A stretch of DNA of 64,000 nucleotides from positions 124,001-188,000 of IMG/VR virus record IMGVR_UViG_3300003877_000001. One strand, written 5' to 3'. Of this stretch, positions 1 through 64,000 are shown one piece after another. The notes under the pieces were generated by a model, which saw nothing but the letters and a program-made list of their open reading frames with translations, was not told the DNA's origin and ran no database searches. The position numbers were made by a program, and so were the translations under genes. Numbering within the stretch: position 1 is the first letter of the stretch; each line of letters starts with the position of its first letter.

Positions 1-2
1 AT

Positions 3-668
3 ACATATGTATTTGAAATTATATATCCTGAAAATCGTATTGTTATTGATTATGGTAAGACTGAAGATTTGGTTCTTTTAGGTGTTATCAATACTGATGG
101 TGGTGATGAAATGTCATATGATGATATGGTGTATAATCACTCTGATGAATTTACTATTGTTGAAAAGTATGATGTAACATCTGATATTTCTAAATTAAAG
201 GAATTAGAAGAAGATAACAAAGAAGGATTTGTTGTACGTTATTCTAATGGCTTCCGTGTAAAAGTAAAATTCGATGAATATTGCAGATTACATAGAATCG
301 TTACTAACGTATCTAATAAGACAATTTGGGAATCATTGAAAAATGGTGAAGGATTGGATGAAGTTATTGATAGAGTTCCTGATGAATTCTACAATTGGGT
401 TAGACGTACTGAAAAGGGTTTAAATGATATGTATATTGAAATTGAAGTTGAAACATTACGTGAATTCGTTAGGGTAACTAATTTAGTTAGTTTGAAAAAT
501 GGATTTGATCCTTTTGAAAGAAAGAAAGAATTTGCTTTAATAGCAAAAGAATTTAAACATTCTGGATTATTATTTTCTATGTATAATAATAAAAATTATT
601 CTGAAGCAATTTGGAAAATGATTAAACCAGACTGGTCAACACCATTTAGAGATGGGTATGAAAATTAG
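3..668 (+). CDS. T4 Rnl1-like RNA ligase, 5'-truncated by window edge
   Basis: Frame is open from base 3 (TYVFEIIYPENRIVIDYG); nucleotidyltransferase motifs EGFVVRY and RVKVKFDEY. Confidence 0.8.
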   Translation, partial: TYVFEIIYPENRIVIDYGKTEDLVLLGVINTDGGDEMSYDDMVYNHSDEFTIVEKYDVTSDISKLKELEEDNKEGFVVRYSNGFRVKVKFDEYCRLHRIVTNVSNKTIWESLKNGEGLDEVIDRVPDEFYNWVRRTEKGLNDMYIEIEVETLREFVRVTNLVSLKNGFDPFERKKEFALIAKEFKHSGLLFSMYNNKNYSEAIWKMIKPDWSTPFRDGYEN

Positions 669-760
669 TAAAAATAAAGGGGCGATAATTCGCTCCTTTT
701 TCATTTTATAGTATTTTACATTAGATATAAAAGTATTTATATTTGTAGATAAATAAAAAA

Positions 761-1069
761 ATGGAACTAACAGAATACACTATATATAAACATAATAATA
801 AAGCATATTTGAGATTTGAAAGTACTGAAAGATTTTTATGGTTCTTCAAAAAACAAGTATATAGATTTATACCAAGAAAGCATCTCTACAATAGTAAGGG
901 AAAGAAAATCCGTAAGTGGACGATACATATGTTCCCAACTGAAATGAGTACATATTATGAGCATTTATTAGTGTGTGGGAATAAAAATGAAAGAGAAAAA
1001 TTTATTGAAAAATACCCACATATTCAACTATATTTAAACGAATTAAACACTTTTATTAAATTTTATTAA
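761..1069 (+). CDS. hypothetical protein
   Basis: 102-aa ORF with A-rich start context. Confidence 0.6.
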   Translation: MELTEYTIYKHNNKAYLRFESTERFLWFFKKQVYRFIPRKHLYNSKGKKIRKWTIHMFPTEMSTYYEHLLVCGNKNEREKFIEKYPHIQLYLNELNTFIKFY

Positions 1070-1074
1070 AAATT

Positions 1075-1102
1075 TGTAACCTTTTTCTTGCATGTTACGT
1101 AT
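1075..1102 (+). promoter_or_regulatory. ECF-like promoter TGTAAC-N17-CGTAT upstream of tRNA array 1 leader
   Basis: One of about 13 intergenic copies of the motif. Confidence 0.7.
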
Positions 1103-1128
1103 TTATAAACGATTTTTGTAAACAATTA

Positions 1129-1194
1129 ATGAAAAAAGATATTATAATAAGTAAAAAAGACATAACTGGTGGTAGTGTAATACCACCAAAATAA
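1129..1194 (+). CDS. short uORF MKKDIIISKKDITGGSVIPPK
   Basis: ATG just after the promoter; contains hairpin TGGTGGTA/TACCACCA. Confidence 0.45.
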   Translation: MKKDIIISKKDITGGSVIPPK

Positions 1195-1204
1195 ATTAGA
1201 AATC

Positions 1205-1288
1205 ATGACAAAAGTTAATACATATAAGAAATATAAAAACTATCCAGATACTGGATCAGGTATTCTATGTACTAACTTTGGTGGCTAA
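1205..1288 (+). CDS. attenuator leader peptide MTKVNTYKKYKNYPDTGSGILCTNFGG (Tyr/Lys-rich)
   Basis: Hand translation; 1253-1270 is complementary to 1305-1322 (antiterminator). Confidence 0.75.
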   Translation: MTKVNTYKKYKNYPDTGSGILCTNFGG

Positions 1289-1310
1289 AGCCATAAAGTT
1301 TAAAATATAG

Positions 1311-1344
1311 AAACCCTGATTCAGAAATGAGTCAGGGTTTTTTT
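1311..1344 (+). terminator. intrinsic terminator of attenuator 1
   Basis: AAACCCTGATTC-agaaat-GAGTCAGGGTTT followed by a T run, 10 nt before tRNA-Tyr. Confidence 0.85.
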
Positions 1345-1353
1345 ATGCCATAT

Positions 1354-1434
1354 TGTACGGTTGAACAGGTGGTGAGTTCCGCACACTGTAAATGTGCTGC
1401 TTCGGCTATGGGGGTTCGATTCCCTTCCGTACAA
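1354..1434 (+). tRNA. tRNA-Tyr(GTA)
   Basis: Acceptor TGTACGG/CCGTACA; anticodon arm GCACA-ctGTAaa-TGTGC; variable arm; TTCGA loop. Confidence 0.85.
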
Positions 1435-1618
1435 CAATTAACATTGTTAATTGAATTAGACTATATTAAAAAGTAATATAGTTCAAAAAACAATATTAAA
1501 ATTGTCATAGAATGGTACATGAAGGACTTATTGATAAAAATAATATAATTCCATTATCAGAATATTTACCTGATAATTGGAAAATTTATTATTATGGATA
1601 ATTTAAAATGATAAAATA

Positions 1619-1966
1619 ATGGTAAGGTTAAGTGAAATATTGCATGGAAGTGGTGTCTTTTCAAAAGACTTCAAAACTAGGATTGCCCAAAAGCAAATCA
1701 GAGTTAATGGAGAAACTATTGAAGGTGACATAGAGATTGACATAGATTTCATTCATAAGGATTTCTTTATGGATATTGGAGATTTAATGTTTAGCTTAAT
1801 GGATAGAGATATTTGGCAATTGCAGTTACAGATTTTCGGTATAGAAAATTTAGCAACATCAAATATTACCAATAGTTTAACTGAAGAATTAAGGAAGTTT
1901 CTAATGGTGAGAACTTCAAAGAAAAATGTTTTTGTAATTAAATTAAATGAAAAGCTGCTGAATTAG
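1619..1966 (+). CDS. S4-like RNA-binding domain protein (putative)
   Basis: N-terminus RLSEILHGSGVFSKDFKTRIAQKQIRVNGE resembles the S4 motif. Confidence 0.45.
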   Translation: MVRLSEILHGSGVFSKDFKTRIAQKQIRVNGETIEGDIEIDIDFIHKDFFMDIGDLMFSLMDRDIWQLQLQIFGIENLATSNITNSLTEELRKFLMVRTSKKNVFVIKLNEKLLN

Positions 1967-2163
1967 TTTGGATGTCCAAAGTAAAAACAAATGAATGGAT
2001 TGATAAAGTAAGAGCAAGATTAGGTGAACAAACACTTTTAAATGAATTTAATGGACAAAGAGATTTGTTCGAAGATAAAGAATTAATATAATGAGAACTA
2101 AATTTAAACATAAACAGTAGACCTTCTACATTTCCCCTTTCGGGTGTGTAGAGGTTCTCCTAT

Positions 2164-2236
2164 GCATCCGTAACTTAACTGGTAAAGTAGGTAACTCTTA
2201 ATTATCGAGATAAGGGTTCGACTCCCTTCGGATGCA
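2164..2236 (+). tRNA. tRNA-Lys(CTT)
   Basis: GCATCCG/CGGATGC; GGTAA-ctCTTaa-TTATC. Confidence 0.9.
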
Positions 2237-2398
2237 CAACACTACACATTGTGTAGTGTATCGCAAATCAAAATAAAAATTTTTAATTTGTTGATTATTA
2301 ATATATTATAATCAAATATCGTGTATTGCGATATGCGATATAGTAATAATTTGAGTAAAGTATTGTTTTTCGGTACTTATCTCTAAAAATTACTAAAT

Positions 2399-2481
2399 AC
2401 ATCGGTGGCAGAGAGGCTTATGCACCTGACTTTTAATCAGGGTTGTTCGCAACAACGTGGGTTCGAATCCCACCCGATGTA
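2399..2481 (+). tRNA. tRNA-Lys(TTT) with long variable arm
   Basis: ACATCGG/CCGATGT; CCTGA-ctTTTaa-TCAGG; V-arm GTTG-ttcg-CAAC. Confidence 0.85.
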
Positions 2482-2532
2482 CAATAATTATCTTTAAATT
2501 GTTTTAATTGTTACAATATAAAGATAAAATAT

Positions 2533-2605
2533 GCCATCATAACTCAATTGGTAGAGTATTCCGCTTTTAACGGAAGAGTTGAGGGTTCAAGTCCCTCTGG
2601 TGGTA
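2533..2605 (+). tRNA. tRNA-Lys(TTT)
   Basis: GCCATCA/TGGTGGT; TTCCG-ctTTTaa-CGGAA. Confidence 0.9.
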
Positions 2606-2654
2606 CTAGTTACTTTTGGTTTTTAAATAGTATTTATATTTAAAAGCTGATAAT

Positions 2655-3092
2655 ATGAAAAAAATATGTAGTAAATGTAAAGATGAAAAAGAGATTGATG
2701 AATTTAGTAAAAACAAATCTCGTAAAGATGGTCACAATAACTATTGTAAAGAATGTATGAGATCACATTCAAAAAAATATTATAGTGAGAATAATGAAAA
2801 AATGAGAAAACAAATAAGTATTGGAAATAAAAGAAGAATTGATGAAAATAGAAAAAAGATATTTGAATATAAATCAACCCATTCATGTGTAGATTGCGGT
2901 GAAGATGATCCAATAGTTTTACAGTTTGATCATCTTAATAATAAAAAATACCAACTTTCAACAATGACAAATGGTGGATACTCTTGGGAAACAATAATGA
3001 AAGAAATTAAAAAATGTGATGTGCGTTGTGCTAATTGTCATATGAGAAGAACAGCAACGCAATATAGTTGGTATGTTAATGAATTAAATTAA
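2655..3092 (+). CDS. HNH endonuclease with Zn-finger
   Basis: CxxC pairs; LQFDH...CANCH. Confidence 0.8.
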   Translation: MKKICSKCKDEKEIDEFSKNKSRKDGHNNYCKECMRSHSKKYYSENNEKMRKQISIGNKRRIDENRKKIFEYKSTHSCVDCGEDDPIVLQFDHLNNKKYQLSTMTNGGYSWETIMKEIKKCDVRCANCHMRRTATQYSWYVNELN

Positions 3093-3097
3093 AAATT

Positions 3098-3319
3098 ATG
3101 GAAACTAGATTATGGGAAATTGAATTTGTATCTTGTGAAGGGAATGATCGATGGTTAGTTGGTCGTTTTCCTGAAGAATATGAAGCATGGGAAGTTGAAT
3201 CTAGATTTAGAGAAACTTCTTATGGTTGTGGTGACGATCCAGCAGAATTTAGATCATGTGAATGGTATTGGGATCAATCTGTTGAAGCAAATGAAGATTG
3301 TTGCCATGATTATACTTGA
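3098..3319 (+). CDS. hypothetical acidic protein
   Basis: ORF with typical start context. Confidence 0.6.
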   Translation: METRLWEIEFVSCEGNDRWLVGRFPEEYEAWEVESRFRETSYGCGDDPAEFRSCEWYWDQSVEANEDCCHDYT

Positions 3320-3391
3320 ATAATGTAAAATATAATTTAATAATTGTTGTGTTTTTGTAACATATATCTTTATTTATACGTAAAAGAATGT

Positions 3392-3679
3392 ATGAAGAAA
3401 AAATTGATATACTACTCGCTATATTCGAATAAAGAACAGGACAGTCTAATTGCAATGGCTTATTCGGAAGAAGATTTAAAAGAACTTTGTTTAGAAAATA
3501 CTGAAGGTGTTCTATTTGAATATGATGTCGAACAAAAGGAAGGTCATATGGACACATTATTAAACGAAAGACTCTATAAAGGTAAGTTAAAATTAGCTAA
3601 AAAAGTAAAAACAAAAAAGAAAACAGAAGAAGATAATGACGAAATAATGCTCAATTCTGAAATAGGTGATTTAAGATAA
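3392..3679 (+). CDS. hypothetical protein
   Basis: ATG at 3392 follows the promoter motif at 3356-3383. Confidence 0.55.
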   Translation: MKKKLIYYSLYSNKEQDSLIAMAYSEEDLKELCLENTEGVLFEYDVEQKEGHMDTLLNERLYKGKLKLAKKVKTKKKTEEDNDEIMLNSEIGDLR

Positions 3680-3776
3680 ATCACTTTTTTTAAATTCTAT
3701 TGTCAAAATCTTGACAATACAAAATAATTGTTATATATTTACAGGATAATAATATTATTTTAATCCCTGTTTAAAA

Positions 3777-4544
3777 ATGACAAAGAAAAAAACGGTAAAA
3801 AAGACAACCACGACAACTGTGGTAACAGAAGAAGTTGTAGCAAGCAAGACCCAAATTGTTTGCATATTAGATGCTTCAAGTTCAATGAACTCAATTATAG
3901 ATGAAGCAAGAGATGGATTTAATAAATTCATTGATGATCAGAAAAAACTTGGTGATGAAGCATCTTTAACTGTTGCAACATTCTCTTCAGGTGGTGAAAA
4001 TAATGGTTATGAATTACTATTCAATGATGTTTCACTTAATAATGTAGAACATTTAACACAAGAAGATTGGTATGGTAATGGTCTGACTGCATTATATGAT
4101 GCAATTGGTAAAGCTATTACTGATATATCTGCTGCACATAAAAAAATGAAGAAAGCAGATAGACCAGATAAGGTTTTATTTGCAATTGTGACTGATGGGC
4201 ATGAAAATGCAAGTAGAGAATTCACTCAGAGTTCAATTAAGACACTTATTAGTAAACAAGAAAAGCAAGATTGGCAATTTCTTTATTTAGCTGCTGATCA
4301 AGATGCAACAGTTGCTTCAAGTGCAATTGGTGTTAGTCGTGGTAGTACGTTAAGCTATACCAATAGTACTACTGGAAATGCAGTAGTATTTGATACACTA
4401 TCAATGGCTTCAACTAATTATAGAGGTATGAGTAAATCTAGTGCAACTTTTACTAGTGATAGTGCAAATCTAATGTCAACAGTCACAGACGGTAGTGGTG
4501 TTGTTGGTGAGAAAAAAATAAATTCAGATAAAATTAAGAAATAA
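3777..4544 (+). CDS. von Willebrand factor A domain protein
   Basis: MIDAS ILDASSSM; TALYDAIG; IVTDGHEN. Confidence 0.85.
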   Translation: MTKKKTVKKTTTTTVVTEEVVASKTQIVCILDASSSMNSIIDEARDGFNKFIDDQKKLGDEASLTVATFSSGGENNGYELLFNDVSLNNVEHLTQEDWYGNGLTALYDAIGKAITDISAAHKKMKKADRPDKVLFAIVTDGHENASREFTQSSIKTLISKQEKQDWQFLYLAADQDATVASSAIGVSRGSTLSYTNSTTGNAVVFDTLSMASTNYRGMSKSSATFTSDSANLMSTVTDGSGVVGEKKINSDKIKK

Positions 4545-4572
4545 AATATTTTTTGTTTAATTGTTTAGGTTT

Positions 4573-4602
4573 AAAGGTGTCGAATTCGACACCTTTTTTT
4601 TT
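4573..4602 (+). terminator. intrinsic terminator
   Basis: AAAGGTGTCG-aatt-CGACACCTTT followed by a T run. Confidence 0.75.
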
Positions 4603-4820
4603 ATAAAAATTTTAATATGGTCATTGCCAGACAATTAAAGTTCTATTGTTTTTTATGAAAAAAATACATTAAAAAATAATTGAAAATAATTGCGTTTCTG
4701 CAAGAATATTTCAATCTTTGTGAGTATTTAAAAATACACCAATTTAATAATATAGGATAAAAGTTAATCAATTCTAACATTGAAATACTTAAATAACTTT
4801 AATAAAATTATATAAAATAC

Positions 4821-7800
4821 ATGGAAGAAACTTTAGAAGAACAACCTAAAGAGGGTAAAGTATATTCTAAATATACAAGAGATGAAATTCACGAAGCCAC
4901 ATTAGCCTATTTTAATGGCGATAATTTAGCAACAGAAGTTTGGATAAACAAATACTGTTTAAAAGATTCAGATGGTAATCTTTACGAAAAAACTCCTGAT
5001 GATATGCATTGGAGATTAGCAAAAGAATTAGCAAGAATAGAAAAGAAATATACAAACCCTTTATTCGCTGAAGAAATATACGAAAAAATCAAACATTTTA
5101 AGAAAATAGTTCCACAAGGTTCACCAATGTCAGGCATTGGAAATGATTTTCAAATTGTATCCATCTCAAATTGTTTTGTAATTGGTAATGAAAATGAAGC
5201 AGATTCATATGGTGGTATTTTTAAATTAGATCAGGAAATTGCACAACTACAAAAAAGAAGAGCAGGTGTTGGTGTAGATTTATCTTTTATAAGACCTGAA
5301 GGTTCACCTGTAAAAAATTCTGCATTAACATCAACAGGTATCGTTCCATTTATGGAAAGGTTCTCAAATACAACAAGAGAAGTTGCACAAGATGGTAGAC
5401 GTGGTGCTTTAATGGAATCTATTTCAATTAAACACCCAGATGCTGAAGCATTTATTGATGCCAAATTAGATGGTACTAAAGTAACAGGTGCAAATGTATC
5501 GGTTAAAATTGATGATGATTTTATGGAAGCTGCTACACAAGGCACAACCTATACACAACAATATCCAATAAATTCTAATAATCCAACATTTACTAAAGAA
5601 GTTAATGCATCTAAAATATGGAAAAAAATTATCCATAATGCATGGGATAAGGCAGAACCGGGTATTTTATATTGGGATACTTTAATTAATGAATCTGTTC
5701 CTGATTGTTATAGTGATTTAGGTTTTAAAACAATATCAACAAACCCTTGTCTTACTTTAGATTCGAACATAATGACAGATAAAGGTAATAAAACTGTTGA
5801 AGAATTGATTGGTGTTAAATTCATCGCAATGGTCGATGGTGGTTTTTATTCATCGACAGATAAAGGTTTTTTTATAACAGGTGAAAATAGAGATGTTTTT
5901 CAAATAACTACAAAAAAAGGATTTAAAATAAAGTCAACAGATAATCATGAATTTAAACAAGTACTTGAAATAAATAGAAATGATAAGAAATATAAATGGA
6001 CTGAATTAAAAAACTTTCAAATTGGTGATACTATTAATCTTAACAACAATATTGGGATGAATTGGAATGGAGAAGGAAATTTTGAAGAAGGTTGGTTAAT
6101 TGGAAGTTTATTAGGTGATGGAACATTCGATAATGAATCCGCAATTTTAAGATATTGGGGTGAAGATAGAAAAGAAACTAAAAATTATGCTATTGAATGT
6201 ATAAAAAATAATTTAAAATATAGATTGGATTTGGGTAACTCTAAAGATGATTTAGAAATCGAACAAGTTAAAAGTGTTAATTTAAAAAAATTATCATACG
6301 AATATGGTGTTTTAAATGATAAAAGAATTAACAATAAAATAGAAAAAGCAAGTAGTAAGTTTTATAAGGGATTCTTATGTGGGTGGTTTGATGCTGATGG
6401 AACTGTAAATAATAATATTGAAAAGGGTGTTAACGTTAGACTAGCATCATCAATTTTGGAAAATTTATATGTGGCACAAAGAATGTTATCTAAAATTGGT
6501 ATTATCTCAACCGTTTATGAAAATAGAAGAGAAGAACAATATAAAAAAATGCCCGATGGTAATGGTGGGTATAAAATGTATAAAACAAAGTCACAACATG
6601 AGTTATCAATATCTAAGGATAATCTATTAATCTTCCAAGAGGAAATAAATTTTATTGAAAATAGTAAAAAAAATAAATTAAAAAATGCTTTAAATAATTT
6701 AGATAGGGGGTTATATAGAGAAAGATTTGTTGATACTATTAAATCTATTGAATATGTTGGTGTTGAGAATGTTTATGATTGTCAAATCCCCGATAAAAAT
6801 GAATTTGATGCAAATGGGATTAGTACACATAATTGTGGTGAAATTCCTTTATGTGCAAATGATAGTTGTAGATTATTAGCTATTAATTTATTTGGTTACG
6901 TTGTAAATCCATTTACTGATAATGCTTTTTTTGATTGGGAATCTTTTAAAATAGATGTTAGAATTGCTGAAAAATTAATGGATGATATTATTGATCTTGA
7001 ATTAGAAAAAATAGATAAAATATTAGCTAAAATAGATTCCGATCCAGAAGATTTACACATTAGAGAAACCGAAAGAAATCTTTGGGTTAGTATTAAAGAT
7101 AAAGCAGAAAGAGGTCGTAGAACAGGATTAGGTATTACAGCAGAAGGTGATATGTTAGCTGCATTAGGTTTAACATATGGTACTGACGAAGCTAATAAAT
7201 TTTCAGAAGAAGTACATAAACAATTAAAACTTGAAGCATATCGTTCATCAGTATATATGGCAAGAGATAGAGGTGCTTTCCCAATGTATGATACTGAAAG
7301 AGAATTAAATAATCCATTTATTCAACGTATAAAAGACGAAGACTCTGATCTATATGATATGATGGTAATGTATGGTAGACGTAATCTAGCACTACTTACA
7401 ATAGCACCTACGGGTACAGTATCTATTATGACTCAAACTACATCAGGTATTGAACCTGTGTTCTTAGTTTATTATACTAGAAGAAGAAAAATAAATCCAA
7501 ATGATAAAAACGTTAGAGTTGATTTTACCGATGAATTAGGTGATACTTGGATGGAATATCCAGTATTTCATCATAATTTTGTTACTTGGTTAGAAGTTAA
7601 TGGTTACGATGTTGAAGATATTATTGAACACTATACTTCAGATCAAATTAACGAATTAGTTAAACTTTCACCATATTACGGTGCAACATCTAATGATGTT
7701 GATTGGGTTAAAAAAGTAGAAATGCAAGGAATGGTTCAAAAACATATTGATCATTCAATATCAGTTACTGTAAATCTCCCTAATGATGTAACTGAAGAAA

Positions 7801-8483
7801 CAGTTGCTAATGTATATGAAGCTGGTTGGAAACATGGATGTAAAGGAATTACTGTTTATCGTGATGGTTCACGTTCTGGTGTTTTAGTTACTGAAACAGA
7901 AAAGAAAAAGAAAGAAAAAGATAAGTTATTTAAAGATAATCATGCACCTAAAAGACCTAAAAGATTAAAAGCTGAAATTATAAGATTTCAAAATAATCTT
8001 GAAAAATGGATTGGTGTTGTTGGTATGATGGATGGAAGACCATATGAAGTTTTTACTGGTCGTATGCAAAATGGTTTATCTGAATTACCTACAAGTCTTA
8101 TTGAATGTGAAGTTGTTAAAGTAAGAGATGAAAATGGTATTAAAAGATATGATATTGAATATGTTGATTCTAATGGTGAAAAAGCTGTACATACAGGATT
8201 AAATCATACATTCAATGAAGAATATTGGAACTATGCTAAAATGATTAGTTCAGTATTACGTCATGGTATGCCAATAATCTATGTATTAGATTTAATACAA
8301 TCACTTAACTTAAATGATGAACATTTAAATACTTGGAAGAATGGTGTAGCTAGAGTAATAAAAAAATACATCAATGATGGTGAAAAGGGAAATGGTACAT
8401 GTCCAAATTGTGGGTCAGATAATTTAGAATATAAAGAAGGTTGCCTTACATGTGTATCATGTGGTAATAGTAAATGTGGATAA
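4821..8483 (+). CDS. nrdJ: class II (adenosylcobalamin-dependent) ribonucleotide reductase with intein
   Basis: SNCFV, TNP[intein]CGE, IAPTGT, KGITVYRDGSR; C-terminal CPxCG...EGC..C..CG. Confidence 0.9.
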   Translation: MEETLEEQPKEGKVYSKYTRDEIHEATLAYFNGDNLATEVWINKYCLKDSDGNLYEKTPDDMHWRLAKELARIEKKYTNPLFAEEIYEKIKHFKKIVPQGSPMSGIGNDFQIVSISNCFVIGNENEADSYGGIFKLDQEIAQLQKRRAGVGVDLSFIRPEGSPVKNSALTSTGIVPFMERFSNTTREVAQDGRRGALMESISIKHPDAEAFIDAKLDGTKVTGANVSVKIDDDFMEAATQGTTYTQQYPINSNNPTFTKEVNASKIWKKIIHNAWDKAEPGILYWDTLINESVPDCYSDLGFKTISTNPCLTLDSNIMTDKGNKTVEELIGVKFIAMVDGGFYSSTDKGFFITGENRDVFQITTKKGFKIKSTDNHEFKQVLEINRNDKKYKWTELKNFQIGDTINLNNNIGMNWNGEGNFEEGWLIGSLLGDGTFDNESAILRYWGEDRKETKNYAIECIKNNLKYRLDLGNSKDDLEIEQVKSVNLKKLSYEYGVLNDKRINNKIEKASSKFYKGFLCGWFDADGTVNNNIEKGVNVRLASSILENLYVAQRMLSKIGIISTVYENRREEQYKKMPDGNGGYKMYKTKSQHELSISKDNLLIFQEEINFIENSKKNKLKNALNNLDRGLYRERFVDTIKSIEYVGVENVYDCQIPDKNEFDANGISTHNCGEIPLCANDSCRLLAINLFGYVVNPFTDNAFFDWESFKIDVRIAEKLMDDIIDLELEKIDKILAKIDSDPEDLHIRETERNLWVSIKDKAERGRRTGLGITAEGDMLAALGLTYGTDEANKFSEEVHKQLKLEAYRSSVYMARDRGAFPMYDTERELNNPFIQRIKDEDSDLYDMMVMYGRRNLALLTIAPTGTVSIMTQTTSGIEPVFLVYYTRRRKINPNDKNVRVDFTDELGDTWMEYPVFHHNFVTWLEVNGYDVEDIIEHYTSDQINELVKLSPYYGATSNDVDWVKKVEMQGMVQKHIDHSISVTVNLPNDVTEETVANVYEAGWKHGCKGITVYRDGSRSGVLVTETEKKKKEKDKLFKDNHAPKRPKRLKAEIIRFQNNLEKWIGVVGMMDGRPYEVFTGRMQNGLSELPTSLIECEVVKVRDENGIKRYDIEYVDSNGEKAVHTGLNHTFNEEYWNYAKMISSVLRHGMPIIYVLDLIQSLNLNDEHLNTWKNGVARVIKKYINDGEKGNGTCPNCGSDNLEYKEGCLTCVSCGNSKCG
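5748..6833 (+). mobile_element. intein (362 aa) with LAGLIDADG endonuclease in nrdJ
   Basis: Begins CLTLDS after NP and ends THN before the catalytic C; motifs LIGSLLGDG and FLCGWFDADG. Confidence 0.92.
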
Positions 8484-8532
8484 ATGATAACACACACATA
8501 TTTAGGTAGAGAGGATTGGTTATATTCTCTCT

Positions 8533-9096
8533 ATGTTTTTGAACAAAAGAAACATGAATAATAAATTAAATTTAGAAATTGGTACTAAGTTTGGAAGGTG
8601 GGAAATTACTTCTGAAAGAACACAAAAAATTAGTAATATTACAAATTGGATTTGTAGATGTGAATGTGGACATGAACAATTTGTACCATTAAATAATCTA
8701 ATGAATGGTTCATCAACTCAATGTAATTCATGTGGTCATATTGAATCAGGTAAAAAAAGAAGAAAAGGATATGAATTAATTTCTGGTGATATGTGGTCAC
8801 AAATAAAAAAAAGAGCTGAAAGAAAAAATATTCCATTTGACTTGCGAATTGAAGAAGCATGGGATATCTTTGTATCACAAGATAGTAAATGTAATTTATC
8901 TAAAATCCCAATTAAATTATCTGGTTATCCATATGATAAAGATAAAACAACAGCTAAATTACAATTATTATTACCAGCATTGGGTTATAAAAAAGATAAT
9001 GTAATATGGGTACATAAAGATATAAGTAAAATGATTGGAAATTATAATGTTGATAAATTTTTAATGATAATGGAAGAGATATATGAAAACAGATAA
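8533..9096 (+). CDS. probable homing endonuclease-like protein
   Basis: GTKFGRW...WICRCECG...SCG N-terminal module; GYKKDNVIWVHK C-terminus. Confidence 0.6.
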   Translation: MFLNKRNMNNKLNLEIGTKFGRWEITSERTQKISNITNWICRCECGHEQFVPLNNLMNGSSTQCNSCGHIESGKKRRKGYELISGDMWSQIKKRAERKNIPFDLRIEEAWDIFVSQDSKCNLSKIPIKLSGYPYDKDKTTAKLQLLLPALGYKKDNVIWVHKDISKMIGNYNVDKFLMIMEEIYENR

Positions 9097-9440
9097 AACA
9101 GAAGAATCAGTAAATTACATGTATATTGAACCTAATTCGCATTTCTATACTGAATTAGAACAAATTAAACATTCATTAGAACTTGGATTACCAAGAGAGC
9201 GTGTAATAATTGGTCTTGAAAATTCCATAAAAATGGGATATCAAATAAATCAAGAACTTGATTGTGAGTGATTTGCTATAATTGTAAATATGATGGTAAT
9301 ATGGATTGGTTCTGGTTAGTTACCAATGAAGATGATTCAACAGTATGTTATTCAACATATGAACTATCATGAGAAGATTATAAAGACGATGATACATTAA
9401 TAGAAATTTATATTTGTCCTAAATGTAATACAGAACAATA

Positions 9441-9526
9441 ATATAGAGCGTTGCCGTAATGAGAAGAGGTTTCGAATCCAGTAAAATGGTAGGTCGTTGC
9501 GTAGGTTCGAATCCTACCCTCTATAT
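9441..9526 (+). ncRNA. tRNA-like element without a recognisable anticodon arm
   Basis: ATATAGAG/CTCTATAT closing stem; T-arm GTAGG-ttcgaat-CCTAC. Confidence 0.4.
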
Positions 9527-9792
9527 TTTTTTAAAAAATCCTAACATATTGTAACAAAATTATATATATTTGCGTATACATAGTTACATATGGATAATTT
9601 AGAAAAAACAAGAGATGAAAATAGTCTTGAAACATTAAGAGAAGGGTTTATAATTTTTTGTGAATTTTATTTCAAAGATGATTTATTAATTCAAGACTAT
9701 ATTAGTGATATTCGATATTTAGAAGATAAAGTTGATACTAAAAAAAGTGTTGATGAAATTATAAATTTTATTAAAGAATTTAATAAAGAAAA

Positions 9793-10461
9793 ATGAAAGT
9801 TACAGTAGATGCAGTCGTATTCTCGTATTATGAAGATGAATTAAAAGTTCTTTTAATTAAAAGAGCATTTGAACCATACTTAGATATGTTTGCTTTAGCA
9901 GGGGGATTTCTTTTAGATAATGAAACAGCAGAGGATGGGGTACTTAGACAATTAAAGGAAGAAACCAATGTTGAGTTGGATTATTTAGAACAACTATGTA
10001 CATTTACTGATGTTGATCGTGATCCTAGAGAGAGAATAATCTCAATAGCACATTATGGATTAATTAATCCCAATAAACATAGTTTAATTACTAATATTCA
10101 TGCAAAAGAAGTTAAATGGTTTCCAACATATGGAATAAAATATATTCCATTAGCCTTTGACCATATGGGAATTTTTGAATATGCATTAGAGAGATTGAGA
10201 AATAAATTACAATACGAACCTATTGGTTTTGAATTATTACCAAAATATTTTACTATGAGTGAACTATTAGCATTATATAATGCAATATTAGGTAAAGAAT
10301 TAGATAGACGTAATTTTAATAAGAAAATATTAAGCTATGGATTACTTACAGAAACAACTTTCAAATCGGTGGGTGGTGTTGGTAAACCAGCAAAACTATA
10401 TGAGTTCAACAAAGAAAAGTACGATGAACTCAAAAAAACAGGATTAAACTTTGAATTGTAA
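9793..10461 (+). CDS. nrtR: NrtR-family regulator (Nudix + winged helix)
   Basis: VTVDAVVF..LLIKR, degenerate Nudix box, RDPRER, LAFDH, FTMSEL..LY..ILGKELDRRNF, GKPAKLY. Confidence 0.85.
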   Translation: MKVTVDAVVFSYYEDELKVLLIKRAFEPYLDMFALAGGFLLDNETAEDGVLRQLKEETNVELDYLEQLCTFTDVDRDPRERIISIAHYGLINPNKHSLITNIHAKEVKWFPTYGIKYIPLAFDHMGIFEYALERLRNKLQYEPIGFELLPKYFTMSELLALYNAILGKELDRRNFNKKILSYGLLTETTFKSVGGVGKPAKLYEFNKEKYDELKKTGLNFEL

Positions 10462-10581
10462 TAAGATAAATGCTCAATTTGTGGATATATTGCACCATTT
10501 GAATTGTTTGGCAATAAATGACCTATTTGTGGATTAGAGTATATTGATGATGACGAAGAAGAATATTACTAAATAAAAATT

Positions 10582-10976
10582 ATGAAAAGTGTAAATAATA
10601 AAATAAAGAAACCATTTGTATCAATAGGATTTGATGCAACAGGAAAATTAACATTTAATGTTGATTTAAACAAAACAAAACAAAAAAACTAAACACCGAA
10701 CAATTAGGTGATTTAGGTGGTGCATTTCAAGATGCATTCAATACCATTAATAATAGTGATAGGAAACCTGTATTACATATTTTTGATTTATATAAGAGAA
10801 AAACAGGAATTAATATTAAACCTATCACTATAATTGAATTGGAAGAAATTAAAACATATATTCGCAATGGTGAAAAATTGATGGCAGTTAAAATCTTTAA
10901 AGATTATACTTCTGAAGGTTTAAGACAATCAAAAGATTTTATTGATTTTTTAATTAACTATATGAAGTATTCATGA
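10582..10976 (+). pseudogene. frameshifted ORF with L7/L12 C-terminal-like motif
   Basis: Frame breaks in the AAAAC repeat near 10670-10690; C-terminus KLMAVKIFKDYTSEGLRQSKDFID. Confidence 0.45.
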
Positions 10977-11566
10977 TAGTACCAATAAGATTATATGGTG
11001 ATGTATGTTTAAAAGAAGAGGCGTATGATGTTGATCTTGAACAAGATGATAATATTGTTGATTTAGTTAAAGATTTATTTGATACATTAAATACATCAGG
11101 TTCTGGTGTTGGTTTAGCTGCTACTCAATTAGGTGTGCCTTTAAGAGTATTTGTTGCAAAACATAATGATTTTCAATCTGAATTCATTAATTCAGTAATT
11201 TTAACTAAAAGTGGTGAATTAGAATCAGCAGAAGAAGGATGCTTATCAATACCAAATGTTGGTATTGATATTGAAAGACCTAAAGCAATTACATTATCAT
11301 ATCAAGTTTTAGATGATGGTGTATTAATTAATAAGACAGAAGAATTTGAAGGTTATATTGCTAGAATAATTCAACACGAAATTGATCATCTTAATGGGAT
11401 ATGTATAACAGATAAAGTTAAAGGGTTAGCAAGAACAATATTACAACCAAAATTGAAAAAGATATTGTTAGGTAGAACACAATATAGATATCCTACACTA
11501 CATAAAACATATCCAGATTATAAAAATGTAAGTGAAGAAATAATTAATAAATATATAAAAGAATGA
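10973..11566 (+). CDS. def: peptide deformylase
   Basis: GVGLAATQ, EGCLS, QHEIDHLNG. Confidence 0.95.
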   Translation: MIVPIRLYGDVCLKEEAYDVDLEQDDNIVDLVKDLFDTLNTSGSGVGLAATQLGVPLRVFVAKHNDFQSEFINSVILTKSGELESAEEGCLSIPNVGIDIERPKAITLSYQVLDDGVLINKTEEFEGYIARIIQHEIDHLNGICITDKVKGLARTILQPKLKKILLGRTQYRYPTLHKTYPDYKNVSEEIINKYIKE

Positions 11567-11952
11567 CGGTACAAAACACAATAATGACTGATCTTAAAAT
11601 AGCCATGAAAAATGGACAAACAAACGCAAAAAATTTATTGCGAGTTGTTATTGGTGAATTTAACAGAGAAGGTAAAACAGTATCTGATGAAAGAGCAATT
11701 GCTATTATGAAAAAAATGGTTGAAAATGCTAAAGATCAAGGAAATGAAATTGAAGTAACTATTCTTGAAGCATATCTTCCACAACAAATGGACGAATTTG
11801 AACTTAAAAGAGTTTTAATGAATCACATTATGAATTTAAATTCACCTTCCATGAAAGATATGGGGAGAGTTATGGGTGAATTAAAAGTAGTATATGGTGG
11901 ACAATATGATGGTAAAATGGCATCTACTATTGTTAGAGAATTATTAAAATAA
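11563..11952 (+). CDS. GatB/YqeY domain protein
   Basis: DLKIAMK, EVTILEAYLPQQM, MKDMGRVMG..DGK. Confidence 0.85.
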   Translation: MTVQNTIMTDLKIAMKNGQTNAKNLLRVVIGEFNREGKTVSDERAIAIMKKMVENAKDQGNEIEVTILEAYLPQQMDEFELKRVLMNHIMNLNSPSMKDMGRVMGELKVVYGGQYDGKMASTIVRELLK

Positions 11953-12351
11953 TGAAATTATTTGATGTAATTATAGATGGTGGTTATAAGGGACATTATG
12001 TTGAAGCTAATGGATATGATGAAGCAGCTAATAAATTGTTAAAATTTTTAAAATTTGAAAATGAAACAAAATCTGTTTTAGATGATGATGGGTCACTTAA
12101 AAAAGATGTGAATGATATTGAAGTGATATCAGTGAAAATAGTTGCTGATTTTATAATAAAATAAAAGAGGGTATTACAAAGCTAGTTGAGAATGTGACGG
12201 TATTAGTGCAGAAGAGGTCAATAGGTAAGGAGTATAATGAAGCAATAGTCATTCAAATTATACAAATCAGTCCGAACAACTAAAAGTGACTTACCCTTTT
12301 TTTATTTAAATAAATAGGTTTTACCCTTAGAAAATAGAAATTACCCTTGGT

Positions 12352-12690
12352 ATGAACAAAAAAAAGAAAATACGACAAAATTTTAGAGATTCCGTGTTTG
12401 CACGTGATAAACATAAGTGTCGTAAATGTGGTGCAGAAAACGTTGATTTAGATGCACATCACATTACAGATAGAAATAAAATGCCAAATGGTGGATATAT
12501 TAAAGAAAATGGTATATCTTTGTGTCAAGAAGAATGTCATATTAAAGCAGAAGAATTTCATTCTTCAAATGGTGAACATTGTGAAAAGGGTTTTCATCCT
12601 AATGATCTTTATGAATTAATTGGATCAAGTGAAAAAGAAGCATTCGATGCATCAATAATGTTAACCAAAAATGGTTTGATAAATATGTAA
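12352..12690 (+). CDS. HNH domain protein
   Basis: RDKHKCRKCG..LDAHHI..NGISLC..CH. Confidence 0.8.
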   Translation: MNKKKKIRQNFRDSVFARDKHKCRKCGAENVDLDAHHITDRNKMPNGGYIKENGISLCQEECHIKAEEFHSSNGEHCEKGFHPNDLYELIGSSEKEAFDASIMLTKNGLINM

Positions 12691-12994
12691 TTCAAGAATG
12701 TGTAGTATCTCAAATTAGATAAAATTATGAAAGCAACAGAAGCAAGAGCATTAGCATATAAAAAAAATATAAATGATACAAATAGTCAATATGCTAAAAT
12801 TATAGAAAAAATAATTTTTGAAGCAAAAAAAGGTAATTATAATATGGATTGGTATGAATCATTTAATGATGTTGTTCGAGAAAAATTAGAATCACAAGGA
12901 TATATTGTTGGAAAAACCCATCACGATCAACGAGATGGTTCTACAACAAAAATAAAATGGTAACCTTTAGGACATCCTAAACGTATATACTAAT

Positions 12995-13627
12995 ATGAAT
13001 TATTTAGAAGCAACAAAATATCCAAAGACAATGCATTTTGATTTCTCTGAATCATTACAAAATGATGATAGAAGATTAACGACATTGGAAGGTTTCATTG
13101 GTAAACGAGTAATCGTTACCGAGAAACTTGATGGAGAAAATTCGACAATTTACAATGACTATTACCATCCAAGATCGGTAATTGATGATGGTCATGAATC
13201 TAGAAATTGGCTTAAAGGGTATATACCCAATTTTCAGTATAAAATTCCTAAATATTGGAGGGTATGTGGTGAAAGTATGTATGCTGAACATTCAATAAAA
13301 TATGAAGAATTAAACACATTCTTCTATGCTTTTAGCATGTGGGATAATTTAAATATGTGTATCTCTTGGGATGAATTTGAACACCATTGTGATATATTAG
13401 ATATTGAACACGTTCCTGTTCTTTATGATGGTGTTTTCGATTATGTTAAAATAAAAGAGATTTATGAAAATTTAGATTTTAATAAACAAGAAGGTATTGT
13501 TGTTAGAGTTGCTTGTAAATTTCGTTATGATGAATTTCAAACACATACTGCCAAAGCAGTTAGACCTGCACATGTATCAACAGATGAACATTGGAAAAAA
13601 ACTTGGAAACCAAATAAATTAAAATAA
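12995..13627 (+). CDS. second RNA ligase family protein
   Basis: KYPKT.H, TEKLDGEN, CGE, EGIVVR. Confidence 0.85.
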   Translation: MNYLEATKYPKTMHFDFSESLQNDDRRLTTLEGFIGKRVIVTEKLDGENSTIYNDYYHPRSVIDDGHESRNWLKGYIPNFQYKIPKYWRVCGESMYAEHSIKYEELNTFFYAFSMWDNLNMCISWDEFEHHCDILDIEHVPVLYDGVFDYVKIKEIYENLDFNKQEGIVVRVACKFRYDEFQTHTAKAVRPAHVSTDEHWKKTWKPNKLK

Positions 13628-13858
13628 TGGATAGAAATTGGATATTTAGAATATTAGGAATTGTAGTGAATTTTGCACTACTCTATATTGTTGGTGCATT
13701 TATTGCTTGGGATGCAAACCCATTGCATTGGTGGATAATAACATCGACATTAGGAAGAGTATTATTTATGTTTTTTGCTTTTGCAAATGTTGCAATAAAT
13801 TTAAGTGAAAATTTAAGTGATAATTAAAATAATAATGAAATTTATAAAAAATGTTTAG

Positions 13859-14323
13859 ATGAATAATAAACACATACGCATTTACATAGACATGGATAAT
13901 GTTTTATGTGATTATCAAAAAGCACATGACGAAGCAATAAAGAATAAACCTGAAATTGTTTATCCACAATCACAATATGGTTTCTTTAGAGATTTAGAAC
14001 CAACTAATTGTGCATTGATGGGATTTACTGTATTATCTAAAAACTTTGATGTTTGGATATTAACAGCACCATCAGTACAAAATCCAATGTGCTATACTGA
14101 AAAAAGAGAATGGGTAGAGAAAAATTTAGGTTTTGATGCTGCTAAACGATTAATATTATCACCAGATAAATCACTTTTAATTGGTGATTATCTTATTGAT
14201 GATATGGTAGAAGGTAGAGCAAAACAAAACGAATTTAATGGAACTCACATTGTTTTTGGGAATGAAGTATATCCTGATTGGTTATCAGTATTGGAATATT
14301 TCAAACAATACTTTAAAACATAA
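13859..14323 (+). CDS. 5'(3')-deoxyribonucleotidase (HAD)
   Basis: IYIDMDNVLCD, ILTAP, K..WV, GDYLIDD. Confidence 0.85.
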   Translation: MNNKHIRIYIDMDNVLCDYQKAHDEAIKNKPEIVYPQSQYGFFRDLEPTNCALMGFTVLSKNFDVWILTAPSVQNPMCYTEKREWVEKNLGFDAAKRLILSPDKSLLIGDYLIDDMVEGRAKQNEFNGTHIVFGNEVYPDWLSVLEYFKQYFKT

Positions 14324-14397
14324 AAACATGAAAAATTACGAAGAACTAACAATACTTTAAAACATAAAAACATGAAAAATTACGAAGAACTAACAAT
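14304..14397 (+). repeat. 44-bp exact tandem duplication spanning a gene junction
   Basis: AACAATACTTTAAAACATAAAAACATGAAAAATTACGAAGAACT twice; ATGs at 14328 and 14372. Confidence 0.85.
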
Positions 14398-14836
14398 TGA
14401 ATTAATTGATTATTATAAAAATAAATATGATGGTGAATTAATTATAAAATCAATTGAATACAAAACAGTATATATTAATGGAAATCATATTAAAAAATTA
14501 GAACATGTCTATGAAATTTATGTTCTTTTAGATTTATTAACCCCAAATGCAAATTCTTGGAATATTCCGAATTTTTTTAAAAGTAAAGTTTCTTTTGAAA
14601 ATGCAATTAAAATGTTTAAAGTTGCTGTAAATGGATATTTAGAAGCCTTATTAATTGAAAAAGAGTTTGTAGAAATAAGTTCAGAGAAAAGACTTTTAGT
14701 TGATTTATTATCAAAAGATATTAATTCTTTAAACGAAGAAGATTTTGATTTCATGATTTCACATTATCTAAAAATAGAAGAATATTTGAAAGTTCAAAAA
14801 TATGAAAATTTAAAAAAAAAATATTATGAAAAATAA
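14372..14836 (+). CDS. hypothetical protein
   Basis: 154-aa ORF overlapping the next start. Confidence 0.6.
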   Translation: MKNYEELTIELIDYYKNKYDGELIIKSIEYKTVYINGNHIKKLEHVYEIYVLLDLLTPNANSWNIPNFFKSKVSFENAIKMFKVAVNGYLEALLIEKEFVEISSEKRLLVDLLSKDINSLNEEDFDFMISHYLKIEEYLKVQKYENLKKKYYEK

Positions 14837-15734
14837 AAAAATAATTCTTCTCTGTGGAATCCCTGCTAGTGGAAAATCTACATGGGCAAATAAATTTATA
14901 TTAAATAATTCTAATTATGTTAGAATTAATAGAGATATGTATCGTTTAATGCTTGATGGTTCTCAAATAATGGATTTTAAGGGAGAAAAGTTAGTAACTG
15001 AATTAGTTAATAATGCAATTGTTTTGGCTACAAAGTCTAAGTATAACGTACTTGTTGACCAAACTAATGTTAACTTAAAGTACTTGAATGAAATGGTTGC
15101 ATTTTGTGAAAAAATTGCAGATGTTGAGTTTAAAATATTCGATATAACAGAAAAAGTCGCCATCGAAAGAGACTCAAATAGAGATGCTAAAGTAGGTGCA
15201 AAAGTAATCAAAAAAATGTACAAAAACTACTTAAATCTATTCTCTTCTAATTTCGATTTCTCAACAAGAAAAAGAAAACCACATATTGCTACCAACATCA
15301 AGTGGGAGCGTGATGGTACTTTACCAGATGCAGTGATTTTTGACATTGATAGTACTATAGCACATACTCAAGGTAAAAGAGGGATATTTGATTGGGATAA
15401 AGTTAATCTTGATATTGTAGATGAAATTGTTCTTGAAACAATTAAATCATATAAGGACTATGGTTATAAGATTATCTTTGTTACGGGTAGAGATGGTGTT
15501 TCACGAAAAATGACAGAAGATTGGTTAATACATAATAAAATACCTTTTGATATGTTATTCACTAAACCTAAAAATGATTTCAGAAAAGATATTATAAATA
15601 AAACAGAAATTTATCATAATTTCATTAAACCAAATTATAATGTATTAGCAGTTTATGATGACCGTAATTCTGTTTGTAAAATGTGGAGAAATTTAGGAGT
15701 AAAATGCTACCAAGTTCAAGAGGGTGATTTTTAA
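14826..15734 (+). CDS. pseT: polynucleotide 5'-kinase/3'-phosphatase
   Basis: P-loop GIPASGKST and RINRD; HAD FDIDST, VTGR, YDDR. Confidence 0.9.
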   Translation: MKNKKIILLCGIPASGKSTWANKFILNNSNYVRINRDMYRLMLDGSQIMDFKGEKLVTELVNNAIVLATKSKYNVLVDQTNVNLKYLNEMVAFCEKIADVEFKIFDITEKVAIERDSNRDAKVGAKVIKKMYKNYLNLFSSNFDFSTRKRKPHIATNIKWERDGTLPDAVIFDIDSTIAHTQGKRGIFDWDKVNLDIVDEIVLETIKSYKDYGYKIIFVTGRDGVSRKMTEDWLIHNKIPFDMLFTKPKNDFRKDIINKTEIYHNFIKPNYNVLAVYDDRNSVCKMWRNLGVKCYQVQEGDF

Positions 15735-15767
15735 TCCTCATTTTTTTTTTATTAAATAATAAATAAT

Positions 15768-16190
15768 ATGATAAAACAATTAGAAGTTTACAAGAAGTTT
15801 CAGATGAAATATCCTAAATCAATTTTAGGTGGTAGTTTTGGATTATTCCTTAGAGGAATTGATTTAAAAAGAAATTTAAAATATTCTGATTTGGATATTA
15901 CGACCCCTGAATTTACACCTAAAGGTGGATTAGATAATGATAAAAGTAGTTCAGAGGATTTTGACTTTACATTATATATACATAACAATAATCATTATCT
16001 TAAAATGGATATACGTGTAGTTGAAGACCATAAATATGATGTTGTAAATTACGAAGGATTTGACTTTAACGTAAAAACAAAGAAAGATATATTATATTGG
16101 AAACAACAATATGCTGAAAAGGGGGTAGAAAAACATATTGATGATTTAATAACAATAGCAACTGGTGTTAGACCCAAACGATCCATATGA
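15768..16190 (+). CDS. nucleotidyltransferase-like protein
   Basis: LGGSFGL...SDLDI motif. Confidence 0.5.
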   Translation: MIKQLEVYKKFQMKYPKSILGGSFGLFLRGIDLKRNLKYSDLDITTPEFTPKGGLDNDKSSSEDFDFTLYIHNNNHYLKMDIRVVEDHKYDVVNYEGFDFNVKTKKDILYWKQQYAEKGVEKHIDDLITIATGVRPKRSI

Positions 16191-16244
16191 TTTACCGTTT
16201 TAATAACTTATAAAATATTTTTAAAAATACTTGACTTTATTATT

Positions 16245-16310
16245 ATAATAGTGTAACTTTGACACATATTAAACGTATTTATAAATGAATTAGTGTATTA
16301 AATACATATA
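16245..16310 (+). promoter_or_regulatory. two candidate NrtR operators overlapping an ECF-like promoter
   Basis: TAGT-GT-aactttg-AC-ACATA and TAGT-GT-attaaat-AC-ATA (GT-N7-AC); TGTAAC-N16-CGTAT at 16252-16278. Confidence 0.6.
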
Positions 16311-16328
16311 GACTAAAATAGTTATATT

Positions 16329-17234
16329 ATGAGAGAAGAAATAAAAGAATATACAATCGGAGTTATAATTGGAAGATTCCAAATACATGAACTTCATGAT
16401 GCACATAAAGAGATGATTAGTGAAGTACTAAGTAGACACCAAAAGGTTATACTATTTTTAGGGGTATCACCTACATTATCAACAAGAAGAAATCCTTTAG
16501 ATTATCGCTCAAGAAAATTAATGATTGAAGAGATATATGGAAATGAAATGATTATCTTACCTATCAACGATAGAAAGTCTGATGAAATCTGGTCAGACCA
16601 AGTAGATAGTAAAATCAGAGAGGTAGAGCCAATTGGTTCTGTTGTATTATATGGATCAAGAGATTCATTTATTCCTCATTATAAAGGAAAGTATGATACT
16701 ATTGAATTAGTTCCTAAATCATTTATTTCTGCAAGCGAAGTAAGAAAAGAAATTTCTAAAAGAGTTGAAAGAAACAAAGATTTTAGAGCAGGAGTTATTT
16801 ACTCAACATATAATACATATCCAACAGTACATCCCGTTATAGATGTTGCCATTTTAAATGAAGATGCAACTGAAGTATTATTGGGAAGAAAAAAAAACGA
16901 ACAACTTTTTAGATTTGTTGGTGGATTTACCGATGTAACTGATGAATCGTATGAACAAACAGTTGTAAGAGAAGCACATGAAGAAACTGGTCTTGCTGTT
17001 GGTGATGTTAAATACATTACTTCAACAAGAGTAGATGATTGGAGATATAGATCAAATAATGAGCGTTCAGTAATGACTTCATTTTTCAAAGCAAAGAAAA
17101 TCTTTGGTATGGCAAAACCCAATGATGATATTGTAGCAGTTAAATGGCATCAAATTTATACTTTACGACCTAATGATGTTGTTGGTGAACACGAAAGATT
17201 GGTTGTTGCATTAAAAGAAAACTTAAAACTATAA
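16329..17234 (+). CDS. nadM: bifunctional NMN adenylyltransferase / Nudix ADP-ribose hydrolase
   Basis: GRFQ..H.AH, RNPL, ISASEVR; Nudix GGF..VREAHEETGL; DD. Confidence 0.9.
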   Translation: MREEIKEYTIGVIIGRFQIHELHDAHKEMISEVLSRHQKVILFLGVSPTLSTRRNPLDYRSRKLMIEEIYGNEMIILPINDRKSDEIWSDQVDSKIREVEPIGSVVLYGSRDSFIPHYKGKYDTIELVPKSFISASEVRKEISKRVERNKDFRAGVIYSTYNTYPTVHPVIDVAILNEDATEVLLGRKKNEQLFRFVGGFTDVTDESYEQTVVREAHEETGLAVGDVKYITSTRVDDWRYRSNNERSVMTSFFKAKKIFGMAKPNDDIVAVKWHQIYTLRPNDVVGEHERLVVALKENLKL

Positions 17235-17238
17235 AATC

Positions 17239-18726
17239 ATGAAAAATATAATAAATTTAATATTAAAAACAGATAGTTATAAATTAGGTCATTGGCAACA
17301 ATATCCAACAGGAATGAGAAAAGTGTATTCTTATATGGAAAGCAGAGGGGGTTTATTTCCTAAAACATTATTTACTGGATTAAACATTTATCTAAAAAAA
17401 TATCTCAAGGGTGCTGTTGTAACAATGGAAGATATTGATTATGCTGAAAAATTTACAGAAGAACATTTAGGTAGAAAACTATTTAATAGAGATAAGTGGG
17501 AATATATTGTTAAACGATATGGTGGTAAATTACCCATAAGAATTAAAGCAGTTAAAGAAGGTTCTTTAGTTCCAGTTAGTAATGTTTTATTGACAATAGA
17601 AAGTACCGACCACAATTGTTATTGGTTAACAAATGTTCTTGAAACTTTATTAATGAAACTATGGTATCCAACAACAGTAGCAACAAATGGATTTTATAGT
17701 AAACTTTTAATTAGTCAATATTTAAATAAAACAGCAGAAAACAAAGATTCTAATATTTGGAAATTACACGACTTTGGTTATAGAGGTGTATCTAGTGAAG
17801 AAACGGCAGGAATTGGTGGTATGGCACATCTTATTAACTTTAAGGGTAGTGACACCATTGAGGGAATTCTTTATGCTAGAGAGTATTATAATGAACATAT
17901 GGCAGGGTTTTCAGTTCCAGCGTCTGAACATTCAGTAGCATCTTCATTTGGTAAAGATTTCGAAGAAGAATATTTTTTAAATATGTTAAAACAATACCCA
18001 ACAGGTTTAGTATCAATAGTATCAGATACATATAGTGTTTTTAATTTTGTAGAAACAATGTCAACGAAATATAGAAAAGAAATCATAGAAAGAGATGGGA
18101 CTGTGGTATTTAGACCAGATAGTGGGCATCCTGTTGAAATAAACTCAAGACTGATTGATTTACTTTGGAATAAATTTGGTGGAACATATGTAAATGGTTA
18201 TAAATTATTAGATTCTCATGTAAGACTAATCCAAGGTGATGGTATTGACATTAAGATGATTAATGATATATTACATATGGGCGAACTTAAAGGATATTCT
18301 GCCGATAATTGGGTGTTTGGTTCAGGTGGTGCATTATTACAAAAGTGGACTAGAGATACTAATGAATTTGCAATTAAAGCATCCTATGGTGAAAGAGAAG
18401 TTGATGGAATTGTTAGTAAATTTTCAATAAGCAAAGACCCTATAACTTCTAAAAGTAAACGCTCAAAGGGTGGGATATTTAAATTAATACCAACAGAAGA
18501 TAGTTCATTCTTAACGATTTCATCTGAAAATTCAAAAGATAAAGGTACTTTTAGTAATTATGTTGATTGTTTAGATGTTGTATTTGAAAATGGTGAAATA
18601 AAAAGAGAGCAAACCATAGAAAATATTCGTAATATTGCAGATAATCATCTTGAAGTTGAATTAAAAGAAAATTACGATGTTATCGATAAACTAAATTTTG
18701 AAAAAAATTATGAAAAATTAAATTAA
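17239..18726 (+). CDS. nadV: nicotinamide phosphoribosyltransferase
   Basis: TDSYK..H, LHDFGYRG, PASEHS, VSDTY, RPDSG, IQGDG, FGSGG. Confidence 0.93.
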   Translation: MKNIINLILKTDSYKLGHWQQYPTGMRKVYSYMESRGGLFPKTLFTGLNIYLKKYLKGAVVTMEDIDYAEKFTEEHLGRKLFNRDKWEYIVKRYGGKLPIRIKAVKEGSLVPVSNVLLTIESTDHNCYWLTNVLETLLMKLWYPTTVATNGFYSKLLISQYLNKTAENKDSNIWKLHDFGYRGVSSEETAGIGGMAHLINFKGSDTIEGILYAREYYNEHMAGFSVPASEHSVASSFGKDFEEEYFLNMLKQYPTGLVSIVSDTYSVFNFVETMSTKYRKEIIERDGTVVFRPDSGHPVEINSRLIDLLWNKFGGTYVNGYKLLDSHVRLIQGDGIDIKMINDILHMGELKGYSADNWVFGSGGALLQKWTRDTNEFAIKASYGEREVDGIVSKFSISKDPITSKSKRSKGGIFKLIPTEDSSFLTISSENSKDKGTFSNYVDCLDVVFENGEIKREQTIENIRNIADNHLEVELKENYDVIDKLNFEKNYEKLN

Positions 18727-18743
18727 AAATTAAATTAAAAATT

Positions 18744-19940
18744 ATGAATTATCAAAATATACAATATAAACCATCTACATTGAATGCAATAATAAATGCA
18801 TTCAATGCTAAAAATTTACGTAATTGGAATGTATTATATTTTTACTTTGATATACACCAAACAATATTATATCCTGACTATAATAATGAAGAAGAATTAA
18901 AATTCTATCCATACATAAAAGAAATATTACAACATCTAAGTAAACAAAATGATATTGTACTTGGAATTTATACGTGTTCATATCCTGATCAAATAAAAAA
19001 ATATTTTAAATTTTTTGAAAAAAATAATATTAATTTTAAATATGTAAATAAAAATCCAGAAGCAATGAATACAAAATATGGGTATTATGTAGATAAACCA
19101 TATTTTAATGTCCTTTTTGACGATAAATGCGGTCTAAATGCTGAGATTGATTGGTATTTCATTGCAGAATATTTTGGTTTAATTAATAATTCTAAAAATG
19201 ATTATTATGTGTATGTATATCTCGATCCAAGAAAAAGTGGCTTTTATAATTCAGAAAGTTTCATTTTCCCAAACGAACCCTTTTATGTTGGTAAGGGTAA
19301 AAATAATAGACATTTTGACCATTTAAAAGAATCCGAACTGAACAAAGAAAACGGTAATATTATAAAACAAAGAAAAATAAAAAAAATATTATCATTAAAT
19401 AAAACTCCTATAATATATAAAATATTTGATAATGTTAACGAAAATTTTGCATACCATGTTGAAAATTTATTAATCCTAGATATTGGTAGAGTTAATAATA
19501 AAACAGGTGTTTTAACTAATCTAAATGACGGTGGATATGGTAACAAAAATTGTGCAATAACCAATAAAACAAAAGAAAAAATTTCTAAGTCGTTAAAAAA
19601 TTATCATATAAATAATCCTATTAGTGACGAAACTAAACAAAAAATTGGTGATGCTAATAGAGGTAGAAAATATTCTAAGGAATATATTAAACATCTTAAA
19701 GAAATAAGAAAAGGAACAAAAATTACCCATAGAAAAAAATATTATTTAATATCACCAACAAATGTTAAACATTCTTTTATAGGTAAAGATAGATTAATTG
19801 AATTTGTTAAAAAGGAAAATTTATCATATATAATTTTAATGAAAAAAATAAACAGTGGAAAAATTTTAAATTCCGATATTTTAAGAAAAACTCAACAAAC
19901 ATTAAATTCAATTGGGTGGGAAATAATAAAATCAAAATAA
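18744..19940 (+). CDS. HAD-like domain fused to GIY-YIG-like/NUMOD3 endonuclease
   Basis: N-terminal FDIHQTI..KPYFNVLFDDK; then YYVYVYLDPR..FYVGKG..R, LTNL.DGG, ETKQKIG. Confidence 0.7.
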   Translation: MNYQNIQYKPSTLNAIINAFNAKNLRNWNVLYFYFDIHQTILYPDYNNEEELKFYPYIKEILQHLSKQNDIVLGIYTCSYPDQIKKYFKFFEKNNINFKYVNKNPEAMNTKYGYYVDKPYFNVLFDDKCGLNAEIDWYFIAEYFGLINNSKNDYYVYVYLDPRKSGFYNSESFIFPNEPFYVGKGKNNRHFDHLKESELNKENGNIIKQRKIKKILSLNKTPIIYKIFDNVNENFAYHVENLLILDIGRVNNKTGVLTNLNDGGYGNKNCAITNKTKEKISKSLKNYHINNPISDETKQKIGDANRGRKYSKEYIKHLKEIRKGTKITHRKKYYLISPTNVKHSFIGKDRLIEFVKKENLSYIILMKKINSGKILNSDILRKTQQTLNSIGWEIIKSK

Positions 19941-19960
19941 AACGATAAGTATTTATTACT

Positions 19961-20239
19961 ATGGGATTTAATAATTTAATTGTAAACGGTAAAAAGGTAA
20001 TTGGTGTAAAACCTTGGACTAATAAACAAAGATTAAAAATTTATTGGTTAATTTGGTCATGGACATTATTTTTCATGTATCTAATAATTAGAATGTTAAT
20101 ATGGGAAGATATTTATCTTATTGCTGGTGAAGGTATATTAATGTTTATGTTATTTGCTTTATCTGTTGTTTTAACAATGGGTTGGTATCGTAAACAAGAA
20201 AGAAAAAACTATATTTACGAAGAAAAAAATAAATATTAA
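19961..20239 (+). CDS. small membrane protein
   Basis: Two hydrophobic segments. Confidence 0.6.
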   Translation: MGFNNLIVNGKKVIGVKPWTNKQRLKIYWLIWSWTLFFMYLIIRMLIWEDIYLIAGEGILMFMLFALSVVLTMGWYRKQERKNYIYEEKNKY

Positions 20240-20258
20240 AAAATACTTGCATGTTTGA

Positions 20259-20285
20259 GTAACCTTTTTTACTTTTGCTACGTAT
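20259..20285 (+). promoter_or_regulatory. ECF-like promoter GTAAC-N17-CGTAT for tRNA array 2
   Basis: Recurrent motif. Confidence 0.7.
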
Positions 20286-20329
20286 TTATGAGAAACCAAA
20301 AAGGTTTAACAAATTATAAAAGAATAAAA

Positions 20330-20455
20330 ATGAAAAATAACAATACATATATTAGTCGAATTTCGAATCTACTCACATCGAGTATATGTGGGAATGGTAC
20401 GTTTAATGGTAGACGTGCTAAGATCGGGTCTAATGTTGATATTGTAATTTCATAA
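20330..20455 (+). CDS. attenuator leader peptide MKNNNTYISRISNLLTSSICGNGTFNGRRAKIGSNVDIVIS
   Basis: Codons mirror the downstream anticodons; 20421-20438 is complementary to 20473-20489. Confidence 0.8.
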   Translation: MKNNNTYISRISNLLTSSICGNGTFNGRRAKIGSNVDIVIS

Positions 20456-20477
20456 AATATAATATAAACAAACAACA

Positions 20478-20511
20478 GAAACCCGATCTCATAAAGAGTT
20501 CGGGTTTTTTT
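20478..20511 (+). terminator. intrinsic terminator of attenuator 2
   Basis: AAACCCGATCTC-ataaa-GAGTTCGGGTTT followed by a T run. Confidence 0.85.
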
Positions 20512-20602
20512 ATTGTTAAAAATGAACAAAAGAGTTTATTTAAAGTTTGATGTTTTAAATAGTGTGGGTACTGACGTATCAGGTAAATGCCCACACTAAT
20601 TA

Positions 20603-20677
20603 GGTCTTGTTAGTTTAGTTGGTTATAATACCACACTGGTACTGTGGAGACTGCGGTTCGAATCCGCAACAGGACTC
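20603..20677 (+). tRNA. tRNA-Thr(GGT), atypical
   Basis: GGTCTTG/CAGGACT; CCACA-ctGGTac-TGTGG. Confidence 0.65.
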
Positions 20678-20807
20678 TTAATAAAAAGTTATTTGACGTA
20701 TTGAACATTAAATGAAATGAAAACTAAGTGAAATTTTAATGTTATTTAGTTTTCAAAAATAATCTATTTTAAATCAGTTTTTATTTCATTTCGTAATATT
20801 TATTATT

Positions 20808-21492
20808 ATGAAATGGAATAAAAACGAAATAGATTACTGTAAAGAAAAATTTTCTAATGGAGAATCTCTAATTGATATTAGTAATGAATTAAATAGAACA
20901 ACAAAAGCAATTCAAATTAAAATGAGTCGATTAGGTGTTTTTAGACCACAAAAAAAATATTATATGACCTATATTTGTGGAAATTGTAAAACAACATTTA
21001 CTGCATTAATAAGTGAGAAAAGAAAATATTGTTCTGAACAATGTGCATCAATAATAAATAATAAAAAAAGAAAAAAAATGTAAACGTTGTAAGCAAACAA
21101 TTAATAATAATAATAACATTTATTGTAGTAAAAAATGTGAAATGTCAAACAAAGAAAATTATTATTTTACTAAAATAGAAAATAATGATTTAAATGATAT
21201 TAATCATAATACAGCAGAAAGATGGGTTAAAAGATATTTAATTCACAAATATGGTGAAAAATGTATGAAATGTGGTTGGAGTGAAATTCATAAAATAACA
21301 AAAAAAGTGCCGATCCAATTAAACCATATTAATGGTGATTCAGATAATAATAATTTATTAAATGTTGAGTTACTTTGCCCTAATTGTCATTCATTAACAC
21401 ATAATTTTGGATCATTAAATTTTGGTAATGGTAGAACAAAAAGAAAATTAGAGAGAAATAAAAGATATAAAAAAGTTAGCGTGTCCGATTGA
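20808..21492 (+). pseudogene. HNH endonuclease split by a frameshift in an A-run (ORFs 20808-21083 and 21142-21492)
   Basis: Second frame is open from 21079 (CKRC..YCSKKC); QLNHING..N...LLCPNCH; stop codon lies inside tRNA-Cys. Confidence 0.7.
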
Positions 21493-21545
21493 TAAGGTGG
21501 ATGGTTGCAACCCATTTTATGCAGGTTTGAATCCTGTCGCTAACT
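21475..21545 (+). tRNA. tRNA-Cys(GCA)
   Basis: GTTAGCG/CGCTAAC, U73; GATGG-ttGCAac-CCATT. Confidence 0.85.
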
Positions 21546-21665
21546 CTAATTATACCGAATTCGGTATAAATAAAATCATAGTAATGTAATGACCTCAAAA
21601 GTCATTTTGTTACTATGAATAAACATCGGGGATGATATACTATTTTATCGTAGTACCCCGTCCAT

Positions 21666-21737
21666 GCGAATATAGTATAATGGCTATTATATGATCCTTC
21701 CAAGTTCGAGATGTCGGTTCGATTCCGACTATTCGCT
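21666..21737 (+). tRNA. tRNA-Gly(TCC)
   Basis: GCGAATA/TATTCGC, U73; loop ctTCCaa. Confidence 0.85.
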
Positions 21738-21807
21738 CAAAGTTGCTATTCATATCTACTTAATGACTTCATAAGTCATTTCAATGATACAAATAACAAC
21801 AAAACAT

Positions 21808-21890
21808 GCCCTATTGGTGGAACAGTAGACACGCTGGTTTTAGAAGCCAGTGTCAGAAATGGCGTGTAGGTGCAAATCCTACATAGGGTA
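21808..21890 (+). tRNA. tRNA-Leu(TAG)
   Basis: CTGGT-ttTAGaa-GCCAG; long V-arm. Confidence 0.88.
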
Positions 21891-21951
21891 CTAATAACGT
21901 AAAATATAATTTACAATAACATACATAATTGTAAATTATATTTAATCATAT

Positions 21952-22034
21952 GCCCATATGATGGAACGGTAGACATGCCACACTAAGAACGTGGTGTTAG
22001 AAATGACGTGTAGGTTCAAATCCTACTATGGGTA
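21952..22034 (+). tRNA. tRNA-Leu(AAG)
   Basis: GCCCATA/TATGGGT; loop ctAAGaa; long V-arm. Confidence 0.82.
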
Positions 22035-22146
22035 CAATCCTGAGTACAGGTTAACTCTGTGATGTTGTGTGACATATAAGTTTAGAGGTTGAGAAATCAA
22101 TACGGCTTCAATGAGAGAATAACGTAATTTATTCAAAGTCACAATT

Positions 22147-22218
22147 GCTCTTGTAGTTCAACGGTTAGAATATGTGGCTTATATCCACCAGACGAAGGTT
22201 CGACTCCTTCCAAGAGTA
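22147..22218 (+). tRNA. tRNA-Ile(TAT)
   Basis: GCTCTTG/CAAGAGT; GTGG-ctTATat-CCAC. Confidence 0.8.
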
Positions 22219-22224
22219 CTAAAG

Positions 22225-22297
22225 GATGGTGTAGCACAAAGGCAGGTGCACTTGACTGTTAATCAAGAATATGTGGGTTCGACCCCCACCGCCATCG
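22225..22297 (+). tRNA. tRNA-Asn(GTT)
   Basis: CTTGA-ctGTTaa-TCAAG; G73. Confidence 0.88.
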
Positions 22298-22302
22298 CAT
22301 AT

Positions 22303-22374
22303 TGTCTCGTAGTATAACGGTTAGTATAATTGCCTGATACGCAATAGATAAGGGTTCGATTCCCTTCGAGACTA
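22303..22374 (+). tRNA. tRNA-Ile(GAT)
   Basis: ATTGC-ctGATac-GCAAT. Confidence 0.85.
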
Positions 22375-22436
22375 CAAAAATTAATTAAAACCTTTAACGA
22401 ATCGAACTTTTTTTATTTTTTTCAGTATTTATATAT

Positions 22437-22850
22437 ATGAAAAAAACATGTACTATTTGTAATATAAAAAAAGATTTTGAAGAATTCTCTTGGAGAAATA
22501 AAAGTAAAAATATTAAACATTCACAATGTAAAGATTGTAAGAAAATTATCGATAATAAACATTATAGTGTTTCGAAAAAAAGAAGAGAAGATATTAGAAT
22601 TAGGTCAAAAATTCATTATAATTTTCTTAGAGAATATATAAAAAGATTAAAATTATTTGGCGAATGTAATGTGTGTGGAGAAAAAAGATGGTATGTTTTA
22701 GATTTTCACCATATAAATGAAAAAAATGAAAATATTAGTTTTTTAGTTAAAAGTGGAGTATCTATTTTTACATTAAAATCTGAAATTAGAAAATGTGAAT
22801 TGGTTTGTTCTAATTGTCATAGAGAAATCCATCATTTTAAAAAAAAATAA
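22437..22850 (+). CDS. HNH endonuclease with Zn-finger (same family as 2655-3092)
   Basis: CxxC; LDFHH...EIRKC.LVCSNCH. Confidence 0.8.
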   Translation: MKKTCTICNIKKDFEEFSWRNKSKNIKHSQCKDCKKIIDNKHYSVSKKRREDIRIRSKIHYNFLREYIKRLKLFGECNVCGEKRWYVLDFHHINEKNENISFLVKSGVSIFTLKSEIRKCELVCSNCHREIHHFKKK

Positions 22851-22853
22851 TTT

Positions 22854-22925
22854 GGGATAGTAACTCACTGGTAGAGTGTCGTTTTGAAGCAGCGAAGGTA
22901 GTAGGTTCGATTCCTACCTGTCCCA
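22854..22925 (+). tRNA. tRNA-Phe(GAA)
   Basis: GGGATAG/CTGTCCC; TCGTT-ttGAAgc-AGCGA. Confidence 0.8.
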
Positions 22926-22982
22926 CAAAGGATGTTTCTTTTATTGAAAAATGATATCAAAGTAAATGAAAGCTAAGTCCAT

Positions 22983-23055
22983 AGTGATGTAGTTTAGAGG
23001 TCAAAACGCCACTCAGAGATAGTGGAAATCGGTAGTTCGATCCTACCCATCACGA
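22983..23055 (+). tRNA. tRNA of undetermined identity (loop caGAGat, A33, short V-arm)
   Basis: GTGATG/CATCAC; CCACT/AGTGG; T-arm GGTAG-ttcgatc-CTACC. Confidence 0.55.
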
Positions 23056-23061
23056 CTAAAA

Positions 23062-23146
23062 GCCGATTTCGCATAGTGATCGATTGCACTGGTCTTGTAA
23101 ACCAGTAGGTTTATACCTCACGTCAGTTTGAATCTGACAATCGGCT
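23062..23146 (+). tRNA. tRNA-Thr(TGT) with long variable arm
   Basis: GCCGATT/AATCGGC; CTGGT-ctTGTaa-ACCAG; V-arm AGG-tttata-CCT. Confidence 0.82.
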
Positions 23147-23174
23147 CAAAAAATTGACTCAATGAGTCAAATAT

Positions 23175-23248
23175 TGTCTCGTAGTTCAACTGGTGAGAGC
23201 ACCACGCTGATAACGTGGAAGTTATGGGTTCGAATCCCATCGAGACAA
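23175..23248 (+). tRNA. tRNA-Ile(GAT)
   Basis: TGTCTCG/CGAGACA; CCACG-ctGATaa-CGTGG. Confidence 0.9.
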
Positions 23249-23321
23249 CTTCATAGATGCAGGTTCGAATCCTGTCTCTTCCTTCGGGGAGTGTGGTGTA
23301 ACTGGAAAGCATAATGGACTT
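23249..23321 (+). ncRNA. circularly permuted tRNA-like RNA (3' half, TTCG, 5' half)
   Basis: TTCAT-agat-GCAGG-ttcgaat-CCTGT-CTCTTCC-ttcg-GGGAGTG-tg-GTGT-aactggaaa-GCAT-a-ATGGA-ctt. Confidence 0.75.
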
Positions 23322-23411
23322 AGAGGGTTGGCAGAGTCTGGCTTATTGTACTAGTCTTGAAAACTAGCATACGTTCATAGCGTATCGTGGGTTCGAATCC
23401 CACACCCTCTG
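23322..23411 (+). tRNA. tRNA-Ser(TGA)
   Basis: AGAGGGT/ACCCTCT, G73; CTAGT-ctTGAaa-ACTAG; long V-arm. Confidence 0.9.
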
Positions 23412-23416
23412 CATTT

Positions 23417-23489
23417 GATTTGGTAGTAATAATGGTAAAACGTCAGCCAGTTAAGTTGATAGATGTAGGTTCGAATCCTACCCAAATCG
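23417..23489 (+). tRNA. tRNA-Asn(GTT), A33 variant
   Basis: GATTTGG/CCAAATC, G73; TCAGC-caGTTaa-GTTGA. Confidence 0.7.
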
Positions 23490-23562
23490 CAAACAAATGT
23501 TTTATTGATAAATAAATATTTTGTTAACGTATAAGTAGACGTACTTATATAGGAGTTGTTTT

Positions 23563-23632
23563 ATGTAAATAGCATAATGGCAATGCAGCACCATAAAAGG
23601 TGTGTATGTAGGTTCGATTCCTATTTTACTAA
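23563..23632 (+). pseudogene. degenerate tRNA (6-nt anticodon loop)
   Basis: D- and T-arms present; GCACC-ataaaa-GGTGT; mispaired top of acceptor. Confidence 0.5.
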
Positions 23633-23650
23633 AACAACTATAACAATTAT

Positions 23651-23723
23651 ATTTTCGTAGTTCAATGGATAAGAACATACAAGTGCGAATTGTAAGATAT
23701 GGGTTCGAATCCCATCGAAAATA
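23651..23723 (+). tRNA. tRNA-Arg(GCG)
   Basis: ATTTTCG/CGAAAAT; TACAA-gtGCGaa-TTGTA. Confidence 0.8.
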
Positions 23724-23771
23724 CTATTTTTTTAAAATTGAAACGTATTTATATGTATAAGCGTTTTAATT

Positions 23772-24461
23772 ATGATTAAATATGAAAAAAAAAGATTAGA
23801 ATTAATTGTTTCTAAATCAGAAACATATAGACAGGTATTGTTAGCATTTGAACGAAACACTTCATCTGCATCATATAAAATTTTAAAAAGAAAATTAAAA
23901 GAATGGAATATTTCCATTGATCATTTTCTTTCTAGTAAAGATGTTGTACATAAATTACAAAAAGAGGGTAAATTAATAAAATATTCTGATGACGATATTT
24001 TTAAAAAATCTAATATTGGTAGAGGTACTGTTAAGAAACGATTTTTAACGAAAGTAGAAAAGAAATGTGTTTTATGTGGGCAAGATGAAAATTGGAATGG
24101 CATGAAAATATCTTTAATAATGGATCATAAAAATGGAATTAATATTGATCATAGATTTGAAAATTTAAGATTACTTTGCCCTAATTGTAATGCAGGAATA
24201 CCTACACATTGTAAAGGTAATATTGGTATTTTAAATAATATAAACAAACAAATTAAATTAAACAATAAAATAGATAAAAGAACCTTATATAATGGAGTTG
24301 GAAAACCTAAACAACGCAAAGTTGAAAGACCATCATACAATGAATTAATTAAAGATATTAACAATTTAGGATATTTAGGTACTGGTAGAAAATACGGTGT
24401 TAGTGACAATTCTATTAGAAAGTGGAAAAATTTTTATGAAAAACAAGCCTCTATGGTGTAA
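23772..24461 (+). CDS. HNH endonuclease with C-terminal HTH
   Basis: CVLCG..MDHKNG..NLRLLCPNCN; GRKYGVSDNSIRKW; 3' end overlaps tRNA-Arg. Confidence 0.85.
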   Translation: MIKYEKKRLELIVSKSETYRQVLLAFERNTSSASYKILKRKLKEWNISIDHFLSSKDVVHKLQKEGKLIKYSDDDIFKKSNIGRGTVKKRFLTKVEKKCVLCGQDENWNGMKISLIMDHKNGINIDHRFENLRLLCPNCNAGIPTHCKGNIGILNNINKQIKLNNKIDKRTLYNGVGKPKQRKVERPSYNELIKDINNLGYLGTGRKYGVSDNSIRKWKNFYEKQASMV

Positions 24462-24518
24462 AGGATAGCATTATTGTCTTCGAAACAAAAGGTCAGGGTT
24501 CAAATCCTTGTGGGGGTA
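24447..24518 (+). tRNA. tRNA-Arg(TCG)
   Basis: GCCTCTA/TGGGGGT; TTGT-ctTCGaa-ACAA. Confidence 0.82.
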
Positions 24519-24523
24519 CAATT

Positions 24524-24565
24524 GCGAGTGTGGTGCTAACGGTAACACATTTCCAATCACTCGCT
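24524..24565 (+). pseudogene. internally deleted tRNA-Gly (acceptor + D-arm only)
   Basis: GCGAGTG/CACTCGC-T with a D-arm and TTCCAA remnant; no T-arm. Confidence 0.55.
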
Positions 24566-24633
24566 CAAATAATATTTCAGCTAGATGAAATTTAAATGTG
24601 GAAACTACGTAACGGTTTAAACAGTTATTTAAT

Positions 24634-24707
24634 GCGAGTAACGCATAAATGGTGGTGCACCTGCTTGCCAAGCAGGAATAGAGTCGGTTCAATCCCGATT
24701 ACTCGCT
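24634..24707 (+). tRNA. tRNA-Gly(GCC)
   Basis: GCGAGTA/TACTCGC; CCTGC-ttGCCaa-GCAGG. Confidence 0.88.
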
Positions 24708-24772
24708 CTAATTCAAGTGTTTAATGATTGCAAATCATAGCAGACCTTCCAAGTCATGGCTTGAGTTTTTAT

Positions 24773-24844
24773 GGTGCAGTAACTCAGGGGTAGAGTGGTT
24801 GATTGAAGATCAACTGGACGTTGGTTCGAATCCAACCTGCACCA
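24773..24844 (+). tRNA. tRNA-Phe(GAA)
   Basis: GGTGCAG/CTGCACC; GTTGA-ttGAAga-TCAAC. Confidence 0.9.
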
Positions 24845-24849
24845 CAAAC

Positions 24850-24922
24850 AGGGGATTAGTGTAATGGATTAGCACATGATTCTTCTAAAATTAGAGTATG
24901 AGTTCGAATCTCATATCCCCTA
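24850..24922 (+). tRNA. tRNA-Arg(TCT)
   Basis: AGGGGAT/ATCCCCT; TGATT-ctTCTaa-AATTA. Confidence 0.82.
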
Positions 24923-24989
24923 CTATGGTTGTTCGATTATACTTTCAAGTATTTTTTATGCATTAGTTAGAAGTAGAGCAAGAAGTAAA

Positions 24990-25100
24990 GCAAAAAAATT
25001 AGGTATGAATAAATGTGTTATATGTGGTTATGATAAACAATGAAAGTAATTTAATTCCTTTGTGTCGTAATGATCATTGGGAATATGATTATAATATGTT
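24990..25100 (+). pseudogene. HNH endonuclease remnant
   Basis: NKCVICGYDKQ* ... NLIPLCRNDHWEYD. Confidence 0.55.
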
Positions 25101-25113
25101 AAATATATAATAT

Positions 25114-25185
25114 GTCCGTATGGTGTAACGAATAGCACATAATGCTTCTAACATTAGAGTCGGGGTTTGATTCCCTGTACGGATA
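25114..25185 (+). tRNA. tRNA-Arg(TCT)
   Basis: GTCCGTA/TACGGAT; TAATG-ctTCTaa-CATTA. Confidence 0.82.
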
Positions 25186-25317
25186 CAAAGTCACGTTAAG
25201 TATGATTTAATGAATAAAAGGACAAGGGTTAACACTTGGTATGTGAGATAATCACATTTTACTGGACTTTTTTTGGAAATTTTGTAACATAAATACATTA
25301 TATGCGTATAACAGCAT

Positions 25318-25734
25318 ATGCCATCAGGAAAAACACATGATATTAGCTCAATAGCATTATTGCCGATTTTATTAATTGGGTTATACTATCTTAAATTGGA
25401 AACTTTACCAATAATTCTAATAATTATAGGGTATTTATTTTCTAGTTTTATGTTTAATGGAGATTTAGACATTAATAGTAGACCATACAATAGATGGTTA
25501 TGGTTAAGAATAATATGGTTACCATACCAAGGATTTTTTTCACATAGAAGTATATGGACACACGGTATTATTATTGGAACAGTAGTAAGGTTACTATATA
25601 TTTCACCAATATTAATACCAATTACAACATATTTTAATTATATAGATTATATAACAATAGAACAAACATTATTTATAGTATTAGGATTAGAATTAGGTTC
25701 TTCATTACATTCAATAATGGATTATTTGTTTTAA
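25318..25734 (+). CDS. DUF2227-like membrane metal-binding protein
   Basis: MPSGKTHD, DLDI.S, W.PY..F.HRS..THG. Confidence 0.75.
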   Translation: MPSGKTHDISSIALLPILLIGLYYLKLETLPIILIIIGYLFSSFMFNGDLDINSRPYNRWLWLRIIWLPYQGFFSHRSIWTHGIIIGTVVRLLYISPILIPITTYFNYIDYITIEQTLFIVLGLELGSSLHSIMDYLF

Positions 25735-25775
25735 AGTAATTTAAAACAAATATTATATAAAACATAAAATAGTGT

Positions 25776-26300
25776 ATGGAATTTAATGAATCAAAAAAAT
25801 CGGGAGATATTATTGAAGAAGAAGTATTAAAAATAATACATCAAAAATATCCTAAAGCAGAAACAACTAAACACTTAGGTAAATTTAGTGATTATGATAT
25901 TTGGATACCTGAAATTAATGATGGTATTGAAGTTAAGGGTGATTATATGTCAGCTAAAACAGGTAATCTTGTTATTGAAGTAGAAATGGGTAGTAAATTA
26001 TCTGCACTGTCAGTAACAAAAGCAAAATATTGGGTTTTTGTTGAAGGGTATAGATATATTTGGATAAGTCCATTAGATATTTATCGTTTTCTTGAACAAC
26101 ATCCATATAATAGAGTACCATTTATTGGTAAAGGTGATACTACTGAAAAATTTGCGTATTTAGTTTCACATAGAAGATTTTGTGATTATGTACTTCAGGT
26201 TGGTAGAATAGAATTTATAGATAAAAATTCTCCATTATATTTCGATAGTTTTAGTAATATGGATGATGAATTAAAATTAAATAATAAAATAAAGCCATAG
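25776..26300 (+). CDS. PD-(D/E)XK nuclease-like protein
   Basis: YDI...IEVKGD..TGNLVIE. Confidence 0.65.
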   Translation: MEFNESKKSGDIIEEEVLKIIHQKYPKAETTKHLGKFSDYDIWIPEINDGIEVKGDYMSAKTGNLVIEVEMGSKLSALSVTKAKYWVFVEGYRYIWISPLDIYRFLEQHPYNRVPFIGKGDTTEKFAYLVSHRRFCDYVLQVGRIEFIDKNSPLYFDSFSNMDDELKLNNKIKP

Positions 26301-26318
26301 GTATTTATAAAATAAAAT

Positions 26319-26405
26319 AGAGGATTGGCAGAGTGGTAATGCAGTAGTTTGCTAAACTATACATCGTGTAAAAGCGGTGCGTGGGTTCGAGTCCCACATC
26401 CTCTA
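26319..26405 (+). tRNA. tRNA-Ser(GCT)
   Basis: AGAGGAT/ATCCTCT; GTAGT-ttGCTaa-ACTAT; long V-arm. Confidence 0.88.
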
Positions 26406-26625
26406 CATGAAAAATAATATTCAATACGTTGATTATAATGAAGCTCAATTTAGATACATGGATAAACTCTATGGTATGAATAAACCACAAAGTTTTATAA
26501 AAAAACTAATCAATGCAGCCAAAGAAAGAGGTAGATTAACAAAAGACCAAGACTATTACTTAATGTACTATCTACAAAAGGGTCAAACACCTTATGATGC
26601 AAAACTCTTGCCAAACAATATATAA

Positions 26626-27480
26626 ATGAATTTAAAAATTATTAATGCCACATATGGGAGTAATAATGTTACTAAACAATTAAATGATTTTATTAAAAAT
26701 AATTTTTTAATTATAAAAGCAAATAACACTATATTTGGTGATTCTGATATTGGTGTTTTAAAAACACTTAAAATTGAATATAGTTATAATAATATAATTT
26801 ATAATGTTAGTATTCTTGAAAATGAAACAATTAAAATACCTCAAAGTAAATCAGATCGTTTAGGTATATTTTATACGAATAATGATATTGATAATAAAAT
26901 TTTAAATAAATCATTAGAATCAATAAAAATCGCAAGTAGTAAAAACAACGTAGAAATTTTAACGTCAGTATGGTTACCAATAAAAAATAACCCTTTTCAT
27001 GAAATAATGTCAATGTATAAAGTATCTTCACATTTTAATATTGCATTTCAAATTCTCACATTACTTTTAAATGCAAAAAAAATCAATAAAGATTTTAAAT
27101 ATGTATCATTTTTAGAACATGATGTTATATATGGTGAAAATTATTTCATGTATGATGATTTTGAATGTGAAGTTATCTCCAATGAAAATTTTATTGGTTT
27201 TAAAGATGGTTTCCAAGATAAAATACAACAAGATCAACCATTACATGAATTGACGATGAATTTTAATTATGCTATTGGACATTTTAGTGAAATATTAATT
27301 GAATATATAATTGGTGAAAATGTATTAGAACCACAAGTTCATTATATAAAATGGTATTCTAAAGAACCATCTGTTCATATAAATCATGGGAAAAATTTTA
27401 CATCACACTATAATATATATTCTAAAAAAATTAATGAGAACAATAAATATTGGGGTAACTACAAAACATTTTTAAATTAA
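26626..27480 (+). CDS. lectin-like N-terminal domain plus glycosyltransferase-like domain
   Basis: IINATYG..N..FGD..G..K.L.I.Y; FLEHDVIY; INHGKNFT. Confidence 0.5.
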   Translation: MNLKIINATYGSNNVTKQLNDFIKNNFLIIKANNTIFGDSDIGVLKTLKIEYSYNNIIYNVSILENETIKIPQSKSDRLGIFYTNNDIDNKILNKSLESIKIASSKNNVEILTSVWLPIKNNPFHEIMSMYKVSSHFNIAFQILTLLLNAKKINKDFKYVSFLEHDVIYGENYFMYDDFECEVISNENFIGFKDGFQDKIQQDQPLHELTMNFNYAIGHFSEILIEYIIGENVLEPQVHYIKWYSKEPSVHINHGKNFTSHYNIYSKKINENNKYWGNYKTFLN

Positions 27481-28478
27481 ATTTATTATATTTGTAATAT
27501 GAAAAGAGAAAACATAGTCCTCACCAATGAAGAAGGTGAATTTGCATTAACAATAATGTATCCAATGTCGGGTGAATATGAAGGAAGAATATTCGTTTTA
27601 TATGAAGATGCATGGGGTGATGCAGACCTTAAAATAATGACCCCTAAAGCAGTTGCAAAGAACTACAATGTTAGTTTAGAGGAAATTAATGTATTTATAG
27701 AGACTGTAAAAAAAGAAAAAACAAATGTAAATGAAAAATAATTTTAAATTAAAGTAATAAATAAACAAGAAGCTGTTGATAAAGCCAATTCTTTAACGTA
27801 TCTTGCAGATATGAAACAGAATAATAAGGGGGAGTGTAATGCACCCCATTAATTTAATTAATATGAAAAAAGTAAGAATCGAAATACCTTTAGATTTTGC
27901 CGTTGAAATTGCAACATACGGTGAATCAGGTACAATCTCAAGATTTGTTCAAATGTCTATTGAAAAAGAATTAACTAGACTTGGTTATAATAAAGAACTA
28001 GATATTGCTAGAGAAGAAAAAACTAAAAAATTGTTTAATTCATTAAATAAAACACTTGGATCAGATTCTGTGAATAAAATTCAAAAGGCAATAAAAATTG
28101 GTACTGATGCAATAAAAGTATCTAATAGAATGAACGACAATAATTAATATTATGGGAAGAGTAAATGATTTAATTTTATGTGAATGTCATTGTGATGAAC
28201 ATCAAATGATTTTTAAATATGATAAAGAACCTGAATGGGAAAATGTTTTTATATCGTATTACTTACAAAGTGACACATTTTGGGGGAGAATAAAAACAGC
28301 AATTAAATATATTTTTGGTTATAAATCAAGATATGGTGATTTTGGGGAAATTATTTTAGAGCCAAATAAAGATACTGTTGAAAAGTTTGAAAATGTTGTA
28401 AAACATTTAAAATTGGTTATGAAAACCCAAGAAGAAAAAAGAGAACGAATTAAAAACAAATTATAGTATGATTATAGT

Positions 28479-29456
28479 ATGATTGTTGTAACTGGTGCTG
28501 GTGGGTTTATTGGATCAAGGTTAGTTGAATATTTAAATAAACAAGAACACGAAGATATTATTGTTGTTGATGATTTTAATATTATTAAGAAAAAACAAAT
28601 TTTAAAACAATTTGAGTTTTTATTATACGTAGATAGGGAAAATTTCATCAATTTTTTAGATAGTAATGTAAAAAAAATTGATATTATTTATCATTTAGGT
28701 GCGAAAACAGATACAATAGAACCAGACAAAGAAATCTTTAATAAATTAAATTTAGAATATTCCAAAGACATCTATAATATTTGTGCAGATTATGGTATTC
28801 CTTTAATATATGCATCATCTGCTGCAACATATGGTAGAGGTGAATTTGGATACGAAGATGATGAAGAAGCTATAAAACATTTAAAACCATTAAATGCTTA
28901 TGGTGAATCAAAACAAGAATTTGATATTTGGTTATTAGAAGAACAAAAAACAAGAAGACCACCATTTGTTATTGGTCTTAAATTCTTCAATGTATATGGT
29001 TATGGTGAATATAATAAAGGTCGTATGGCTTCAGTTGTATATCATGCAATGAATCAAATAATGGAAACAAATAAAATGAATTTATTTAAATCACATAATC
29101 CTGATTATAAGGATGGTGAACAAATGAGAGATTTTATTTATGTTGATGATGTTGTAAAAATTTGTTATGAATTTATGACTAAAGGTTATGGTAATTCTGG
29201 TATATATAATGTAGGAACTGGAAAAGCTAGAACATTTCTGAGTTTAGCAAAAGGAGTATTTAAAGCATTAGATATTAAAGAAAATATTGAATTCATTGAT
29301 ACTCCAAAAGATTTAAGAGAGAATTACCAATATTATACACAAGCAACAACTAATAAGTTAGAAGAAATCGGAATAGATATTGATTTTATTGGTTTAGAAG
29401 ATGGTATCAATCAATATTTAGATACAATACTTTTCTATGAATATGTGAACATGTAA
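28479..29456 (+). CDS. rfaD: ADP-L-glycero-D-manno-heptose-6-epimerase
   Basis: IVVTGAGGFIGS, YASSAATYG, PLNAYGESK, FFNVYG..KGRMASV, RDFIYVDD, YQYYTQA. Confidence 0.9.
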   Translation: MIVVTGAGGFIGSRLVEYLNKQEHEDIIVVDDFNIIKKKQILKQFEFLLYVDRENFINFLDSNVKKIDIIYHLGAKTDTIEPDKEIFNKLNLEYSKDIYNICADYGIPLIYASSAATYGRGEFGYEDDEEAIKHLKPLNAYGESKQEFDIWLLEEQKTRRPPFVIGLKFFNVYGYGEYNKGRMASVVYHAMNQIMETNKMNLFKSHNPDYKDGEQMRDFIYVDDVVKICYEFMTKGYGNSGIYNVGTGKARTFLSLAKGVFKALDIKENIEFIDTPKDLRENYQYYTQATTNKLEEIGIDIDFIGLEDGINQYLDTILFYEYVNM

Positions 29457-29495
29457 CCTTTTTTCTTCGTTTACGTATAATTAGAAAACAAAGAT

Positions 29496-29758
29496 ATGGC
29501 AACATTATTAAAAAAGGATGTAGTTAGAGAAACCCATTTGATATGCTTGAATTCAGAGTTAAAGGTAAGCAACTAAGGTATGATGTACCTTTAGCATCTT
29601 GTATGAACTTAGCTTTCATTCAATTTATGGAAGATAATTATAAAGAAAGAGTTAAGAAATATAAACAAAAAAAAATCTTTAGGTATGAGATCAAGAAAAC
29701 CTAAAAGACCACCTAGAATATATGGTGATAAATGGTATAAAGCATTAAAATTTAAATA
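29496..29758 (+). pseudogene. frameshifted small gene remnant
   Basis: Coding-like segments in changing frames behind an intact promoter motif at 29452-29478. Confidence 0.4.
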
Positions 29759-30034
29759 ATGATTACTGAAAAAGATTTAGAAAATCAAAATACATTCTTC
29801 AAATATGGTCGTGGTGATTCATATGAAGGATATTGGTATGAAGGTAGTTTTGATTGTGGACTTCAAGTATATGATAATGGAATTAGCTTTTTTCTTCATG
29901 ACGAAGTTTATGGTAAAAAATGGCATATTAGAAATGTTGAAAGTCTAGAAGATTTAGAACAATTATATAATATTCTTTATCCTAAAGAGAAATTTGAAAT
30001 AGGTGAAAATAAAAACATTTATTAATTATGTATA

Positions 30035-30973
30035 TTATTTCGAAATTGTAAATCCTTTTATTGTTTTTTTATTTCCATTTAAAACATTATATACTGATGT
30101 TTCATCTAATTTTTTATTTTTACAAAATTCTCTCACATTTTTAAATTCATATTTAATACCTTCTTTATACAATGTGTGTCGATAATTATCAATATTCACT
30201 CTGATTTTTAATTCGGAAATTGTAAAATCTTCCCTTTTAAATGCAGTCCAATTACCAATAAACGTCATTTTAAATTTATTTAACATTAAAGGCATCATCA
30301 TTTTATTATTTAAATTCATTTTTCTGCAAAATTTAGAGAAATTATCAACTCTATAAAATTTATTTTCATTTTTATTATAAAAAATATATTGAAACCATAA
30401 CTTAGTTAAAGAATATTTTTCTTTTATTTCTTGATAATAGTGTGGTTTATTAATTATACTAGAAATAGTTGGTGATGTTAGATTATAATAATGACCAATT
30501 TCAGTATAATTTAAACCGCTATTATATTTAATAAAAATATTTAAAATATCATCATCCGATAAATTTTGTTTCGATTTTGATATTGCATTCTTATGTTTAA
30601 TGGATAACTTTCCATGATTAACAACACCAACAATTGGTGTTGAATTATATCCATCATAATATGCATTATATTTATCTATATAATACTGTTCTTTTTCTTT
30701 ATATTGATTTTTATCAATTTCTTCAAATAAAATAAATTCCCAATAATTAAAATTCATATTATACTTATTAAATGAATTTTGTAATTTAATTGAATGATGA
30801 TTACCCAATTTTAATTGATTTATATGTCTTCTAATCCTAACAATAATTCCACGTTTATTTGTAGAAGACCCAACATAATACTTATTTGTTTTTTTGTTTC
30901 TAATACCATAAACAAAAGAACCCTTTTTATTCTTATTAGTCACACAATTAACATTAACACCAATTATTTTCAT
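30035..30973 (-). CDS. GIY-YIG homing endonuclease
   Basis: VYGIRN..KYYVGSS..RIRRH..H..LQ.SFNKY..EQYYID..GYN; opposite strand to its neighbours. Confidence 0.85.
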   Translation of the reverse strand: MKIIGVNVNCVTNKNKKGSFVYGIRNKKTNKYYVGSSTNKRGIIVRIRRHINQLKLGNHHSIKLQNSFNKYNMNFNYWEFILFEEIDKNQYKEKEQYYIDKYNAYYDGYNSTPIVGVVNHGKLSIKHKNAISKSKQNLSDDDILNIFIKYNSGLNYTEIGHYYNLTSPTISSIINKPHYYQEIKEKYSLTKLWFQYIFYNKNENKFYRVDNFSKFCRKMNLNNKMMMPLMLNKFKMTFIGNWTAFKREDFTISELKIRVNIDNYRHTLYKEGIKYEFKNVREFCKNKKLDETSVYNVLNGNKKTIKGFTISK

Positions 30974-31063
30974 ACTAATAAATACGTAAATAATTTTAAA
31001 AAATTAAAAATATTAAAAAACAATTCTTTTTTTTTGTAACCAAATACATTTATTTACGTATTT

Positions 31064-31807
31064 ATGTATATGCTAATAACAAATACAAAATTTAAAGATT
31101 ATTATGATGGTGCTGTTGGTATGGGTATTGATAAAACCATTGTTTATGAACGTGCTACAAAGGATGTTTATTATAGTGAAGTAAAGGATTTAAATTTAAT
31201 TAAAACTTTACATCATGAAACATTATTCACTTATAGAATACCCAATAAATTGAATTTACCTAATTTTTATACATCATCAAAATCAAAATATGATGATGTT
31301 AGTTTATTTATTATAGGTTTTTGTGGTAAATACTATTTAGGATTTAAATTTATTAGAAAAATTCTGGATAAATGGGGTTACGATAGTCATAAAACTAAAA
31401 CTTTCATAACATATAATGTTGATGAAGCAAAAAAAGAATTATCGTTTGATAATGAATATTCTTGGAAAAAATCTAAAAAGAATCAACAAAAAAATCTAAT
31501 TGCTTTTAATGCTTTTGTTGATAAAATCAAAAATTTAGATGATAGTAAAGTGTTTTCTAATTACCATACTCCAATTTTTTTAATTAAAGAAACGGATATA
31601 GTATTTGAAATTAATCCTGAATTAAAAGAATTTGATTTCTATAAGGTAGTTGATACATATACAGCATTCCAAGAAGTTCAAATGTATATTTCAGGTGTAC
31701 TTGGTACAAATGAAGATGGTCATGATACACCAATGTCAGAGAAAGAAAAAGTGCAACAACATGGTTTTGATCAAAAATATGGATTTAGAACAAGACCAAA
31801 AGATTGA
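31064..31807 (+). CDS. hypothetical phage protein
   Basis: 247-aa ORF (KFKDYYD..., HGFD..YGFR). Confidence 0.7.
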   Translation: MYMLITNTKFKDYYDGAVGMGIDKTIVYERATKDVYYSEVKDLNLIKTLHHETLFTYRIPNKLNLPNFYTSSKSKYDDVSLFIIGFCGKYYLGFKFIRKILDKWGYDSHKTKTFITYNVDEAKKELSFDNEYSWKKSKKNQQKNLIAFNAFVDKIKNLDDSKVFSNYHTPIFLIKETDIVFEINPELKEFDFYKVVDTYTAFQEVQMYISGVLGTNEDGHDTPMSEKEKVQQHGFDQKYGFRTRPKD

Positions 31808-32038
31808 CATTGTAAAATATATTAACTAACTTTGGATTATGAAAACAATAAAATTAAATGAAGAACAAGTAAAATTTTTAATTGGTGCATTAGAAAGTGA
31901 AGGATTTGGTATTTGGGATGATCCTAGTGCATATGGATTTGAAGAAGAAGATTTTGAAAACGATCCACAAGGAGTTGAAAAAAAAATTGAAGCATTTAAA
32001 TATGAAGTTTGTGATAAAGTATTAAAACAATTAAAGTA

Positions 32039-32566
32039 ATGTTAAGAGTAACAAAAGTAAAAGAAGCAGCATATCTTGCAATATCATTGCATGGTACACA
32101 AACATATGATAAACATCCATATTACTATCACTTAGAACAAGTAGTTGATGTATTGAAAGAGTTTGAATTTACTGAAGATAAGTATATTATCTCTGGATAT
32201 CTTCATGATGTAATGGAAGATACTGCAATTTCATATAACGATATTAAAAATCAATTTGGTGAAGAGATTGCTGAAATAGTTTATGCTGTAACTGATGAAC
32301 TTGGTAGAAACAGAAAAGAACGTAAAGCTAAAACATACCCTAAAATTAAAGCAAATGAAGATGCAATAATTGTAAAACTTGCAGATAGAATAGCTAATGT
32401 TAGAAATTCTTTAAAACATAAACCTGAAATGGCTAAAATGTATGCTAAAGAATTTGAAGGATTTAAGGAAGCACTATATACCCCAATGGATCAAATTGGA
32501 TATAGTATAAGTGCACAATCAATGTGGATTATATTAGAGAATATTATATTTAATAAATTAATATGA
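32039..32566 (+). CDS. stand-alone RelA/SpoT-type HD hydrolase (Mesh1/SAH-like)
   Basis: H..Q..PY..HL..V, LHDVMEDT, FG..IA.IV..VTD, VKLADRIAN. Confidence 0.85.
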   Translation: MLRVTKVKEAAYLAISLHGTQTYDKHPYYYHLEQVVDVLKEFEFTEDKYIISGYLHDVMEDTAISYNDIKNQFGEEIAEIVYAVTDELGRNRKERKAKTYPKIKANEDAIIVKLADRIANVRNSLKHKPEMAKMYAKEFEGFKEALYTPMDQIGYSISAQSMWIILENIIFNKLI

Positions 32567-33087
32567 GTTTTTTCGTAGTAGATATAGAAGCTGATAACAC
32601 AACACCTGCATCAGGTTCAATGGTATGTTTTGGTGCTGTTAAAGTAAGCGAAGAACTAGATGAAACGTTCTATGGTGAATTAGCACCCATTGCTCCCATA
32701 TGGAATCCTGATGCATTAAAAATTTCAGGATTTTCTAGAGAAGAAACTGAAGCATTTCCTGAACCAGATAAAGCAATGAAAGATTTTGCAGAATGGGTTT
32801 TAGATGTTAATAAATCAGGTAGACCTATTTTCTTTTCAGATAATTTAGCATTTGATTGGATGTGGATAGCTTTCTATTTTGATTTATGTGGTATTAAAAA
32901 TCCATTTGGATATTCAGGTAGAAGAATTGGTGATATTATTACTGGTTTAGAAAATGATATGTTTGTTAAATGGAAAAAATGGAGAAAAACTAAACATGAT
33001 CACAATCCTGTGAATGATGCTATGGGTAATGCAGAAGTTCTTATTAAATTAAGAGATGATTATAACTTAAATATAAAGTTAAAATGA
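32563..33087 (+). CDS. DEDDh 3'-5' exonuclease
   Basis: VDIEAD, N.AFD, HNPVNDA. Confidence 0.8.
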   Translation: MSFFVVDIEADNTTPASGSMVCFGAVKVSEELDETFYGELAPIAPIWNPDALKISGFSREETEAFPEPDKAMKDFAEWVLDVNKSGRPIFFSDNLAFDWMWIAFYFDLCGIKNPFGYSGRRIGDIITGLENDMFVKWKKWRKTKHDHNPVNDAMGNAEVLIKLRDDYNLNIKLK

Positions 33088-33591
33088 TAATGAATAATTT
33101 AGAAATTATAGAAACTGAATTAGGAAAAATACCTGTCATTGTTAATGAAGTTATTGAGAATGGTGAATTAAGATATGATGGTAGAATGTTATATGAAGAT
33201 ATAAAAATATTCATTCAAACACCTACTAAAGAATCATGTCTAGCAGGACTAAAAAATGGATTTGAAATTCAAATGCATTTTTGGTTATATAAAGAACTAT
33301 TCCCAATAAATATTGATTTAAGAAATGAATAAATTTGAGTTACTTAAACAAGTATATTATAATAGTAATTATGATAGATATTGTGATGGGTATAAAGTAA
33401 TAATTGAAACATTATCACCTGAAAAACGAGAAGAATTAGGTATTGATGATACTGATCTTCAAGAAATTATAAAAGAAGGTGAAAAATATTTATATAGGGT
33501 TGCTAAAGAAAACGGTAAATTTAAATATATGGCAATTTCATTAAAAAGTTTTGAGATTATAAGAAAATATTATGAATATTTTAAAGATATT

Positions 33592-33712
33592 TGATTGGTT
33601 AAGATACGATAAATAAATTGCTGCAACGAAACAGCGACTCCGTAAGGTAAGATTTAGGGACTTACATGGATTAGTTGCATTGGGTGGAGAATCGGGACTC
33701 CCAACAATCAAA
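33592..33712 (+). ncRNA. candidate structured RNA upstream of the suppressor tRNA
   Basis: GC-enriched intergenic segment; TTGATTG/CAATCAA, TGCAAC/GTTGCA, GTAAG/CTTAC and TTGGG/CCCAA pairings. Confidence 0.4.
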
Positions 33713-33716
33713 TTAA

Positions 33717-33786
33717 GTTGCCATAGGTTGGTGTAAAATATTAGTCTCTAAAACTAATAACGAGAGTTCGAATCTCTCTGGCAGCA
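33717..33786 (+). tRNA. amber-suppressor tRNA (anticodon CTA)
   Basis: GTTGCCA/TGGCAGC-A; TTAGT-ctCTAaa-ACTAA; GAGAG-ttcgaat-CTCTC; weak D-arm. Confidence 0.78.
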
Positions 33787-34251
33787 CTTAAATATTAAAA
33801 ATATGAAAGATAATGTAGAATATAAAATAGTTTCTAGTGATTCAACTGATTTCATGGGAAATAGAGTAAGTAAATTAATGTCAGAGGGTTGGGTATTATA
33901 TGGAAGTCCATATTTTAATAGTCAAAAAGAATCTAATTGTCAAGCAATGGTTAGACACCCAAAAACTAAAGAAATTTTAAACGATTAACATGTCAAAAGT
34001 ATATGTTGATTTAAGAGTAGAAGCATTTGAAGAAGATTTAAATGATTTTCTAACATTATTAGGAAAAATTAATTATACAGGACGTATTGGTGCAAGCAGA
34101 AGCATTAAAGTAAATATTGATGGTGATGGTTCTGGTTATATTGGTGTTAAAAGACTAAGTGATAAAAAACCAATACATGAATGGGTAAATTTAGATGAAA
34201 AACAATTAAAAAAAGTGTCTGACGGTGAAGACTTTGACGACCATTATATAG

Positions 34252-35007
34252 GTGAATAATATGAAAGAAGCTGTACAAGTAGTAATACTAAATGAAGATG
34301 GCGAAGTCTTAGCAGTAAGTAGAAAACACGATCATAACGATTTCGGTTTAGTTGGGGGCAAAGTCGATAATGGTGAAAGTCCTATTCAAGCAATTATAAG
34401 AGAAACTAAAGAAGAAACTGGTTTAACGCTATATGAAGGTGGATTATTTCCAATTTTTCAAATGCATAAGAATGGTTATATGAGTTATACTTATCTTGTA
34501 AAAGTTTATGATGGGAACATTCATACAGATGAAAATCATGTAGTTAAATGGACATCATTTAATACAGTTATTGATGGTAGTTTTGGTGAATGGAATTATT
34601 TGGTTGCTGAATCATTGATTAGTATGGGTATTGATTTCGATTATGTATATACTAAAAAGAATAGATTTGAAAACTATTATCAATATGATTGGTCATATTC
34701 AACACCTAAAAAATTTAAATATGGTTCGCAAGGAGACTGGAATGTTACTATTATTACTAAATTAAATCTTGCTTTGGTAGAATCTAATGAAAATACAGAT
34801 GCAGATAGTTATCATACTATTTATGTCCCAATTAAATATGAAAATATTTTTAAAGAAATAATTACTTATAATTCAGAAAAAAAATTATTGTTTGATAAAT
34901 GGAAAATAATATATATTTCTAACAATTTAAATTTTATTTATAGTGATAGATATATGTTTAAAGTAAATATTTTAAACTTTAAAGATAAAAAGGTTGCAAC
35001 TGTGTAA
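34252..35007 (+). CDS. Nudix hydrolase with C-terminal extension
   Basis: GGKVDNGESPIQAIIRETKEETGL. Confidence 0.85.
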   Translation: MNNMKEAVQVVILNEDGEVLAVSRKHDHNDFGLVGGKVDNGESPIQAIIRETKEETGLTLYEGGLFPIFQMHKNGYMSYTYLVKVYDGNIHTDENHVVKWTSFNTVIDGSFGEWNYLVAESLISMGIDFDYVYTKKNRFENYYQYDWSYSTPKKFKYGSQGDWNVTIITKLNLALVESNENTDADSYHTIYVPIKYENIFKEIITYNSEKKLLFDKWKIIYISNNLNFIYSDRYMFKVNILNFKDKKVATV

Positions 35008-35050
35008 CTTTTTTATTATTATTGTGTATATATATTAAAGAAAGAATATT

Positions 35051-35164
35051 ATGAACAAAGACATTATTACTTGGAGAGATTTCGGTGGCTAGACTCAAGA
35101 CCATAAATTAGTTACCATAACTAGACAGGATTTATTTAAAATAGTATTTATATTAAAAGATACT
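35051..35164 (+). other. amber-interrupted 5' fragment of a Pth2-like gene (MNKDIITWRDFGG*TQDHKLVTITRQDL...)
   Basis: TAG at 35090-35092; frame stays open into the ORF at 35165. Confidence 0.6.
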
Positions 35165-35881
35165 ATGAATACATCTGAATTTATTAAAAAAGCACAAAAT
35201 ATTCATGGGGAAAAATATTCTTATGATATTAGTAATTATTTAAATAATAAAACTAAGATAATTATTATTTGCTCTAAACATGGTGAATTTCAACAAACAC
35301 CAAGTAGACATTTAACAGGCGATGGATGTCCCAAATGTGCTAGAGAATTTGTTAGTAAATTAAATACTAAAACAACCAAACAATTTATTGAAGAATCAAA
35401 ATTAATTCATTCTAATAAATATGATTATAAGAAATCTAATTATATTTCAATATACGAACCACTTACAATTATATGTTCAAAACATGGTGATTTTCAACAA
35501 AAACCACATACACATTTAAAAGGTTCTGGTTGTCCATATTGTGGAAATAACTCAAAAGGTGAATCTAAAATAAAAAGAATATTAGATGCTAATAAAATTG
35601 ATTATATTTCACAAAAATATTTTAATAATTGTAAGGGAATTAAAAGAAAATTACCGTTTGATTTTTATTTACCAAAACAAAATATTTTAATAGAATATGA
35701 CGGAGTACAACATTTTAGACCTGTCGATATTTTTGGTGGTCAAATTGGGTTTGAAAAAACTAAAACTAATGATACTATAAAAAATAAATACTCACTAGAT
35801 AATGGTATAAAATTATTTAGAATAAAATATAATGAAAATCTTGAAAATAAACTAAATAGAATAATTATGGAAAATACTTAG
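35165..35881 (+). CDS. DUF723-repeat / PD-(D/E)XK homing endonuclease
   Basis: Two IICSKHG.F.Q.P..HL.G.GCP repeats; FDFYLP..IEYDG.QH. Confidence 0.85.
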   Translation: MNTSEFIKKAQNIHGEKYSYDISNYLNNKTKIIIICSKHGEFQQTPSRHLTGDGCPKCAREFVSKLNTKTTKQFIEESKLIHSNKYDYKKSNYISIYEPLTIICSKHGDFQQKPHTHLKGSGCPYCGNNSKGESKIKRILDANKIDYISQKYFNNCKGIKRKLPFDFYLPKQNILIEYDGVQHFRPVDIFGGQIGFEKTKTNDTIKNKYSLDNGIKLFRIKYNENLENKLNRIIMENT

Positions 35882-36262
35882 ATACATCCAAATTTAATTA
35901 CTATTGTGAGAAGCGATATAAAAGTAGGTATGATGATAGCACAAAGCTGCCATTCTGTTGCAGACTTCGCATATCACAAACCTTACGAATTTAAAAATTG
36001 GAGAGAAAATTCTAATTACAAAATATGTCTTGCATCTAAAGACGAGAAATCTCTAATTAAACTTTACAATAAACTTATCGACAAAGGAGCACAAGTAATT
36101 GCTTTTCATGAACCTGATTTAGGTAATGAAATGACAGCAATGACATTACTTGGTGAACCTGATATTAAAAAACATACGTCTTATTTACCATTAGCTGGTA
36201 AAGAATATGAGAGTGTAGATAATCCCCCGACTCTAATTAAATTAAATAAATATGAAAGATAG
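35867..36262 (+). CDS. peptidyl-tRNA hydrolase (PTH2-like), with an in-frame TAG at codon 5 if started at ATG 35867
   Basis: MENT*IHPNLITIVRSDIKVGMMIAQSCHS..W..KICL..FHEPDLGNEMTA..LPL. Confidence 0.75.
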
Positions 36263-36828
36263 ATAAATAAAAATTCGTGATCCATAATATCGGCTCTAGA
36301 ACCGATAAGTATAGTATATCGGCTGTACAGCCGATAATTAAAATAAAATTAGACTGTTTACTATTGATAGTAAACAATAAAATAAAAATTATGGAAACTT
36401 TAGAAATAGAAAAAATAAAAGAAAATAGTGCAAGTGTACTTGCACAAGCAACAATATGTGGAATTCAATGAATACCAATATAAGAATAATATAAATCCTT
36501 CATTTATAGATGAAGATGAATTAAATGTGGAAATTATGAATTTATCGTTAAACCAAAGAAAGAAACTCAAAAGAGCAATTAATACTTTTAGAATAAAAGG
36601 AAGTTTACAATCAGTAAATAGATTTTATCATTTTATAATGAAGAAAGTATTAAAATCAGATACTAGAATTGGTGTTATTTTTGGTAAAAAGCAATTAGAA
36701 ATTATTGAAAGACGTAAGAAATTCGTTGCTGCTCGTAATGAAATGATTAAAATGCGTAATGAATATCATAATGAAAAAGCAGATTTTTATAAACTAAGAA
36801 TTGTCAAAGGACAAAAAATACAATAATT

Positions 36829-37470
36829 ATGAAAACGAAAGAATTTATAAAAATGCTAAAGGAAGCAGACCCATCAGGTGAAGCATATGTTCGCTTACCT
36901 GATGGTGGTGCACCATATTATGCTGAACACAAAGAAGGTTATTGGGATGGTGCATATCAATACTTAGAAAAAATTGATGGTCATAAACCAACATTAATAA
37001 CATCAACAAGAGGTTCAAAAGTAGATATTACTTCATTACATATTGATGATATTGTTTGGGAAGAAGATGGTAATATTGAACGTATTAAAAATAGACTTCG
37101 TTTTGATATGACATTTTATCCAGATGTTAATAATAATAAAATTAATACATATATGAAATATGTTGAAGAAGAAGCTGAATGGGTACATAAAAAACATATT
37201 GATTCAGTTGAAGATTGGAAAAATAGGGTTTTAGAAAAGTGGTTTAATGAAGAAGATATAATTACTACCGAAATAAGACAACCTTTAGATAAAAAAATTG
37301 GTTGGTTTAATCAAATGACTGCACATCATCTTTTTAAATCTAAACAACATCTTTGTCAAGGTGAATGTATGGCAATTATAGAATCTGGTGAATTTTATCC
37401 TGAAAAGAATAAAAAATATTATATTTGGAGATATAATCCAGAGAAAGGTAAAAAATGGTCGTTAAAATAA
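36829..37470 (+). CDS. hypothetical protein
   Basis: 213-aa ORF followed by a terminator at 37468-37495. Confidence 0.65.
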   Translation: MKTKEFIKMLKEADPSGEAYVRLPDGGAPYYAEHKEGYWDGAYQYLEKIDGHKPTLITSTRGSKVDITSLHIDDIVWEEDGNIERIKNRLRFDMTFYPDVNNNKINTYMKYVEEEAEWVHKKHIDSVEDWKNRVLEKWFNEEDIITTEIRQPLDKKIGWFNQMTAHHLFKSKQHLCQGECMAIIESGEFYPEKNKKYYIWRYNPEKGKKWSLK

Positions 37471-38591
37471 AGGGGTTAATCACCCCCCTTTTCTTGCATT
37501 TCTAATTTCTTTTTATTAAGTTTGTAACCAATAATAATATAATTTAAAACATACACACAAATGTCAGAAGAAAATGAAGAATTAAACCAAGAAGAAGAAG
37601 TAAGTCTTAACATTACACCAGAACTAAATCCTAATCAAGTTGTAGATACACTTGCAGATGGTACAGAAATACTACGTGATGAACTTGAAGAAGTTGATGA
37701 AGAAATTAGTGATGATAATCTACGTAAATTGGTAGAATTCACTACTGGTGAAAAGAACTTAACAGATAAACAATTAGAAACACTTAGAAATGATGATACT
37801 GAATTACAACGATTGATTAGAATATCAATGGTTAAGTCTGCACATTATAAGTATGCACCTAAAAAGAAGTTTGGTGCTAGTTATAAAAAAAATAGACAGC
37901 GTAAAAATCGTGCCGTAAAAGCATCTAGAAGAGCAAATAGATAATATGGCTGAAATAGAAGATAGAAATTGGGAAAAGGTACATGGATACATTACTGAAA
38001 ATGAAGTAGATGTTAGATGGATATTAAGACAACCTGATGATCCAAAAGCACATGGTTCACTTAGAATTGTATCACATCCCGATTTAAAACCGGGTTATCT
38101 TCGTGCATTTGTTTCTTTTGTAACAGGAAGAAGACCTAAAACACCTGAAGAGATTGCATTTGCATTAGATGAATATAAAATGGAAGAAACTGAACTTGAA
38201 ATATATTCAATAGATGAACATATAACAACTGTTGATAGAACATTAGAAGATAGATTTCAAGATTTAGAAAAATTATTTGGTATAAGTATTTTTAAGTAAT
38301 GAAAAAAATAGAAAACGAATCATTAATTTATGTCTTAAAAAAAATGTGTTCATATGTAAATGTTAAATATGAAGATATTGATTTTAAGAAAGATAATTGG
38401 TATTGGGAATATGAATGGACACAAGAACAAGAACAAGATTTTATTGAATGGTTAAGTAATGAAATAAAAACAAACAATAAAATACGAAAGGATATGTCTT
38501 CATTATCATATAGACCTAGTAAAAAAAGATCAAACACCTTTGCAACACATTTTAATATGATGTTTGGATGGAAAACTAAACAAAAAGAAAC

Positions 38592-39011
38592 ATGACAAGT
38601 ACAAAAAGAGCAAAATTAGAAGTAACAGAGAATCAAAAAAATGTTTTAAATGCACAATTAGAACAACTCACAAATCAATTTAAACAAAGACTTGAGCAAT
38701 ATGAAAAACAAAATGGAAAACCATATTCTGTTCAATTAAAAGAAAGCATTGATTATGATTATGTAAATCCACAACATTATGTTCAAAATGATGGTAGACA
38801 AACTTGGGAACATATGGTTGATGAATTTGGTGCATATGAAACGGCAGTTTTCTGTAAGTTAAATGCATATAAATATAAAGATAGAATAGGTAAGAAACCA
38901 AATGAGGATGTTGAACGTGAACAAGCTAAAATAGATTGGTATGAAGCCAAAGCTGTTGAACTATTTGATGAAGTAAATAAAAATTATGAGCAATACAAAA
39001 GAATTAATTGA
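38592..39011 (+). CDS. DUF3310-like protein
   Basis: VNPQHY..FC..NAYKY..R.GKK..K..WY. Confidence 0.75.
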   Translation: MTSTKRAKLEVTENQKNVLNAQLEQLTNQFKQRLEQYEKQNGKPYSVQLKESIDYDYVNPQHYVQNDGRQTWEHMVDEFGAYETAVFCKLNAYKYKDRIGKKPNEDVEREQAKIDWYEAKAVELFDEVNKNYEQYKRIN

Positions 39012-39873
39012 AAAAACAAAAAAAGTTGAATCAATGAAACCAGAAAAGAAAATTACTAGAGGTAAAGGTCTTAGATATAATACCGGTAAATTAAGATATG
39101 ACCTTGTTCAACCAGAAGCACATAAAGACATGGTTTCTGTTTTAACTATGGGTGCTGAAAAATATGCCGATAGAAATTGGGAAGAAGGTATGAACTGGAC
39201 AACAGTAATTGCATCTATGAAAAGACATATTGCAGCAATTGAAGCTGGTGAAGATTTTGATCCTGAAAGTGGAATGTTACATGCAGCACACGTTCAATGT
39301 AATGCCCATTTCCTTAACGCCTATTACCATATATACCCACAAGGGGATGATAGACCCAAGAAGTGGAAGAACATGCCTAAGATCGGCTTAGATATTGATG
39401 AAGTACTTGCAGATTGGGTTAGTGCATGGAGAAAAGAATTTAAAATTGAAGATGTTCCTACTTCATGGTTCTTTGATCGAAAAATAAAAAAACGTTTTGA
39501 GGATTTAAAAGCAAAGGGTAAGTTAGATGATATGTATCTTAATTTAAAACCACTTATTAATTCAGAAGATATCCCTTTTGAACCACATTGTTATATAACA
39601 TCAAGACCTGTAAGCACAAAAGTAACAGAAAAATGGTTAGATAAAAATGAATTCCCAACTAAACCAGTATATACGGTTGGTGTTGGTGAGTCAAAACTTG
39701 AAGTTGCAAAGAAAGCAGGTGTTGAAATTTTCATTGATGATTCATATGATAATTTTGTGGCATTAAATGACGGTGGTGTGTTTTGTTATCTATATGATGC
39801 ACCACATAATCGTAGATATGATGTCGGTCATATGAGAATAAAATCTTTTAAAGAAATTCCACTTTTAACATAA
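38986..39873 (+). CDS. dATP/dGTP diphosphohydrolase-like (DUF5664) domain fused to HAD nucleotidase
   Basis: GKLRYDLV..VLT.GA.KY..NW..RH..DPESG..H.AH; IGLDIDEVLAD, ITSR, FIDD. Confidence 0.8.
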   Translation: MSNTKELIEKTKKVESMKPEKKITRGKGLRYNTGKLRYDLVQPEAHKDMVSVLTMGAEKYADRNWEEGMNWTTVIASMKRHIAAIEAGEDFDPESGMLHAAHVQCNAHFLNAYYHIYPQGDDRPKKWKNMPKIGLDIDEVLADWVSAWRKEFKIEDVPTSWFFDRKIKKRFEDLKAKGKLDDMYLNLKPLINSEDIPFEPHCYITSRPVSTKVTEKWLDKNEFPTKPVYTVGVGESKLEVAKKAGVEIFIDDSYDNFVALNDGGVFCYLYDAPHNRRYDVGHMRIKSFKEIPLLT

Positions 39874-40620
39874 AACATTATGAACAATTTAGAAAATTTA
39901 ATAGAAGAAATACATGAACAATTAAATACTATTAATTATAATGCTGATTTAGGTGATGTTGGTAATGAAATTGGTATTGTAATTGCTAAATATTTTGATG
40001 AAGATGATATGGGTTTTGATAAAGAATCTTTTTTATCGGGTTTAAATCATGGAATATCATTAACTGATGGAACTCATGGATAATAGTATTTATATAAAAC
40101 AAACATAAACAATGGCAAGAAACGAAGACACACCAGAAAACAATGATGATTTAATGGAAAAACTTTTAGATAAAGTAAATAAAATGGAATTAGAAATTGC
40201 TGAATTAAAAAAACAATTAGCTGATGCTCAACCATTTTATAATCCACCACCATTACCTTTTAATGATTTTGATAGATGTATTGATGATAATGGTCATGAA
40301 TATCCAAATCCTTGGCATTCAATATTACCACCTCATTGTAAAAAATGTGGTAAACAAGCACCAGATTATGGTATAACATTTACAACTAATACTAGTGATG
40401 TACCTTGGGATTTTAATAAACATGGTGGTAATGTAATGAATAATCAAAATCCTATTATAACACATAATAGTACCACATCAAATTCAAAATATATTTCAGA
40501 TACATCTGGTATATTTTAATTATCTATACTAACTTTGTAACAAATTTAGAGAATATTACGTATGAATATTACAGAAGAAGGAGAAGACATGGGTAAAATG
40601 TTAGACCATAAAATAAAAAA

Positions 40621-40866
40621 TGATGAACAAACCAGAGGAAATGTCGCTCTGAAAGGAGAGGAACTTCGAGACACCACTGCCAACGGCAGGAGATTAGATT
40701 TTTGGGATCAACCCATTAAATCTAATCGTTAGTACTGCCAAGGGTGCAAGGTAAACAGACTTAGTGGGCAAGCAGCACTATGATAGTTGGGTTACTGCCA
40801 ATAGACAAATGACATTAATGTTTTAAAAACATAACAGAATTTCGGGTACGCTCAGTTTGTTCATTT
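40621..40866 (+). ncRNA. rnpB: compact RNase P RNA
   Basis: P1 ATGAACAAAC/GTTTGTTCAT; P2 AATGTC/GACATT; GAGGAACTTCGAGA and AACAGAATTTCGGGTAC (P4); GCAAG; AGACAAATGA. Confidence 0.75.
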
Positions 40867-42166
40867 TAAATATTATAATTATGAAAGAAATTATAGAAAG
40901 AGAAGTAGTTGAAGCCACATGTGATATTTGTGGTGAAGATTGTATGAAGGATTTGTTTACACCAAATGAAACTTTAAGTGAAGATGTAAAGGAATTTGAA
41001 GGTATGGAATTAAAAGCAGTTTGGGGGTATGCATCTAATAAAGATGGTGAAGTTTGGGATGCTGTTATTTGTGAAAAATGTGTTGATAAACATTTAGCAC
41101 CGTTAATTAAATTCCTAAAAAGTCCATATTTATAAGTTTTTTGAAAATTATTCCGTATTTAAAACTGTAAATAGAATAAATATGGAATTAACAGACTTAT
41201 ATAATTTAATGAAAGAAGAAGTATGTGACAGTATCGTTGGATATATATCATACGAAGGAATTGCAATAAAGTGGGAATATGATAGTTTTAATAATGAATT
41301 TGATGATAATGAAAGTGAATTAGAACATTTACATAGAATATTTGAAGAGGATTTAGAAACAATAGAAGAATTGGTTAATATTGAAAATTGTCATATTAGT
41401 GACCCAACAATAGAAGACACATATATATCATTTTATATTGAACAATAGTGCTTAAAACAGAAGATTTATATACTTATTTAGATAATAAAAAAATACTTAG
41501 TGTTTATCATCGTGATAAAATAATTGATGATATATTAAAACTCCAAGAATTATTACATCCTATGGGTATTATAAAAGATGATGTTGATGTACATGTATTA
41601 AAAGATAGATCACTAGTAATGGTATTAATATGGCAACATGAACTATTCGCAATAAAACATTTTCAAGAAAACAGTAAACAACCACCAACATTTTTAATAG
41701 ATATTTTGTAACATTTAATGGTAATTTAACGTATATTTAAATATGAAAAATGATTATACATACACAGGATTTATTTGTAGTGATAATAAAGGAAAATTTG
41801 TTCTTACTACCAGAAACGATAAACAATTTAATTTTAGTGGTATTGATGGTAATGATTCATTGAAAGATGTTGAATTGGGTGAAAGTGAAGCTATGTTGGT
41901 TTGTGTTAAGTTTTTCGATGGTACTGAATCTATGACAATGGAATATGCACATGAAACAAATTATGAAGAAATAGTTTTTGCTATTGAAAATCATGGGATT
42001 ATTGTAAATGATTACGAAGAATCAATATATGATATGGTTTATAAAAACTACGAAAACTTAGATTTCTTTTGGGGTTTAGTTGAAGAATTTTATGAATCAG
42101 AAGAAGGTATTATATCATTTAATGAGTTTAAAATAAAAAAACATTGGAAAAATAAATAATAAAATT

Positions 42167-43240
42167 ATGGGTGGAAACGCACTAAAAGTACATACAAGAC
42201 GATATGAGAAAGATGAATATCTAAAAATTATGAGTGACGTTCTACGTATGCTTGCTAATTACGATATTGAAGCTGTGATACCAGATAGTTATTCTAATAA
42301 AGAAACTTTTGGTGATCTTGATGTTCTTATAAAATCAAGTACTGTAAAAACAGATATAATGGAAATTATTAATTATCTATTCAATCCGAATGAGATATAT
42401 AATAATAATAACGTCAAATCATTTGACTTTAGAGAATTCCAAATAGATTTTATTCTAGTTGGTGATGAAAATTGGGTGACATCAATTAACTACTTCTCTT
42501 TCAATGATTTAGGTAATTTTATTGGTAGAATTTCTTACCAAATGGGATTTAGATTCGGTGATTATGGACTTAAATTGGTTTATAGACATGAAGATGGTGG
42601 TAGAAAATTTTCAAAGATAATTTCAAAGAAGCCACATAAAATATATGAATTCTTGGGATTTGATTATGGAAAATATCTTGAAGGGTTTGATGAAGTAGAA
42701 GATATTTTTGCATATGTTGTTTCATCTAAATATTTTAATCCTAAAATATTTGAATATGAGCAACTAAATCATCAAAACAAAACAAGAAATAAGAAACGTA
42801 AGAATTATGAACTATTTCTTCAGTATGTTAAAGACAATCCTAAAGGTTCTAATATGACTATTAGTGCTGCTGATGGAAGTGAAAAATCTATTCATTCGTT
42901 TCTACATGAGACTTATGTTTTTGGTAGTAAAGAAGATTTTGTTGATAAAGCAGAAAAATTTTTTAATACTGAAATAAGAAGTGAAATTAATTGTTGGAAA
43001 GAACGTGTTGATCAAGAAAAAAGAGCATCTGCAATTTTTAATGGTAATGTTGTTATGGAACGTTATCCTTTGAGAGGTAAAGAATTGGGTGCTGCAATGA
43101 AGAATTTTAATGATTATTTTAATTCATTTATTCCAGATGCAACCCAAGAAAAAAAGAAACTTTATCGTAGTAGATGGATTCTTGATAATAATATTGAAAA
43201 AATTTTTGACATATTTAGTAAAGTAAATAACTTAAATTAA
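42167..43240 (+). CDS. nucleotidyltransferase (Pol beta-like) domain protein
   Basis: MGGNAL, KETFGDLDVL, FQIDFI, NDLGN. Confidence 0.65.
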   Translation: MGGNALKVHTRRYEKDEYLKIMSDVLRMLANYDIEAVIPDSYSNKETFGDLDVLIKSSTVKTDIMEIINYLFNPNEIYNNNNVKSFDFREFQIDFILVGDENWVTSINYFSFNDLGNFIGRISYQMGFRFGDYGLKLVYRHEDGGRKFSKIISKKPHKIYEFLGFDYGKYLEGFDEVEDIFAYVVSSKYFNPKIFEYEQLNHQNKTRNKKRKNYELFLQYVKDNPKGSNMTISAADGSEKSIHSFLHETYVFGSKEDFVDKAEKFFNTEIRSEINCWKERVDQEKRASAIFNGNVVMERYPLRGKELGAAMKNFNDYFNSFIPDATQEKKKLYRSRWILDNNIEKIFDIFSKVNNLN

Positions 43241-43299
43241 AATGTTGGTGTTGTCCTTGCAAAATTAAATTTAAAGATGATAATTCTGATATAGATAAA

Positions 43300-43470
43300 A
43301 TAATTAATCCGAATGGAATGAAAAAATCAGTTGTATTGTTAAACAAATATAATCTGATAATCAAAGAATATGAATCAATTGCAATTGCAATTGCAGGAAA
43401 AATAAATAATTTATCATCGTCACAAATAAGTAGAATTTGTAATGGTAAAAATAAAAAACAATTTAAATTT
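43300..43470 (+). pseudogene. NUMOD1-type homing endonuclease remnant
   Basis: KKSVV...IKEYESIAIA...SSQISRICNGK. Confidence 0.45.
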
Positions 43471-43477
43471 AAAAATT

Positions 43478-43786
43478 ATGATAACATTAACAAATAAAAA
43501 TTTCGATCAAGAAACAGCAGAAGGTATTGTTTTAATTGATATAAAAGCCGATTGGTGCGGTCCTTGCAAGATGATAGCACCTCTTATTGAAGAATTAGCA
43601 AAAGAGGTAACTGATGCAAAGGTAGTAAAGGTAGATGTAGATGCATCACCAGAAATAGGAGCAAGGTTTCAAGTTAGATCAATTCCAACATTCATAGTAT
43701 TAAAAGATGGTGTTATGGTTGATAAAGTTGTTGGTGCTAAGAACAATAAAGAATTCTATTTGGAACTCATTGAAAAAGCCAAGTAG
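43478..43786 (+). CDS. trxA: thioredoxin
   Basis: WCGPC, VRSIPT. Confidence 0.93.
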   Translation: MITLTNKNFDQETAEGIVLIDIKADWCGPCKMIAPLIEELAKEVTDAKVVKVDVDASPEIGARFQVRSIPTFIVLKDGVMVDKVVGAKNNKEFYLELIEKAK

Positions 43787-44373
43787 TGAAAGTCATATTT
43801 CTTGACATTGATGGTGTTCTAAATTGTGAAAACGGTTATGTAAATGGTTTTTGTAAATATATGGGTTATATTGTTGGTGGTGGAAAACAATTTCACTACC
43901 AACAATTTTACCCACCATCAAAAAAACTCTTAAATAAACTTATCGATGATACAGATGCTAAGATAGTTATATCTTCTAGTTGGAGAAAGTCTGGTTTGGA
44001 ATTTATGAAAGAAGTTTGGAAGAATGAGAATATGAGTGGTGAAATTATAGGAGTAACTGAATCGTTTAAAGCATATACACCAAGTAAAGGTGATACTTTT
44101 TCATTACCAAGAGGTTTGGAAATTAAACAATGGTTGATAGATTCTAAATTTAGAAGAATTAATTGGTCTAAAGAAGAACAAGAAAAATATCAAAAAGAAT
44201 CCAATATTGAAAATTATATTATTATTGATGACGATTCTGATATGCTTTACTGTCAAAAAGAACATTTTGTTCACGTAAAACCATCACCAAGAAACAAAGA
44301 AGGTTTTAATAAAGAATATTATGACGTTGCCTATGGCATCTTAACAAAAAATTTAATAGATTTGTATTATTAA
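43786..44373 (+). CDS. HAD domain protein (RNA-repair-associated family)
   Basis: IFLDIDGVLN, IVISSSWR, RG.EI..WL, YIIIDDD. Confidence 0.8.
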   Translation: MKVIFLDIDGVLNCENGYVNGFCKYMGYIVGGGKQFHYQQFYPPSKKLLNKLIDDTDAKIVISSSWRKSGLEFMKEVWKNENMSGEIIGVTESFKAYTPSKGDTFSLPRGLEIKQWLIDSKFRRINWSKEEQEKYQKESNIENYIIIDDDSDMLYCQKEHFVHVKPSPRNKEGFNKEYYDVAYGILTKNLIDLYY

Positions 44374-44385
44374 AAACAACAAGTT

Positions 44386-45171
44386 ATGGTAAAAATAGAA
44401 AAAGATAAAATAATTGTAAGAGATTATTCTTATGAAGAAAGAGAAATTCCTAATGATGAATTAGCATTTTTCCTTAATAGACCTATCGAATTTGGTGATG
44501 ATGTTACTTTAGAACGATTACTTAATATTGTTATTGAAAATAAAGAATTATTTAATATCATATTTTCAGGACATATGGGTGGATATAAAATCGATTCATA
44601 TATCGAAGAATTTAATAAAGATGCTGATGATGATAATGATTGGATTGATAATATTTCACATTGTGAAGTATATGGTGTATTTGATCATATGATTTATGAT
44701 GATGAAGAGGAAAACTCAATATATTATGGGTTTCATGGTAGAGGTAATGACAAAGACGAAACCAATTATGGATTAATGGGGTCTTCAATTTATAATTATA
44801 AACATCTCCCAATTAAAGTTGATAAGAAAATCAAATTTACTGTTGATACTGGTGGGAAATTACATGGTAAAAACGCAATTAAATTTGAAGATAAGTATAA
44901 AACCATCCACGAAGGTAATTTTGAAATTACTGTTTTTGAATTTATAGGTGCAATCCTACACGAAATAAGTTTCATGGGATTACCTGAAGATAGAGATAAT
45001 GAATTTGATAAACTAGATGAAATTTCTAAAAGAATTGACAATGGTGAAGAAGAACTATATGAAATGTGTTGGGATGATGATGGAGAAGTTTATTTCTTAG
45101 ATAAAGATGGTAATAAAGACTATATGTTTAAAAGACTAAGAGATGAATTCGAAAAAGATTCTGATGAATAA
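44386..45171 (+). CDS. hypothetical acidic protein
   Basis: 261-aa ORF. Confidence 0.65.
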   Translation: MVKIEKDKIIVRDYSYEEREIPNDELAFFLNRPIEFGDDVTLERLLNIVIENKELFNIIFSGHMGGYKIDSYIEEFNKDADDDNDWIDNISHCEVYGVFDHMIYDDEEENSIYYGFHGRGNDKDETNYGLMGSSIYNYKHLPIKVDKKIKFTVDTGGKLHGKNAIKFEDKYKTIHEGNFEITVFEFIGAILHEISFMGLPEDRDNEFDKLDEISKRIDNGEEELYEMCWDDDGEVYFLDKDGNKDYMFKRLRDEFEKDSDE

Positions 45172-45439
45172 GAAGGATTATAAAATATAATATACTAAAG
45201 GTACTTGTATAGGTGGTCAACATAAAAATAAGGTTGAGACATGTGTAACCATTATCCATCTTCCTACTGGCTTTAAAGAAAGATGTAAAGATACTCGTTA
45301 TAAAAGAAAAAGAAATGGGTCAATGGAATATGGTGTTATAAGAACCTACAACTATGCTAGAAATGAAGTTAAACATCATAGGACAGGTAAAAAATATAAT
45401 ATTAAAAAATTTCTTGATGAAAATTTAGATTTATTGTAA
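45164..45439 (+). pseudogene. class I release-factor-like gene, interrupted
   Basis: MNKKDYKI*YTKGTCIGGQHKNKVETCVTIIHLPTG...IRTYNY..N.V..HRTG..FLDENLDLL; in-frame TAA and apparent internal deletion. Confidence 0.8.
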
Positions 45440-45469
45440 CATTAACCACACCATTACGTATAAGAATTT

Positions 45470-46348
45470 ATGCCACAAGTATTAAAAGAAGGAAGTAAAA
45501 ATCACAATTCAGAGAATTGGAAAGTATACCATCCAAAAGGTAAACATATGTTTACTTGCGGTGAAAAAAAAGCTTTGTGGTATCTTGAAAAAAAAGATGA
45601 AAATGGAGAACCATTAGCAGCAAAAATTGGTGATTATGAAATTCAATTTAAGTTTGAACCTAAAGGTGATGGATATCGTGAAGGTGAAATTTTTGGTATT
45701 GCTGGTAGGGAAATGAAATGTGTAGTAAGTGGTGAAAAAGAAGGTCTACAAAGACACCATATTGTACCATATTGCTATCGAACACATTTTCCAAATAAAT
45801 ATAAAAGTAAAAATCATCATGATGTTGTGCTAATCACATATCAAAATCATGAAGTATATGAAGTAGAAGCAACAAAATTTAAAAATAAAGTTTCTGAACT
45901 TTATGATATTAGAACTTTGAATGAACTTAACTTAGAATATACTAAAGTATTATGTGAATTTTCAGATACTAAAGTTAAAACTGTTTCTAAATTATATGCT
46001 TTGTTTGGTAGTTATCATAAAATACCGCATAGTGTTGTATTGGAAAATCTAAGATTTGTTTCAAAAGAATTAGCAATTCCATATAAAAAATTAATAAATT
46101 ATTCATACATTCAACTATATAAGTTGTATTTATTATTGAAAGAAAGTTACGAAATTGACTTCCAAAGAATAAAGAAAGTTAATAGAAAAGAATATGATCA
46201 TGGTTATCATTTAATGAAAAAATTAGATACACATGAAAAAATTGAAGAATTTGTTAAAATGTGGAGAGCACATTTTGTACAAACAATGAAACCAAAATAT
46301 ATGCCCGAAGGTTGGTCAATTGATTTTAGGGTTAAAGTTGAATTATAA
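45470..46348 (+). CDS. HNH-like protein resembling the EXD2 C-terminal region
   Basis: KKALWYL..FEPKG..CVVSG..RHHIVPYCYR.HFP..KS..HHDVV..WR.HFV..M.PKYMP.GWS. Confidence 0.65.
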   Translation: MPQVLKEGSKNHNSENWKVYHPKGKHMFTCGEKKALWYLEKKDENGEPLAAKIGDYEIQFKFEPKGDGYREGEIFGIAGREMKCVVSGEKEGLQRHHIVPYCYRTHFPNKYKSKNHHDVVLITYQNHEVYEVEATKFKNKVSELYDIRTLNELNLEYTKVLCEFSDTKVKTVSKLYALFGSYHKIPHSVVLENLRFVSKELAIPYKKLINYSYIQLYKLYLLLKESYEIDFQRIKKVNRKEYDHGYHLMKKLDTHEKIEEFVKMWRAHFVQTMKPKYMPEGWSIDFRVKVEL

Positions 46349-46625
46349 AATGATGAAAGAAAAATTACAAATGTTTTTATTGACCATAATTTTTATTGGA
46401 ATTGGTTATTTGTGGTATTATACATATACTTACATTAAAACAATTGAAATGGTATATAATGATGGTGTAACAGAAATCACTTACACTATTGCACCTAAAT
46501 TCACTAAATTAATTGTTAGAGATAATGGTGACTCGTCATATGTTTTTTATAATGATAATAGAAAATCACTTATTATTATTAAAATGGAGAAATTAAAATA
46601 TGTTAAATTTATTGAAGAATAAAAT

Positions 46626-47072
46626 ATGAAAAACCAAAATACATCTATGATAATAATTGGTGTTAGTTTATCTAATTTATTTATTAAACTAGATGAAAAT
46701 CTTGATGAAAAAAAACTAATAGCTACCCTTCCAAATAATAAAGAAATTTGCATTTCTAAAACAGTGGATGATAATTCAAGATGGGAATATGATTTTTATA
46801 ATGAATTCAATTTTGATGGTAAATTTTATATTGGTGTTACTGATATCGAAATAGAATTAGAATTATACAAACCAAAAAAGGGGAATGTCAACCTAAATGA
46901 TATAATTATTGGAATTAAAATAGGTTCAATTGCTGAAGATGATGATGATTTGGTAATTAAAATTGACGATGATGAAATTATTAAAATTACAGATGTTGTT
47001 AGAAAACAATTAACACATCAATATAGTTATTTTGATAAAATTAATATATATTTAATGAATTCTTTATTATAA
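46626..47072 (+). CDS. hypothetical protein, paralog of 47091-47594
   Basis: Shared GVS...LF.K..E, KLIATLPN.K..CIS, W.YDFY. Confidence 0.65.
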   Translation: MKNQNTSMIIIGVSLSNLFIKLDENLDEKKLIATLPNNKEICISKTVDDNSRWEYDFYNEFNFDGKFYIGVTDIEIELELYKPKKGNVNLNDIIIGIKIGSIAEDDDDLVIKIDDDEIIKITDVVRKQLTHQYSYFDKINIYLMNSLL

Positions 47073-47090
47073 ATAAAAATAATTAAAATT

Positions 47091-47594
47091 ATGGGATTAG
47101 ATACAAGAGCAACTTTAGTAGTTGGCGTTTCTATGGCTAAATTATTTTCAAAAATTGAAGAAAAATCAAGTTTATTTGATGAACACGATAAATTTGGAAA
47201 TAAAACGGGTAAGCAATTTAATGAAGAGAAATTAATAGCTACGCTTCCAAATGGTAAAGTGAGTTGTATATCCGAAAAAAAATCATCTAGAGGGTTTTGG
47301 GATTATGATTTTTATACTGATATGGGTTTTGATGGTGGAGAATATGTTGGTGATGATTTGAAAATTACCATGTCTATTAATTATGCAGATTATGAAACAA
47401 ATGATTTAAATCAAATGATAATGGGTCTTACTACATCTGAAACAGATTGGATGAATGGTGCTCATAAATTAGTTGTTAAAGTTGATGAAATTGTAACTAA
47501 TGAAGCAATTAATAGAGTTAGAAAAGAACTAGGTGAACTTTTTGGATATACAGGTGATGTTGAATTATATTTATTAAACGATCTTTCTTATTAA
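47091..47594 (+). CDS. hypothetical protein, paralog of 46626-47072
   Basis: Shares the GVS...LF.K..E, KLIATLPN.K..CIS and W.YDFY motifs with 46626-47072. Confidence 0.65.
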   Translation: MGLDTRATLVVGVSMAKLFSKIEEKSSLFDEHDKFGNKTGKQFNEEKLIATLPNGKVSCISEKKSSRGFWDYDFYTDMGFDGGEYVGDDLKITMSINYADYETNDLNQMIMGLTTSETDWMNGAHKLVVKVDEIVTNEAINRVRKELGELFGYTGDVELYLLNDLSY

Positions 47595-47597
47595 AAT

Positions 47598-48717
47598 ATG
47601 CAAGAAACCAATAAAAAGTTTGATTTCGATGATATTGTAATCATTCCAAAAGAATATACTGATATTGAAAGTAGATTTGGAGATATATCTCCATATGTTA
47701 ATGAAATTACTGAAGATAGATTACCTTTATTTACAGCACCTATGGATAGTGTGTTAGATAATAATAATTTTCATGAATTTCAAGAAAATAAAATAAGAGT
47801 AGTATTACCTAGAACAATAGATATACCAGTACTTGATTATGTTGATCCTATATTTCAATCATATAGTCTTGGAGAGTTTGATGATTATTATGTTAGAAAT
47901 TTAGATTTACAATATTCTAAATATGTTTTAATCGATATTGCTAATGGTCATATGTCTAAAATTACTGACTTAGCAACTAAAGCTAAAGAAAGAAGACCAG
48001 ACTTAGTTATTATGGCAGGTAATATAGCTAACCCTGAAACGTACAGATTGTATGCTAAATCAAACGTAATAGATTATGGCAGGTAATATAGCTAACCCTG
48101 AAACGTACAGATTGTATGCTAAATCAAACGTAATAGATTATGTGAGGGTTGGCATAGGAAATGGTAATGGATGCCTTACAACACAGCAAACAGGTGTAGG
48201 TTATCCTAAAGCATCGTTGATTAGAGAATGTTATTTAATTAAAAATCAATTAACAATAGAAGGACATACCAATCTAACTAAAATTGTTGCTGATGGTGGA
48301 ATGAAAGATTATTCAGACATAATTAAAGCGTTGGGTTTAGGTGCTGATTATGTGATGCTTGGATCAATTTTAAATAAAGCATTAGAAAGTTCTGGACAAA
48401 ATTACTTGTGGAATAAAAAAATTTCACCTATGTTTGCAGAACATTGTTTTGACTTAGGATTACCAGTTAAGAAACAATTCTATGGAATGAGTACAAAACT
48501 TGCTCAAAAGAAAATGGGTAAAACCAATTTTAGAACATCAGAAGGTGTTGTACGATATAGAAAAGTAGAATATAAACTCTATGATTGGATTGAAAACTTT
48601 GAGCATTACTTACGTTCTGCAATGAGTTATTCTAATGCAAGAACATTGGATGAATTTATAGGAAATATTGATTATGAGTTCATAACTGAAAGTGCATTTA
48701 ATAGATTTAACAAATAA
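47598..48717 (+). pseudogene. guaC: GMP reductase / IMPDH family gene split by a 64-bp tandem duplication
   Basis: FDFDDI, APMD, IDIANGH, MAGNIA, VGIG.G..C.T, ADGG, GADYVMLG, FYGMS, SEG, LRSAMSY. Confidence 0.8.
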
Positions 48718-49643
48718 AAAACTAAAATTATGACAACAGAAAATTTTGATTTAAAAAAAGACGATGTAATCGTTGGAGAAACAGGATTAGGTAGTAATAT
48801 TGGATATTATATTAAAACTACTACCGATAAAAAAAATATATGGGTTCATTATAGTACTTCTAAAGATATAAGTAGAGGTGTATATGTTGAAAAACTTGAA
48901 AATGTACGTGCTGTTACTAAAGAAGAAATTGCTAAATTTTTAAATTAATGAAATGGTAGGAAAAAAAAGTTAGAGGATGGATAGTTCCATTTTGGTTTAC
49001 TGATATACCATTATTTAGTAAAAGATTTGCATGTCTAACAAAAAAAAGAAAAATTAAATATTGTGAAACAAATACATAATGGATGATTTAGTTAATAAAT
49101 ATAAAAAAGAACTTGATAATGTGAATAAGTCCATGTGGGGACAATATGCTGAAGCATTGGATTTAACAATTAAACATATTAAGTTTAATGAATTTGAAGA
49201 TAAAATAAAAATTCCTTGTGTATATGTTGTTAAAAAAATTCTATTAGATAATGATATATTTGAAATGGTAAATATTACTACATTAATTAATGAATTTATT
49301 AAATATTATGAAGATGAATATGAAAAGTATATGAATGGTTTTGCTTTAATAACAGATCAACACTATGCGGATTTATGTTTCTATGATGAATTTATTAAAA
49401 AGCATCAACAATAACCTTTGCAGCAATAAAATTGTTTTTTCTTAATTCTAATTTATTATATTTACTATTCGATATACCATAAGCAATAAATTTGGTTAAT
49501 TTTTGAGTTAATATGTTTATTTTATGTTGAAGTATTTCTTGTTGTCTTGCTTTTGTAATTACCATAATTGAATGTGATTTTTATTTATTATAAATACTTG
49601 ATTAATTCAAGAAAATTAACTATTTTTGTAAAAAAAAATAAAA

Positions 49644-49934
49644 ATGGAAAAAGAGAATATTGAAATAATTTTTCAAAAAATAAGTGACGAAAGGGATTAT
49701 CAAAATCATCTTTGTATAATTAAAGAAATGCCATTAAGACCAACAGTAGAAGGTGAACTAGTTATGTTAAAAACATATATTGATAAAGCATTACAAGTCT
49801 GGACTAAAAATCCTAACGATATCCCTGCATTATCTGAAATAAGAAAAATTGCAGGTATTGCTATTAGATGTTTGGAAAATAATGGATGTCCTAAAAGAGA
49901 TATGATTAAGGGTTTTACTAAAGGAGAAATTTAA
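49644..49934 (+). CDS. small helical protein, possibly MazG-like
   Basis: I..ERDYQ...EIRKIAGIAIRCLE. Confidence 0.4.
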   Translation: MEKENIEIIFQKISDERDYQNHLCIIKEMPLRPTVEGELVMLKTYIDKALQVWTKNPNDIPALSEIRKIAGIAIRCLENNGCPKRDMIKGFTKGEI

Positions 49935-50388
49935 AATATGGAATATCAAAGTGAAAAATATTTTGTAATTGTTGACGATATTAAAGGTGGTTATTGGGAT
50001 AGAATTGCTAAAAGATTTAGGGGTATTTTATTTGCTACTAAATATGAAGGTAATTCTGTTGAAGAAATAGAAATGATAATTGCTAATGATCCTGATATTA
50101 AGAAGGGTTATTATTCGGTTAGAAGAATTATTCGAAAATCAAAAATAGACTAATATGAAACTATATCATGTACCTAGAAAATCATATATAAAAATCATAG
50201 ATAAAAAAATTAAATTACCTATTGATAATTATATAAAAAAAGAAAATCTACCAATATTATTTTTTGATCATATTGATGGTATATATTCTCTTTGTAAAGA
50301 TATTGAAGGTAATTATATTCATCTTGCTGCTTGGACAGATGTTGAATTAACAACAGAAAAAGAATTTAATTTACAAATTAATTAAATA

Positions 50389-51138
50389 ATGAAGAAAATT
50401 GCAATTTTATTTTCTGGTGGTTTAGATTCAACATATTTAATGTGGAAAGCATTAAAAGGTGGTCATGAAGTATATCCAATTTATATTGAAATTAAAAATA
50501 ATAACACAAAATCACTAATTGAAAAACAACAATCTGAATTAATTATTAATGAACTTAATAAGGAATTTAATAAGAATATATTACTAAATAAAACAATAAC
50601 TATCGATGTGCATAACCACAATAATTTAGGGTTTGCTCAACCATTTTTATGGTCAACATTGGTTAATGTTGGTTTACCAAAGGGTGTTACTGAATTACAA
50701 ATAGGATATGTTTATGGTGATAGTGTAATTGCATATATTCCAGAAATAAAAAATTTATATAATTCTGCAAAACCATTTATGGTGGATCAACCAAAATTAA
50801 CCTTTCCAATAATTAAATCAGATAAAAATGATATTGTATACGAATTACCTAAACAATATAGAAAATTAGTTGTCTCTTGCGAAAATATTCAATTAAAAAA
50901 ATATTCAATAACTAATAAAGAAACTGGTTTTAAATATAGATTTTTCGAACCTTGTGGTGATTGTGAAATATGTAAAAAAATAATTGAAAATAAATATTAT
51001 AATTGTGAGGAAACTAAAAAGAATTATATATCTGCTGAAAAAAACTATAATGAATGGAGATATATTGAATTCAAAAATAAACATAATGGAGAAATTATGT
51101 TAATGAATAAAAGTAAAGAAGTATTATTAAAAAAATAA
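50389..51138 (+). CDS. QueC-like PP-loop ATPase
   Basis: FSGGLDST; SC...PCG.C..C. Confidence 0.7.
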   Translation: MKKIAILFSGGLDSTYLMWKALKGGHEVYPIYIEIKNNNTKSLIEKQQSELIINELNKEFNKNILLNKTITIDVHNHNNLGFAQPFLWSTLVNVGLPKGVTELQIGYVYGDSVIAYIPEIKNLYNSAKPFMVDQPKLTFPIIKSDKNDIVYELPKQYRKLVVSCENIQLKKYSITNKETGFKYRFFEPCGDCEICKKIIENKYYNCEETKKNYISAEKNYNEWRYIEFKNKHNGEIMLMNKSKEVLLKK

Positions 51139-51258
51139 AATTATGGAATTTTTAAAAGAACATTGGATTGATATTTTAGTGTTAACACCTTTTATTATTG
51201 GTGTTTCATTTCTAATATATATTGTTATTAGAAGAGAATTTTTCGAAAAACATTAATC

Positions 51259-51648
51259 ATGGAAGAAAAATCAAAAATATTACTTAAATTTGAGGAATAT
51301 CTTGAGTCAATTGGTGGTTTAGAAAATGGGTTTTATACCAATAAACCACTAATTAAAGATGCATACTTTTTTGATGTTTCTGATGGGTGGATTCCTCTAA
51401 TACAAAACTTAATCGAGGAATTAATCGAAGCTGGTTGGAATAAACAAATATGTCAAGTAAAAGAAAAATTTGGGGGTCTTAGGTTTTACATTAATGATGC
51501 TTCTGACGAAATTTGGAATATCATTGAAAAATATGAATCATTATCCTATGAAACATGCGAACTATGTGGTGAGAAAGCTGAATTACGTAAACATGGTTAT
51601 GGTTGGTGGTTAACCCTATGTAATAAACACCATTTAGAAAATAAATAA
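51259..51648 (+). CDS. hypothetical phage protein
   Basis: GW..L..QVKEKFGGLRFY..S..TCE.CG..GW..TLC..H. Confidence 0.7.
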   Translation: MEEKSKILLKFEEYLESIGGLENGFYTNKPLIKDAYFFDVSDGWIPLIQNLIEELIEAGWNKQICQVKEKFGGLRFYINDASDEIWNIIEKYESLSYETCELCGEKAELRKHGYGWWLTLCNKHHLENK

Positions 51649-51676
51649 ATCGTAAACCAAATAATAAATTAATGTT

Positions 51677-52798
51677 ATGAGTAAATATTCTTTTGATCGA
51701 TACAAAAATAATGTAACTATTGATGAATCTTATGATTTATATAATACACTAAATGTTATAAAAAATATTAATGATCATGTTCATTATTTCTTTAATGGGT
51801 TTAGTGAAATTAAAGACACAAATGAAGTTGTTATTAATTTAATTAAAGCTGATTTAAATTTTAAAGAATATCATAACATAATGTATTATGATAATGGTGC
51901 TGATATAATATTTCTAGAAAAATATGAATTCGTTAATTTTAATAAAATTAAAAATAACGAAATCAAACATGAAATAGCAATGGCTATTAAAGAAAGAAAT
52001 CCATCTGGATTTCATGAGGCATTAATAGAAACATCATCACTAATGTTTAATCCAGTATCATTAAAACCATTTTATACATGGGAAGGTATTGGTCTTAGTG
52101 GTTTTGATTTTAAAAATGAAGGATTATTAGTTGAAAGATTACTAGATGATCTTATTGATAATCTTTCAGAAGAAATAGGTATTCGCAACGCAACAACAGC
52201 TAATTCATTATTTATTGATAATAGTAATAATTTAATTTGTGGTTCTGGAATTACAATTGCAGATAACCCTAATGCTGCTGATGCAATGCTTAGTATGAAT
52301 AGATCAGGAGTTAAAATACCAGATTTAAAACCAGAAACAATTATCCTCAAAAAACACACACATAAAAAAGATGATAAAATTGTTTTAGATGATGATCCAT
52401 ATCCCTTAATTTATGGTGAAGACCTTAGTGATTCATTTAGAACCAATAATAGTTATTTTGGTAGTATTGATTGTGCTTCAAATGATAGTGATCGAAGTAT
52501 GTTATTTAGTAATATTATTAATGATGCTAATATTATTAATGATGCTAATATTATTAATAATTCCACCTCTCCTAATGTAGGAGATTATATTGTGACATCA
52601 CAATATGTTGTGACATCACAATATGTTGCAGACCAAATTAATGGTGTAATGGGAATTCCTAATGTTCATTTTGGTGGAAATAATACTGATATAGTTATTA
52701 GTGTGACATCAGATGATTCAATAAATGTTTTATCAAAAAATAATAAAAAAATTGATAATAAAGTTTGCATGATAGAAGATAAATTAGTAATATTGTAA
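51677..52798 (+). CDS. hypothetical protein with two in-frame 18-bp tandem repeats
   Basis: NIINDA repeated; VTSQYV repeated. Confidence 0.6.
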   Translation: MSKYSFDRYKNNVTIDESYDLYNTLNVIKNINDHVHYFFNGFSEIKDTNEVVINLIKADLNFKEYHNIMYYDNGADIIFLEKYEFVNFNKIKNNEIKHEIAMAIKERNPSGFHEALIETSSLMFNPVSLKPFYTWEGIGLSGFDFKNEGLLVERLLDDLIDNLSEEIGIRNATTANSLFIDNSNNLICGSGITIADNPNAADAMLSMNRSGVKIPDLKPETIILKKHTHKKDDKIVLDDDPYPLIYGEDLSDSFRTNNSYFGSIDCASNDSDRSMLFSNIINDANIINDANIINNSTSPNVGDYIVTSQYVVTSQYVADQINGVMGIPNVHFGGNNTDIVISVTSDDSINVLSKNNKKIDNKVCMIEDKLVIL

Positions 52799-53676
52799 TT
52801 CAAAATTAAACATTAAACATTTATAAAGTAAAATTTAAAACTAAAAATTATGAGCGAAAAAACTAAACAATCGAAATTTGAAAAAAGAGCAGTTGCATTA
52901 CTTAAAGGTGATAAAAACAATGATGTTCTTGCAGAAAGAGGTTATCGTAAAGCGGTGTCAACGGTTAATATCCAAGTAGCACAACTTGAAGGTAGAAAAG
53001 TTGAACTAGAAGCAAAAATTGATGAAGCAAAAGATGCTGTTGAAGGTGCACAATTTGATGTAGATTTCAATCTATCACTATATGATAGTACTACATCAAG
53101 TCTTGAATCTCTTGAAGAACATCTTGAAGATGTAGTTGCTACTTTGGAAAATAGAAGCGAATTACTTAAATCTTGGAAATAAAAGTATTATCTTTGAAAT
53201 GCAAAAGGCTCGAAACGGAATGAACCGATACTAAATTTGCTAAAATTATACATAGATTTAAATCATGAATATAGAATCGAAAAAAGGAGATAAAGTAATA
53301 TTTACAGGTAAAGGTGGATATGATTCTGAAAATGAATACGCTAGAAACCATTTAAAAGTAGACCAAATATATGTGGTAGATTATACAATTATTCATAATT
53401 TTAATACTGAAGTAATATTAGAAGGATTTCCAAAAAAGAAATTCAACTCTGTTCTGTTTGATGATGCAAATGTTGCTGAAGAATATCATAGTGATATAAT
53501 AGAATCTCTTACTAATGAACAACCAAAACCAGAAGACTATATAAATAATTTAGAAGATTATGTCGATGCTTTATTAGTTTATATTGAACGTCTTAAAAAA
53601 GAACAGGAAATTCAATTAGAAATGTATGCAATTGCAATGGATGAAGATCAACAATCAATAAAAAATCAAATCTAAT

Positions 53677-54030
53677 ATGAAAGAACAATTAATAGAATTT
53701 GAAACAGCTATACTTACTAAAGAAAAAGGATTTGAAATAGAAATTAATTCTTATTATGATGGAAATCCTGATGATCTAAGAATTGGTTTTCCACATAAAA
53801 ATAATATGATGCAAAGATTTAGATATTCAGCACCTACACAATCTCTATTGCAAAGATGGTTAAGAGAAGAATATTTTATAGATGTATTTGTAATAGATTC
53901 TATAAAAGAAAATTGCTATGATTGGGAAATAAGACAAGAAGATCAAAAGAAAATAGAATGTGATCAATATTATTATAATTATGAAGCAGCATTAGAAGAT
54001 GGTTTAATTAAAGCACTCAAATTATTATAG
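53677..54030 (+). CDS. hypothetical protein, paralog of 54333-54731
   Basis: I.FETA.L.KEKGF..PTQS.LQ.WLRE..YE.ALE..L. Confidence 0.7.
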   Translation: MKEQLIEFETAILTKEKGFEIEINSYYDGNPDDLRIGFPHKNNMMQRFRYSAPTQSLLQRWLREEYFIDVFVIDSIKENCYDWEIRQEDQKKIECDQYYYNYEAALEDGLIKALKLL

Positions 54031-54332
54031 ATTTTGATGAAAATGAGTTTAATACTCATGATAAATTACCAAGTATATTTGGTAACCTACAAGCAGCAAT
54101 TGATATAAGAGATAAAGTATATAAAAATGGAAAAATATTAGAACTAACAGAACTTAAAGTAATTGTAGAATGAAAAAATGGAACTGGAAATTATTTGGAT
54201 TTATTATGTTAATATCTTGGGTAGGTATACTCACCAATAAAAACTATATAACCTTTTGGGAAGCAGAATTAGTAGCAACTATTATTGGTCTACCAGTAGG
54301 ACTTGCTTTCGCTTGGTTAACTAAAGATTAAT

Positions 54333-54731
54333 ATGAAAGTACTAATAAAGTACGAAACAGCAGAACTAGCTAAAGAAAAAGGATTTCCCCAAAATATACC
54401 CTATGATCATTATATCGTTGGTGAAGATAAAAAATTCATGACTGATTATTTTTATAAATCATCTTTAATTGATGATTATAAAAATAATCTCTTAGGATGT
54501 CCTACTCAAAGTGAACTACAAAAATGGTTAAGAGATGAAAAATCATTATATATTGATATTTATACTGAATGTACTGTAAATGAAATTTTAGGGTTTAATT
54601 ATAAAATTACTAGTTGGTACGTATTACCTCAACAATATAAAAGGGAAAATATTTCTGGATTTGAGTTGACTTATGAACAAGCATTAGAACAAGCATTAAT
54701 TAATGGATTAAACTTAATAAAAATTAATTAA
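54333..54731 (+). CDS. hypothetical protein, paralog of 53677-54030
   Basis: Shares the ETA.L.KEKGF, PTQS.LQ.WLR and YE.ALE motifs with 53677-54030. Confidence 0.7.
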   Translation: MKVLIKYETAELAKEKGFPQNIPYDHYIVGEDKKFMTDYFYKSSLIDDYKNNLLGCPTQSELQKWLRDEKSLYIDIYTECTVNEILGFNYKITSWYVLPQQYKRENISGFELTYEQALEQALINGLNLIKIN

Positions 54732-55003
54732 CTTTATGACTGCTGAAGAATTTATACAAGAAATAGTTCAAGAAGGTTGTACAGCAACCATTAAACCCTT
54801 ATTAGAAGATCAGTTTGTTGAAGGTGGTACTCCCGAAAGTGGTTATAATATAAAGATAGATAAAAATTTAAGATCACAATCTTATGTGTCATTATAAACA
54901 AAAAATATTAGGAATGACTAGATTTCATGAAGTAATTAATAATAAAAAAAATGTTCTACACTATGCTATTATATCTAAATATGAGTATGAAAATAATAAG
55001 TGA

Positions 55004-55861
55004 TTAACCTTGTAAATTCTCTACTCCCTTTTCTTCAGTAGATTTATCTACAAATAATTTTAACCATTCTTTTAATTCTTTGAAATCTCTGAAAGTAGCA
55101 TCACCACTTTCACCAGAATCTAATAATTCCCATTCTATATCGAATTGATTATATACTTCTGATGCTGTGATAACCATATAAACACTACCTAATTTGTTAG
55201 ACTCTATAAAATCAGTATCTATAACAAAATCTTTATCAGCATCTGTACCACCTAACCCTCTTCTGATTCCTGATTCATCATCATTAGCATCTGATAACTT
55301 AACAAGTAACTTAATAATCTGATCTGCTTTACTGCTGTCTTTATAATCTTCTGGAAATACCTTAGTCATATCTAACCATATATATCTACCAGCATCTTTG
55401 ATAGCTTCCGCAGGATATCGATTTGATAAATATCTTAAATATAATTTTGCTCTTAATGTCTGATCAAACATACTATCATTACCTGACTCTACATCCTGCT
55501 CTCCTGTTGCTCCTTCCATTTTAATGTGCTTGATACCCTTTGCCTTTACTTCACTCTCTACAATGTCTGTAACAGTCTGTAATACTGAATTTAAATGCTT
55601 TAGGTCTTTGCCCGTTCTATGTCCTGAATTCTCCTGCTCGGCTACTGAAAATTCTACTTCGTAAACACCAATATCATGATTTCTATCATCATGCCAGATT
55701 CTAACTGTATATCTAATACCTGATGCTTGAAATATATATTGCATACTATCACCATGATCATATTGCTTCATATATTTTAACACCTCTTCATTAATTGTAC
55801 TAACTAATGAATCATGTATTAAAAGTTCTTCTTGTATGATGTCTAGGATGTCCATATACAA
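55004..55861 (-). CDS. hypothetical protein (late-type)
   Basis: 285-aa ORF directly preceded by AGTATTTAT on the - strand. Confidence 0.7.
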   Translation of the reverse strand: MYMDILDIIQEELLIHDSLVSTINEEVLKYMKQYDHGDSMQYIFQASGIRYTVRIWHDDRNHDIGVYEVEFSVAEQENSGHRTGKDLKHLNSVLQTVTDIVESEVKAKGIKHIKMEGATGEQDVESGNDSMFDQTLRAKLYLRYLSNRYPAEAIKDAGRYIWLDMTKVFPEDYKDSSKADQIIKLLVKLSDANDDESGIRRGLGGTDADKDFVIDTDFIESNKLGSVYMVITASEVYNQFDIEWELLDSGESGDATFRDFKELKEWLKLFVDKSTEEKGVENLQG

Positions 55862-56054
55862 ATAAATACTTTTATCTTTTAAAAAATAGTAGCCGATTTT
55901 TTTTGCTTTTCTATATACAATATCCTTTATAATATAGTATCATTTTTTGACATTACCCTCTACATTCTCTTAGAACATCCTAATACTATAAAAAATTATA
56001 AATTATTATAAAAGTATAGAAGGAAAAAAAATCGGTGAATTTTTATGTCATGTA

Positions 56055-56183
56055 GCACCCCGACCCTATATGGGGGGTCATTTAGGGGGGTATTAGTACG
56101 GGGGGATACGGGGGGTTTAAGGGGTCTTAAAGGGGTGGTAAAGGGACGTTCAGGTGGGGTGGTATTAGGAGATAGGACGGGCA
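56055..56183. other. G-rich non-coding tract
   Basis: Nine runs of 3-6 G on the + strand in otherwise very AT-rich sequence. Confidence 0.8.
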
Positions 56184-56276
56184 TAAAGTTTGTTAGAAGT
56201 CCTTAAAATAGGTCTAGGAATTAGGCATAAAAAAAGCAAGTATTAACTTGCTTTTTAACTTTTATTGTTGTATTGC

Positions 56277-57098
56277 CTATTTCATTATATAGGCAAGTAC
56301 TTTGCTATCTATTGCAGCCTTTTTTTCGGGTACTGCTTTTGATTTGTTACCTTTGGCATCAACACCTTTGTAGATGTAGGCATTTATTGCATTGTAAATT
56401 AACCAATCATTAACCACACCACCATTTAAGGTATTTGCTTCATTAATGGCAGTAGCATTAATTTCATTTAATTGAACTTTACTAGGTTTCAATTTTGTAG
56501 CTTCTAAAACAGCTTCGATACGTTCACCATAGTTAGGAATAGAACTGTCAGTAAGTACTTCAAATTTAGCTTTTATCTTATTTTGTAAGCTAAAGAATAC
56601 ATCCATTTTAGCAAACATTTGTTCAAATGAAGCTAAAATACTTTCGGTATGCTTACCTGAAATATGTAAATTAGTTTCTTCGTGTCCTTCTAAGGGTATT
56701 ACTAACCCATTAGAGCAAACTATACGAAAGTAACCAAAAGTTATGCTATACTTAGTTAAGCCATTGTAAGAATGATTAACACTAATCATTGGCTTAATTT
56801 GGTCATTGCCCGAACCAATAGCTAAATTATTATCTTCAAGTATGTATTTGGCATAAAAACGTACATTATCAATAGCATGATAAGCAACTGAAAATTTGTA
56901 ACCATTCTTTTTAAGGTCGGCTTCGATACGTGGAAAAATAACCTCATTAGGTACTAATTCGTAACGGTCAGAACAATAGTTTAAATCCATTGTTTTACCG
57001 TCAACTTCACCCCGAACAATGTAACCATATTCAGAATTTGTGTTTGCAGGATTTTCTACTTTCGATACTGGAAAAATAATATCATTTAAAGTTGTCAT
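56277..57098 (-). CDS. DUF932-like protein
   Basis: SDRYELVPN..NHSYNG..GYFRIVCSNGL..KHT..W..YNA. Confidence 0.75.
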   Translation of the reverse strand: MTTLNDIIFPVSKVENPANTNSEYGYIVRGEVDGKTMDLNYCSDRYELVPNEVIFPRIEADLKKNGYKFSVAYHAIDNVRFYAKYILEDNNLAIGSGNDQIKPMISVNHSYNGLTKYSITFGYFRIVCSNGLVIPLEGHEETNLHISGKHTESILASFEQMFAKMDVFFSLQNKIKAKFEVLTDSSIPNYGERIEAVLEATKLKPSKVQLNEINATAINEANTLNGGVVNDWLIYNAINAYIYKGVDAKGNKSKAVPEKKAAIDSKVLAYIMK

Positions 57099-57189
57099 AA
57101 TTAATTTGTTTAAGTGAATAATTAAATTGATATTTCAAAGGAACAACAAATAAATGAGAATACCAAATTTTTTAATTAAAAATATTAAA

Positions 57190-57789
57190 TTATAACATAC
57201 ATTCATTATAATTTTTTACAGAAATATAAATAGTATTATCGGAATCCATATATAAATCATCTTCATTAAATTCATGTTCACAAATAAAACCTAATACAGA
57301 CCCTAATTTATGTTTATCAGTTAATAAATCATTATCAATAATCCATTCTACAGCATCATTTGAATGAAATGAGATAAAACCATCATAAGAACTATAATTA
57401 ATATTAATATAGTCTTTAAAATCCTCAATATTTTCAATTAAAAATCTATTAATATTATTAATATTATCTTTTGATAATTTATAAGTAACATTAATAGAAT
57501 CATTAGAATAATTATAAAATTTAGGTGAAATAATCTCTTCAAAAATAATATCATTAATAAAATTATTTTCACTCAAATAGGTTTTAATTTTTTCAATTAA
57601 ATAATAACTTACTTGTGTTTTATATTCTTTAAAATCAAATTGAATTTTATCATATTCAATTTCATCTTTACCGTTTAATTTACGTTCTTGATTAATATTA
57701 AATATCTCGCTATCTTCTAAAGAATCACAATCCCAAATTGTATTGTAAAATCCACTAAATAAAGGTAAATAACTTTGAACACTTTCCAT
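57190..57789 (-). CDS. hypothetical protein
   Basis: LPLFSGFYNT..SPKFYNYSND..SYDGFISF. Confidence 0.65.
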   Translation of the reverse strand: MESVQSYLPLFSGFYNTIWDCDSLEDSEIFNINQERKLNGKDEIEYDKIQFDFKEYKTQVSYYLIEKIKTYLSENNFINDIIFEEIISPKFYNYSNDSINVTYKLSKDNINNINRFLIENIEDFKDYININYSSYDGFISFHSNDAVEWIIDNDLLTDKHKLGSVLGFICEHEFNEDDLYMDSDNTIYISVKNYNECML

Positions 57790-58118
57790 AATTGTATTTT
57801 TTTTTTGTTTGTGTACATCAAAAGAACAACTAATAATTAACAATACCTAATATTATTAATTAAATATTTTTTATTTATAATAATTCTAAATAGGACATTC
57901 TAAAAAAATATTATGTAGGTTGGAGTACACTCTCTAGGATTCTTGAGAAATCCAACCCCCCTAAACGGTAACACTAAAGTAAAAAGAATATTTGACAATA
58001 CCAAATATATTAAATAAAATATATTAAATAAAATAAATATTACATTTCGTTTGGTACTGTCAAATATTATAGTTTCCTTTGTATTGTTGTTCAATTAAAC
58101 AAATTAAAAATAATAATT

Positions 58119-58682
58119 ATGAAAAATTTAAAAGAAGTTAAAAGTCGTTTTTCTACTGTTAATGGTGCTAAATTTATTGCCGTTAATGGTTATGAGAGTA
58201 AAAGTAGTGGTGAAGTTGCAAACCATAACATTAACGTGAATATTAGTGTTGAAAATGCAAAAAAAGCAGATTTGGAAACGTTGAAAAACTTTCCTGCAAG
58301 TCAACTTAACGAAATTGCTGCAAAGGTAGGTGCAAGTAAAGAAGATGCAGTAAGGGCAATTGAGGAACTAATTGCAGCAGCCGAAAAAAATCTATCTAAG
58401 GACAAAGCAGATAGAACGGCACAAAGTCAAGCACAAACAGATTCTTACGTATCATTGGGCAAAGGTTTAAGATTACACCTTGACACTATGGAAGTTTATG
58501 TTAGTGGTTTCGCTAACTCTAAGACTATTATCGTAGAAGGCACTTACAAGACAGTAAACAGTAAACCTAAAACATTGGTAAAAAAAGCCATAAACAAAAC
58601 ATTGAAGATGTACAAATTCCGTAACTTCAAGCTAGGACAGGCAGATAGTTTAACCGTAACAGGTAGCACTATCCAACTGTAA
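58119..58682 (+). CDS. hypothetical protein
   Basis: 187-aa ORF, first gene of the rightward early block. Confidence 0.7.
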   Translation: MKNLKEVKSRFSTVNGAKFIAVNGYESKSSGEVANHNINVNISVENAKKADLETLKNFPASQLNEIAAKVGASKEDAVRAIEELIAAAEKNLSKDKADRTAQSQAQTDSYVSLGKGLRLHLDTMEVYVSGFANSKTIIVEGTYKTVNSKPKTLVKKAINKTLKMYKFRNFKLGQADSLTVTGSTIQL

Positions 58683-58991
58683 AGATAGGACAATGGTAAG
58701 GGGTGAAATTCCCTTTGCCGTTTAGTCGTTTGTACAATCTTCATTTTGAATATCCTAAATTAAAAAATATGAAATACTTTGTTAATAATATCCAATACGA
58801 TACTGATGGTGAAGTAATTGAATTACCTGATTCAATTATGGTAAATGTACCAAACCATTTAGAAGATAAAATTGAAATTGATGAATTTATTAGTGATCAA
58901 ATATCTAATGAAACAGGATTTTGTCATAAAGGTTTTAGCAGAAAGAAAATGGTAAGCTAATGGATTAACCACACACATAATAATCTTAAAT

Positions 58992-60315
58992 AAAAATATT
59001 AGTAAGTAAATTGATAGAGAATGTTAGCAGGTGTGTTAACCTTTTTGCTTTAAAATAAATTGGTATTTTATTTGGTATTCTCATTTGTATATTGTACCTT
59101 TGATATACACAAACAGAAACACAATGAAAGACTTACTTAAATTAATTGAAAAGGAATTTGACCTTAGTAAATGTAATACTACATTTGCAGAGATTAGTGC
59201 AGAAATTGATTACATTCAAGAAACATATATACATGATGCTGATGATTTGTTATTAACACTAGCATACATTAATTCTAATAAAGAAGTTCAGTTAGTTTTT
59301 TCTAATTAAAAATATTTCTTTGTGAAGTGTGTAAGAGGTAACAGAAATGTTACCTTTTTTTATTAAAAATTAGGAATTGTCAATTAAACATTGTACCTTT
59401 GAATTACACAAACAGAAATAATCATGAAAAAATATTTACTAATTATTGAATTTAGATATTCAGATGCTCCAAAACACGAAGATGGTTGCGATAGTCGAAA
59501 CAAAAAAATAACAATAGGTGTTTTCGATGATTTTGATGATGCGTGTATTGAGGGTAATAAACTCATGGTAAATCTTGAAAGTAAATTTGATTTACATGTT
59601 TATCCTAATGGTAATGGTGTTGCAAAAAAAGAAAGATTTAGTAAGCATGGTGGTTGTTTTGGTAGTAGTCATACACTGATAACAAACTTAGCATATTTAA
59701 AAACACCATTTGATTTTTATGCTAAAATATCTACATTACATATTGATTCAGTTGATGAAACAATTGAAGATGTTTTAAATTCAGTAAGAAAATATAGAAA
59801 CTATAAAAATCAAGAAAAATAATAATAGTACATTGTTTACTAAACACTTAATTAAAAATATTATGAAAAAACAATTAGAAACTTATTGCACATTACATTG
59901 GTGGAATATGGGTAAAAAGACACTTTCATTTAAAGGAGAATTAAAAGATTTATTAAAAGAACAAAAAATTACTTTTACTAAAAGAAAATCCGAACACGAA
60001 GGTTTATTTATTTTTATATTTAAAAGTGCTTATGATATTACTTTTAAAGTGAGAGGAACAATAAATGATTTTCCACATTATGCAAAGCAATTTATTCAAA
60101 TGGAATTAGTACGCATGGGCGACAAATCACAATTATATGTTACAGGTACTTGGCGTTCTACTGTAAATGTTAACTATTAAAAATATTAGTGGATAAATTG
60201 ATAAAGAAGGTTAGCAGGTGTGTTAACCTTTTTGCTTTAAAATAAATTGGTATTTTATTTGGTATTCTCATTTGTATATTGTACCTTTGATATACACAAA
60301 CAAACAAAGACAATG
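58992..60315 (+). repeat. about 125-bp near-identical intergenic repeat (58992-59125 and 60180-60315)
   Basis: GTTAGCAGGTGTGTTAACCTTTTTGCTTTAAAATAAATTGGTATTTTATTTGGTATTCTCATTTGTATATTGTACCTTTGATATACACAAACA in both copies. Confidence 0.9.
59424..59822 (+). CDS. hypothetical early protein
   Basis: ORF behind a cassette promoter. Confidence 0.65.
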   Translation: MKKYLLIIEFRYSDAPKHEDGCDSRNKKITIGVFDDFDDACIEGNKLMVNLESKFDLHVYPNGNGVAKKERFSKHGGCFGSSHTLITNLAYLKTPFDFYAKISTLHIDSVDETIEDVLNSVRKYRNYKNQEK

Positions 60316-60792
60316 GATTTACGGAAAGCAAAAACAATCGCATTAGAACTAATGACTGAACATGGTATAACCAATGATGGTTGGATTTTCAAGTTCGATA
60401 ATGCTAGAAATCGTGCAGGTGTATGTAGATATAGAAATAAAGTAATTGGTTTATCAAAATATCTTATACCTCACATGAAGGATGAAAAGGTAATTGATAC
60501 CATCTTACATGAAATTGCTCATGCTTTGGTTGGTTCAGGTCATGGTCATGACTATGTATGGCAAAGACAAGCCATTGCAATAGGTTGTAATGGTCAAAGG
60601 TGTTATAGTCCTCATAATGATATGAACAACTATGAAGAAACATTAGCCGTTCAAAGTAAGTACACATATAGTTGTCCTAGTTGTAATAAGAAAACTGCAA
60701 TACACCGTAAACCAAAAAGGTCTAAATCTTGTGGTGAGTGTTGTAGTTATTTTAATCCTGAATTCAAATTAATATTAACAGAAAATTATTAG
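60313..60792 (+). CDS. SprT-like zinc metalloprotein
   Basis: RAGVC..I.LS..DTILHEIAHAL..GH..W; C-terminal CxxC pairs. Confidence 0.85.
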   Translation: MDLRKAKTIALELMTEHGITNDGWIFKFDNARNRAGVCRYRNKVIGLSKYLIPHMKDEKVIDTILHEIAHALVGSGHGHDYVWQRQAIAIGCNGQRCYSPHNDMNNYEETLAVQSKYTYSCPSCNKKTAIHRKPKRSKSCGECCSYFNPEFKLILTENY

Positions 60793-60845
60793 GAATTGTC
60801 AATTAAACATTATACCTTTGAATTACACAAACAAACATAAACACA

Positions 60846-61238
60846 ATGAGTACTAATTCAACAATCACAGTAAGAACGGCAGAGAATGAACGTAAGAGCA
60901 TTTATTGTCATTGGGATGGTTATCCCTCGTATAATGGTAGGCTATTGTTAGAACATTACAATACACTTGCTAAAGCAAAAGCATTAGTAAAATTAGGATG
61001 GTTATCTGTATTGAACGAGAATATTGTCCAACCTAAAGGTGAGGTACATACATTTGAAAAACCTTATAAGAATGTTAATATCTATTATGGTAGAGATAGA
61101 GGTGAAGAAGATGTTGAATGTCAAACATTAAAAAATTCAGATTCTATTGATAAACAAGAATATAACTATCTTTTTAAGAATGGTAAATGGTTTGTTAATG
61201 GTGAAGTATTAACACCTGAAATTTGTGATGAAGATTAA
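60846..61238 (+). CDS. hypothetical phage protein
   Basis: SIYCHWDGYP..G..L..HY..YGRDRGE. Confidence 0.7.
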   Translation: MSTNSTITVRTAENERKSIYCHWDGYPSYNGRLLLEHYNTLAKAKALVKLGWLSVLNENIVQPKGEVHTFEKPYKNVNIYYGRDRGEEDVECQTLKNSDSIDKQEYNYLFKNGKWFVNGEVLTPEICDED

Positions 61239-61868
61239 TATTAAATATGTACAAATCCTTTGTTATTTACTTTAGGATTTGTACATTTGTTATTTACTAA
61301 AGTAAATACAATGAAAGTATATCGAGCAATGGCATATGGTTTTGATTCCACATTGGTTCTTTTTGTATGATGAAAATGAAATGGTATTACTATCTGATTT
61401 ACCTAATGGTTTTGTAGAAAAGTAAGAAATAATTAGGAATTGTCATTTGTACATTGTACCTTTGAATTACACAAAACAAATACAATCATGGCTTATATAA
61501 CAAGTAGATTATTAATAGCACAAATCAATGAAGATGCTTTACCTCATGGTATTGTAGCTGAAATGTTAGGTAGAGAACAATTTTTAGATACTGATTCTAG
61601 TCTAGGTGAAAGAATGTATAGTGCTGATATATTTTCAGATATTCTACATGAAAATAATATTAGAGATAAGTTTGTTGACTTCTTAGATGAAATAATTCAA
61701 GAGGTTAGAACCTATGATTATGTTCAGATTATCAACGTTTATAAAGACCCTAAAACTGAACCTAAAGAAGCAACAGCGTATGATTATGGTATGAGTGAAA
61801 AACACGACAATAATTAGGAATTGTCAATTTTATATAATACCTTTGTTATACACAAAACAAATACAATC

Positions 61869-62327
61869 ATGGGTGGATTTACAAAAATACAACTAAAAGA
61901 TGTTTCACAAGAAAACATTGATTTACAAAATTCTAAATTAGATATAATCGGTTTACGAAAAAAAATTAGATTTTATTCTAAAAAAGATATTGCTTTGGAA
62001 TATGAATACTTTAAAAAGGATGATGGTGTTTTTAATGAAAATTTCTTTCCAAGAAATCTAATACATAGTTTATCTGATTTTAAAAGGTATTGGAGTACAG
62101 AAGCATTAGGAGAAGTTTTTGTACCGCCAATAGGGTCATTAACATTTGATTGCTATTTTGGTCGCACATCCAAACGTGCAATGCATCATATTGGTTTATA
62201 CCTTGTTGATAATCACAAAGAAATTAAATCTGCATCGGGGAGTTATTCTGTATTTATTGAACGTGCAGGATTAAATGAACTTGAATTACTAATATTAGAA
62301 AAAGCCAATAAACTTGATAATTTTTAA
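61869..62327 (+). CDS. hypothetical early protein
   Basis: ATG after a cassette promoter. Confidence 0.6.
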   Translation: MGGFTKIQLKDVSQENIDLQNSKLDIIGLRKKIRFYSKKDIALEYEYFKKDDGVFNENFFPRNLIHSLSDFKRYWSTEALGEVFVPPIGSLTFDCYFGRTSKRAMHHIGLYLVDNHKEIKSASGSYSVFIERAGLNELELLILEKANKLDNF

Positions 62328-64000
62328 ATAAAAATAATATGTTAGGACTATCAATAGATTTATTTCATACAGTTCAAGAAATACTTAATGTAGAATTTGG
62401 TTTTTAAATATATTTGTTTTACCTTTGAATTACACTAAAACAAAAACAATTATGGATGTTTACTTAAAAGATGTGGGAGATTTTATGACAATGGTTCTTA
62501 ACTCCGATACTGCAAAAGAAGTATTAAATTCACAACCACAATCTGTAAGAAGCAAACTATATGCTGGTGGTACTAAGATGAACTTTGCATACGATTACAA
62601 AGCAAAGATCAAAGGATTCCTAAAGAACAAATCACTTTCATTTCAAGAATTTTAAATTAATAAATGAGAAATAATTAGGAATTCTTAATTATTATTTGTA
62701 CCTTTACAATACACTAAAACAAAAACAAGATGGGAAAATTTAAAGTAGTATTAGAATTTCACTATGATAGTGAAGAAGATATTTCAGATTGGAATATTGA
62801 TTGTGAAGTAAAAGCAGTAACAGATGCTGATAAAGCTATTGAAGTTGCACAAGCTGAACTAGAAGCTAACTCACCATACGAATTTTCATTTAATGTTTAT
62901 GATGAAGATGGTGAATTTATAAAAAATTCTTAATAAAAAATATGTACAAGTCCTTTGTTTTTAACATTGGACTTTGTACATTTGTTATACACTAAAACAA
63001 AAACACAATGAAAAAAGTATTATATTATACAGTAGAAAAAGAATTACAAGACATAGACGGTTTTGAAGAAACAACGGGTAATAAAACAATTACTTGTTAT
63101 GATATAATTGATAATAAACCTAAAATCTTTTGTGAAATTGAAACACAAAATACTGAAAATTCAGAGGTTGAAATTCAAGAATATCTTGATAATAATGGGT
63201 ATGAAGATGAAGAATTTGAATTTATAATCCTTTAATTAAAAATATTATGACACGAACATTTGAAAACACATCCTTTGGAGATGTAGAAGTACGTAACGTA
63301 ATGATAGACTTAGATGGTACTAATCTTGAAGAAGGTCTTGAAATTACAGTAGATAACGTTGAGAAACCTATTGAAGTATATGGTTACTATGACGTTGAAG
63401 AAATGACAACAGATGAACTTGAAGATTTACTTGAAGATAATTATTAAATAAAAATATTAGTTGGTTGGATTAAATTCTTATTACCACTAGGTATTTTAAC
63501 GTATTTTATAATAAACAATAACTTTTTACCTTTGTATTAAGTATTTAAAAAAACAAAGAATTATGAAAAAAGTAGTAAAAATCGTAGTAGCATTCATAGT
63601 AATAGCACTAGGTTCATGTACAACTTATGCAAGGGTAGAAACACCTACAACAAATCTTTAATTAAAAATAATAACCATCTGAATTAAAACCTAGCAGAAA
63701 TGTTAGGTTTTTTATTTAAAATGCTAATAGGTTTAGATTAGAATACATTAATAGAATATTAAATGATTAATCTTTAATTAAAAATATTATCTAAAAAAAA
63801 AGGTTACAGAAATGTAATCTTTTTTTTTGTATTGTCAAATATTAGTTTTATCTTTGTTGTGTAGATGTTACTTATAGCCTACATATATTTCACACTAAAC
63901 AAAAACAATATGCGAATATCCTTTAAATTAGGTAATACTCTTCAAGTATTTAGATTAGGTAAAACTTCGAATGGTAAGATTAGTCAAGGTAAAGCTAAAA

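Follow-up and report, generated by a model that had tools for sequence, protein, structure and literature searches.

Why phages carry tRNA genes is an old question. The locus examined here raises a related one, namely whether a phage can make transcription of such genes conditional on a shortage of the tRNAs that they encode. The window analysed (the whole stretch of 64 000 nt, positions 124,001 to 188,000 of IMG/VR record IMGVR_UViG_3300003877_000001, a giant uncultured phage) contains near one end a short Tyr/Lys-rich ORF and a strong terminator directly upstream of tRNA-Tyr and tRNA-Lys genes. A sequence-only reading had interpreted this arrangement as a trp/his-type attenuator sensing Tyr and Lys codons, and had inferred that stalling would follow cleavage of host tRNAs. 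Every sequence feature listed in that reading was confirmed, and the attenuator interpretation is supported in silico by strong comparative evidence, whereas the proposed trigger remains an inference.

Anatomy of the leader region

The features of the locus are collected in Table 1. The antiterminator pairing noted in the sequence-only reading (1253–1270 with 1305–1322) proved to be a little longer than described.

Table 1. Features of the Tyr/Lys unit and of the second unit in the window (all on the + strand)
Feature	Position	Sequence or remarks
Conserved promoter region	1073–1118	TTTGTAAC 1073–1080; CTTG 1087–1090 (-33-like); invariant core CGTATTTAT 1098–1106; GATTTTTG 1111–1118 (-7-like; relatives have TAnnTTTG)
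Leader ORF	1205–1288	27 codons, ATG 1205, TAA 1286–1288; MTKVNTYKKYKNYPDTGSGILCTNFGG
Regulatory codons	1223–1243	TAT AAG AAA TAT AAA AAC TAT (YKKYKNY); Tyr TAT 1223, 1232, 1241; Lys AAG 1226, AAA 1229, 1235
Region 1 (5' strand of anti-antiterminator)	1219–1247	Tyr/Lys codons plus ATCCAG; pairs with 1251–1271
Small hairpin	1242–1256	ATCCAG (1242–1247), ATA, CTGGAT (1251–1256)
Region 2	1250–1271	Pairs with region 1 or region 3; CTGGATCAGG..TTCTATGT
Antiterminator, first helix	1251–1260 with 1315–1324	CTGGATCAGG with CCTGATTCAG
Antiterminator, second helix	1263–1270 with 1305–1312	TTCTATGT with ATATAGAA
Inner hairpin enclosed by 2:3 helix	1274–1300	Contains the leader stop codon
Region 3 (3' strand of antiterminator)	1304–1325	Includes the terminator 5' arm
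Terminator 5' arm	1312–1323	AACCCTGATTCA; loop GAAA; 12-bp stem
Region 4	1328–1344	Terminator 3' arm TGAGTCAGGGTT 1328–1339; run of 7 T, 1338–1344
tRNA-Tyr(GTA)	1354–1435	Starts 10 nt after the T-run
tRNA-Lys(CTT)	2164–2237	
tRNA with TTT anticodon	2399–2482	84 nt, long variable arm; relatives carry the same conserved form
tRNA-Lys(TTT)	2533–2606	Canonical length
Second, paralogous unit	20281–20511	
Promoter core of second unit	20281–20289	CGTATTTAT
Leader ORF of second unit	20330–20455	MKNNNTYISRISNLLTSSICGNGTFNGRRAKIGSNVDIVIS
Region 2 of second unit	20420–20428	AAGATCGGG
Terminator of second unit	20479–20507	T-run to 20511
tRNA-Thr	20604	Followed by the 21-tRNA cluster

These features exceed chance expectation. 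The 155-nt region folds at -44.7 kcal/mol, compared with -23.6 ± 3.6 for shuffled sequences (z = -5.9), and when folded only up to position 1324 its minimum-energy structure is the antiterminator. The antiterminator duplex has an energy of -23.8 kcal/mol, against -8.6 ± 2.3 in 2000 dinucleotide shuffles, and neither any shuffle nor any of 1273 natural windows of this genome reached that value. The leader contains three Tyr and four Lys residues, and of 613 short ORFs in the window only two, one of them this leader, have a 7-residue stretch with at least six K/Y and at least three of each. Of nine strong + strand terminators in the window, only the two that precede tRNA clusters have an upstream competitor for the 5' arm (-15.4 and -15.5 kcal/mol, against -3.8 to -9.1). 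However, in the window the inner 1:2 hairpin is weaker than the 2:3 helix, and an untranslated transcript might therefore read through rather than terminate.

The invariant core of the promoter region occurs six times in the window against 1.0 expected, and the only TTG-N18–22-[TG]AnnTTTG match in positions 1–3000 is the one upstream of this leader. A general sigma-70 promoter scan was at chance level (21 hits against 17.3 expected) and was not used. The TAnnTTTG element probably corresponds to the -7 motif of Bacteroidota. No Shine–Dalgarno sequence precedes the ATG, as would be expected for a Bacteroidota host, although that host is inferred from the promoter motif alone. Rfam searches at permissive thresholds returned only tRNAs and sub-threshold noise, the best leader hit being Thr_leader at 21.9 bits (gathering score 55, E = 0.68), and no T-box match was found in positions 1–4000 even at E values up to 1.

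Homologous elements in related phages

A profile search (nhmmer) of loci recovered through the neighbouring RNA ligase gene identified 83 copies of the element, 57 of them distinct, in related uncultured jumbo phages. Each has the same promoter motif, an ATG, a Tyr/Lys-rich core, four pairing regions and a terminator. Leader length is 19–31 aa, indels occur in multiples of three, and the terminator 5' arm starts 106–140 nt after the ATG. Of 211 tRNA calls within 2.5 kb downstream, 199 are Tyr(gta), Lys(ttt) or Lys(ctt), the rest being doubtful intron-mode calls. In 21 elements the first tRNA starts only 1–17 nt after the T-run, but in about half of the relatives 60–460 nt separate the terminator from the first tRNA, in some cases with repeated motifs, and this interval could hide a second promoter.

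K and Y together make up 62 % of leader residues 6–17, against a background of 14.4 %, and the last K/Y codon lies 8–16 nt (median 12) before region 2, which is probably close to the 3' reach of a stalled ribosome. Region 2 itself is conserved as RNA. Its codons are ATC (48 of 62) and GGG (48 of 82), compared with 14 % and 7 % in genomic usage, and the motif is kept in different reading frames, encoding RIGN, MESGL, GSG or SVSG.

RNAalifold on a plain MAFFT alignment recovered only the terminator, and we therefore imposed the structures obtained from single-sequence folds and counted pairs. The terminated structure is 87 % paired, against 37–50 % when partners are slid, with 31 double-change cells; within it the two 1:2 helices are 79 % and 92 % paired. 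The antiterminator core is 96.9 % paired, against 6–73 % when slid; this pairing, with five double-change cells, was reached by none of 500 shuffles. Truncated minimum-energy folds show the antiterminator in only about half of the members, whereas duplex energies show it in all. Most members are identical in the core helices, so strict covariation rests on a few divergent members, and related sequences can also beat shuffle controls without any structure. Divergent members change both strands, the window having CTGGATCAGG:CCTGATTCAG, whereas the members at loci L114 and L016 have GAGATCGGGA:TCCTGATCTT and TGAGACTG:CAGTCTTA, respectively. The closing pair of hairpin 1 is GC in 42 members and AU in nine, a change of Lys AAG to AAA together with Leu CTT to Phe TTT.

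No near relative of the window's own variant was recovered. The closest ligase relatives (67–79 % identity) sit on short or non-syntenic contigs without the element, and the nearest leaders are those of L114, L016 and a third locus, L147. IMG/VR searches with the two flanking small proteins returned only the phage itself, and in a blastn search of GenBank phages the region matched only tRNA genes of unrelated phages. A weak hit of the family consensus in LR756502.1 proved spurious, being a coding region with no tRNA. The best identity of the ligase to proteins of cultured phages was 36 %, in Streptomyces phages, and no cultured model phage was found by this search.

Related leaders before other tRNA clusters and trp genes

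Of particular interest is the finding that the same scaffold precedes other tRNA clusters, with leaders that mirror those clusters. A leader beginning MKTTVTTYQPKQTQGGKP.. precedes Pro, Gln, Tyr, Thr, Gly and Lys tRNAs, and one beginning MKTNNTHMISNSNWRRISH.. precedes Ser, His, Trp, Asn and Arg tRNAs. A further example is the second unit of the window (nhmmer E = 2.7e-5), in whose leader 25 of 29 codons are decodable by its own cluster, against a background of 42 % (P about 1e-6).

The scaffold also has a bacterial counterpart, which serves as a positive control. In about 17 Sphingobacterium genomes it carries a WWW leader before trpE, trpG and trpC. In one such locus (L287, 3788–3935; leader MTRRYTNTNWWWPEAISIGN..) the similarity extends to the sequence, region 2 being ..ATCGGGAAT and the terminator AAACCCGAT..ATCGGGTTTTTT, with a promoter of the TAnnTTTG type and the same fold switch. 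This element differs from that of the phage in its Trp codons, its chromosomal location and its control of tryptophan biosynthesis genes.

Leader-peptide attenuation and alternative explanations

Our current working hypothesis, to which we assign a probability of about 0.8 on sequence evidence alone, is that the element is a ribosome-mediated transcription attenuator whose regulated genes are tRNA genes. Transcription would start at the conserved promoter and a ribosome would begin translating the leader. Where Tyr and Lys codons are decoded quickly, the ribosome would run through region 2 to the stop codon inside the 2:3 loop, region 2 would be either occupied or re-paired with region 1, and the terminator (3:4) would form, so that RNA polymerase stops before tRNA-Tyr. 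Where tRNA-Tyr or tRNA-Lys is scarce, the ribosome would stall on the YKKYKNY codons and cover region 1, leaving region 2, which begins 10 nt after the last Tyr codon, free to pair with region 3 as it emerges. The terminator could not then form, and polymerase would read into tRNA-Tyr and probably on to the three distal tRNA genes. Co-transcription of the latter, which lie 820–1190 nt downstream behind ORFs, is inferred only, although we found no terminator and no promoter motif between them. The result would be negative feedback in which the sensed molecules are the operon's own products.

The anatomy resembles that of the classical attenuators of amino-acid operons (trpL, hisL, pheL, thrL, leuL, ilvL), with a short leader rich in cognate codons, mutually exclusive 1:2/3:4 and 2:3 structures, and an intrinsic terminator just before the regulated genes. 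It differs in that the regulated genes are tRNA genes rather than biosynthetic enzymes, the element is carried by a phage, the leaders sense two amino acids here and up to about eight in sister elements, the stop codon lies downstream of region 2 and no Rfam leader family matches. T-box riboswitches also gate a terminator/antiterminator choice according to the state of a specific tRNA, but they bind uncharged tRNA directly and need no translation, whereas the leaders described here have the features of translated ORFs. We found no description of attenuation of tRNA genes in the open literature, although our searches did not cover all journals.

It is interesting to speculate on a more general role. 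A clade of uncultured jumbo phages, probably infecting Bacteroidota, may control each of its tRNA clusters with a 'codon-mirror' leader that lists the codons read by the tRNAs encoded downstream, such that each cluster is switched on only when decoding of exactly those codons is limiting. We consider this likely, though less secure than the attenuator itself. It would be the first case of ribosome-mediated attenuation acting on tRNA genes, would act as a direct feedback sensor of tRNA abundance, and would let a phage detect and repair loss of host tRNAs, whatever the cause. Supply conditional on decoding stress, which the leaders suggest, bears on both the codon-compensation and the anti-nuclease hypotheses for phage tRNAs. 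The elements are compact (about 140 nt) and modular, and could serve as sensors of tRNA availability.

One possible alternative is that the attenuator is real but serves mainly as an anti-defence switch, with the trigger inferred in the sequence-only reading, namely host tRNA cleavage by PrrC-, PARIS- or retron-type nucleases. On this view cleavage of host tRNA-Lys or tRNA-Tyr would cause the stalling, the phage would induce replacement tRNAs, and the neighbouring enzymes would repair the cut ones. Indeed, the element lies 540 nt downstream of a T4 Rnl1-like RNA ligase gene, with Tpt1/KptA, a metallophosphoesterase and IF3 just upstream, and the arrangement of ligase followed by a Tyr/Lys tRNA cluster is conserved in about 25 IMG/VR loci. 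tRNA-Tyr and tRNA-Lys are shown targets of retron-Eco7 PtuAB and of PrrC, respectively, and phage tRNAs rescue infection (PMC11555353); the general hypothesis that phage tRNAs counter host tRNA nucleases has been set out previously (PMC10264068). T5 is reported to overexpress tRNA-Tyr from a strong promoter (PMC11555353), whereas expression here appears to be conditional and feedback-controlled, and no nuclease or host is known for this phage. However, the same device precedes clusters for Thr, Gly, Leu, Ile, Asn, Phe, Ser, Arg, Pro, Gln, His, Trp and Cys, too many species for one nuclease, which points to a general supply-and-demand feedback, and the canonical Lys(TTT) tRNA has an ordinary CTTTTAA anticodon loop, so that no escape mutation is evident. 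We regard this trigger as plausible, but this main role as less likely than not.

Alternatively, the attenuator may sense tRNA charging rather than tRNA abundance, and so adjust phage tRNA output to the nutritional state of the host. A stalled ribosome cannot tell a missing tRNA from an uncharged one, and the scaffold matches that of the Sphingobacterium amino-acid operon attenuator. This seems doubtful, because making more tRNA does not relieve amino-acid starvation and because leaders track the exact tRNA set downstream, including rare codons such as CGA, TCG, CTC and ACG, which fits decoding capacity better than amino-acid pools.

The unusual conservation of region 2 and the terminator across phage classes and in Sphingobacterium could reflect a site, the GAATCGGGAAT / CCCGATTC motif, bound by a protein or RNA factor, or tRNA binding directly as in a T-box, the ORF then being incidental. 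This is very unlikely, as the ATG, frame and stop position are conserved, leader content changes with the downstream tRNA set while the scaffold stays the same, Rfam reports no T-box or other family, and the spacing appears to match a ribosome footprint. Finally, although the peptide is conserved at the amino-acid level in the main family, a functional Tyr/Lys-rich micropeptide followed by a simple terminator (its own or that of the upstream gene) and independently made tRNAs can be all but dismissed, given the RNA-level conservation of region 2, the rare codons frozen at its synonymous sites, the conserved alternative pairing, the lack of room for a promoter in the 21 elements with 1–17 nt between T-run and tRNA, and the presence of unrelated peptides on the same scaffold before other tRNA sets.

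The attenuator-like element and its surroundings

Everything that the sequence-only reading had described, namely a Tyr/Lys-rich leader ORF, a small hairpin, a terminator and downstream tRNA genes for tyrosine and lysine, is present in the sequence where that reading had placed it, and the features are listed with their positions in the table below. The tRNA genes were placed by ARAGORN and Rfam. The 155 nt around the element fold at -44.7 kcal/mol, against -23.6 +/- 3.6 for shuffles. When the transcript is folded only up to 1324, before the 3' arm of the terminator exists, the minimum-energy structure changes to two pairings, 1251-1260 with 1315-1324 and 1263-1270 with 1305-1312, and this is the antiterminator. 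Its duplex energy is -23.8 kcal/mol, whereas dinucleotide shuffles of the upstream 96 nt give -8.6 +/- 2.3, and none of 2000 shuffles and none of 1273 natural windows of the same genome reach the observed value. The Tyr/Lys run is also unusual for this 27% G+C genome, as only 2 of 613 short ORFs, one being this leader, have at least 6 K/Y with at least 3 of each in 7 residues.

Positions of the features of the element, of the second unit in the window and of related loci (L numbers denote loci; A3 is the alignment of the distinct homologous elements)
Feature	Location	Position	Sequence or remark
T4 Rnl1-type RNA ligase, stop codon	Window	668	
Promoter core	Window	1098, 16274, 20281, 23744, 31057 (+) and 30986 (-)	CGTATTTAT
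Extra 5' UTR stretch	Window	1129-1194	Includes a 21-codon ORF, MKKDIIISKKDITGGSVIPPK
Hairpin in the extra stretch	Window	1167-1188	TGGTGGTA-GTGTAA-TACCACCA
Leader ORF	Window	ATG 1205 to TAA 1286-1288	MTKVNTYKKYKNYPDTGSGILCTNFGG
Leader core	Window	1223-1243	TAT AAG AAA TAT AAA AAC TAT
Small hairpin	Window	1242-1256	ATCCAG-ATA-CTGGAT
Region 1	Window	1219-1247	
Region 2	Window	1250-1271	
Region 3	Window	1304-1325	
Region 4	Window	1328-1344	
Antiterminator, first pairing	Window	1251-1260 with 1315-1324	CTGGATCAGG with CCTGATTCAG
Antiterminator, second pairing	Window	1263-1270 with 1305-1312	TTCTATGT with ATATAGAA
Terminator	Window	1312-1339	AACCCTGATTCA / GAAA / TGAGTCAGGGTT; seven T ending at 1344
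tRNA-Tyr(GTA)	Window	1354-1435	
Hairpin before tRNA-Lys(CTT)	Window	2119-2163	GACCTTCTACA..TGTAGAGGTTC
tRNA-Lys(CTT)	Window	2164-2237	
Hairpin after tRNA-Lys(CTT)	Window	2238-2262	ACACTACAC-ATTG-TGTAGTGT
tRNA with a TTT anticodon	Window	2399-2482	84 nt
tRNA-Lys(TTT)	Window	2533-2606	
Ribonucleotide reductase large subunit	Window	4821-8483	1220 aa
Second unit, promoter core	Window	20281-20289	
Second unit, leader	Window	20330-20455	MKNNNTYISRISNLLTSSICGNGTFNGRRAKIGSNVDIVIS; 41 codons
Second unit, region 2	Window	20420-20428	AAGATCGGG
Second unit, terminator	Window	20479-20511	
Second unit, tRNA cluster	Window	20604-26406	
tRNA with a CTA anticodon, and tRNA-like gene with an undetermined anticodon	Window	33717-33787 and 23562-23633	
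RNA-repair and translation genes	L001, contig just upstream of the window	701-5905	
tRNA-Lys(CTT)-like gene	L009, also L015, L019, L033, L036	5540-5660 in L009	84-87 nt; preceded by GTGAGCAGAGGAAGGTTCTGACAGGCA
Repeats between terminator and first tRNA	L026, also L027, L028, L049, L056	6700-6838 in L026	(C/T)ATGAAAAAC / TGCATAAAAAC
Repeated start context after the leader stop codon	For example L138, L024, L014	A3 columns about 105-135	ATAAAGCAATGA..
trp-type attenuator	L287 and about 17 other Sphingobacterium loci (L226, L227, L236, L241, L247, L248, L256, L258, L269, L273, L290, L295, L298 and others)	3740-3935 in L287	MTRRYTNTNWWWPEAISIGN..

The window is part of a 325,854-bp IMG/VR contig, a jumbo phage, to which no cultured or GenBank phage is close. 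Directly upstream of the element lies a run of RNA-repair and translation genes encoding a calcineurin-like phosphoesterase, a Tpt1/KptA RNA 2'-phosphotransferase, a DNA methylase, translation initiation factor IF3 and a T4 Rnl1-type RNA ligase. In relatives, tRNA-Leu(TAA), tRNA-Leu(CAA), tRNA-Met and a tmRNA lie upstream of the ligase.

Conservation, alternative pairing and codon content

An alignment of the ligase and its relatives was used to fetch 160 loci from IMG/VR and JGI metagenomes. In about 25 IMG/VR loci the ligase is followed within 0.3-4 kb by a cluster made only of Tyr(GTA), Lys(TTT) and Lys(CTT) tRNA genes, and upstream of the first tRNA there is almost always a short ORF such as MFTFGTYYYGKKSYKKQLMRIGNAVFKIQC, followed by a terminator AACCCGATTC..GAATCGGGTT and a T-run. 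A profile search found 83 copies, 57 of them distinct, which were aligned (A3); the leaders nearest to that of the window are those of loci L147 (MRNVGTYKKYYKNYKKNSYGIGILCSNIIER), L114 (MTNSKTYKSKYYYKGNLMRSGFVCLDERQY) and L016 (MKTVNAYYKQYYYKRNVCETDITMSLSE). Across the family the ATG is invariant, leaders are 19-31 codons long, indels in the coding part come in threes and the terminator 5' arm starts 106-140 nt after the ATG. After the leader stop codon, many members repeat the start context with a second ATG inside the inner hairpin, which could be a tiny second ORF or a re-initiation site. A promoter-like block, TTTGTAAC .. (C/T)TTG .. CGTATTTAT .. TAnnTTTG, lies upstream. TAnnTTTG with an upstream TTTG is probably the Bacteroidota promoter consensus, which would also explain the absence of a Shine-Dalgarno sequence. 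The promoter core occurs 6 times in the window against 1.0 expected and probably marks a class of phage promoters. Only the sites at 1098 and 20281 are followed by attenuator units. The 5' UTR in the window is about 50 nt longer than in relatives, the extra stretch holding a hairpin and a short ORF.

For the 57 distinct elements, 199 of 211 tRNA calls within 2.5 kb downstream are Tyr(gta), Lys(ttt) or Lys(ctt), and every element with more than about 350 nt of downstream sequence has such tRNAs. In 21 elements the first tRNA starts 1-17 nt after the T-run. Some relatives, however, have gaps of 60-460 nt, sometimes with repeats, between the terminator and the first tRNA; in L026, L027, L028, L049 and L056 the gap is 140-150 nt and holds 5-6 repeats, which may be a binding-site array or an extra promoter. 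In L009, L015, L019, L033 and L036 a tRNA-Lys(CTT)-like gene with an insertion in the anticodon region, seen only with the intron option of ARAGORN, lies between the attenuator and the tRNA cluster and is preceded by a conserved stretch.

Single-sequence folds of divergent members all give the same picture. The full-length RNA forms a long imperfect hairpin in which the Tyr/Lys codons (region 1, about nt 14-45 from the ATG) pair with nt 52-78 (region 2), and the terminator (regions 3:4) forms as well, whereas in RNA truncated before the terminator 3' arm, region 2 pairs with the terminator 5' arm (region 3) around an inner hairpin. Duplex energies for 2:3 are -11 to -24 kcal/mol in all members except L017, at -5.8. 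On A3 the terminated structure (35 pairs) is 87.2% paired, against 37-50% when partners are slid, with 31 double-change cells, and the 8-bp antiterminator core is 96.9% paired, against 6-73% when slid, with 5 double-change cells; in each case the number of double-change cells was reached by 0 of 500 shuffles. Most members share identical core helices, so the covariation rests on few lineages. Compensatory changes are seen, the majority GAATCGGG:CCCGATTC being replaced by CTGGATCAGG:CCTGATTCAG in the window, GAGATCGGGA:TCCTGATCTT in L114 and TGAGACTG:CAGTCTTA in L016. The closing pair of hairpin 1 is G-C in 42 members and A-U in 9, corresponding to Lys AAG to AAA together with Leu CTT to Phe TTT.

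Two kinds of constraint act within the one ORF. Upstream of region 2 the constraint falls on codon identity, as K+Y make up 62% of residues 6-17 against 14.4% in long ORFs of the same loci, and both TAT/TAC and AAA/AAG are used. Within region 2 the constraint falls on nucleotides, the codons being ATC (48 of 62 Ile) and GGG (48 of 82 Gly), although these account for only 14% and 7% of Ile and Gly codons in the same loci. The motif is also read in different frames in different members, as R-I-G-N, M-E-S-G-L, G-S-G and S-V-S-G. The first base of the last K/Y codon lies 8-16 nt (median 12; 10 in the window) before region 2, approximately the distance over which a ribosome stalled with that codon in its A site would be expected to protect the mRNA.

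Units before other tRNA clusters and in Sphingobacterium

A structural pattern, ATCGGG N40-70 CCCGAT N8-18 TCGGGTTTTT, found 53 loci in IMG/VR. Most are Tyr/Lys units, but the same scaffold also precedes other tRNA clusters with quite different leaders. The leader MKTTVTTYQPKQTQGGKPSVSG.. precedes Pro, Gln, Tyr, Thr, Gly, Gly, Lys and Lys tRNAs, and 83-89% of leader residues before region 2 have a tRNA downstream; the leader MKTNNTHMISNSNWRRISHLESG.. precedes Ser, His, Trp, Asn, Arg, Arg and Ser tRNAs, the corresponding value being 63%; and leaders containing W or C precede tRNA-Trp or tRNA-Cys. One such unit is in the window itself, followed by tRNA-Thr and the 21-tRNA cluster. In its leader, 25 of the 29 codons before region 2 can be read by the tRNAs of the cluster, against a 42% background (binomial P about 1e-6), and these include the rare codons CGA, TCG twice, CTC, ACG, GGG and CGT. 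Of the nine strong + strand terminators in the window, only these two, that of the Tyr/Lys element and that of the second unit, have an upstream competitor for the 5' arm.

The same pattern in 185,579 bacterial and archaeal genomes gave mostly chance hits, but also a coherent set of about 17 Sphingobacterium genomes with the leader MTRRYTNTNWWWPEAISIGN.., sharing the region 2 and terminator sequence of the phage elements. In L287, one of these Sphingobacterium loci, the unit has a TAaaTTTG promoter motif, is followed by anthranilate synthase I (trpE), its amidotransferase subunit (trpG) and indole-3-glycerol-phosphate synthase (trpC), and shows the same fold switch. The locus L253, from a Verrucomicrobia MAG, has a WWW leader, MNKMAQHWWWHGSGLKP. 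The scaffold is therefore that of a trp-type leader-peptide attenuator in Bacteroidota, which serves as a positive control for the mechanism and hints at the host phylum.

Proposed mechanism and the downstream tRNA genes

The most likely reading is classical ribosome-mediated attenuation with tRNA genes as the target. We infer, in the absence of experimental evidence for translation, stalling or read-through, that fast decoding of the Tyr/Lys codons gives 1:2 plus 3:4 and transcription terminates, whereas stalling on those codons gives 2:3 and transcription reads through into the tRNA genes. Because the products are the sensed molecules, the circuit would be a negative feedback on decoding capacity. 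One weak point is that in the window the inner 1:2 hairpin is weaker than 2:3. The mechanism itself is textbook, but full-text searches found nothing on leader-peptide attenuation of tRNA genes, in phages or in bacteria, and no Rfam family matches; within the literature searched, the regulated gene class, the phage setting and the multi-codon mirror leaders appear to be new. The sequence-only reading had proposed host anticodon nucleases as the trigger. This fits the RNA-repair neighbourhood and published cases (PMC11555353, PMC10264068), yet with the host unknown it remains tentative, and equivalent devices for many other tRNAs favour a general supply-and-demand control, of which nuclease attack would be one case.

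In the window 0.8-1.2 kb with ORFs separates tRNA-Tyr from the other three tRNA genes, although no terminator or promoter motif was found between them. Strong hairpins without T-runs flank tRNA-Lys(CTT), share the TGTAG/CTACA motif and may be processing signals. The 84-nt tRNA with a TTT anticodon in the window belongs with an 83-86-nt tRNA, conserved in many relatives (L014, L016, L024, L025, L036, L093, L123, L129, L139), that has a UUU (Lys) anticodon and a long, covarying variable arm (type II shape), and which is distinct from both the phage tRNA-Tyr and the canonical tRNA-Lys. Elsewhere in the window are a tRNA with a CTA anticodon, which would read the amber stop codon (labelled Pyl by ARAGORN), and a tRNA-like gene with an undetermined anticodon. 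The ribonucleotide reductase large subunit is interrupted by an intein with a LAGLIDADG endonuclease domain, as identified with Pfam.

Follow-up and report, generated by a model that had tools for sequence, protein, structure and literature searches.

A jumbo phage recovered from a hydrothermal-vent metagenome carries a well-formed tRNA-Lys(UUU) with an additional hairpin arm, which lysine tRNAs normally lack. Forty-four distinct sequences of the same design were found in other uncultivated viral contigs, while a comparable scan of 185,579 prokaryote species gave a single genuine example, which appears to be viral. The gene is a Lys paralogue with an insertion of ∼11 nt in the variable loop, rather than a Ser tRNA with an altered anticodon. 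The most favoured, though still tentative, reading is that it is a Lys-accepting spare of altered shape within a diversified Lys set, which may guard against host nucleases that target tRNA-Lys.

The window examined (64,000 nucleotides) represents bases 124001-188000 of a 325,854 bp viral contig of 27% GC (G000:C1), which CheckV rates as complete and which has relatives in marine sediments. ARAGORN identified 46 tRNAs in the genome, 26 of them within the window, and called the gene of interest as tRNA-Lys(UUU) at 2399-2482. Rfam RF00005 located it at 2399-2481 with 59.1 bits (E 3e-10) against a gathering score of 29, and the minimum free energy fold is a cloverleaf with an extra hairpin (z -2.8). 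The gene has the 7-nt anticodon loop and the T-loop GTTCGAATC expected of a tRNA, and the paired variable region exceeds the 10 nt expected of class II architecture. It is located between two ordinary class I Lys tRNAs, and the three genes are only 52-66% identical to each other. The preliminary description, of a Lys anticodon on a class II body beside two Lys tRNAs with entirely different anticodon stems, was correct, and all three stems had been read accurately. Two details required correction: the register of the variable arm, and the significance of the Ser-like D arm (both below). The coordinates of all features are shown in Table 1.

Table 1. Features of the window and of related contigs (window numbering unless stated)
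Location	Strand	Feature	Details
1314-1346 (approximate)		Hairpin plus T-run	Precedes tRNA-Tyr(GUA)
1354-1435	+	tRNA-Tyr(GUA)	First gene of the Tyr-Lys-Lys-Lys cluster
2164-2237	+	Class I tRNA-Lys(CUU)	Anticodon stem GGUAA/UUAUC; acceptor GCAUCCG
2399-2481	+	tRNA-Lys(UUU) with inserted variable arm	7/5 acceptor/T geometry; discriminator A73 at 2481; no CCA encoded
2399-2405 with 2474-2480	+	Acceptor stem	7 bp
2408-2423	+	D arm	3-bp stem GCA/UGC and G13.A22
2425-2429 with 2437-2441	+	Anticodon stem	CCUGA/UCAGG
2430-2436	+	Anticodon loop	CUUUUAA; anticodon UUU at 2432-2434
2442-2456	+	Variable arm (15 nt)	Stem GUUG (2442-2445), loop UUCG (2446-2449), stem CAAC (2450-2453), unpaired AAC (2454-2456)
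2457-2473	+	T arm	GUGGG-UUCGAAU-CCCAC
2533-2606	+	Class I tRNA-Lys(UUU)	Divergent anticodon stem UUCCG/CGGAA
4821-8483	+	Class II (B12-type) ribonucleotide reductase	Intein with LAGLIDADG endonuclease at about residues 319-671
9793-18726	+	Run of likely counter-defence and host-takeover genes	Between the tRNA clusters
12995-13627	+	RNA ligase (PF09414), candidate tRNA-repair enzyme	E 1.8e-26
14826-15734	+	Polynucleotide kinase-phosphatase, T4 Pnkp-like	AAA_33 kinase (E 1e-15) plus HAD_PNKP phosphatase (E 4e-43)
16329-17234		NMNAT-Nudix protein	
17239-18726		NAMPT	
18744-19940	+	GIY-YIG/NUMOD3 homing-endonuclease-like ORF	Just upstream of the large tRNA array
20.6-26.4 kb		22-tRNA array	
21475-21545	+	tRNA found by Rfam (50 bits), missed by ARAGORN	By eye Cys(GCA) with an odd D arm
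22983-23056	+	Leu anticodon on a short class I body	GAG
23062-23147	+	Extra-arm tRNA-Thr(UGU)	15-nt variable arm (4-bp stem, 3 unpaired); U73
23562-23633	+	tRNA-like gene (Rfam 39 bits)	2-base anticodon 'aa' in a 6-nt loop (ARAGORN)
33717-33787	+	71-nt tRNA, anticodon CUA	Standing alone
G000:C1 112910-112982; 114856-114931		Leu anticodons on short class I bodies	UAA; UAA
G000:C1 2371-2458; 116501-116587; 118720-118804 (outside the window)	-; +; +	Three 85-88-nt tRNAs, anticodon CAU	Long variable arm (CCC-loop-GGG); mismatch at pair 1:72 (A.A, U.U, C.U)
G000:C1 110730-110806 (outside the window)	+	Glu-like tRNA with a 9-nt anticodon loop	Called Leu-CAA by ARAGORN
G000:C1 112265-112337 (outside the window)	+	tRNA-Asp with an A34 anticodon	AUC
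Genome 222223-222750		Second RNA ligase (PF09414)	
L002 4359-4441	-	Extra-arm tRNA-Lys(CUU)	Next to an extra-arm UUU copy

To investigate the distribution of this design, IMG/VR was scanned for the lower Lys anticodon arm followed by 16-28 nt and a T loop. The scan returned 49 viral contigs from 48 metagenomes, which carried 44 distinct tRNAs forming 34 clusters at 80% body identity; as the pattern fixes the anticodon arm, conservation of that arm in the family is by construction. Fifteen of the 49 contigs exceed 200 kb, against 4 of 80 contigs seeded on class I Lys. A scan for class I Lys in viral contigs yielded more than 112 hits, a lower bound from which no class II fraction can be given. 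The equivalent scan of one genome from each of 185,579 prokaryote species, the only pattern with which absence from cells was assessed, used a slightly narrower T-loop, which about 18 of the viral hits also satisfy. Two hits were obtained, of which one is a tRNA. This gene lies on a 170 kb 'Methanobacterium sp.' MAG contig (PLXT01000115.1), in an array of 11 tRNAs within 8 kb beside PHROG phosphoesterase and RNA ligase genes, and the contig is therefore probably a mis-binned large virus. Among GenBank phages, the 1.4-kb cluster matched only the Tyr and class I Lys genes, three other family members gave no match at E 1e-8, and no cultured phage carrier was found. Literature searches found no description of a long-arm tRNA-Lys. 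The design is not limited to the UUU isoacceptor, as one of the phage loci (L002) also carries an extra-arm Lys(CUU); 5 of 25 Lys(CUU) genes in these loci have the extra arm.

The extra arm is under selection. Two contigs related to the window were compared; one (L005) is the same phage (100% identity over 3354 bp) and was not counted as independent, while the other (L004) is an independent relative with a ribonucleotide reductase 71-74% identical in nucleotides and the same location of the tRNAs next to that gene. The L004 extra-arm Lys tRNA is 82% identical to that of the window, whereas the spacers are unalignable. Among five members of this subfamily, a small sample for a covariation count, 99% of cells are paired and 11 of 24 pairs carry changes on both sides (0/500 shuffles as high), including 6/7 acceptor pairs and 3/4 pairs of the variable stem. 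The supported register is a 4-bp stem directly after position 43, a tetraloop and three unpaired bases, which is 95% paired, while the Ser-like 5-bp register is only 60% paired. A covariance-model alignment which mixed all isotypes was excluded from these counts. Across all 44 sequences the variable regions fold at -2.87 kcal/mol against -0.53 kcal/mol for shuffled sequences (0/200), and most carry GNRA tetraloops. Their geometry, with medians of 15 nt, a 3-bp stem and 1 and 3 unpaired bases, matches co-resident Tyr tRNAs and not the Ser tRNAs (18 nt, 5 bp, 1 and 1 unpaired). The search of sequencing runs found only DNA-type contig runs, from the source vent sample and marine sediments, which gave presence and variants but no transcripts; the one variant seen in the sediment contigs (G2449T) falls in the loop of the arm. 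Promoter-like sites were at chance level (16 against 15) and the upstream ATTGCGATATGCGATAT is not repeated elsewhere.

Within its own genome the D and T arms of the tRNA most resemble those of the two phage Ser tRNAs (D 77-84%, T 94-100%), which initially suggested a Ser-derived body. This was overturned by comparison with L004, in which the extra-arm Lys(UUU) has exactly the D arm, and the CCUGA/UCAGG stem, of the L004 class I Lys(CUU), and differs mainly by the insertion in the variable loop. Across the family the nearest D arms belong to Lys genes (15.7 of 44) rather than Ser (1.7), Tyr (0.5) or Leu (2). The best acceptor match among co-resident tRNAs is a class I Lys in 12 of 24 loci, against about 6 expected; in the window, the acceptor of the upstream Lys(CUU) is the best match (5/7) among the other 45 tRNAs of the genome. 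The gene is therefore a Lys paralogue that gained an arm, and this has happened or persisted in many lineages.

The determinants of E. coli LysRS (U34, U35, U36 and A73) are all present, and A73 occurs in 39 of 44 family members, as in co-resident class I Lys tRNAs; the remaining five have U73. Co-resident Ser tRNAs mostly have G73, which SerRS is reported to require (PMC7609411). The tRNA has A73 in place of G73, C2:G71 in place of G2:C71 and a short arm that is not of the Ser type (about 5-7 bp with one unpaired base on each side), although C11:G24 is present. Leu identity in E. coli depends on A73 and the A15:U48 tertiary pair; A73 is present, but the tRNA has G15 and C48, whereas the phage's own Leu tRNAs have A15 and U48. 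Only U35, A73 and the arm geometry are shared with Tyr, and G34 and A36 are absent. No LysRS-type or SerRS-type core was found in the phage (searches covered the Lys/Asn/Asp and Ser/Thr cores), so a host enzyme must act. AAA codons in the intein-containing ribonucleotide reductase, to which homologues align on either side of the intein, correspond to K at 77 of 190 positions in three homologues; the next most frequent residues are E, R, T and N, with no Ser, Leu or Tyr signal. Reassignment was rejected for AAA, ACA and ATG, and AAA is the most used codon of the phage, at 7.8%. The window also contains a tRNA of the amber suppressor type, but TAG read-through raises ORF coverage only from 72.5 to 76.3%, and genome-wide TAG recoding is therefore not evident.

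Genes of a T4-type tRNA repair module, a predicted Pnkp and an RNA ligase, lie 10-13 kb downstream of the Lys cluster, in a region between the tRNA arrays that also encodes an NrtR-like Nudix-wHTH regulator, a peptide deformylase, an NT5C nucleotidase, an NMNAT-Nudix protein and NAMPT. The last two form an NAD+ salvage pair, similar to phage pathways reported to counter NAD-depleting defences. A second ligase and a CCA-adding enzyme are located elsewhere in the genome, and no RtcB was found. In T4, Pnkp and ligase repair tRNA-Lys cut by PrrC (PMC10264068). tRNA-Lys(UUU) is also cut by PARIS AriB, which a T5 tRNA-Lys with stem changes resists (PMC11464382), and by a bacterial Schlafen (PMC13056530). 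Septu and retron-Eco7 PtuAB are reported to act on tRNA-Tyr, Septu at its variable loop.

In the favoured interpretation, the 4-5-nt variable loop of a functional tRNA-Lys(UUU) has been expanded into a short hairpin. As the tRNA keeps what LysRS is known to read together with a standard Lys anticodon arm, it would be charged with lysine by the host enzyme and would decode AAA. The three structurally unrelated Lys tRNAs, with Pnkp and ligase, would act together as insurance against defences that disable tRNA-Lys, such as PrrC, PARIS AriB, or Schlafen-type or Cas13-type nucleases. The class I Lys(UUU) copy varies the anticodon stem and this copy varies the body, so that a nuclease or toxin recognizing the compact class I core or variable pocket would fit it poorly. 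The sequence analysis itself establishes the tRNA structure, selection on the arm, the Lys ancestry, restriction to phages, the standard meaning of AAA and the presence of repair genes; expression, charging by LysRS, activity of the repair enzymes and evasion of nucleases by the arm are inferred. The known tRNA-Lys nucleases are reported to read the anticodon stem-loop, which this tRNA keeps in standard form, and an effect of the arm on them is conjecture, as is the identity of any nuclease evaded. In addition, LysRS is a class II synthetase that faces the variable-loop side of the tRNA, and the arm could hinder charging. Simple codon supply is not excluded as the whole benefit. The earlier inference of either a diversified nuclease-resistant set or a mischarged tRNA is thus partly supported, as the first alternative fits the evidence without being demonstrated and the second is disfavoured.

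Among the alternatives, tolerated structural drift survives best, although it is considered unlikely. In this view the arm has no role and the gene simply provides extra AAA-decoding capacity for an A/T-rich phage. Phage tRNA arrays evolve quickly and contain many odd tRNAs, and in an independent sample of 80 phage loci seeded on class I Lys, extra arms on class I isotypes are rare and scattered. However, the compensatory changes, the folding of the variable regions and the recurrence in 34 clusters with near absence from cellular genomes argue against drift, and the design often coexists with a class I Lys(UUU) within 10 kb, which suggests that the two are not equivalent.

Less likely is a role for the hairpin in stabilizing an A/U-rich tRNA that may be under-modified during infection, or as a handle for a phage protein involved in modification, processing or delivery. 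GNRA and UUCG tetraloops dominate the arms, and in phages with the class II Lys, extra arms cluster on A/U-rich ANN decoders (Lys CUU 5/25, Asn 7/25, Ile UAU 6/8, Thr UGU 8/28, Met 5/32) and are near zero for Ala, Asp, His, Val and Trp (Fisher p = 1.6e-6). This enrichment was not clearly reproduced in the 80 independently seeded loci and is reported only as co-occurrence; no partner protein was identified, and bacteria with equally A/U-rich tRNAs do not use the design. A decoy, which would soak up or occupy a host anticodon nuclease without itself being used in translation, is similarly improbable. The copy presents the common UGA-CUUUUAA-UCA arm while its class I neighbour has a deviant stem and could perform the decoding, and Pnkp and ligase could recycle cut decoys, but a decoy would not need the acceptor stem, A73 and T arm, which are conserved as in working tRNAs, nor the CCA encoded by 26 of 44 family members. 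Deliberate mistranslation would insert Ser, Tyr or Leu at AAA codons, as nev-tRNAs and allo-tRNAs do. The similarity of the D and T arms to the phage's own Ser tRNAs, C11:G24, and the Tyr-like arm geometry with A73 and U35 speak for it. However, such mistranslation through SerRS, which reads the long arm and ignores the anticodon (PMC7609411), or through TyrRS or LeuRS, is the least compatible with the identity elements, arm register, Lys ancestry and AAA alignments described above, and misreading the commonest codon would damage every phage protein.

The phage T5 tRNA-Lys that neutralizes PARIS, and the general model of phage tRNAs evading anticodon nucleases (PMC11464382; PMC10264068; PMC11555353), also involve a phage tRNA-Lys(UUU) that duplicates a host function, differs structurally from the usual tRNA-Lys and is encoded in a tRNA array of a large lytic-type phage. 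The known cases differ by point substitutions in the anticodon stem-loop, while here the anticodon arm is standard and the change is a whole extra arm, with any resistance being conjectural. The T4 Pnkp and Rnl pair is a repair system rather than a tRNA variant, and the ligase here is of the Rnl2/PF09414 type. Nematode nev-tRNAs (PMC3333845; PMC4300185) also have a class II body with an anticodon that is neither Leu, Ser nor Tyr, but are Leu-derived and charged with Leu, whereas this phage tRNA is Lys-derived with Lys identity elements. Bacterial allo-tRNAs (Mukai 2017, reviewed in PMC7609411), also found by metagenomics, have a long variable arm and diverse non-Ser anticodons, but have 8/4 or 9/3 acceptor/T geometry and Ser or Ala identity, in contrast to 7/5 with A73. 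Bacterial tRNA-Tyr shares the arm geometry (about 1 unpaired, a 3-4-bp stem, a tetraloop and 3 unpaired), A73 and U35, but has the anticodon GUA, and the D arm and acceptor of the phage tRNA are related to Lys genes.

Textbook bacterial class II tRNAs are limited to Leu, Ser, Tyr and Sec, and a lysine tRNA with a selected extra arm, recurring in dozens of uncultivated and mostly large phages and essentially absent from cells, is an undescribed tRNA type as far as the literature searches reach. If the arm protects against tRNA-Lys nucleases, phage tRNA counter-defence extends from point changes in the anticodon stem-loop to remodelling of the whole body, which would also predict host nucleases that read tRNA shape. 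If LysRS charges the tRNA, synthetase tolerance to a long arm is broader than assumed, which is useful for engineering orthogonal tRNAs; if it is charged otherwise, it would be a phage-borne mistranslation device acting on the commonest codon. A more speculative and doubtful possibility, which is not excluded, is that large phages deliberately switch the architectural class of the tRNAs most targeted by host defences, adding an arm to Lys and, in the same phages, to Asn, Thr(UGU), Ile(UAU) and Met-type CAU tRNAs, and removing it from Leu(UAA/GAG). Shape-reading tRNases or toxins would then fail while anticodon-reading synthetases still charge the tRNAs. This would be a new principle of counter-defence and would supply natural class II tRNAs accepted by LysRS, AsnRS, ThrRS and IleRS.

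Other unusual tRNAs were identified in the same genome. The extra-arm Thr(UGU) is the second extra-arm tRNA of a class I isotype in the window and has U73, like the phage's class I Thr(GGU); extra-arm Thr(UGU) was also present in 2 of 14 cases in the independent sample. The three long-arm tRNAs with anticodon CAU may be elongator Met, initiator-like or Ile2-like. The reverse exchange was seen for three Leu tRNAs on short class I bodies, and in phages with the class II Lys, 7 of 11 Leu(UAA) tRNAs are short, against 0 of 10 in the independent phage sample. The Glu-like tRNA with the 9-nt anticodon loop and the tRNA-Asp with A34 are both unusual, and the tRNA-like gene with a 6-nt anticodon loop may be degenerate or frameshifting.

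What the first reader, a model, noticed from the sequence alone, without database searches (positions are those of the whole stretch)
9793..18726. Phage NrtR plus operator: a possibly ADP-ribose-inducible NAD+ reconstitution operon
Seen: the nadM-Nudix and nadV operon; an NrtR-family gene 6 kb upstream; and two GT-N7-AC sites with TAGTGT half-sites, one covering the -35 and one just downstream of the promoter (16245-16310). Established: Nampt + Nmnat rebuild NAD+ against NADase defences (Thoeris, DSR, SIR2 systems), and NrtR repressors bind GT-N7-AC palindromes and are released by ADP-ribose, the NADase product. Inference: the phage senses NAD+ destruction and derepresses its antidote.
Basis: partly seen in the sequence, partly recalled or inferred. 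Interest (0 to 1): 0.78.

Follow-up and report, generated by a model that had tools for sequence, protein, structure and literature searches.

The report
Phage NrtR repressor guarding NAD+ salvage operon
A 326-kb phage carries a bacterial-type NrtR repressor and two conserved binding sites for it that bracket the promoter of its NAD+-rebuilding operon (nadM-nadV), so this costly anti-defence pathway is very probably kept off until a metabolite, most likely ADP-ribose, releases the repressor.

Summary
Window 9793-10461 encodes an NrtR-family protein (Nudix + NrtR winged helix). Window 16329-18726 encodes NadM-Nudix and NadV (the NARP2 type of NAD+ reconstitution). The 138-bp gap before nadM holds two 21-bp sites with a GT-N7-AC core, at 16248-16268 and 16290-16310, with centres 42 bp apart.

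Each site alone scores no better than chance in this 27% GC genome. The context is decisive:
- A matrix built only from relatives' sites ranks these two as the best two of 325,834 genome positions.
- Six other phage lineages (NrtR 50-81% identical) carry the same motif, tTTGTGTA-N5-TACACAAa, before their nadM-nadV(-prs) operons.
- In 80 cellular genomes, mostly Bacteroidota, 98 of 124 matrix hits lie within 200 bp of nrtR, usually as tandem pairs before nadM/prs-nadV.
- The recognition-helix residues that read GTGT in the BtAraR-DNA crystal are conserved.

The sites flank GTATTTATA (16275-16283), a promoter-like motif with 78 copies in this genome.

Repression of nadM-nadV by NrtR is well supported (about 0.85). 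ADP-ribose as inducer is inferred only (about 0.5): SoNrtR Arg98 is kept, but the adenine-binding N-terminal arm is missing. I found no paper describing this in a phage. It is a new variant of a known regulon.

The parts
9793..10461 (+). nrtR: 222-aa Nudix-like sensor domain plus NrtR winged-helix DNA-binding domain. Start overlaps the stop of the 68-aa ORF 9590-9796 (ATGA).
   Evidence: Pfam PF21906/PF19368/PF00293. NCBIfam NF050029 4e-42, below equivalog cut-off. PDB BtAraR 1e-42 and SoNrtR 2e-35. Nudix box has Q53 in place of the catalytic Glu; ligand and DNA-contact residues are conserved.
16231..16236 (+). TTGACT, a -35/-33-like element 14 nt before the GTGTA of operator 1. With TAACTT(TG) at 16254-16261 it forms a candidate host-type promoter (17-nt spacer).
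   Evidence: TTG is invariant, and TTGAC is shared by five of the six aligned phage promoters, at fixed distance from operator 1 (alignment A2). Function inferred.
16248..16268 (.). Operator 1: ATAGTGTAACTTTGACACATA (core GTGT-N7-ACAC). Its centre contains TAACTTTG, which matches the Bacteroidota -7 box TAnnTTTG.
   Evidence: Best PWM hit of the whole genome with a matrix built from other phages. Homologous site in L014, L013, L003, L016 and L018.
16275..16283 (+). GTATTTATA: the phage's own recurrent promoter-like motif, lying between the two operators.
   Evidence: 78 copies against about 21 expected. 62% end within 60 nt of an ORF start, against 4% for random positions. It precedes portal, large terminase and tail-fibre genes. 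Conserved after operator 1 in five relatives.
16290..16310 (.). Operator 2: TTAGTGTATTAAATACATATA (core GTGT-N7-ACAT; inner palindrome TGTAT-TAA-ATACA). It lies 18 nt before the nadM start codon.
   Evidence: Second-best PWM hit of the genome. A second site next to the first start codon of the operon is also seen in L013, L003, L016 and L005, and at the contig end in L014.
16329..17234 (+). nadM-Nudix: NMN adenylyltransferase domain (GRFQ-HELH, ISASEVR motifs) fused to a Nudix domain with an intact REx2EExGL box, predicted to be an ADP-ribose pyrophosphatase.
   Evidence: Pfam CTP_transf_like plus NUDIX. NCBIfam bifunctional NMNAT/Nudix models, all below their cut-offs. Sequence read.
17239..18726 (+). 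nadV: nicotinamide phosphoribosyltransferase (Nampt).
   Evidence: Pfam NAMPT_N plus NAPRTase. NF006629 544 bits against a 405 cut-off. 39% identical to the NadV of a 247-kb Vibrio phage (vB_ValM_R10Z).
18744..19940 (+). Probable third gene of the operon. Residues about 1-150 are homologous to the 137-aa gene that follows nadV or prs in relatives (weak HAD-like hit). They are fused in frame to a GIY-YIG/NUMOD3 homing-endonuclease module.
   Evidence: tblastn of the L013 orf137 hits window 18774-19181, 57% identity, 2e-51. Pfam LEM-3_GIY-YIG and NUMOD3. HAD_2 5e-4, below cut-off. No terminator-like site between 18726 and 20500.

Best explanation
The phage encodes a complete, self-contained NrtR regulon of Bacteroidota type.

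Proposed mechanism:
- NrtR is made from the gene block upstream and binds as dimers to two 21-bp operators.
- Operator 1 overlaps a host-type promoter (TTGACT-17-TAACTTTG) and sits in the -35 zone of the phage-type promoter motif GTATTTATA.
- Operator 2 covers the start of the transcript and the 5' leader, 18 nt before nadM. With both occupied, nadM-nadV (and probably the gene after it) is silent.
- When a small molecule fills the catalytically disabled Nudix pocket of NrtR, the repressor leaves the DNA. This molecule is most likely ADP-ribose, which is produced when NAD+ is cleaved.
- NadV then makes NMN from nicotinamide and PRPP, and NadM makes NAD+.
- The Nudix half of NadM is predicted to hydrolyse ADP-ribose. 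That would remove the inducer and close a negative feedback loop.

The arrangement would restrict a pathway known to be costly (it drains PRPP and overproduces NAD+) to cells in which NAD+ is actually being destroyed.

Shown here: the gene identities, the operator motif, and its conservation and position. Inferred: actual binding, the sign of regulation, the effector and the counter-defence purpose. My sub-probabilities: NrtR binds these sites and represses the operon, 0.85; ADP-ribose is the releasing ligand, 0.5; the selective benefit is mainly countering NADase defence rather than general NAD+ economy, 0.4. The overall confidence of 0.6 is for the statement as a whole: ligand-released NrtR repression of this operon, with ADPR as the leading candidate.
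For: - Gene identities.
- A PWM from relatives only ranks the two sites first and second of 325,834 positions.
- The same motif and layout occur in L014 (NrtR 81% identical), L013 (73%), L003/G001 (64%), L016 (62%), L018 (52%) and L005/L010 (50%), always at the head of nadM-nadV(-prs).
- In 80 cellular loci, a PWM made from phage sites alone finds 124 sites of at least 14 bits in 833 kb. Of these, 98 lie within 200 bp of nrtR, and 44 loci have tandem pairs, typically before nadM-nadV or prs-nadV.
- The BtAraR residues D178, K179, R180, N181 and K184 define GTGT in the crystal (PMC4666351). They align to D171, R172, R173, N174 and K177, which are conserved in 89-100% of 120 homologues.
- Seven phage NrtRs form one clade (SH-aLRT 99) nested among Bacteroidota sequences, so the gene has been kept through long phage divergence.
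- Ligand side: R24, R76, R79, F122, D123 and H124 are invariant. R79 corresponds to SoNrtR Arg98, which binds ADPR, and is Gly in the arabinose sensor.
- The catalytic Glu53 is Q here and K in 80 of 120 homologues, which fits a sensor rather than an enzyme.
- ADPR releases SyNrtR from nadM-nadV and SoNrtR from tandem prs-nadV sites in vitro (PMC2330246).
- NARP2 is reported as metabolically costly and toxic to clone (bioRxiv 10.1101/2024.02.11.579819).
Against: - No binding, expression or ligand data exist for this protein, and no RNA run was listed for this DNA.
- Each G000 site is a weak match (5/10 and 7/10 palindromic pairs), with scores attainable by chance in a 27% GC genome.
- Operator 1 is homologous by descent to the relatives' operator 1 and overlaps conserved promoter elements, so part of its conservation may be promoter conservation.
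- The effector pocket is a mixture. There is no N-terminal arm (SoNrtR Tyr10 and Phe15, which hold the adenine, have no counterpart). F26 sits where SoNrtR has the phosphate-binding Asn43 and where BtAraR uses Phe36 to fill the phosphate space. E57 sits where SoNrtR has Lys76.
- Some NrtR-family members respond to NAD+ or to sugars instead (PMC4666351).
- nrtR has no operator of its own in this phage, and its expression timing is unknown.
- The promoter assignment rests on motif statistics, not on mapped transcript starts.
Confidence: 0.6

Rival explanations
1. Same repressor and operators, but a different signal. NrtR answers to NAD+ itself (as a co-repressor, like the NdnR member of the family) or to another pathway metabolite such as NMN, ribose 5-phosphate or PRPP-related compounds. 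The operon is then a homeostat for the infected cell's NAD+ pool rather than a sensor of NADase attack.
For: - Family members differ in ligand: NdnR responds to NAD+ and BtAraR to L-arabinose (PMC4666351). Rib-P was proposed for pentose regulators (PMC2330246).
- The adenine-binding N-terminal arm of SoNrtR is absent.
- F26 occupies the position of the phosphate-binding Asn43.
Against: - The two tested NrtRs that control nadM-nadV or prs-nadV respond to ADPR, and not to NAD+ or Rib-P (the latter tested for SyNrtR).
- R79 (= SoNrtR Arg98) and the Nudix-box glutamates E56 and E57 are kept. That fits a pyrophosphate-bearing ligand better than a neutral or monophosphate sugar.
Confidence: 0.25
2. 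The phage NrtR acts mainly on the host. Its operator consensus is the same as that of Bacteroidota nrtR-prs/nadM-nadV regulons, so the phage protein could reprogramme host NAD+ salvage. Conversely, the host NrtR could control the phage operon from the moment of injection. The phage sites would then be one node of a shared circuit.
For: A PWM from phage sites alone retrieves the operators of cellular regulons. Phage NrtRs are nested within Bacteroidota sequences.
Against: The host of this phage is not identified. The phage keeps operators on its own operon in every lineage examined, so self-regulation is required in any case. G000 half-sites (TAGTGTA) deviate slightly from the Bacteroidota TTTGYGTA.
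Confidence: 0.1
3. The two sites are promoter architecture only (a host-type -10/-7 box and an AT-rich leader) that resembles an NrtR motif by chance. The nrtR gene 6 kb away is an unrelated Nudix enzyme or regulator.
For: Per-site scores are within chance for this composition. The centre of operator 1 carries a promoter box that is itself conserved.
Against: - Operator 2 and its equivalents carry no promoter box, yet keep GTGTA-N5-TACA.
- The same palindrome flanks nrtR in 48 of 80 cellular loci.
- The two best PWM hits of the genome coincide in one 138-bp gap before the expected target operon.
- The co-occurrence of nrtR, motif and nadM-nadV persists through gene-order rearrangements (L016, L018, G001).
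Confidence: 0.05

Closest known systems
Bacterial NrtR regulons of NAD+ salvage (Synechocystis #nadM-nadV; Shewanella and Cytophaga hutchinsonii nrtR-#prs-nadV; Rodionov et al. 2008, PMC2330246)
   Same: Same regulator family and same target genes. Same 21-bp palindrome with a GT-N7-AC core, and tandem sites. The cellular Bacteroidota loci examined here share the exact consensus TTTGYGTA-N5-TACRCAAA.
   Different: It is encoded by a lytic-type 326-kb phage. nrtR lies 5.9 kb from its target and has no operator of its own. The sites are 42 bp apart instead of 50-54 bp. They bracket a phage-specific promoter motif. The N-terminal arm of SoNrtR is lacking.
BtAraR of Bacteroides thetaiotaomicron (PDB 5BS6/5DD4/5DDG/5DEQ; Chang et al. 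2015, PMC4666351)
   Same: Nearest solved structure by sequence (1e-42). The recognition helix D-[KR]-R-N-F-x-K is conserved. Its operator is GTGT-N7-ACAC. Tandem sites are also reported.
   Different: BtAraR senses L-arabinose, and its nucleotide cleft is filled by Tyr5 and Phe36 with Gly89. The phage protein has Arg79 at the Gly89 position and no N-terminal Tyr. Its target is NAD+ salvage, not pentose use.
NARP2, the phage NAD+ reconstitution pathway 2 (Nampt + Nmnat of Vibrio phage KVP40; Osterman et al., bioRxiv 10.1101/2024.02.11.579819)
   Same: An adjacent Nampt (NadV) gene and a bifunctional Nmnat-Nudix gene in a large phage.
   Different: No regulator is described for NARP2 there. Among 50,697 GenBank phage records, only 11 hold a full-length NrtR-like match, and the rows listed for those are not Vibrio phages. 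The NadM subtype here is rare, with 8 phage records.
Bacillus phage G gp273 cluster
   Same: A cultured jumbo phage with an NrtR-like gene (38% identity, 85% coverage; annotated MutT/NUDIX hydrolase) heading a run of NAD+ genes.
   Different: A different pathway: pncA-like, pncB, nadD and nadE, the Preiss-Handler route. No GTGT-N7-ACAC site was found; a different palindrome (GTATTA-ATT-TAATAC) follows gp273. Not analysed further.
Aca repressors of anti-CRISPR operons (from my own knowledge, not checked here)
   Same: A phage-encoded HTH repressor that limits expression of an anti-defence operon.
   Different: Aca proteins are autorepressors without a known small-molecule input. Here a ligand-sensing domain is attached.

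Membership tests
[quoted passage not shown] | N-terminal Nudix-like domain fused to the C-terminal NrtR winged-helix domain | tested here: met
   PF00293 residues 6-111 and PF21906 residues 145-205, both above cut-off. Full-length alignment to SoNrtR (3GZ5) and BtAraR (5BS6).
[quoted passage not shown] | Impaired Nudix signature (GX5EX7REUXEEXGU), indicating a sensor rather than a hydrolase | tested here: met
   The box reads G38-x5-E44-x7-R52-Q53-L-K-E56-E57-T-N59-V. The Glu after Arg is Q here, K in 80 and E in 19 of 120 homologues; the final Gly is N. The impairment is only partial, so residual activity is not excluded.
[quoted passage not shown] | 21-bp palindromic operator with a GT-N7-AC core upstream of NAD-metabolism genes | tested here: met
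   Two sites before nadM. The same motif is conserved in six other phage lineages and in cellular regulons.
[quoted passage not shown] | Specific DNA binding by the protein (dimer) | not testable with these tools
   Indirect only: the residues that read GTGT in BtAraR are conserved.
[quoted passage not shown] | ADP-ribose antagonises DNA binding (the NAD-type members) | tested here: inconclusive
   R24 (So R41), R76, R79 (So R98) and H124 are kept. So N43 is F26 and So K76 is E57. The N-terminal Tyr10 and Phe15 are absent. A binding assay is needed.
NCBIfam NF050029 (ADPR-responsive repressor, equivalog) | Score above the curated equivalog cut-off (400 bits) | tested here: not met
   144 bits. 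It is a family-level relative, not an equivalog of the proteins behind that model.
NARP2 (phage Nampt + Nmnat NAD+ reconstitution) | Nampt (NadV) gene | tested here: met
   NF006629 544 bits against a 405 cut-off; PF18127 and PF04095.
NARP2 (phage Nampt + Nmnat NAD+ reconstitution) | An adjacent Nmnat gene in the same operon | tested here: met
   nadM ends 4 nt before nadV. PF01467 scores 23.2 bits against a 21 cut-off. GRFQ..HxxH and ISxSxxR motifs are present, plus a Nudix domain. Matches to the curated bifunctional models are below their cut-offs, so this is a divergent member.
NARP2 (phage Nampt + Nmnat NAD+ reconstitution) | Restores NAD+ and overcomes NADase defence systems | not testable with these tools
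   Shown for KVP40 genes in B. subtilis, not for this phage.

The most novel reading that the evidence does not exclude
A virus carries its own metabolite-sensing transcription factor that makes an anti-defence pathway inducible by the chemical product of the host's defence. ADP-ribose from NADase systems such as Thoeris, DSR or SIR2-HerA releases NrtR. NARP2 is switched on only in defended cells, and the NadM Nudix domain then destroys the inducer. That would be a sense-and-respond counter-defence circuit with feedback. Because its operators match those of Bacteroidota hosts, it would also be wired into the host's own NrtR network. A more remote variant (about 0.05) is that the shortened pocket senses a defence-signalling ADPR derivative rather than ADPR.
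Probability: 0.35. Interest if true: 0.8.

Novelty: new variant of a known kind. Interest (0 to 1): 0.62.

Why it matters
Anti-defence genes of phages are usually thought of as expressed constitutively or on a timer. NARP2 has a stated cost: it consumes PRPP, overproduces NAD+ even in undefended cells, and the KVP40 operon was toxic to clone.

A phage-borne NrtR with operators on the NARP2 promoter offers a concrete and easily testable solution to that cost. It would be an example of ligand-gated counter-defence.

The work also yields practical outputs:
- It defines the operator consensus of a large, experimentally untouched Bacteroidota NrtR clade.
- It shows that whole regulons (regulator, operators and enzymes) move into jumbo phages and persist there.
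- It points to a cultured system, Bacillus phage G, where a phage NrtR can be studied.

Tried and rejected
- Megablast of 9500-19000 against GenBank phages found no match.
- RNA evidence: the only runs listed that hold this DNA are hydrothermal-vent metagenome DNA runs, and no RNA run was listed. Read laying was therefore not used, and transcript starts remain unmapped.
- The generic sigma-70 scan was uninformative: 80 promoter-like sites against 89 expected.
- I first read the promoter as TTGACT-17-TAACTT only. The genome-wide enrichment of GTATTTATA showed a second, phage-type element between the operators. I keep both and cannot rank them.
- Search for further regulon members in G000: the third-best PWM hit (63129) lies inside a coding ORF and the fourth is weak, so no other target is proposed.
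- No operator was found upstream of nrtR in this phage.
- No prs or NADAR gene was found in G000, although relatives have them.
- The Bacteroidota-type promoter pattern TTG-N18-21-TAnnTTTG is not enriched genome-wide.
- Huang et al. 2009 (the SoNrtR structure paper) is not held. ADPR contacts were taken second-hand from PMC4666351.
- Phage G: no GT-N7-AC palindrome was found.

Full report
**What the window is**

The window is bases 124,001-188,000 of a 325,854-bp IMG/VR virus record (27.5% GC, judged complete by CheckV). It came from a hydrothermal-vent metagenome. It carries 26 tRNA genes. Elsewhere in the genome it has portal, large-terminase and tail-fibre genes. No close relative exists among GenBank phages at the DNA level.

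**The genes**

- Window 9793-10461 (+, 222 aa) has a Nudix domain followed by the NrtR winged-helix domain (PF21906, 2e-22). It aligns over its full length to the two solved family members, BtAraR (5BS6, 1e-42) and SoNrtR (3GZ5, 2e-35). It scores 144 bits on NCBIfam's 'ADPR responsive transcriptional repressor' model. That is far below the model's 400-bit equivalog cut-off, so it is a family member and not an equivalog.
- Window 16329-17234 is a divergent NMN adenylyltransferase fused to a Nudix domain with an intact REx2EExGL box.
- Window 17239-18726 is NadV/Nampt (544 bits against a 405 cut-off).
- Window 18744-19940 follows with no terminator-like site. Its first ~150 residues are homologous to a 137-aa gene that follows nadV or prs in relatives. 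The rest is a GIY-YIG/NUMOD3 homing-endonuclease module.
- All of these genes end in TAA, so the amber-suppressor tRNA in the window does not affect them.

**The sites, and chance**

The 138-bp gap before nadM reads:

...TTGACTttattattataATAGTGTAACTTTGACACATAttaaacGTATTTATAaatgaaTTAGTGTATTAAATACATATAgactaaaatagttatattATG

- Site 1 is 16248-16268. Site 2 is 16290-16310. Their centres are 42 bp apart.
- On their own the sites are unimpressive.
- The PWM scores (15.6 and 14.1 bits) equal the top score of simulated genomes of this composition.
- What is not chance is the location. The pattern occurs only five times in the genome on both strands.
- A PWM built from sites of other phages and one bacterium, with no G000 sequence, ranks these two first and second among all genome positions. 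Both lie in the one gap where an NrtR operator is expected.
- The third-best hit lies inside a coding ORF.

**Conservation in phages**

NrtR has many metagenomic homologues of 50-87% identity, many of them on contigs of 80-380 kb. I examined these loci:

| Locus | NrtR identity | Layout |
|---|---|---|
| L014 | 81% | TTGACA-N14-TTTGTGTATGTTTGACACAAA-GTATTTATAA, a small ORF, then TTTGTGTGGTTAATACAC at the contig end |
| L013 | 73% | TTTGTGTATTTTTAACATTAA, GTATTTATAA, then TTTGTGTAATAATTACAGTAA abutting the nadM ATG |
| G001/L003 | 64% | TTTGTGTAACTTTGACATGAA and TTTGTGTAAAAATTACAGGAA, 75 bp apart, then an unknown ORF, then nadM |
| L016 | 62% | TTCGTGTACTTTTGACACGAA and TTTGTGTATAAATTACAATAA; operon orf-nadM-nadV-prs-...-nrtR |
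| L018 | 52% | nrtR-[ATTGTGTATTTTTGACACAAT-GTATTTATCA]-nadM-nadV-orf-prs |
| L005 (636-kb uncultured phage LR756504) and near-copy L010 | 50% | TATGTGTAATAAATACATAAA and ACTGTGTATAATGTACACAAA, again 42 bp apart, directly before nadM-nadV |

- Gene order around nrtR differs among these phages. The triad of nrtR, motif and nadM-nadV stays together.
- An alignment of six promoters has three invariant blocks: TTG(AC), GTGTAnnTTTrACA and GTATTTAT.
- Seven of the phage NrtRs form one clade (SH-aLRT 99) nested among Bacteroidota sequences. The LR756504 protein branches separately (quick tree, midpoint root, L018 on a long branch).

**Conservation in cells**

The 80 best cellular homologues (43-52% identity) are mostly Bacteroidota.

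- A PWM made only from the twelve phage sites finds 124 sites of at least 14 bits in 833 kb.
- Of these, 98 lie within 200 bp of nrtR, a zone that covers about a tenth of the sequence.
- 44 loci have tandem pairs, mostly 50-54 bp apart. The typical arrangement is #nrtR-##nadM-nadV, or -prs-nadV, or -nadV.
- This is the regulon type predicted in 2008 for Cytophaga hutchinsonii (nrtR-#prs-nadV). It was validated by EMSA for Synechocystis (#nadM-nadV) and Shewanella (tandem sites at prs-nadV) (PMC2330246).

The phage therefore carries a whole regulon of cellular type: regulator, operators and enzymes.

**Why this protein should read this DNA**

In the BtAraR-DNA crystal the operator is AAAAGTGT-TACTTTT-ACACCC. 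Residues Asp178, Lys179, Arg180 (which intercalates), Asn181, Lys184 and the wing residues Lys204/Arg205 'define the GTGT motif' (PMC4666351).

These residues align to D171, R172, R173, N174, K177 and G197/K198 of the phage protein. The helix residues are conserved in 89-100% of the 120 closest homologues.

**The promoter**

Two elements are conserved.

1. TTGAC(T/A) lies 14 nt before the GTGTA of site 1. This places a TAnnTT(TG) box in the centre of the operator with a 17-nt spacer. The invariant TTT in the centre of operator 1 is not required in operator 2. This argues that the box is under selection of its own. TAnnTTTG is the Bacteroidota -7 consensus (my own knowledge).
2. GTATTTATA lies 7-9 nt after the ACA(C/T) arm of site 1.
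   - In this genome it occurs 78 times against about 21 expected.
   - It follows gene orientation.
   - It ends within 60 nt of an ORF start in 62% of cases, against 4% for random positions.
   - It precedes portal, terminase and tail-fibre genes as well as tRNAs.
   - It therefore behaves like the phage's own, probably middle or late, promoter. It resembles the T4 late TATAAATA (my own knowledge).

At nadM the distance from the motif to the ATG is 45 nt instead of the usual 10-20 nt. The extra length is operator 2.

Whichever element is used, operator 1 covers either its -10/+1 region or its -35 zone, and operator 2 lies over the start of the transcript. This is a repressing geometry. Transcript starts were not mapped, because no RNA run was listed.

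**The effector**

All of this is inference.

For ADP-ribose:
- The tested NrtRs that control nadM-nadV or prs-nadV are released by ADPR. SyNrtR is not released by NAD+ or ribose 5-phosphate.
- R24, R76, F122-D123-H124 and R79 are invariant in 120 homologues. R79 matches SoNrtR Arg98, which bonds the ribose and phosphate of ADPR, and is Gly89 in the arabinose sensor.
- The Nudix glutamates E44, E56 and E57 are kept, while the catalytic Glu53 is Q (K in most homologues). That suits a protein which binds a pyrophosphate ligand but does not cleave it.

Against ADP-ribose:
- The protein starts 17 residues later than SoNrtR. It has no counterpart of Tyr10 and Phe15, which hold the adenine.
- F26 stands where SoNrtR has Asn43 on the alpha-phosphate. 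BtAraR uses Phe36 at this position to fill the phosphate space.
- E57 stands where SoNrtR has Lys76.

I put ADPR at about 0.5. The rest is shared among NAD+, other pathway metabolites, or an ADPR derivative.

**Purpose**

- Nampt + Nmnat (NARP2) lets phages overcome Thoeris, DSR and SIR2-type NADase defences.
- The same study notes that NARP2 overproduces NAD+ even without a defence, consumes PRPP, and that the KVP40 operon could not be cloned in E. coli (bioRxiv 10.1101/2024.02.11.579819). A ligand-gated repressor would remove that cost.
- The Nudix half of NadM is predicted to hydrolyse ADPR, which would shut the circuit off again.
- The operator consensus is shared with Bacteroidota regulons. 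The host's NrtR could therefore act on the phage operon and the phage's NrtR on the host's. This is an inference, and the host is unknown.

**Novelty**

Full-text searches found no paper that describes a phage-encoded NrtR or any regulator of NARP2.

- Among 50,697 GenBank phage records only 11 hold a full-length NrtR-like match.
- One is Bacillus phage G gp273, annotated as MutT/NUDIX hydrolase. It heads a pncA-like, pncB, nadD, nadE cluster. This looks like a second, independent phage NrtR regulon, in a cultured phage.
- The family, the operator type and the enzymes are all known. Their combination in a virus, and the implied inducible counter-defence, is a new variant.

**Verdict**

- Observation: confirmed.
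- Regulatory link: strongly supported.
- Inducer and purpose: plausible but untested.
- Interest: 0.62.

Noticed in passing
window 33717-33787 (also 23562-23633): ARAGORN calls a tRNA with a CTA anticodon (amber suppressor, labelled Pyl) and a tRNA with an irregular anticodon loop, among 26 tRNA genes. This may indicate TAG read-through or recoding in part of the genome. Among ORFs of at least 150 aa, 28 end in TAG, 155 in TAA and 21 in TGA.
   Followed up: partly
whole genome G000; in the window at 733, 1099, 2630, 16275, 22425, 23745, 26301, 27691, 35144, 40086 (+) and 49597 (-): GTATTTATA is a strongly over-represented, strand-consistent motif, typically 10-20 nt before start codons. It precedes portal, terminase, tail-fibre and tRNA genes. 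It is probably the phage's own (late-type) promoter. No copy lies on the + strand between 2630 and 16275, the block that contains nrtR.
   Followed up: partly
window 18744-19940: A conserved ~137-aa gene of unknown function (weak HAD-like hit) follows nadV or prs in relatives (L013 16032-16445, L016 8482-8895, L018 13321-13746). Here it is fused in frame to a GIY-YIG/NUMOD3 homing-endonuclease module.
   Followed up: partly
window 9440-9520: Two tRNA T-arm-like stretches (GGTTTCGAATCC; GTAGGTTCGAATCCTAC) lie upstream of the orf68-nrtR pair, with no tRNA called. They are possibly remnants of tRNA genes. The second was flagged as terminator-like.
   Followed up: no
L118 (Bacillus phage G, NC_023719.1 200123-207372): gp273 (annotated as MutT/NUDIX hydrolase) is NrtR-like. 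It heads a cluster with an isochorismatase-type (PncA-like) gene, nicotinate phosphoribosyltransferase, NaMN adenylyltransferase and NAD synthetase. The palindrome GTATTA-ATT-TAATAC lies between gp273 and gp274.
   Followed up: partly
L003 5397-5765, L016 4670-5062, L014 16056-16361: In three relatives an extra small ORF sits between the regulated promoter and nadM. It is a 122-130-aa protein without family matches in L003 and L016, and a 101-aa Cys-rich protein in L014. In L003 and L016, operator 2 abuts its likely ATG. If the longer ORF call is right, operator 2 would instead encode residues NLC(K/I)NY.
   Followed up: partly
L018 9968-9990: Upstream of nrtR in this relative there is a near-palindrome TTGGTGTAAAAATACACAATT whose arms are one base closer (GT-N6-AC). 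It is unclear whether it is an autoregulatory site.
   Followed up: no
L014 11148-11588, L017 12423-12851, L017 1176-6359: Relatives carry a NADAR-domain gene near nrtR, but G000 has none (tblastn negative). In L017 the ribonucleotide reductase gene is interrupted by an intein and a LAGLIDADG endonuclease.
   Followed up: no
window 9590-20239: None of the start codons in this block is preceded by a Shine-Dalgarno-like purine run. Together with the TAnnTTTG box and the Bacteroidota affinity of NrtR, this hints at a Bacteroidota host, but the host was not determined.
   Followed up: no

Follow-up and report, generated by a model that had tools for sequence, protein, structure and literature searches.

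Candidate leader-peptide attenuators in front of the tRNA arrays of a large phage

Ribosome-mediated transcription attenuation controls the amino-acid operons (trp, his, leu, thr, ilvGMEDA and pheA) and pheST of enterobacteria. In these systems, a short translated leader is rich in codons for the relevant amino acid or acids, the antiterminator and terminator hairpins are mutually exclusive, and a ribosome stall in the leader favours read-through. Some leaders report on more than one amino acid, such as thr (Thr and Ile) and ilv (Ile, Leu and Val), and pheST shows the same logic applied to a translation-apparatus gene. T-box riboswitches also control translation-related genes through an antiterminator/terminator choice, but sense tRNA status by directly binding one uncharged tRNA, through a specifier codon and the T-box sequence, without translation. 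Among tRNA genes themselves, the supernumerary long array (trn operon) of Anabaena sp. PCC 7120 is silent by default, is induced when translation is impaired, and is linked to HNH endonuclease and RNA-repair (rtcB) genes (PMC8421152). In phages, encoded tRNAs replace host tRNAs that are depleted or cleaved, and are documented to counter tRNA-targeting defences (PMC10264068, PMC11555353, PMC11464382). Here we describe a large phage in which each tRNA gene cluster sits behind a small predicted leader gene written in the codons that the cluster's own tRNAs read, followed by a predicted terminator/antiterminator switch. This suggests that the phage most likely makes these tRNAs only when decoding of those codons runs short. 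Attenuation is a known mechanism, but our literature searches found no description of it applied to tRNA arrays.

The analysed window is a 64,000-nucleotide stretch of IMG/VR record IMGVR_UViG_3300003877_000001 (positions 124,001 to 188,000), and it contains two such units, which we call D and C. Their features, in window coordinates, are as follows.

20247..20289 (+), promoter of unit D: -33 TTG (20247-20249), -7 box TACTTTTG (20270-20277, Bacteroidota TAnnTTTG type), then conserved ACGTATTTAT at the likely transcription start
20330..20455 (+), leader ORF D, 41 codons plus stop (TAA at 20453-20455)
20336..20416 (+), sensing run of leader D, codons 3-29
20421..20438 (+), 5' arm of the antiterminator of unit D, inside codons 31-36, complementary to 20473-20489, with a core of 9 perfect pairs (20421-20429 with 20481-20489)
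20479..20511 (+), intrinsic terminator of unit D: 11-pair stem with one U-U mismatch (20479-20507), 5-nt loop, T7 run (20505-20511)
20604..26406 (+), tRNA array D: 22 tRNA genes for Thr, Cys, Gly, Leu (CUN readers only), Ile, Asn, Phe, Ser and Arg, plus an odd tRNA-like gene at 23562, with interspersed HNH homing-endonuclease ORFs and other ORFs
1076..1106 (+), promoter-like motif of unit C: GTAACC, 15 nt, then ACGTATTTAT
1205..1288 (+), leader ORF C, 27 codons, with the run YKKYKNY at 1223-1243
1250..1269 (+), 5' arm of the antiterminator of unit C, pairing with the terminator 5' arm and flank (about 1307-1324)
1311..1344 (+), intrinsic terminator of unit C (13-pair stem, T7 run)
1354..2606 (+), tRNA array C: Tyr-GTA, Lys-CTT, Lys-TTT, Lys-TTT

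The original prediction had proposed, from the sequence alone, a leader that lists the anticodons of its downstream array, and this observation is confirmed. Every element lies at or within one base of where it had been placed, and the leader ATG is at 20330 rather than at the implied position of about 20331. ARAGORN finds 21 tRNAs in array D, and the Cys-GCA tRNA that had also been counted is real but is found only by Rfam, at 21475-21545. The array therefore encodes exactly the nine amino acids named (T, C, G, L, I, N, F, S and R), apart from the odd tRNA-like gene. As had been proposed, leader codons 3-29 use only these nine amino acids plus one Tyr, such that 26 of 27 codons name amino acids of the array, and every codon/anticodon pairing that had been listed is correct under standard wobble rules. 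The run uses rare codons (CGA, TCG, CTC, CTA, ACG, GGG and CGT), each of which is read by a tRNA of the array. The unit at 1205, which had been put forward as an internal replicate, is also real.

The match in unit D is far beyond chance. Of 40 leader codons, 33 name amino acids of the array against an expected fraction of 0.50 (p=2e-5), and at the codon level the match is 32/40 against 0.43 expected (p=1.4e-6), while the other two reading frames give 0.55 and 0.38. In addition, 16 of the 17 array anticodons have a cognate leader codon, and keeping the peptide while resampling synonymous codons gives P=0.014. The unit at 1205 is weak on its own (7/26 against 0.16 expected, p=0.10) and becomes convincing only with its two homologues, the Lys/Tyr-rich leaders of L127 and L128 (labels beginning with L denote our comparison loci), which precede Tyr and Lys tRNAs. 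Two more units lie upstream in the same phage. The four leaders enrich for their own arrays only, with in-set fractions of 0.61, 0.50, 0.50 and 0.90 for the matched pairs, and together the four leader/array sets cover all 20 amino acids. The division extends to isoacceptor families, as leader A, one of the upstream pair, uses TTA, TTA and TTG ahead of an array with Leu-TAA and Leu-CAA, whereas leader D uses CTA and CTC ahead of an array with Leu-TAG, Leu-AAG and Leu-GAG, in a genome that uses TTA for 63% of Leu codons.

A lack of leader/array correspondence in relatives had been named in advance as an outcome that would count against the idea, and we find the opposite. Relatives with 57-91% identical NAMPT keep the promoter, ORF, antiterminator arm and terminator, and their leader composition follows their array content. 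The design is kept in L122, L123, L124, L127, L128, L209 and L216, with ORF length and position conserved in 6 homologues, and the promoter arrangement of unit D recurs before leader C, before leader A and in L122, L123, L124 and L127. L124 lacks Leu tRNAs and has no Leu codon in its sensing run. Unrelated phage contigs carry leaders with quite different amino-acid sets that match their own arrays (S/L, P/R/H/Q/L, N/H/W/S/I/M/R, D/F/G/H/M/N/R/T/V, F/M/R/S/W and F/H/P/Q/T), as do three units in the cultured Cellulophaga phage Calle_1.

Over 22 pooled units, 289 of 484 codons ahead of the antiterminator arm (0.60) are in the array's set against 0.29 expected, compared to 0.32 against 0.25 for the arm and later codons (Fisher combined p=1.6e-39), indicating that the enrichment is confined to codons upstream of the arm. 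It is also specific to the reading frame, with 0.48 in frame against 0.25 and 0.22 in the other frames over 19 units. Many of the pooled units are homologous and so are not fully independent, and a few show no overall enrichment (L077/L090, L032 and L029), though L029 and L077 have arrays cut by the locus end. In the permutation of leaders against arrays, swapping leaders between arrays never reached the observed match in 100,000 trials. The proposed codon-level barcode holds as coverage, as 134 of 137 array anticodons are addressed by the leaders whereas synonymous resampling gives 121.1 +/- 3.0, with 0 of 20,000 resamplings reaching the observed value. As a simple preference for decodable synonymous codons, it is only weakly supported (z=2.0).

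The RNA elements following the sensing runs are consistent with an attenuator. The antiterminator duplex of unit D is predicted at -16.1 kcal/mol against -9.3 +/- 2.1 in shuffles, and that of unit C at -20.5 kcal/mol (z=-5.8 against shuffles). Equivalent arms, inside the 3' third of the ORFs and always just 3' of the sensing run, are significant in 18 of 22 units (z of -2 to -6), and L124 carries two compensatory pairs. GC-rich stems followed by T7 runs are found at 20479-20511 and 1311-1344, and in all relatives. When folding is modelled with ribosome footprints, the terminator 5' arm is sequestered (P 0.6-0.9) with the A site on sensing codons, and this drops to 0-0.3 once the ribosome covers the arm. 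At equilibrium, however, the terminator wins in almost every unit whatever the ribosome position, so the switch must be kinetic. With our assumed footprint, a ribosome at the stop codon no longer covers the arm in several units, including unit D, and termination therefore depends on timing or on trailing ribosomes. For a hairpin equivalent to regions 1:2 of trp, which would synchronize ribosome and polymerase, the evidence points neither way, as two internal hairpins are predicted in class-D leaders but with little covariation, and without any ribosome the antiterminator is mostly predicted to form, leaving no clear trp-like superattenuation hairpin. A promoter-like motif at 23743 inside array D may let distal tRNAs escape control.

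We consider it likely that each unit is a ribosome-mediated transcription attenuator placed in front of a tRNA gene array. In this model, transcription starts at a host-type (Bacteroidota-like) promoter and enters a short leader ORF, the first two thirds of which is written almost entirely in codons read by the downstream tRNAs, with at least one reporter codon for nearly every anticodon. The last third contains an 8-12 nt arm complementary to the 5' half of an intrinsic terminator that lies 20-30 nt past the stop codon. If all listed codons are decoded quickly, the ribosome would run onto the arm while RNA polymerase is making the terminator, so that the arm cannot pair, the terminator hairpin forms, and the array is not transcribed. 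If decoding of any listed codon is slow, because a tRNA is scarce, cleaved, uncharged or out-competed, the ribosome would wait upstream of the arm, and the free arm would capture the terminator's 5' half as it emerges, allowing polymerase to read through into the array. The output, more of exactly those tRNAs, would relieve the stall, making the circuit a negative-feedback controller of decoding capacity that in this phage is split into four regulons.

The attenuator interpretation given with the original prediction is thus supported. Our analysis shows the anatomy and its conservation, the frame-specific and position-specific codon match, and the co-variation of leader with array and of arm with terminator. 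In contrast, translation of the leader, conditional termination and the direction of the switch are inferred from sequence, as neither leader translation, termination at 20511 and 1344, read-through nor its dependence on charged-tRNA supply was measured here, and transcription-translation coupling is assumed for the unknown host. The data do not distinguish loss of a host tRNA from general supply-and-demand feedback as the physiological trigger.

A narrower version of this explanation, and the one originally proposed, is that the attenuator serves counter-defence, acting as an OR-gate alarm that detects cleavage or depletion of any one host tRNA by anticodon nucleases or similar defences and switches on nuclease-resistant replacements. 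This is possible but tentative. The near-complete listing of array anticodons is what a surveillance list would need, the arrays sit among tRNA-repair genes (Rnl1, PNKP and Tpt1), and a cellular look-alike in a gammaproteobacterial genome lies next to rtcR behind a sigma-54-type promoter. However, the sensor cannot tell cleavage from scarcity, lack of charging, or the demand of an AT-rich phage on a host tRNA pool, and coverage of all 20 amino acids also fits plain supply control. No defence system is known for this phage, and its tRNA anticodon loops were not compared with host tRNAs for changes that would resist nucleases. It is unlikely that the leaders instead sense amino-acid starvation, with the arrays as co-transcribed passengers or part of a starvation programme. 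Uncharged tRNA would also trigger such a switch and the architecture is that of the amino-acid operon attenuators, but the regulated genes are tRNAs rather than biosynthetic enzymes, more tRNA does not cure amino-acid starvation, and amino-acid sensing requires neither the isoacceptor-level match (Leu UUR against CUN) nor the near-complete anticodon coverage.

We regard as very unlikely an untranslated RNA-only switch, in which the conserved sequence binds a factor or a tRNA directly in a T-box-like manner, or is simply the terminator of the upstream gene followed by an unrelated small ORF. The leader RNAs are strongly structured (z=-5.4 and -6.7) and no Shine-Dalgarno sequence precedes the ATG, although its absence is normal for Bacteroidota. 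Against this reading, the enrichment exists only in the ORF's reading frame, the ORF is kept with similar length and stop position in all homologues while amino-acid substitutions stay inside the array's set, and a promoter lies between the upstream gene and the leader. Chance coincidence might be entertained because the amino acids of array D make up half of the proteome and because the unit at 1205 is not significant alone, but it is rejected by the pooled match, the cross-pairing permutation, the four mutually exclusive sets within one genome, and the recurrence of the design in unrelated phages.

Compared to described systems, these units show no sequence membership in a known family. In the Rfam search, which includes the His, Leu, Thr, Trp and Phe leaders, PyrR and the L10 leader, only tRNAs pass the gathering threshold in the window, and in permissive mode the scores against the gathering cut-offs are 18.9/55 for Phe_leader, 17.9-21.9/55 for Thr_leader, 15.1/41 for Trp_leader and 28.1/54 for PyrR. 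No T-box (RF00230) hit is found at the gathering threshold or at E<=10, and the signal here is instead the frame-specific codon content of an ORF. The Anabaena trn operon is a cellular rather than a phage array, and is regulated at the promoter through direct repeats taken to bind a repressor, with no mention of attenuators, leaders or terminators in that report (PMC8421152). The work on phage tRNAs and tRNA-targeting defences concerns, judging from titles and abstracts, what the tRNAs do, and was not examined for how their expression is controlled. Relative to the leader-peptide attenuators of enterobacteria, there is no clear 1:2 anti-antiterminator, and the regulated genes are tRNAs themselves, in a virus. 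Up to nine amino acids and 17 anticodons are listed in one leader, and nearly every downstream anticodon has a reporter codon.

The analyzed sequence is part of a 325,854-bp phage contig (IMGVR_UViG_3300003877_000001) with a G+C content of 27%, in which the tRNA genes are surrounded by genes for tRNA repair and translation-related functions. These include the end of a T4 Rnl1-type RNA ligase (69-668), a polynucleotide kinase-phosphatase (PNKP, 14826-15734) and, just upstream of the window, Tpt1 and an IF3 homologue. More broadly, the regions 69-668, 4821-8483, 14826-15734, 16329-18726 and 18744-19940 contain the tRNA-repair genes (Rnl1, PNKP), NAD-salvage genes (NadR-like and NAMPT), a ribonucleotide reductase with an intein and LAGLIDADG domain, and a GIY-YIG homing endonuclease. 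In addition, HNH endonuclease ORFs sit between tRNAs at 21142, 22437 and 23772.

The leader, antiterminator, terminator and tRNA array reported in the original prediction are present in the sequence, and that observation is confirmed. The window contains two such units, here called C and D. Their elements, and other features of the window, are as follows:
1205-1288, leader ORF of unit C, containing the run YKKYKNY
1311-1344, terminator of unit C, followed by Tyr-GTA, Lys-CTT and two Lys-TTT tRNAs
20330-20455, leader ORF of unit D, from ATG 20330 to TAA 20455, 41 sense codons
20421-20429, segment perfectly complementary to 20481-20489
20481-20489, 5′ half of the terminator of unit D
20479-20507, stem of that terminator
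20505-20511, T-run of that terminator
20604-26406, tRNA array of unit D, in which ARAGORN lists 21 tRNAs
21475-21545, Cys-GCA tRNA of the same array, added by Rfam
23562-23633, tRNA-like gene whose anticodon loop has 6 (or 8) bases
23743-23752, conserved ACGTATTTAT motif inside array D
23772-24461, HNH endonuclease ORF just downstream of that motif
33717-33787, solitary tRNA with anticodon CTA and no leader ORF

Codons 3-29 of leader D use only N, T, I, S, R, L, C, G and F, plus one Y, and with the Cys-GCA tRNA included the array encodes exactly these nine amino acids with 17 distinct anticodons. ARAGORN cannot name an anticodon for the tRNA-like gene at 23562-23633, and similar odd members of unknown function occur in the arrays of two related loci (L122 10439-10509 and L209 at about 7383). 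Unit C is equally real, and both leader RNAs are far more structured than shuffled controls (z=-5.4 and -6.7).

To determine whether the correspondence could arise by chance, we used the codon usage of the long ORFs in the window as background. In unit D, 33/40 codons fall in the amino-acid set of the array against 0.50 expected (p=2e-5), and 32/40 codons are decodable by the array under strict wobble against 0.43 expected (p=1.4e-6). The leader uses rare codons, with CGA accounting for 5% of Arg codons, TCG for 3% of Ser, CTC for 2% and CTA for 10% of Leu, ACG for 5% of Thr and GGG for 8% of Gly, and each of these is read by a particular tRNA of the array. When the peptide was kept and synonymous codons were redrawn from genome usage, only 1.4% of draws addressed 16 of the 17 anticodons, as the real leader does. 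Unit C alone is weak (7/26, p=0.10).

The motif originally proposed as a promoter recurs before both window leaders, before leader A (one of two further leaders of this phage, described below) and before the leaders of relatives. It consists of TTG, about 20 nt, a TAnnTTTG-like box and a conserved ACGTATTTA. TTG and TAnnTTTG are the -33 and -7 boxes of Bacteroidota promoters, and together with the absence of Shine-Dalgarno sequences this points, by inference, to a Bacteroidota host. The recurrence of the ACGTATTTAT motif at 23743-23752 may represent an internal promoter that lets the distal tRNAs (Arg-TCG onwards) be made independently of the attenuator.

A lack of correspondence between leader and array in relatives had been named in advance as an outcome that would refute the prediction, and this outcome was not observed. 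Related loci were collected using the neighbouring NAMPT gene as an anchor. A search with the single NAMPT protein returned only the contig of the window itself, whereas an alignment recovered syntenic loci with 57-92% identical NAMPT. Six of these loci (L122, L123, L124, L127, L209 and L216) all have a 41-47-codon ORF followed by a terminator in front of an array of the same kind. Amino-acid substitutions between these leaders stay inside the set of the array; for example, the single Y of the window leader is N in L122. The array of L124 has lost its Leu tRNAs and its sensing run has no Leu codon, although it keeps two Phe codons without a Phe tRNA in view. L127 and a further locus, L128, carry Lys/Tyr-rich leaders in front of Tyr and Lys tRNAs. 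The antiterminator arm also changes together with the terminator, as seen for AGATCGGGT/ACCCGATCT in the window, ATGTCGGG/CCCGACAT in L124 and an 11-bp pair of quite different sequence in L128. Covariation within the homologous class-D leaders is modest because the core of the arm is nearly invariant, and the stronger evidence comes from unrelated units, each with its own matching arm. The design is not universal, as distant NAMPT-carrying phages with large arrays (L164, L180, L200 and L204) show no such leaders.

Walking upstream of the window revealed two further leader/terminator/array units in the same phage, about 15-20 kb upstream (L296 2902-3021, and L290 836-919 on the minus strand, in the numbering of two retrieved loci), with sets A, E, L, V, W, D, M and P, Q, H. 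Leader A contains the run MEAMLWSVAEAVEVDDL and precedes Ala, Glu, Leu-CAA, Val, Trp, Asp, Met and Leu-TAA tRNAs, while leader B is divergent, contains the run QPQPQHQHQ and precedes Pro, Pro, Gln and His tRNAs. With C (K, Y) and D, the four sets cover all 20 amino acids, and each leader is enriched only for its own set. Leucine is split by codon family, with leader A using TTA, TTA and TTG ahead of its arm and leader D using CTA and CTC, which matches the Leu isoacceptors in each array. A sister assembly of the same phage (metagenome 3300003876) has a 32-nt deletion inside leader A (L290 4196 compared with L296 2923-2954), which shifts the frame so that the ORF stops after 12 codons, well before the antiterminator arm. 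This is either a natural regulatory variant or an assembly error.

To search for unrelated examples, a pipeline requiring a terminator, a short ORF ending just upstream of it and a tRNA within 300 nt was run over all retrieved loci. A terminator-motif scan of viral contigs, which had looked too generic to find the rest of the phage contig, yielded about ten independent units when run through this pipeline. The further units lie in contigs of 14-149 kb, and each leader mirrors its own array. These arrays are Ser/Leu; Pro/Arg/His/Gln/Leu; Asn/His/Trp/Ser/Ile/Met/Arg; His/Phe/Met/Asn/Asp/Thr/Gly/Val/Arg; Ser/Phe/Met/Arg/Trp; and Pro/Phe/His/Thr/Gln. In addition, the cultured Cellulophaga phage Calle_1 (MT732432.1) has three units, and one of its leader runs, RLLHQEPLEQLRLP, is 14/14 in the set of its array (Pro, Glu, Gln, His, Leu, Arg). 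The paper describing Calle_1 only counts its tRNAs (PMC8776804).

Over 22 units, codons ahead of the arm are 60% in the set against 29% expected, whereas codons in and after the arm are 32% in the set against 25% expected (Fisher combined p=1.6e-39). Over 19 units, the in-frame fraction is 0.48, while the +1 and +2 frames give 0.25 and 0.22 and the expectation is 0.26. Several units are homologous, and where two ORFs ended near a terminator one was chosen by eye, a choice that is covered by the frame control. Randomly re-pairing leaders with arrays never reached the observed excess in 100,000 trials. At the codon level, a simple preference for synonymous codons reaches only z=2.0, and coverage is the informative test. 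Of 137 distinct array anticodons, 134 have a cognate leader codon, while synonymous resampling gives 121.1 +/- 3.0 and 0 of 20,000 draws reach 134.

Our folding analyses provide a rationale for how these units most likely work. In 18 of 22 units, an 8-12-bp complement of the 5′ arm of the terminator lies in the 3′ third of the ORF, immediately after the sensing run. When the complete terminator was folded at equilibrium, it was the stable state in almost every unit, as in classical attenuators, so that the choice must be kinetic, and most units showed no ribosome-dependent switch. We rejected this as the wrong model because the choice is co-transcriptional, and instead folded the nascent transcript up to the end of the terminator 5′ arm with a 30-nt ribosome footprint placed at each codon. 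In this model, the arm is sequestered (P 0.6-0.9) while the A site is on the sensing codons and is released (P 0-0.3) once the ribosome covers the arm, with the boundary coinciding with the end of the in-set codon run. Without a ribosome the antiterminator mostly forms, indicating that the default would be 'on' and that fast translation would turn the array 'off'. A stall at any listed codon would keep the array on and the tRNAs produced would relieve the stall, making the unit a negative-feedback controller. Whereas the elements and their codon correspondence are read directly from the sequences, these mechanistic steps are inferred from sequence and folding only, and neither the operation of the switch nor its natural trigger was examined experimentally. 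Within these bounds, the interpretation offered originally, that a ribosome stall before the antiterminator switches on the array, is supported at the level sequence analysis can reach.

The CTA-anticodon tRNA at 33717-33787 is of the amber-suppressor type and is labelled Pyl by ARAGORN, which raised stop-codon recoding as an explanation, but the ORFs of the window fit the standard genetic code and treating TAG as sense adds only two long ORFs. The tRNA-Phe gene pheV of E. coli was considered as a case with an attenuator-like leader, but the K-12 sequence upstream of pheV has no leader ORF or terminator. Among a sample of 120 bacterial loci with the same terminator motif, there was one clear cellular case and one doubtful one. 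The doubtful case is in Acinetobacter genomes (L326 and L379), where a 20-21-codon ORF with three Asn codons and a terminator precede an array of four Asn tRNAs, and this evidence is too weak to call. The clear case lies in a bacterial chromosome (L360 3115-6615; MABD01000055.1, Gammaproteobacteria bacterium 45_16_T64), where rtcR is divergent from a sigma-54-like promoter (TGGCAC, 5 nt, CTGCA) followed by a 51-codon ORF, a terminator, and Ser, Ile, Leu, Pro, Trp and Gln tRNAs. In this ORF, 32/50 codons are in the set S, I, L, P, W, Q (p=2.5e-6), and it looks like a cellular, RtcR-linked version of the same design. RtcR is annotated in Pfam as the regulator of the RNA-repair rtc genes. RtcR responds to tRNA damage. 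This hints that such arrays answer tRNA damage, though it is a single case with a somewhat different spacing.

It is tempting to speculate, tentatively, that these units reflect a general and so far unrecognised principle, in which many phages and at least one bacterial RtcR-linked locus split their tRNA genes into regulons, each guarded by a translated leader that is a near-complete codon-by-codon list of the anticodons of the regulon. Such a leader would work as a multi-input OR-gate that detects shortage or destruction of any single decoder, for example by host anticodon nucleases, and answers by transcribing exactly the replacement set. The finding would give a simple, sequence-readable mechanism by which viruses measure decoding capacity codon by codon and top up only the tRNAs that are short. 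It bears on why phages carry tRNAs, which has been debated for 50 years (PMC10264068), on how phages cope with tRNA-cleaving defences, and on how tRNA arrays are organised, here as four regulons covering all 20 amino acids. The idea is directly testable, as a cultured phage-host pair (Cellulophaga phage Calle_1 and Cellulophaga sp. HaHa_2_95) has three such units, and the leaders could also serve as natural, modular sensors of the availability of single tRNAs.

The proposed mechanism is ribosome-mediated attenuation, which is already known, and what is new is its use before viral tRNA arrays, with leaders that list nearly every downstream anticodon. Full-text literature searches found no description of attenuators before tRNA genes or arrays, although most subscription journals were outside their reach and a prior description is not fully excluded. 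The elements are not members of any Rfam family, with only sub-threshold resemblances to the Phe, Thr and Trp leaders, and they are not T-boxes. The nearest known regulated tRNA array, the Anabaena trn operon, is controlled at its promoter, and the study describing it states that mechanisms of differential tRNA gene regulation are largely unknown and presents its promoter-level mechanism as the first indication of how tRNA genes are regulated (PMC8421152). The logic of the units described here is instead that of leader-peptide attenuation, as in trp, his, thr, ilv, pheA and pheST.
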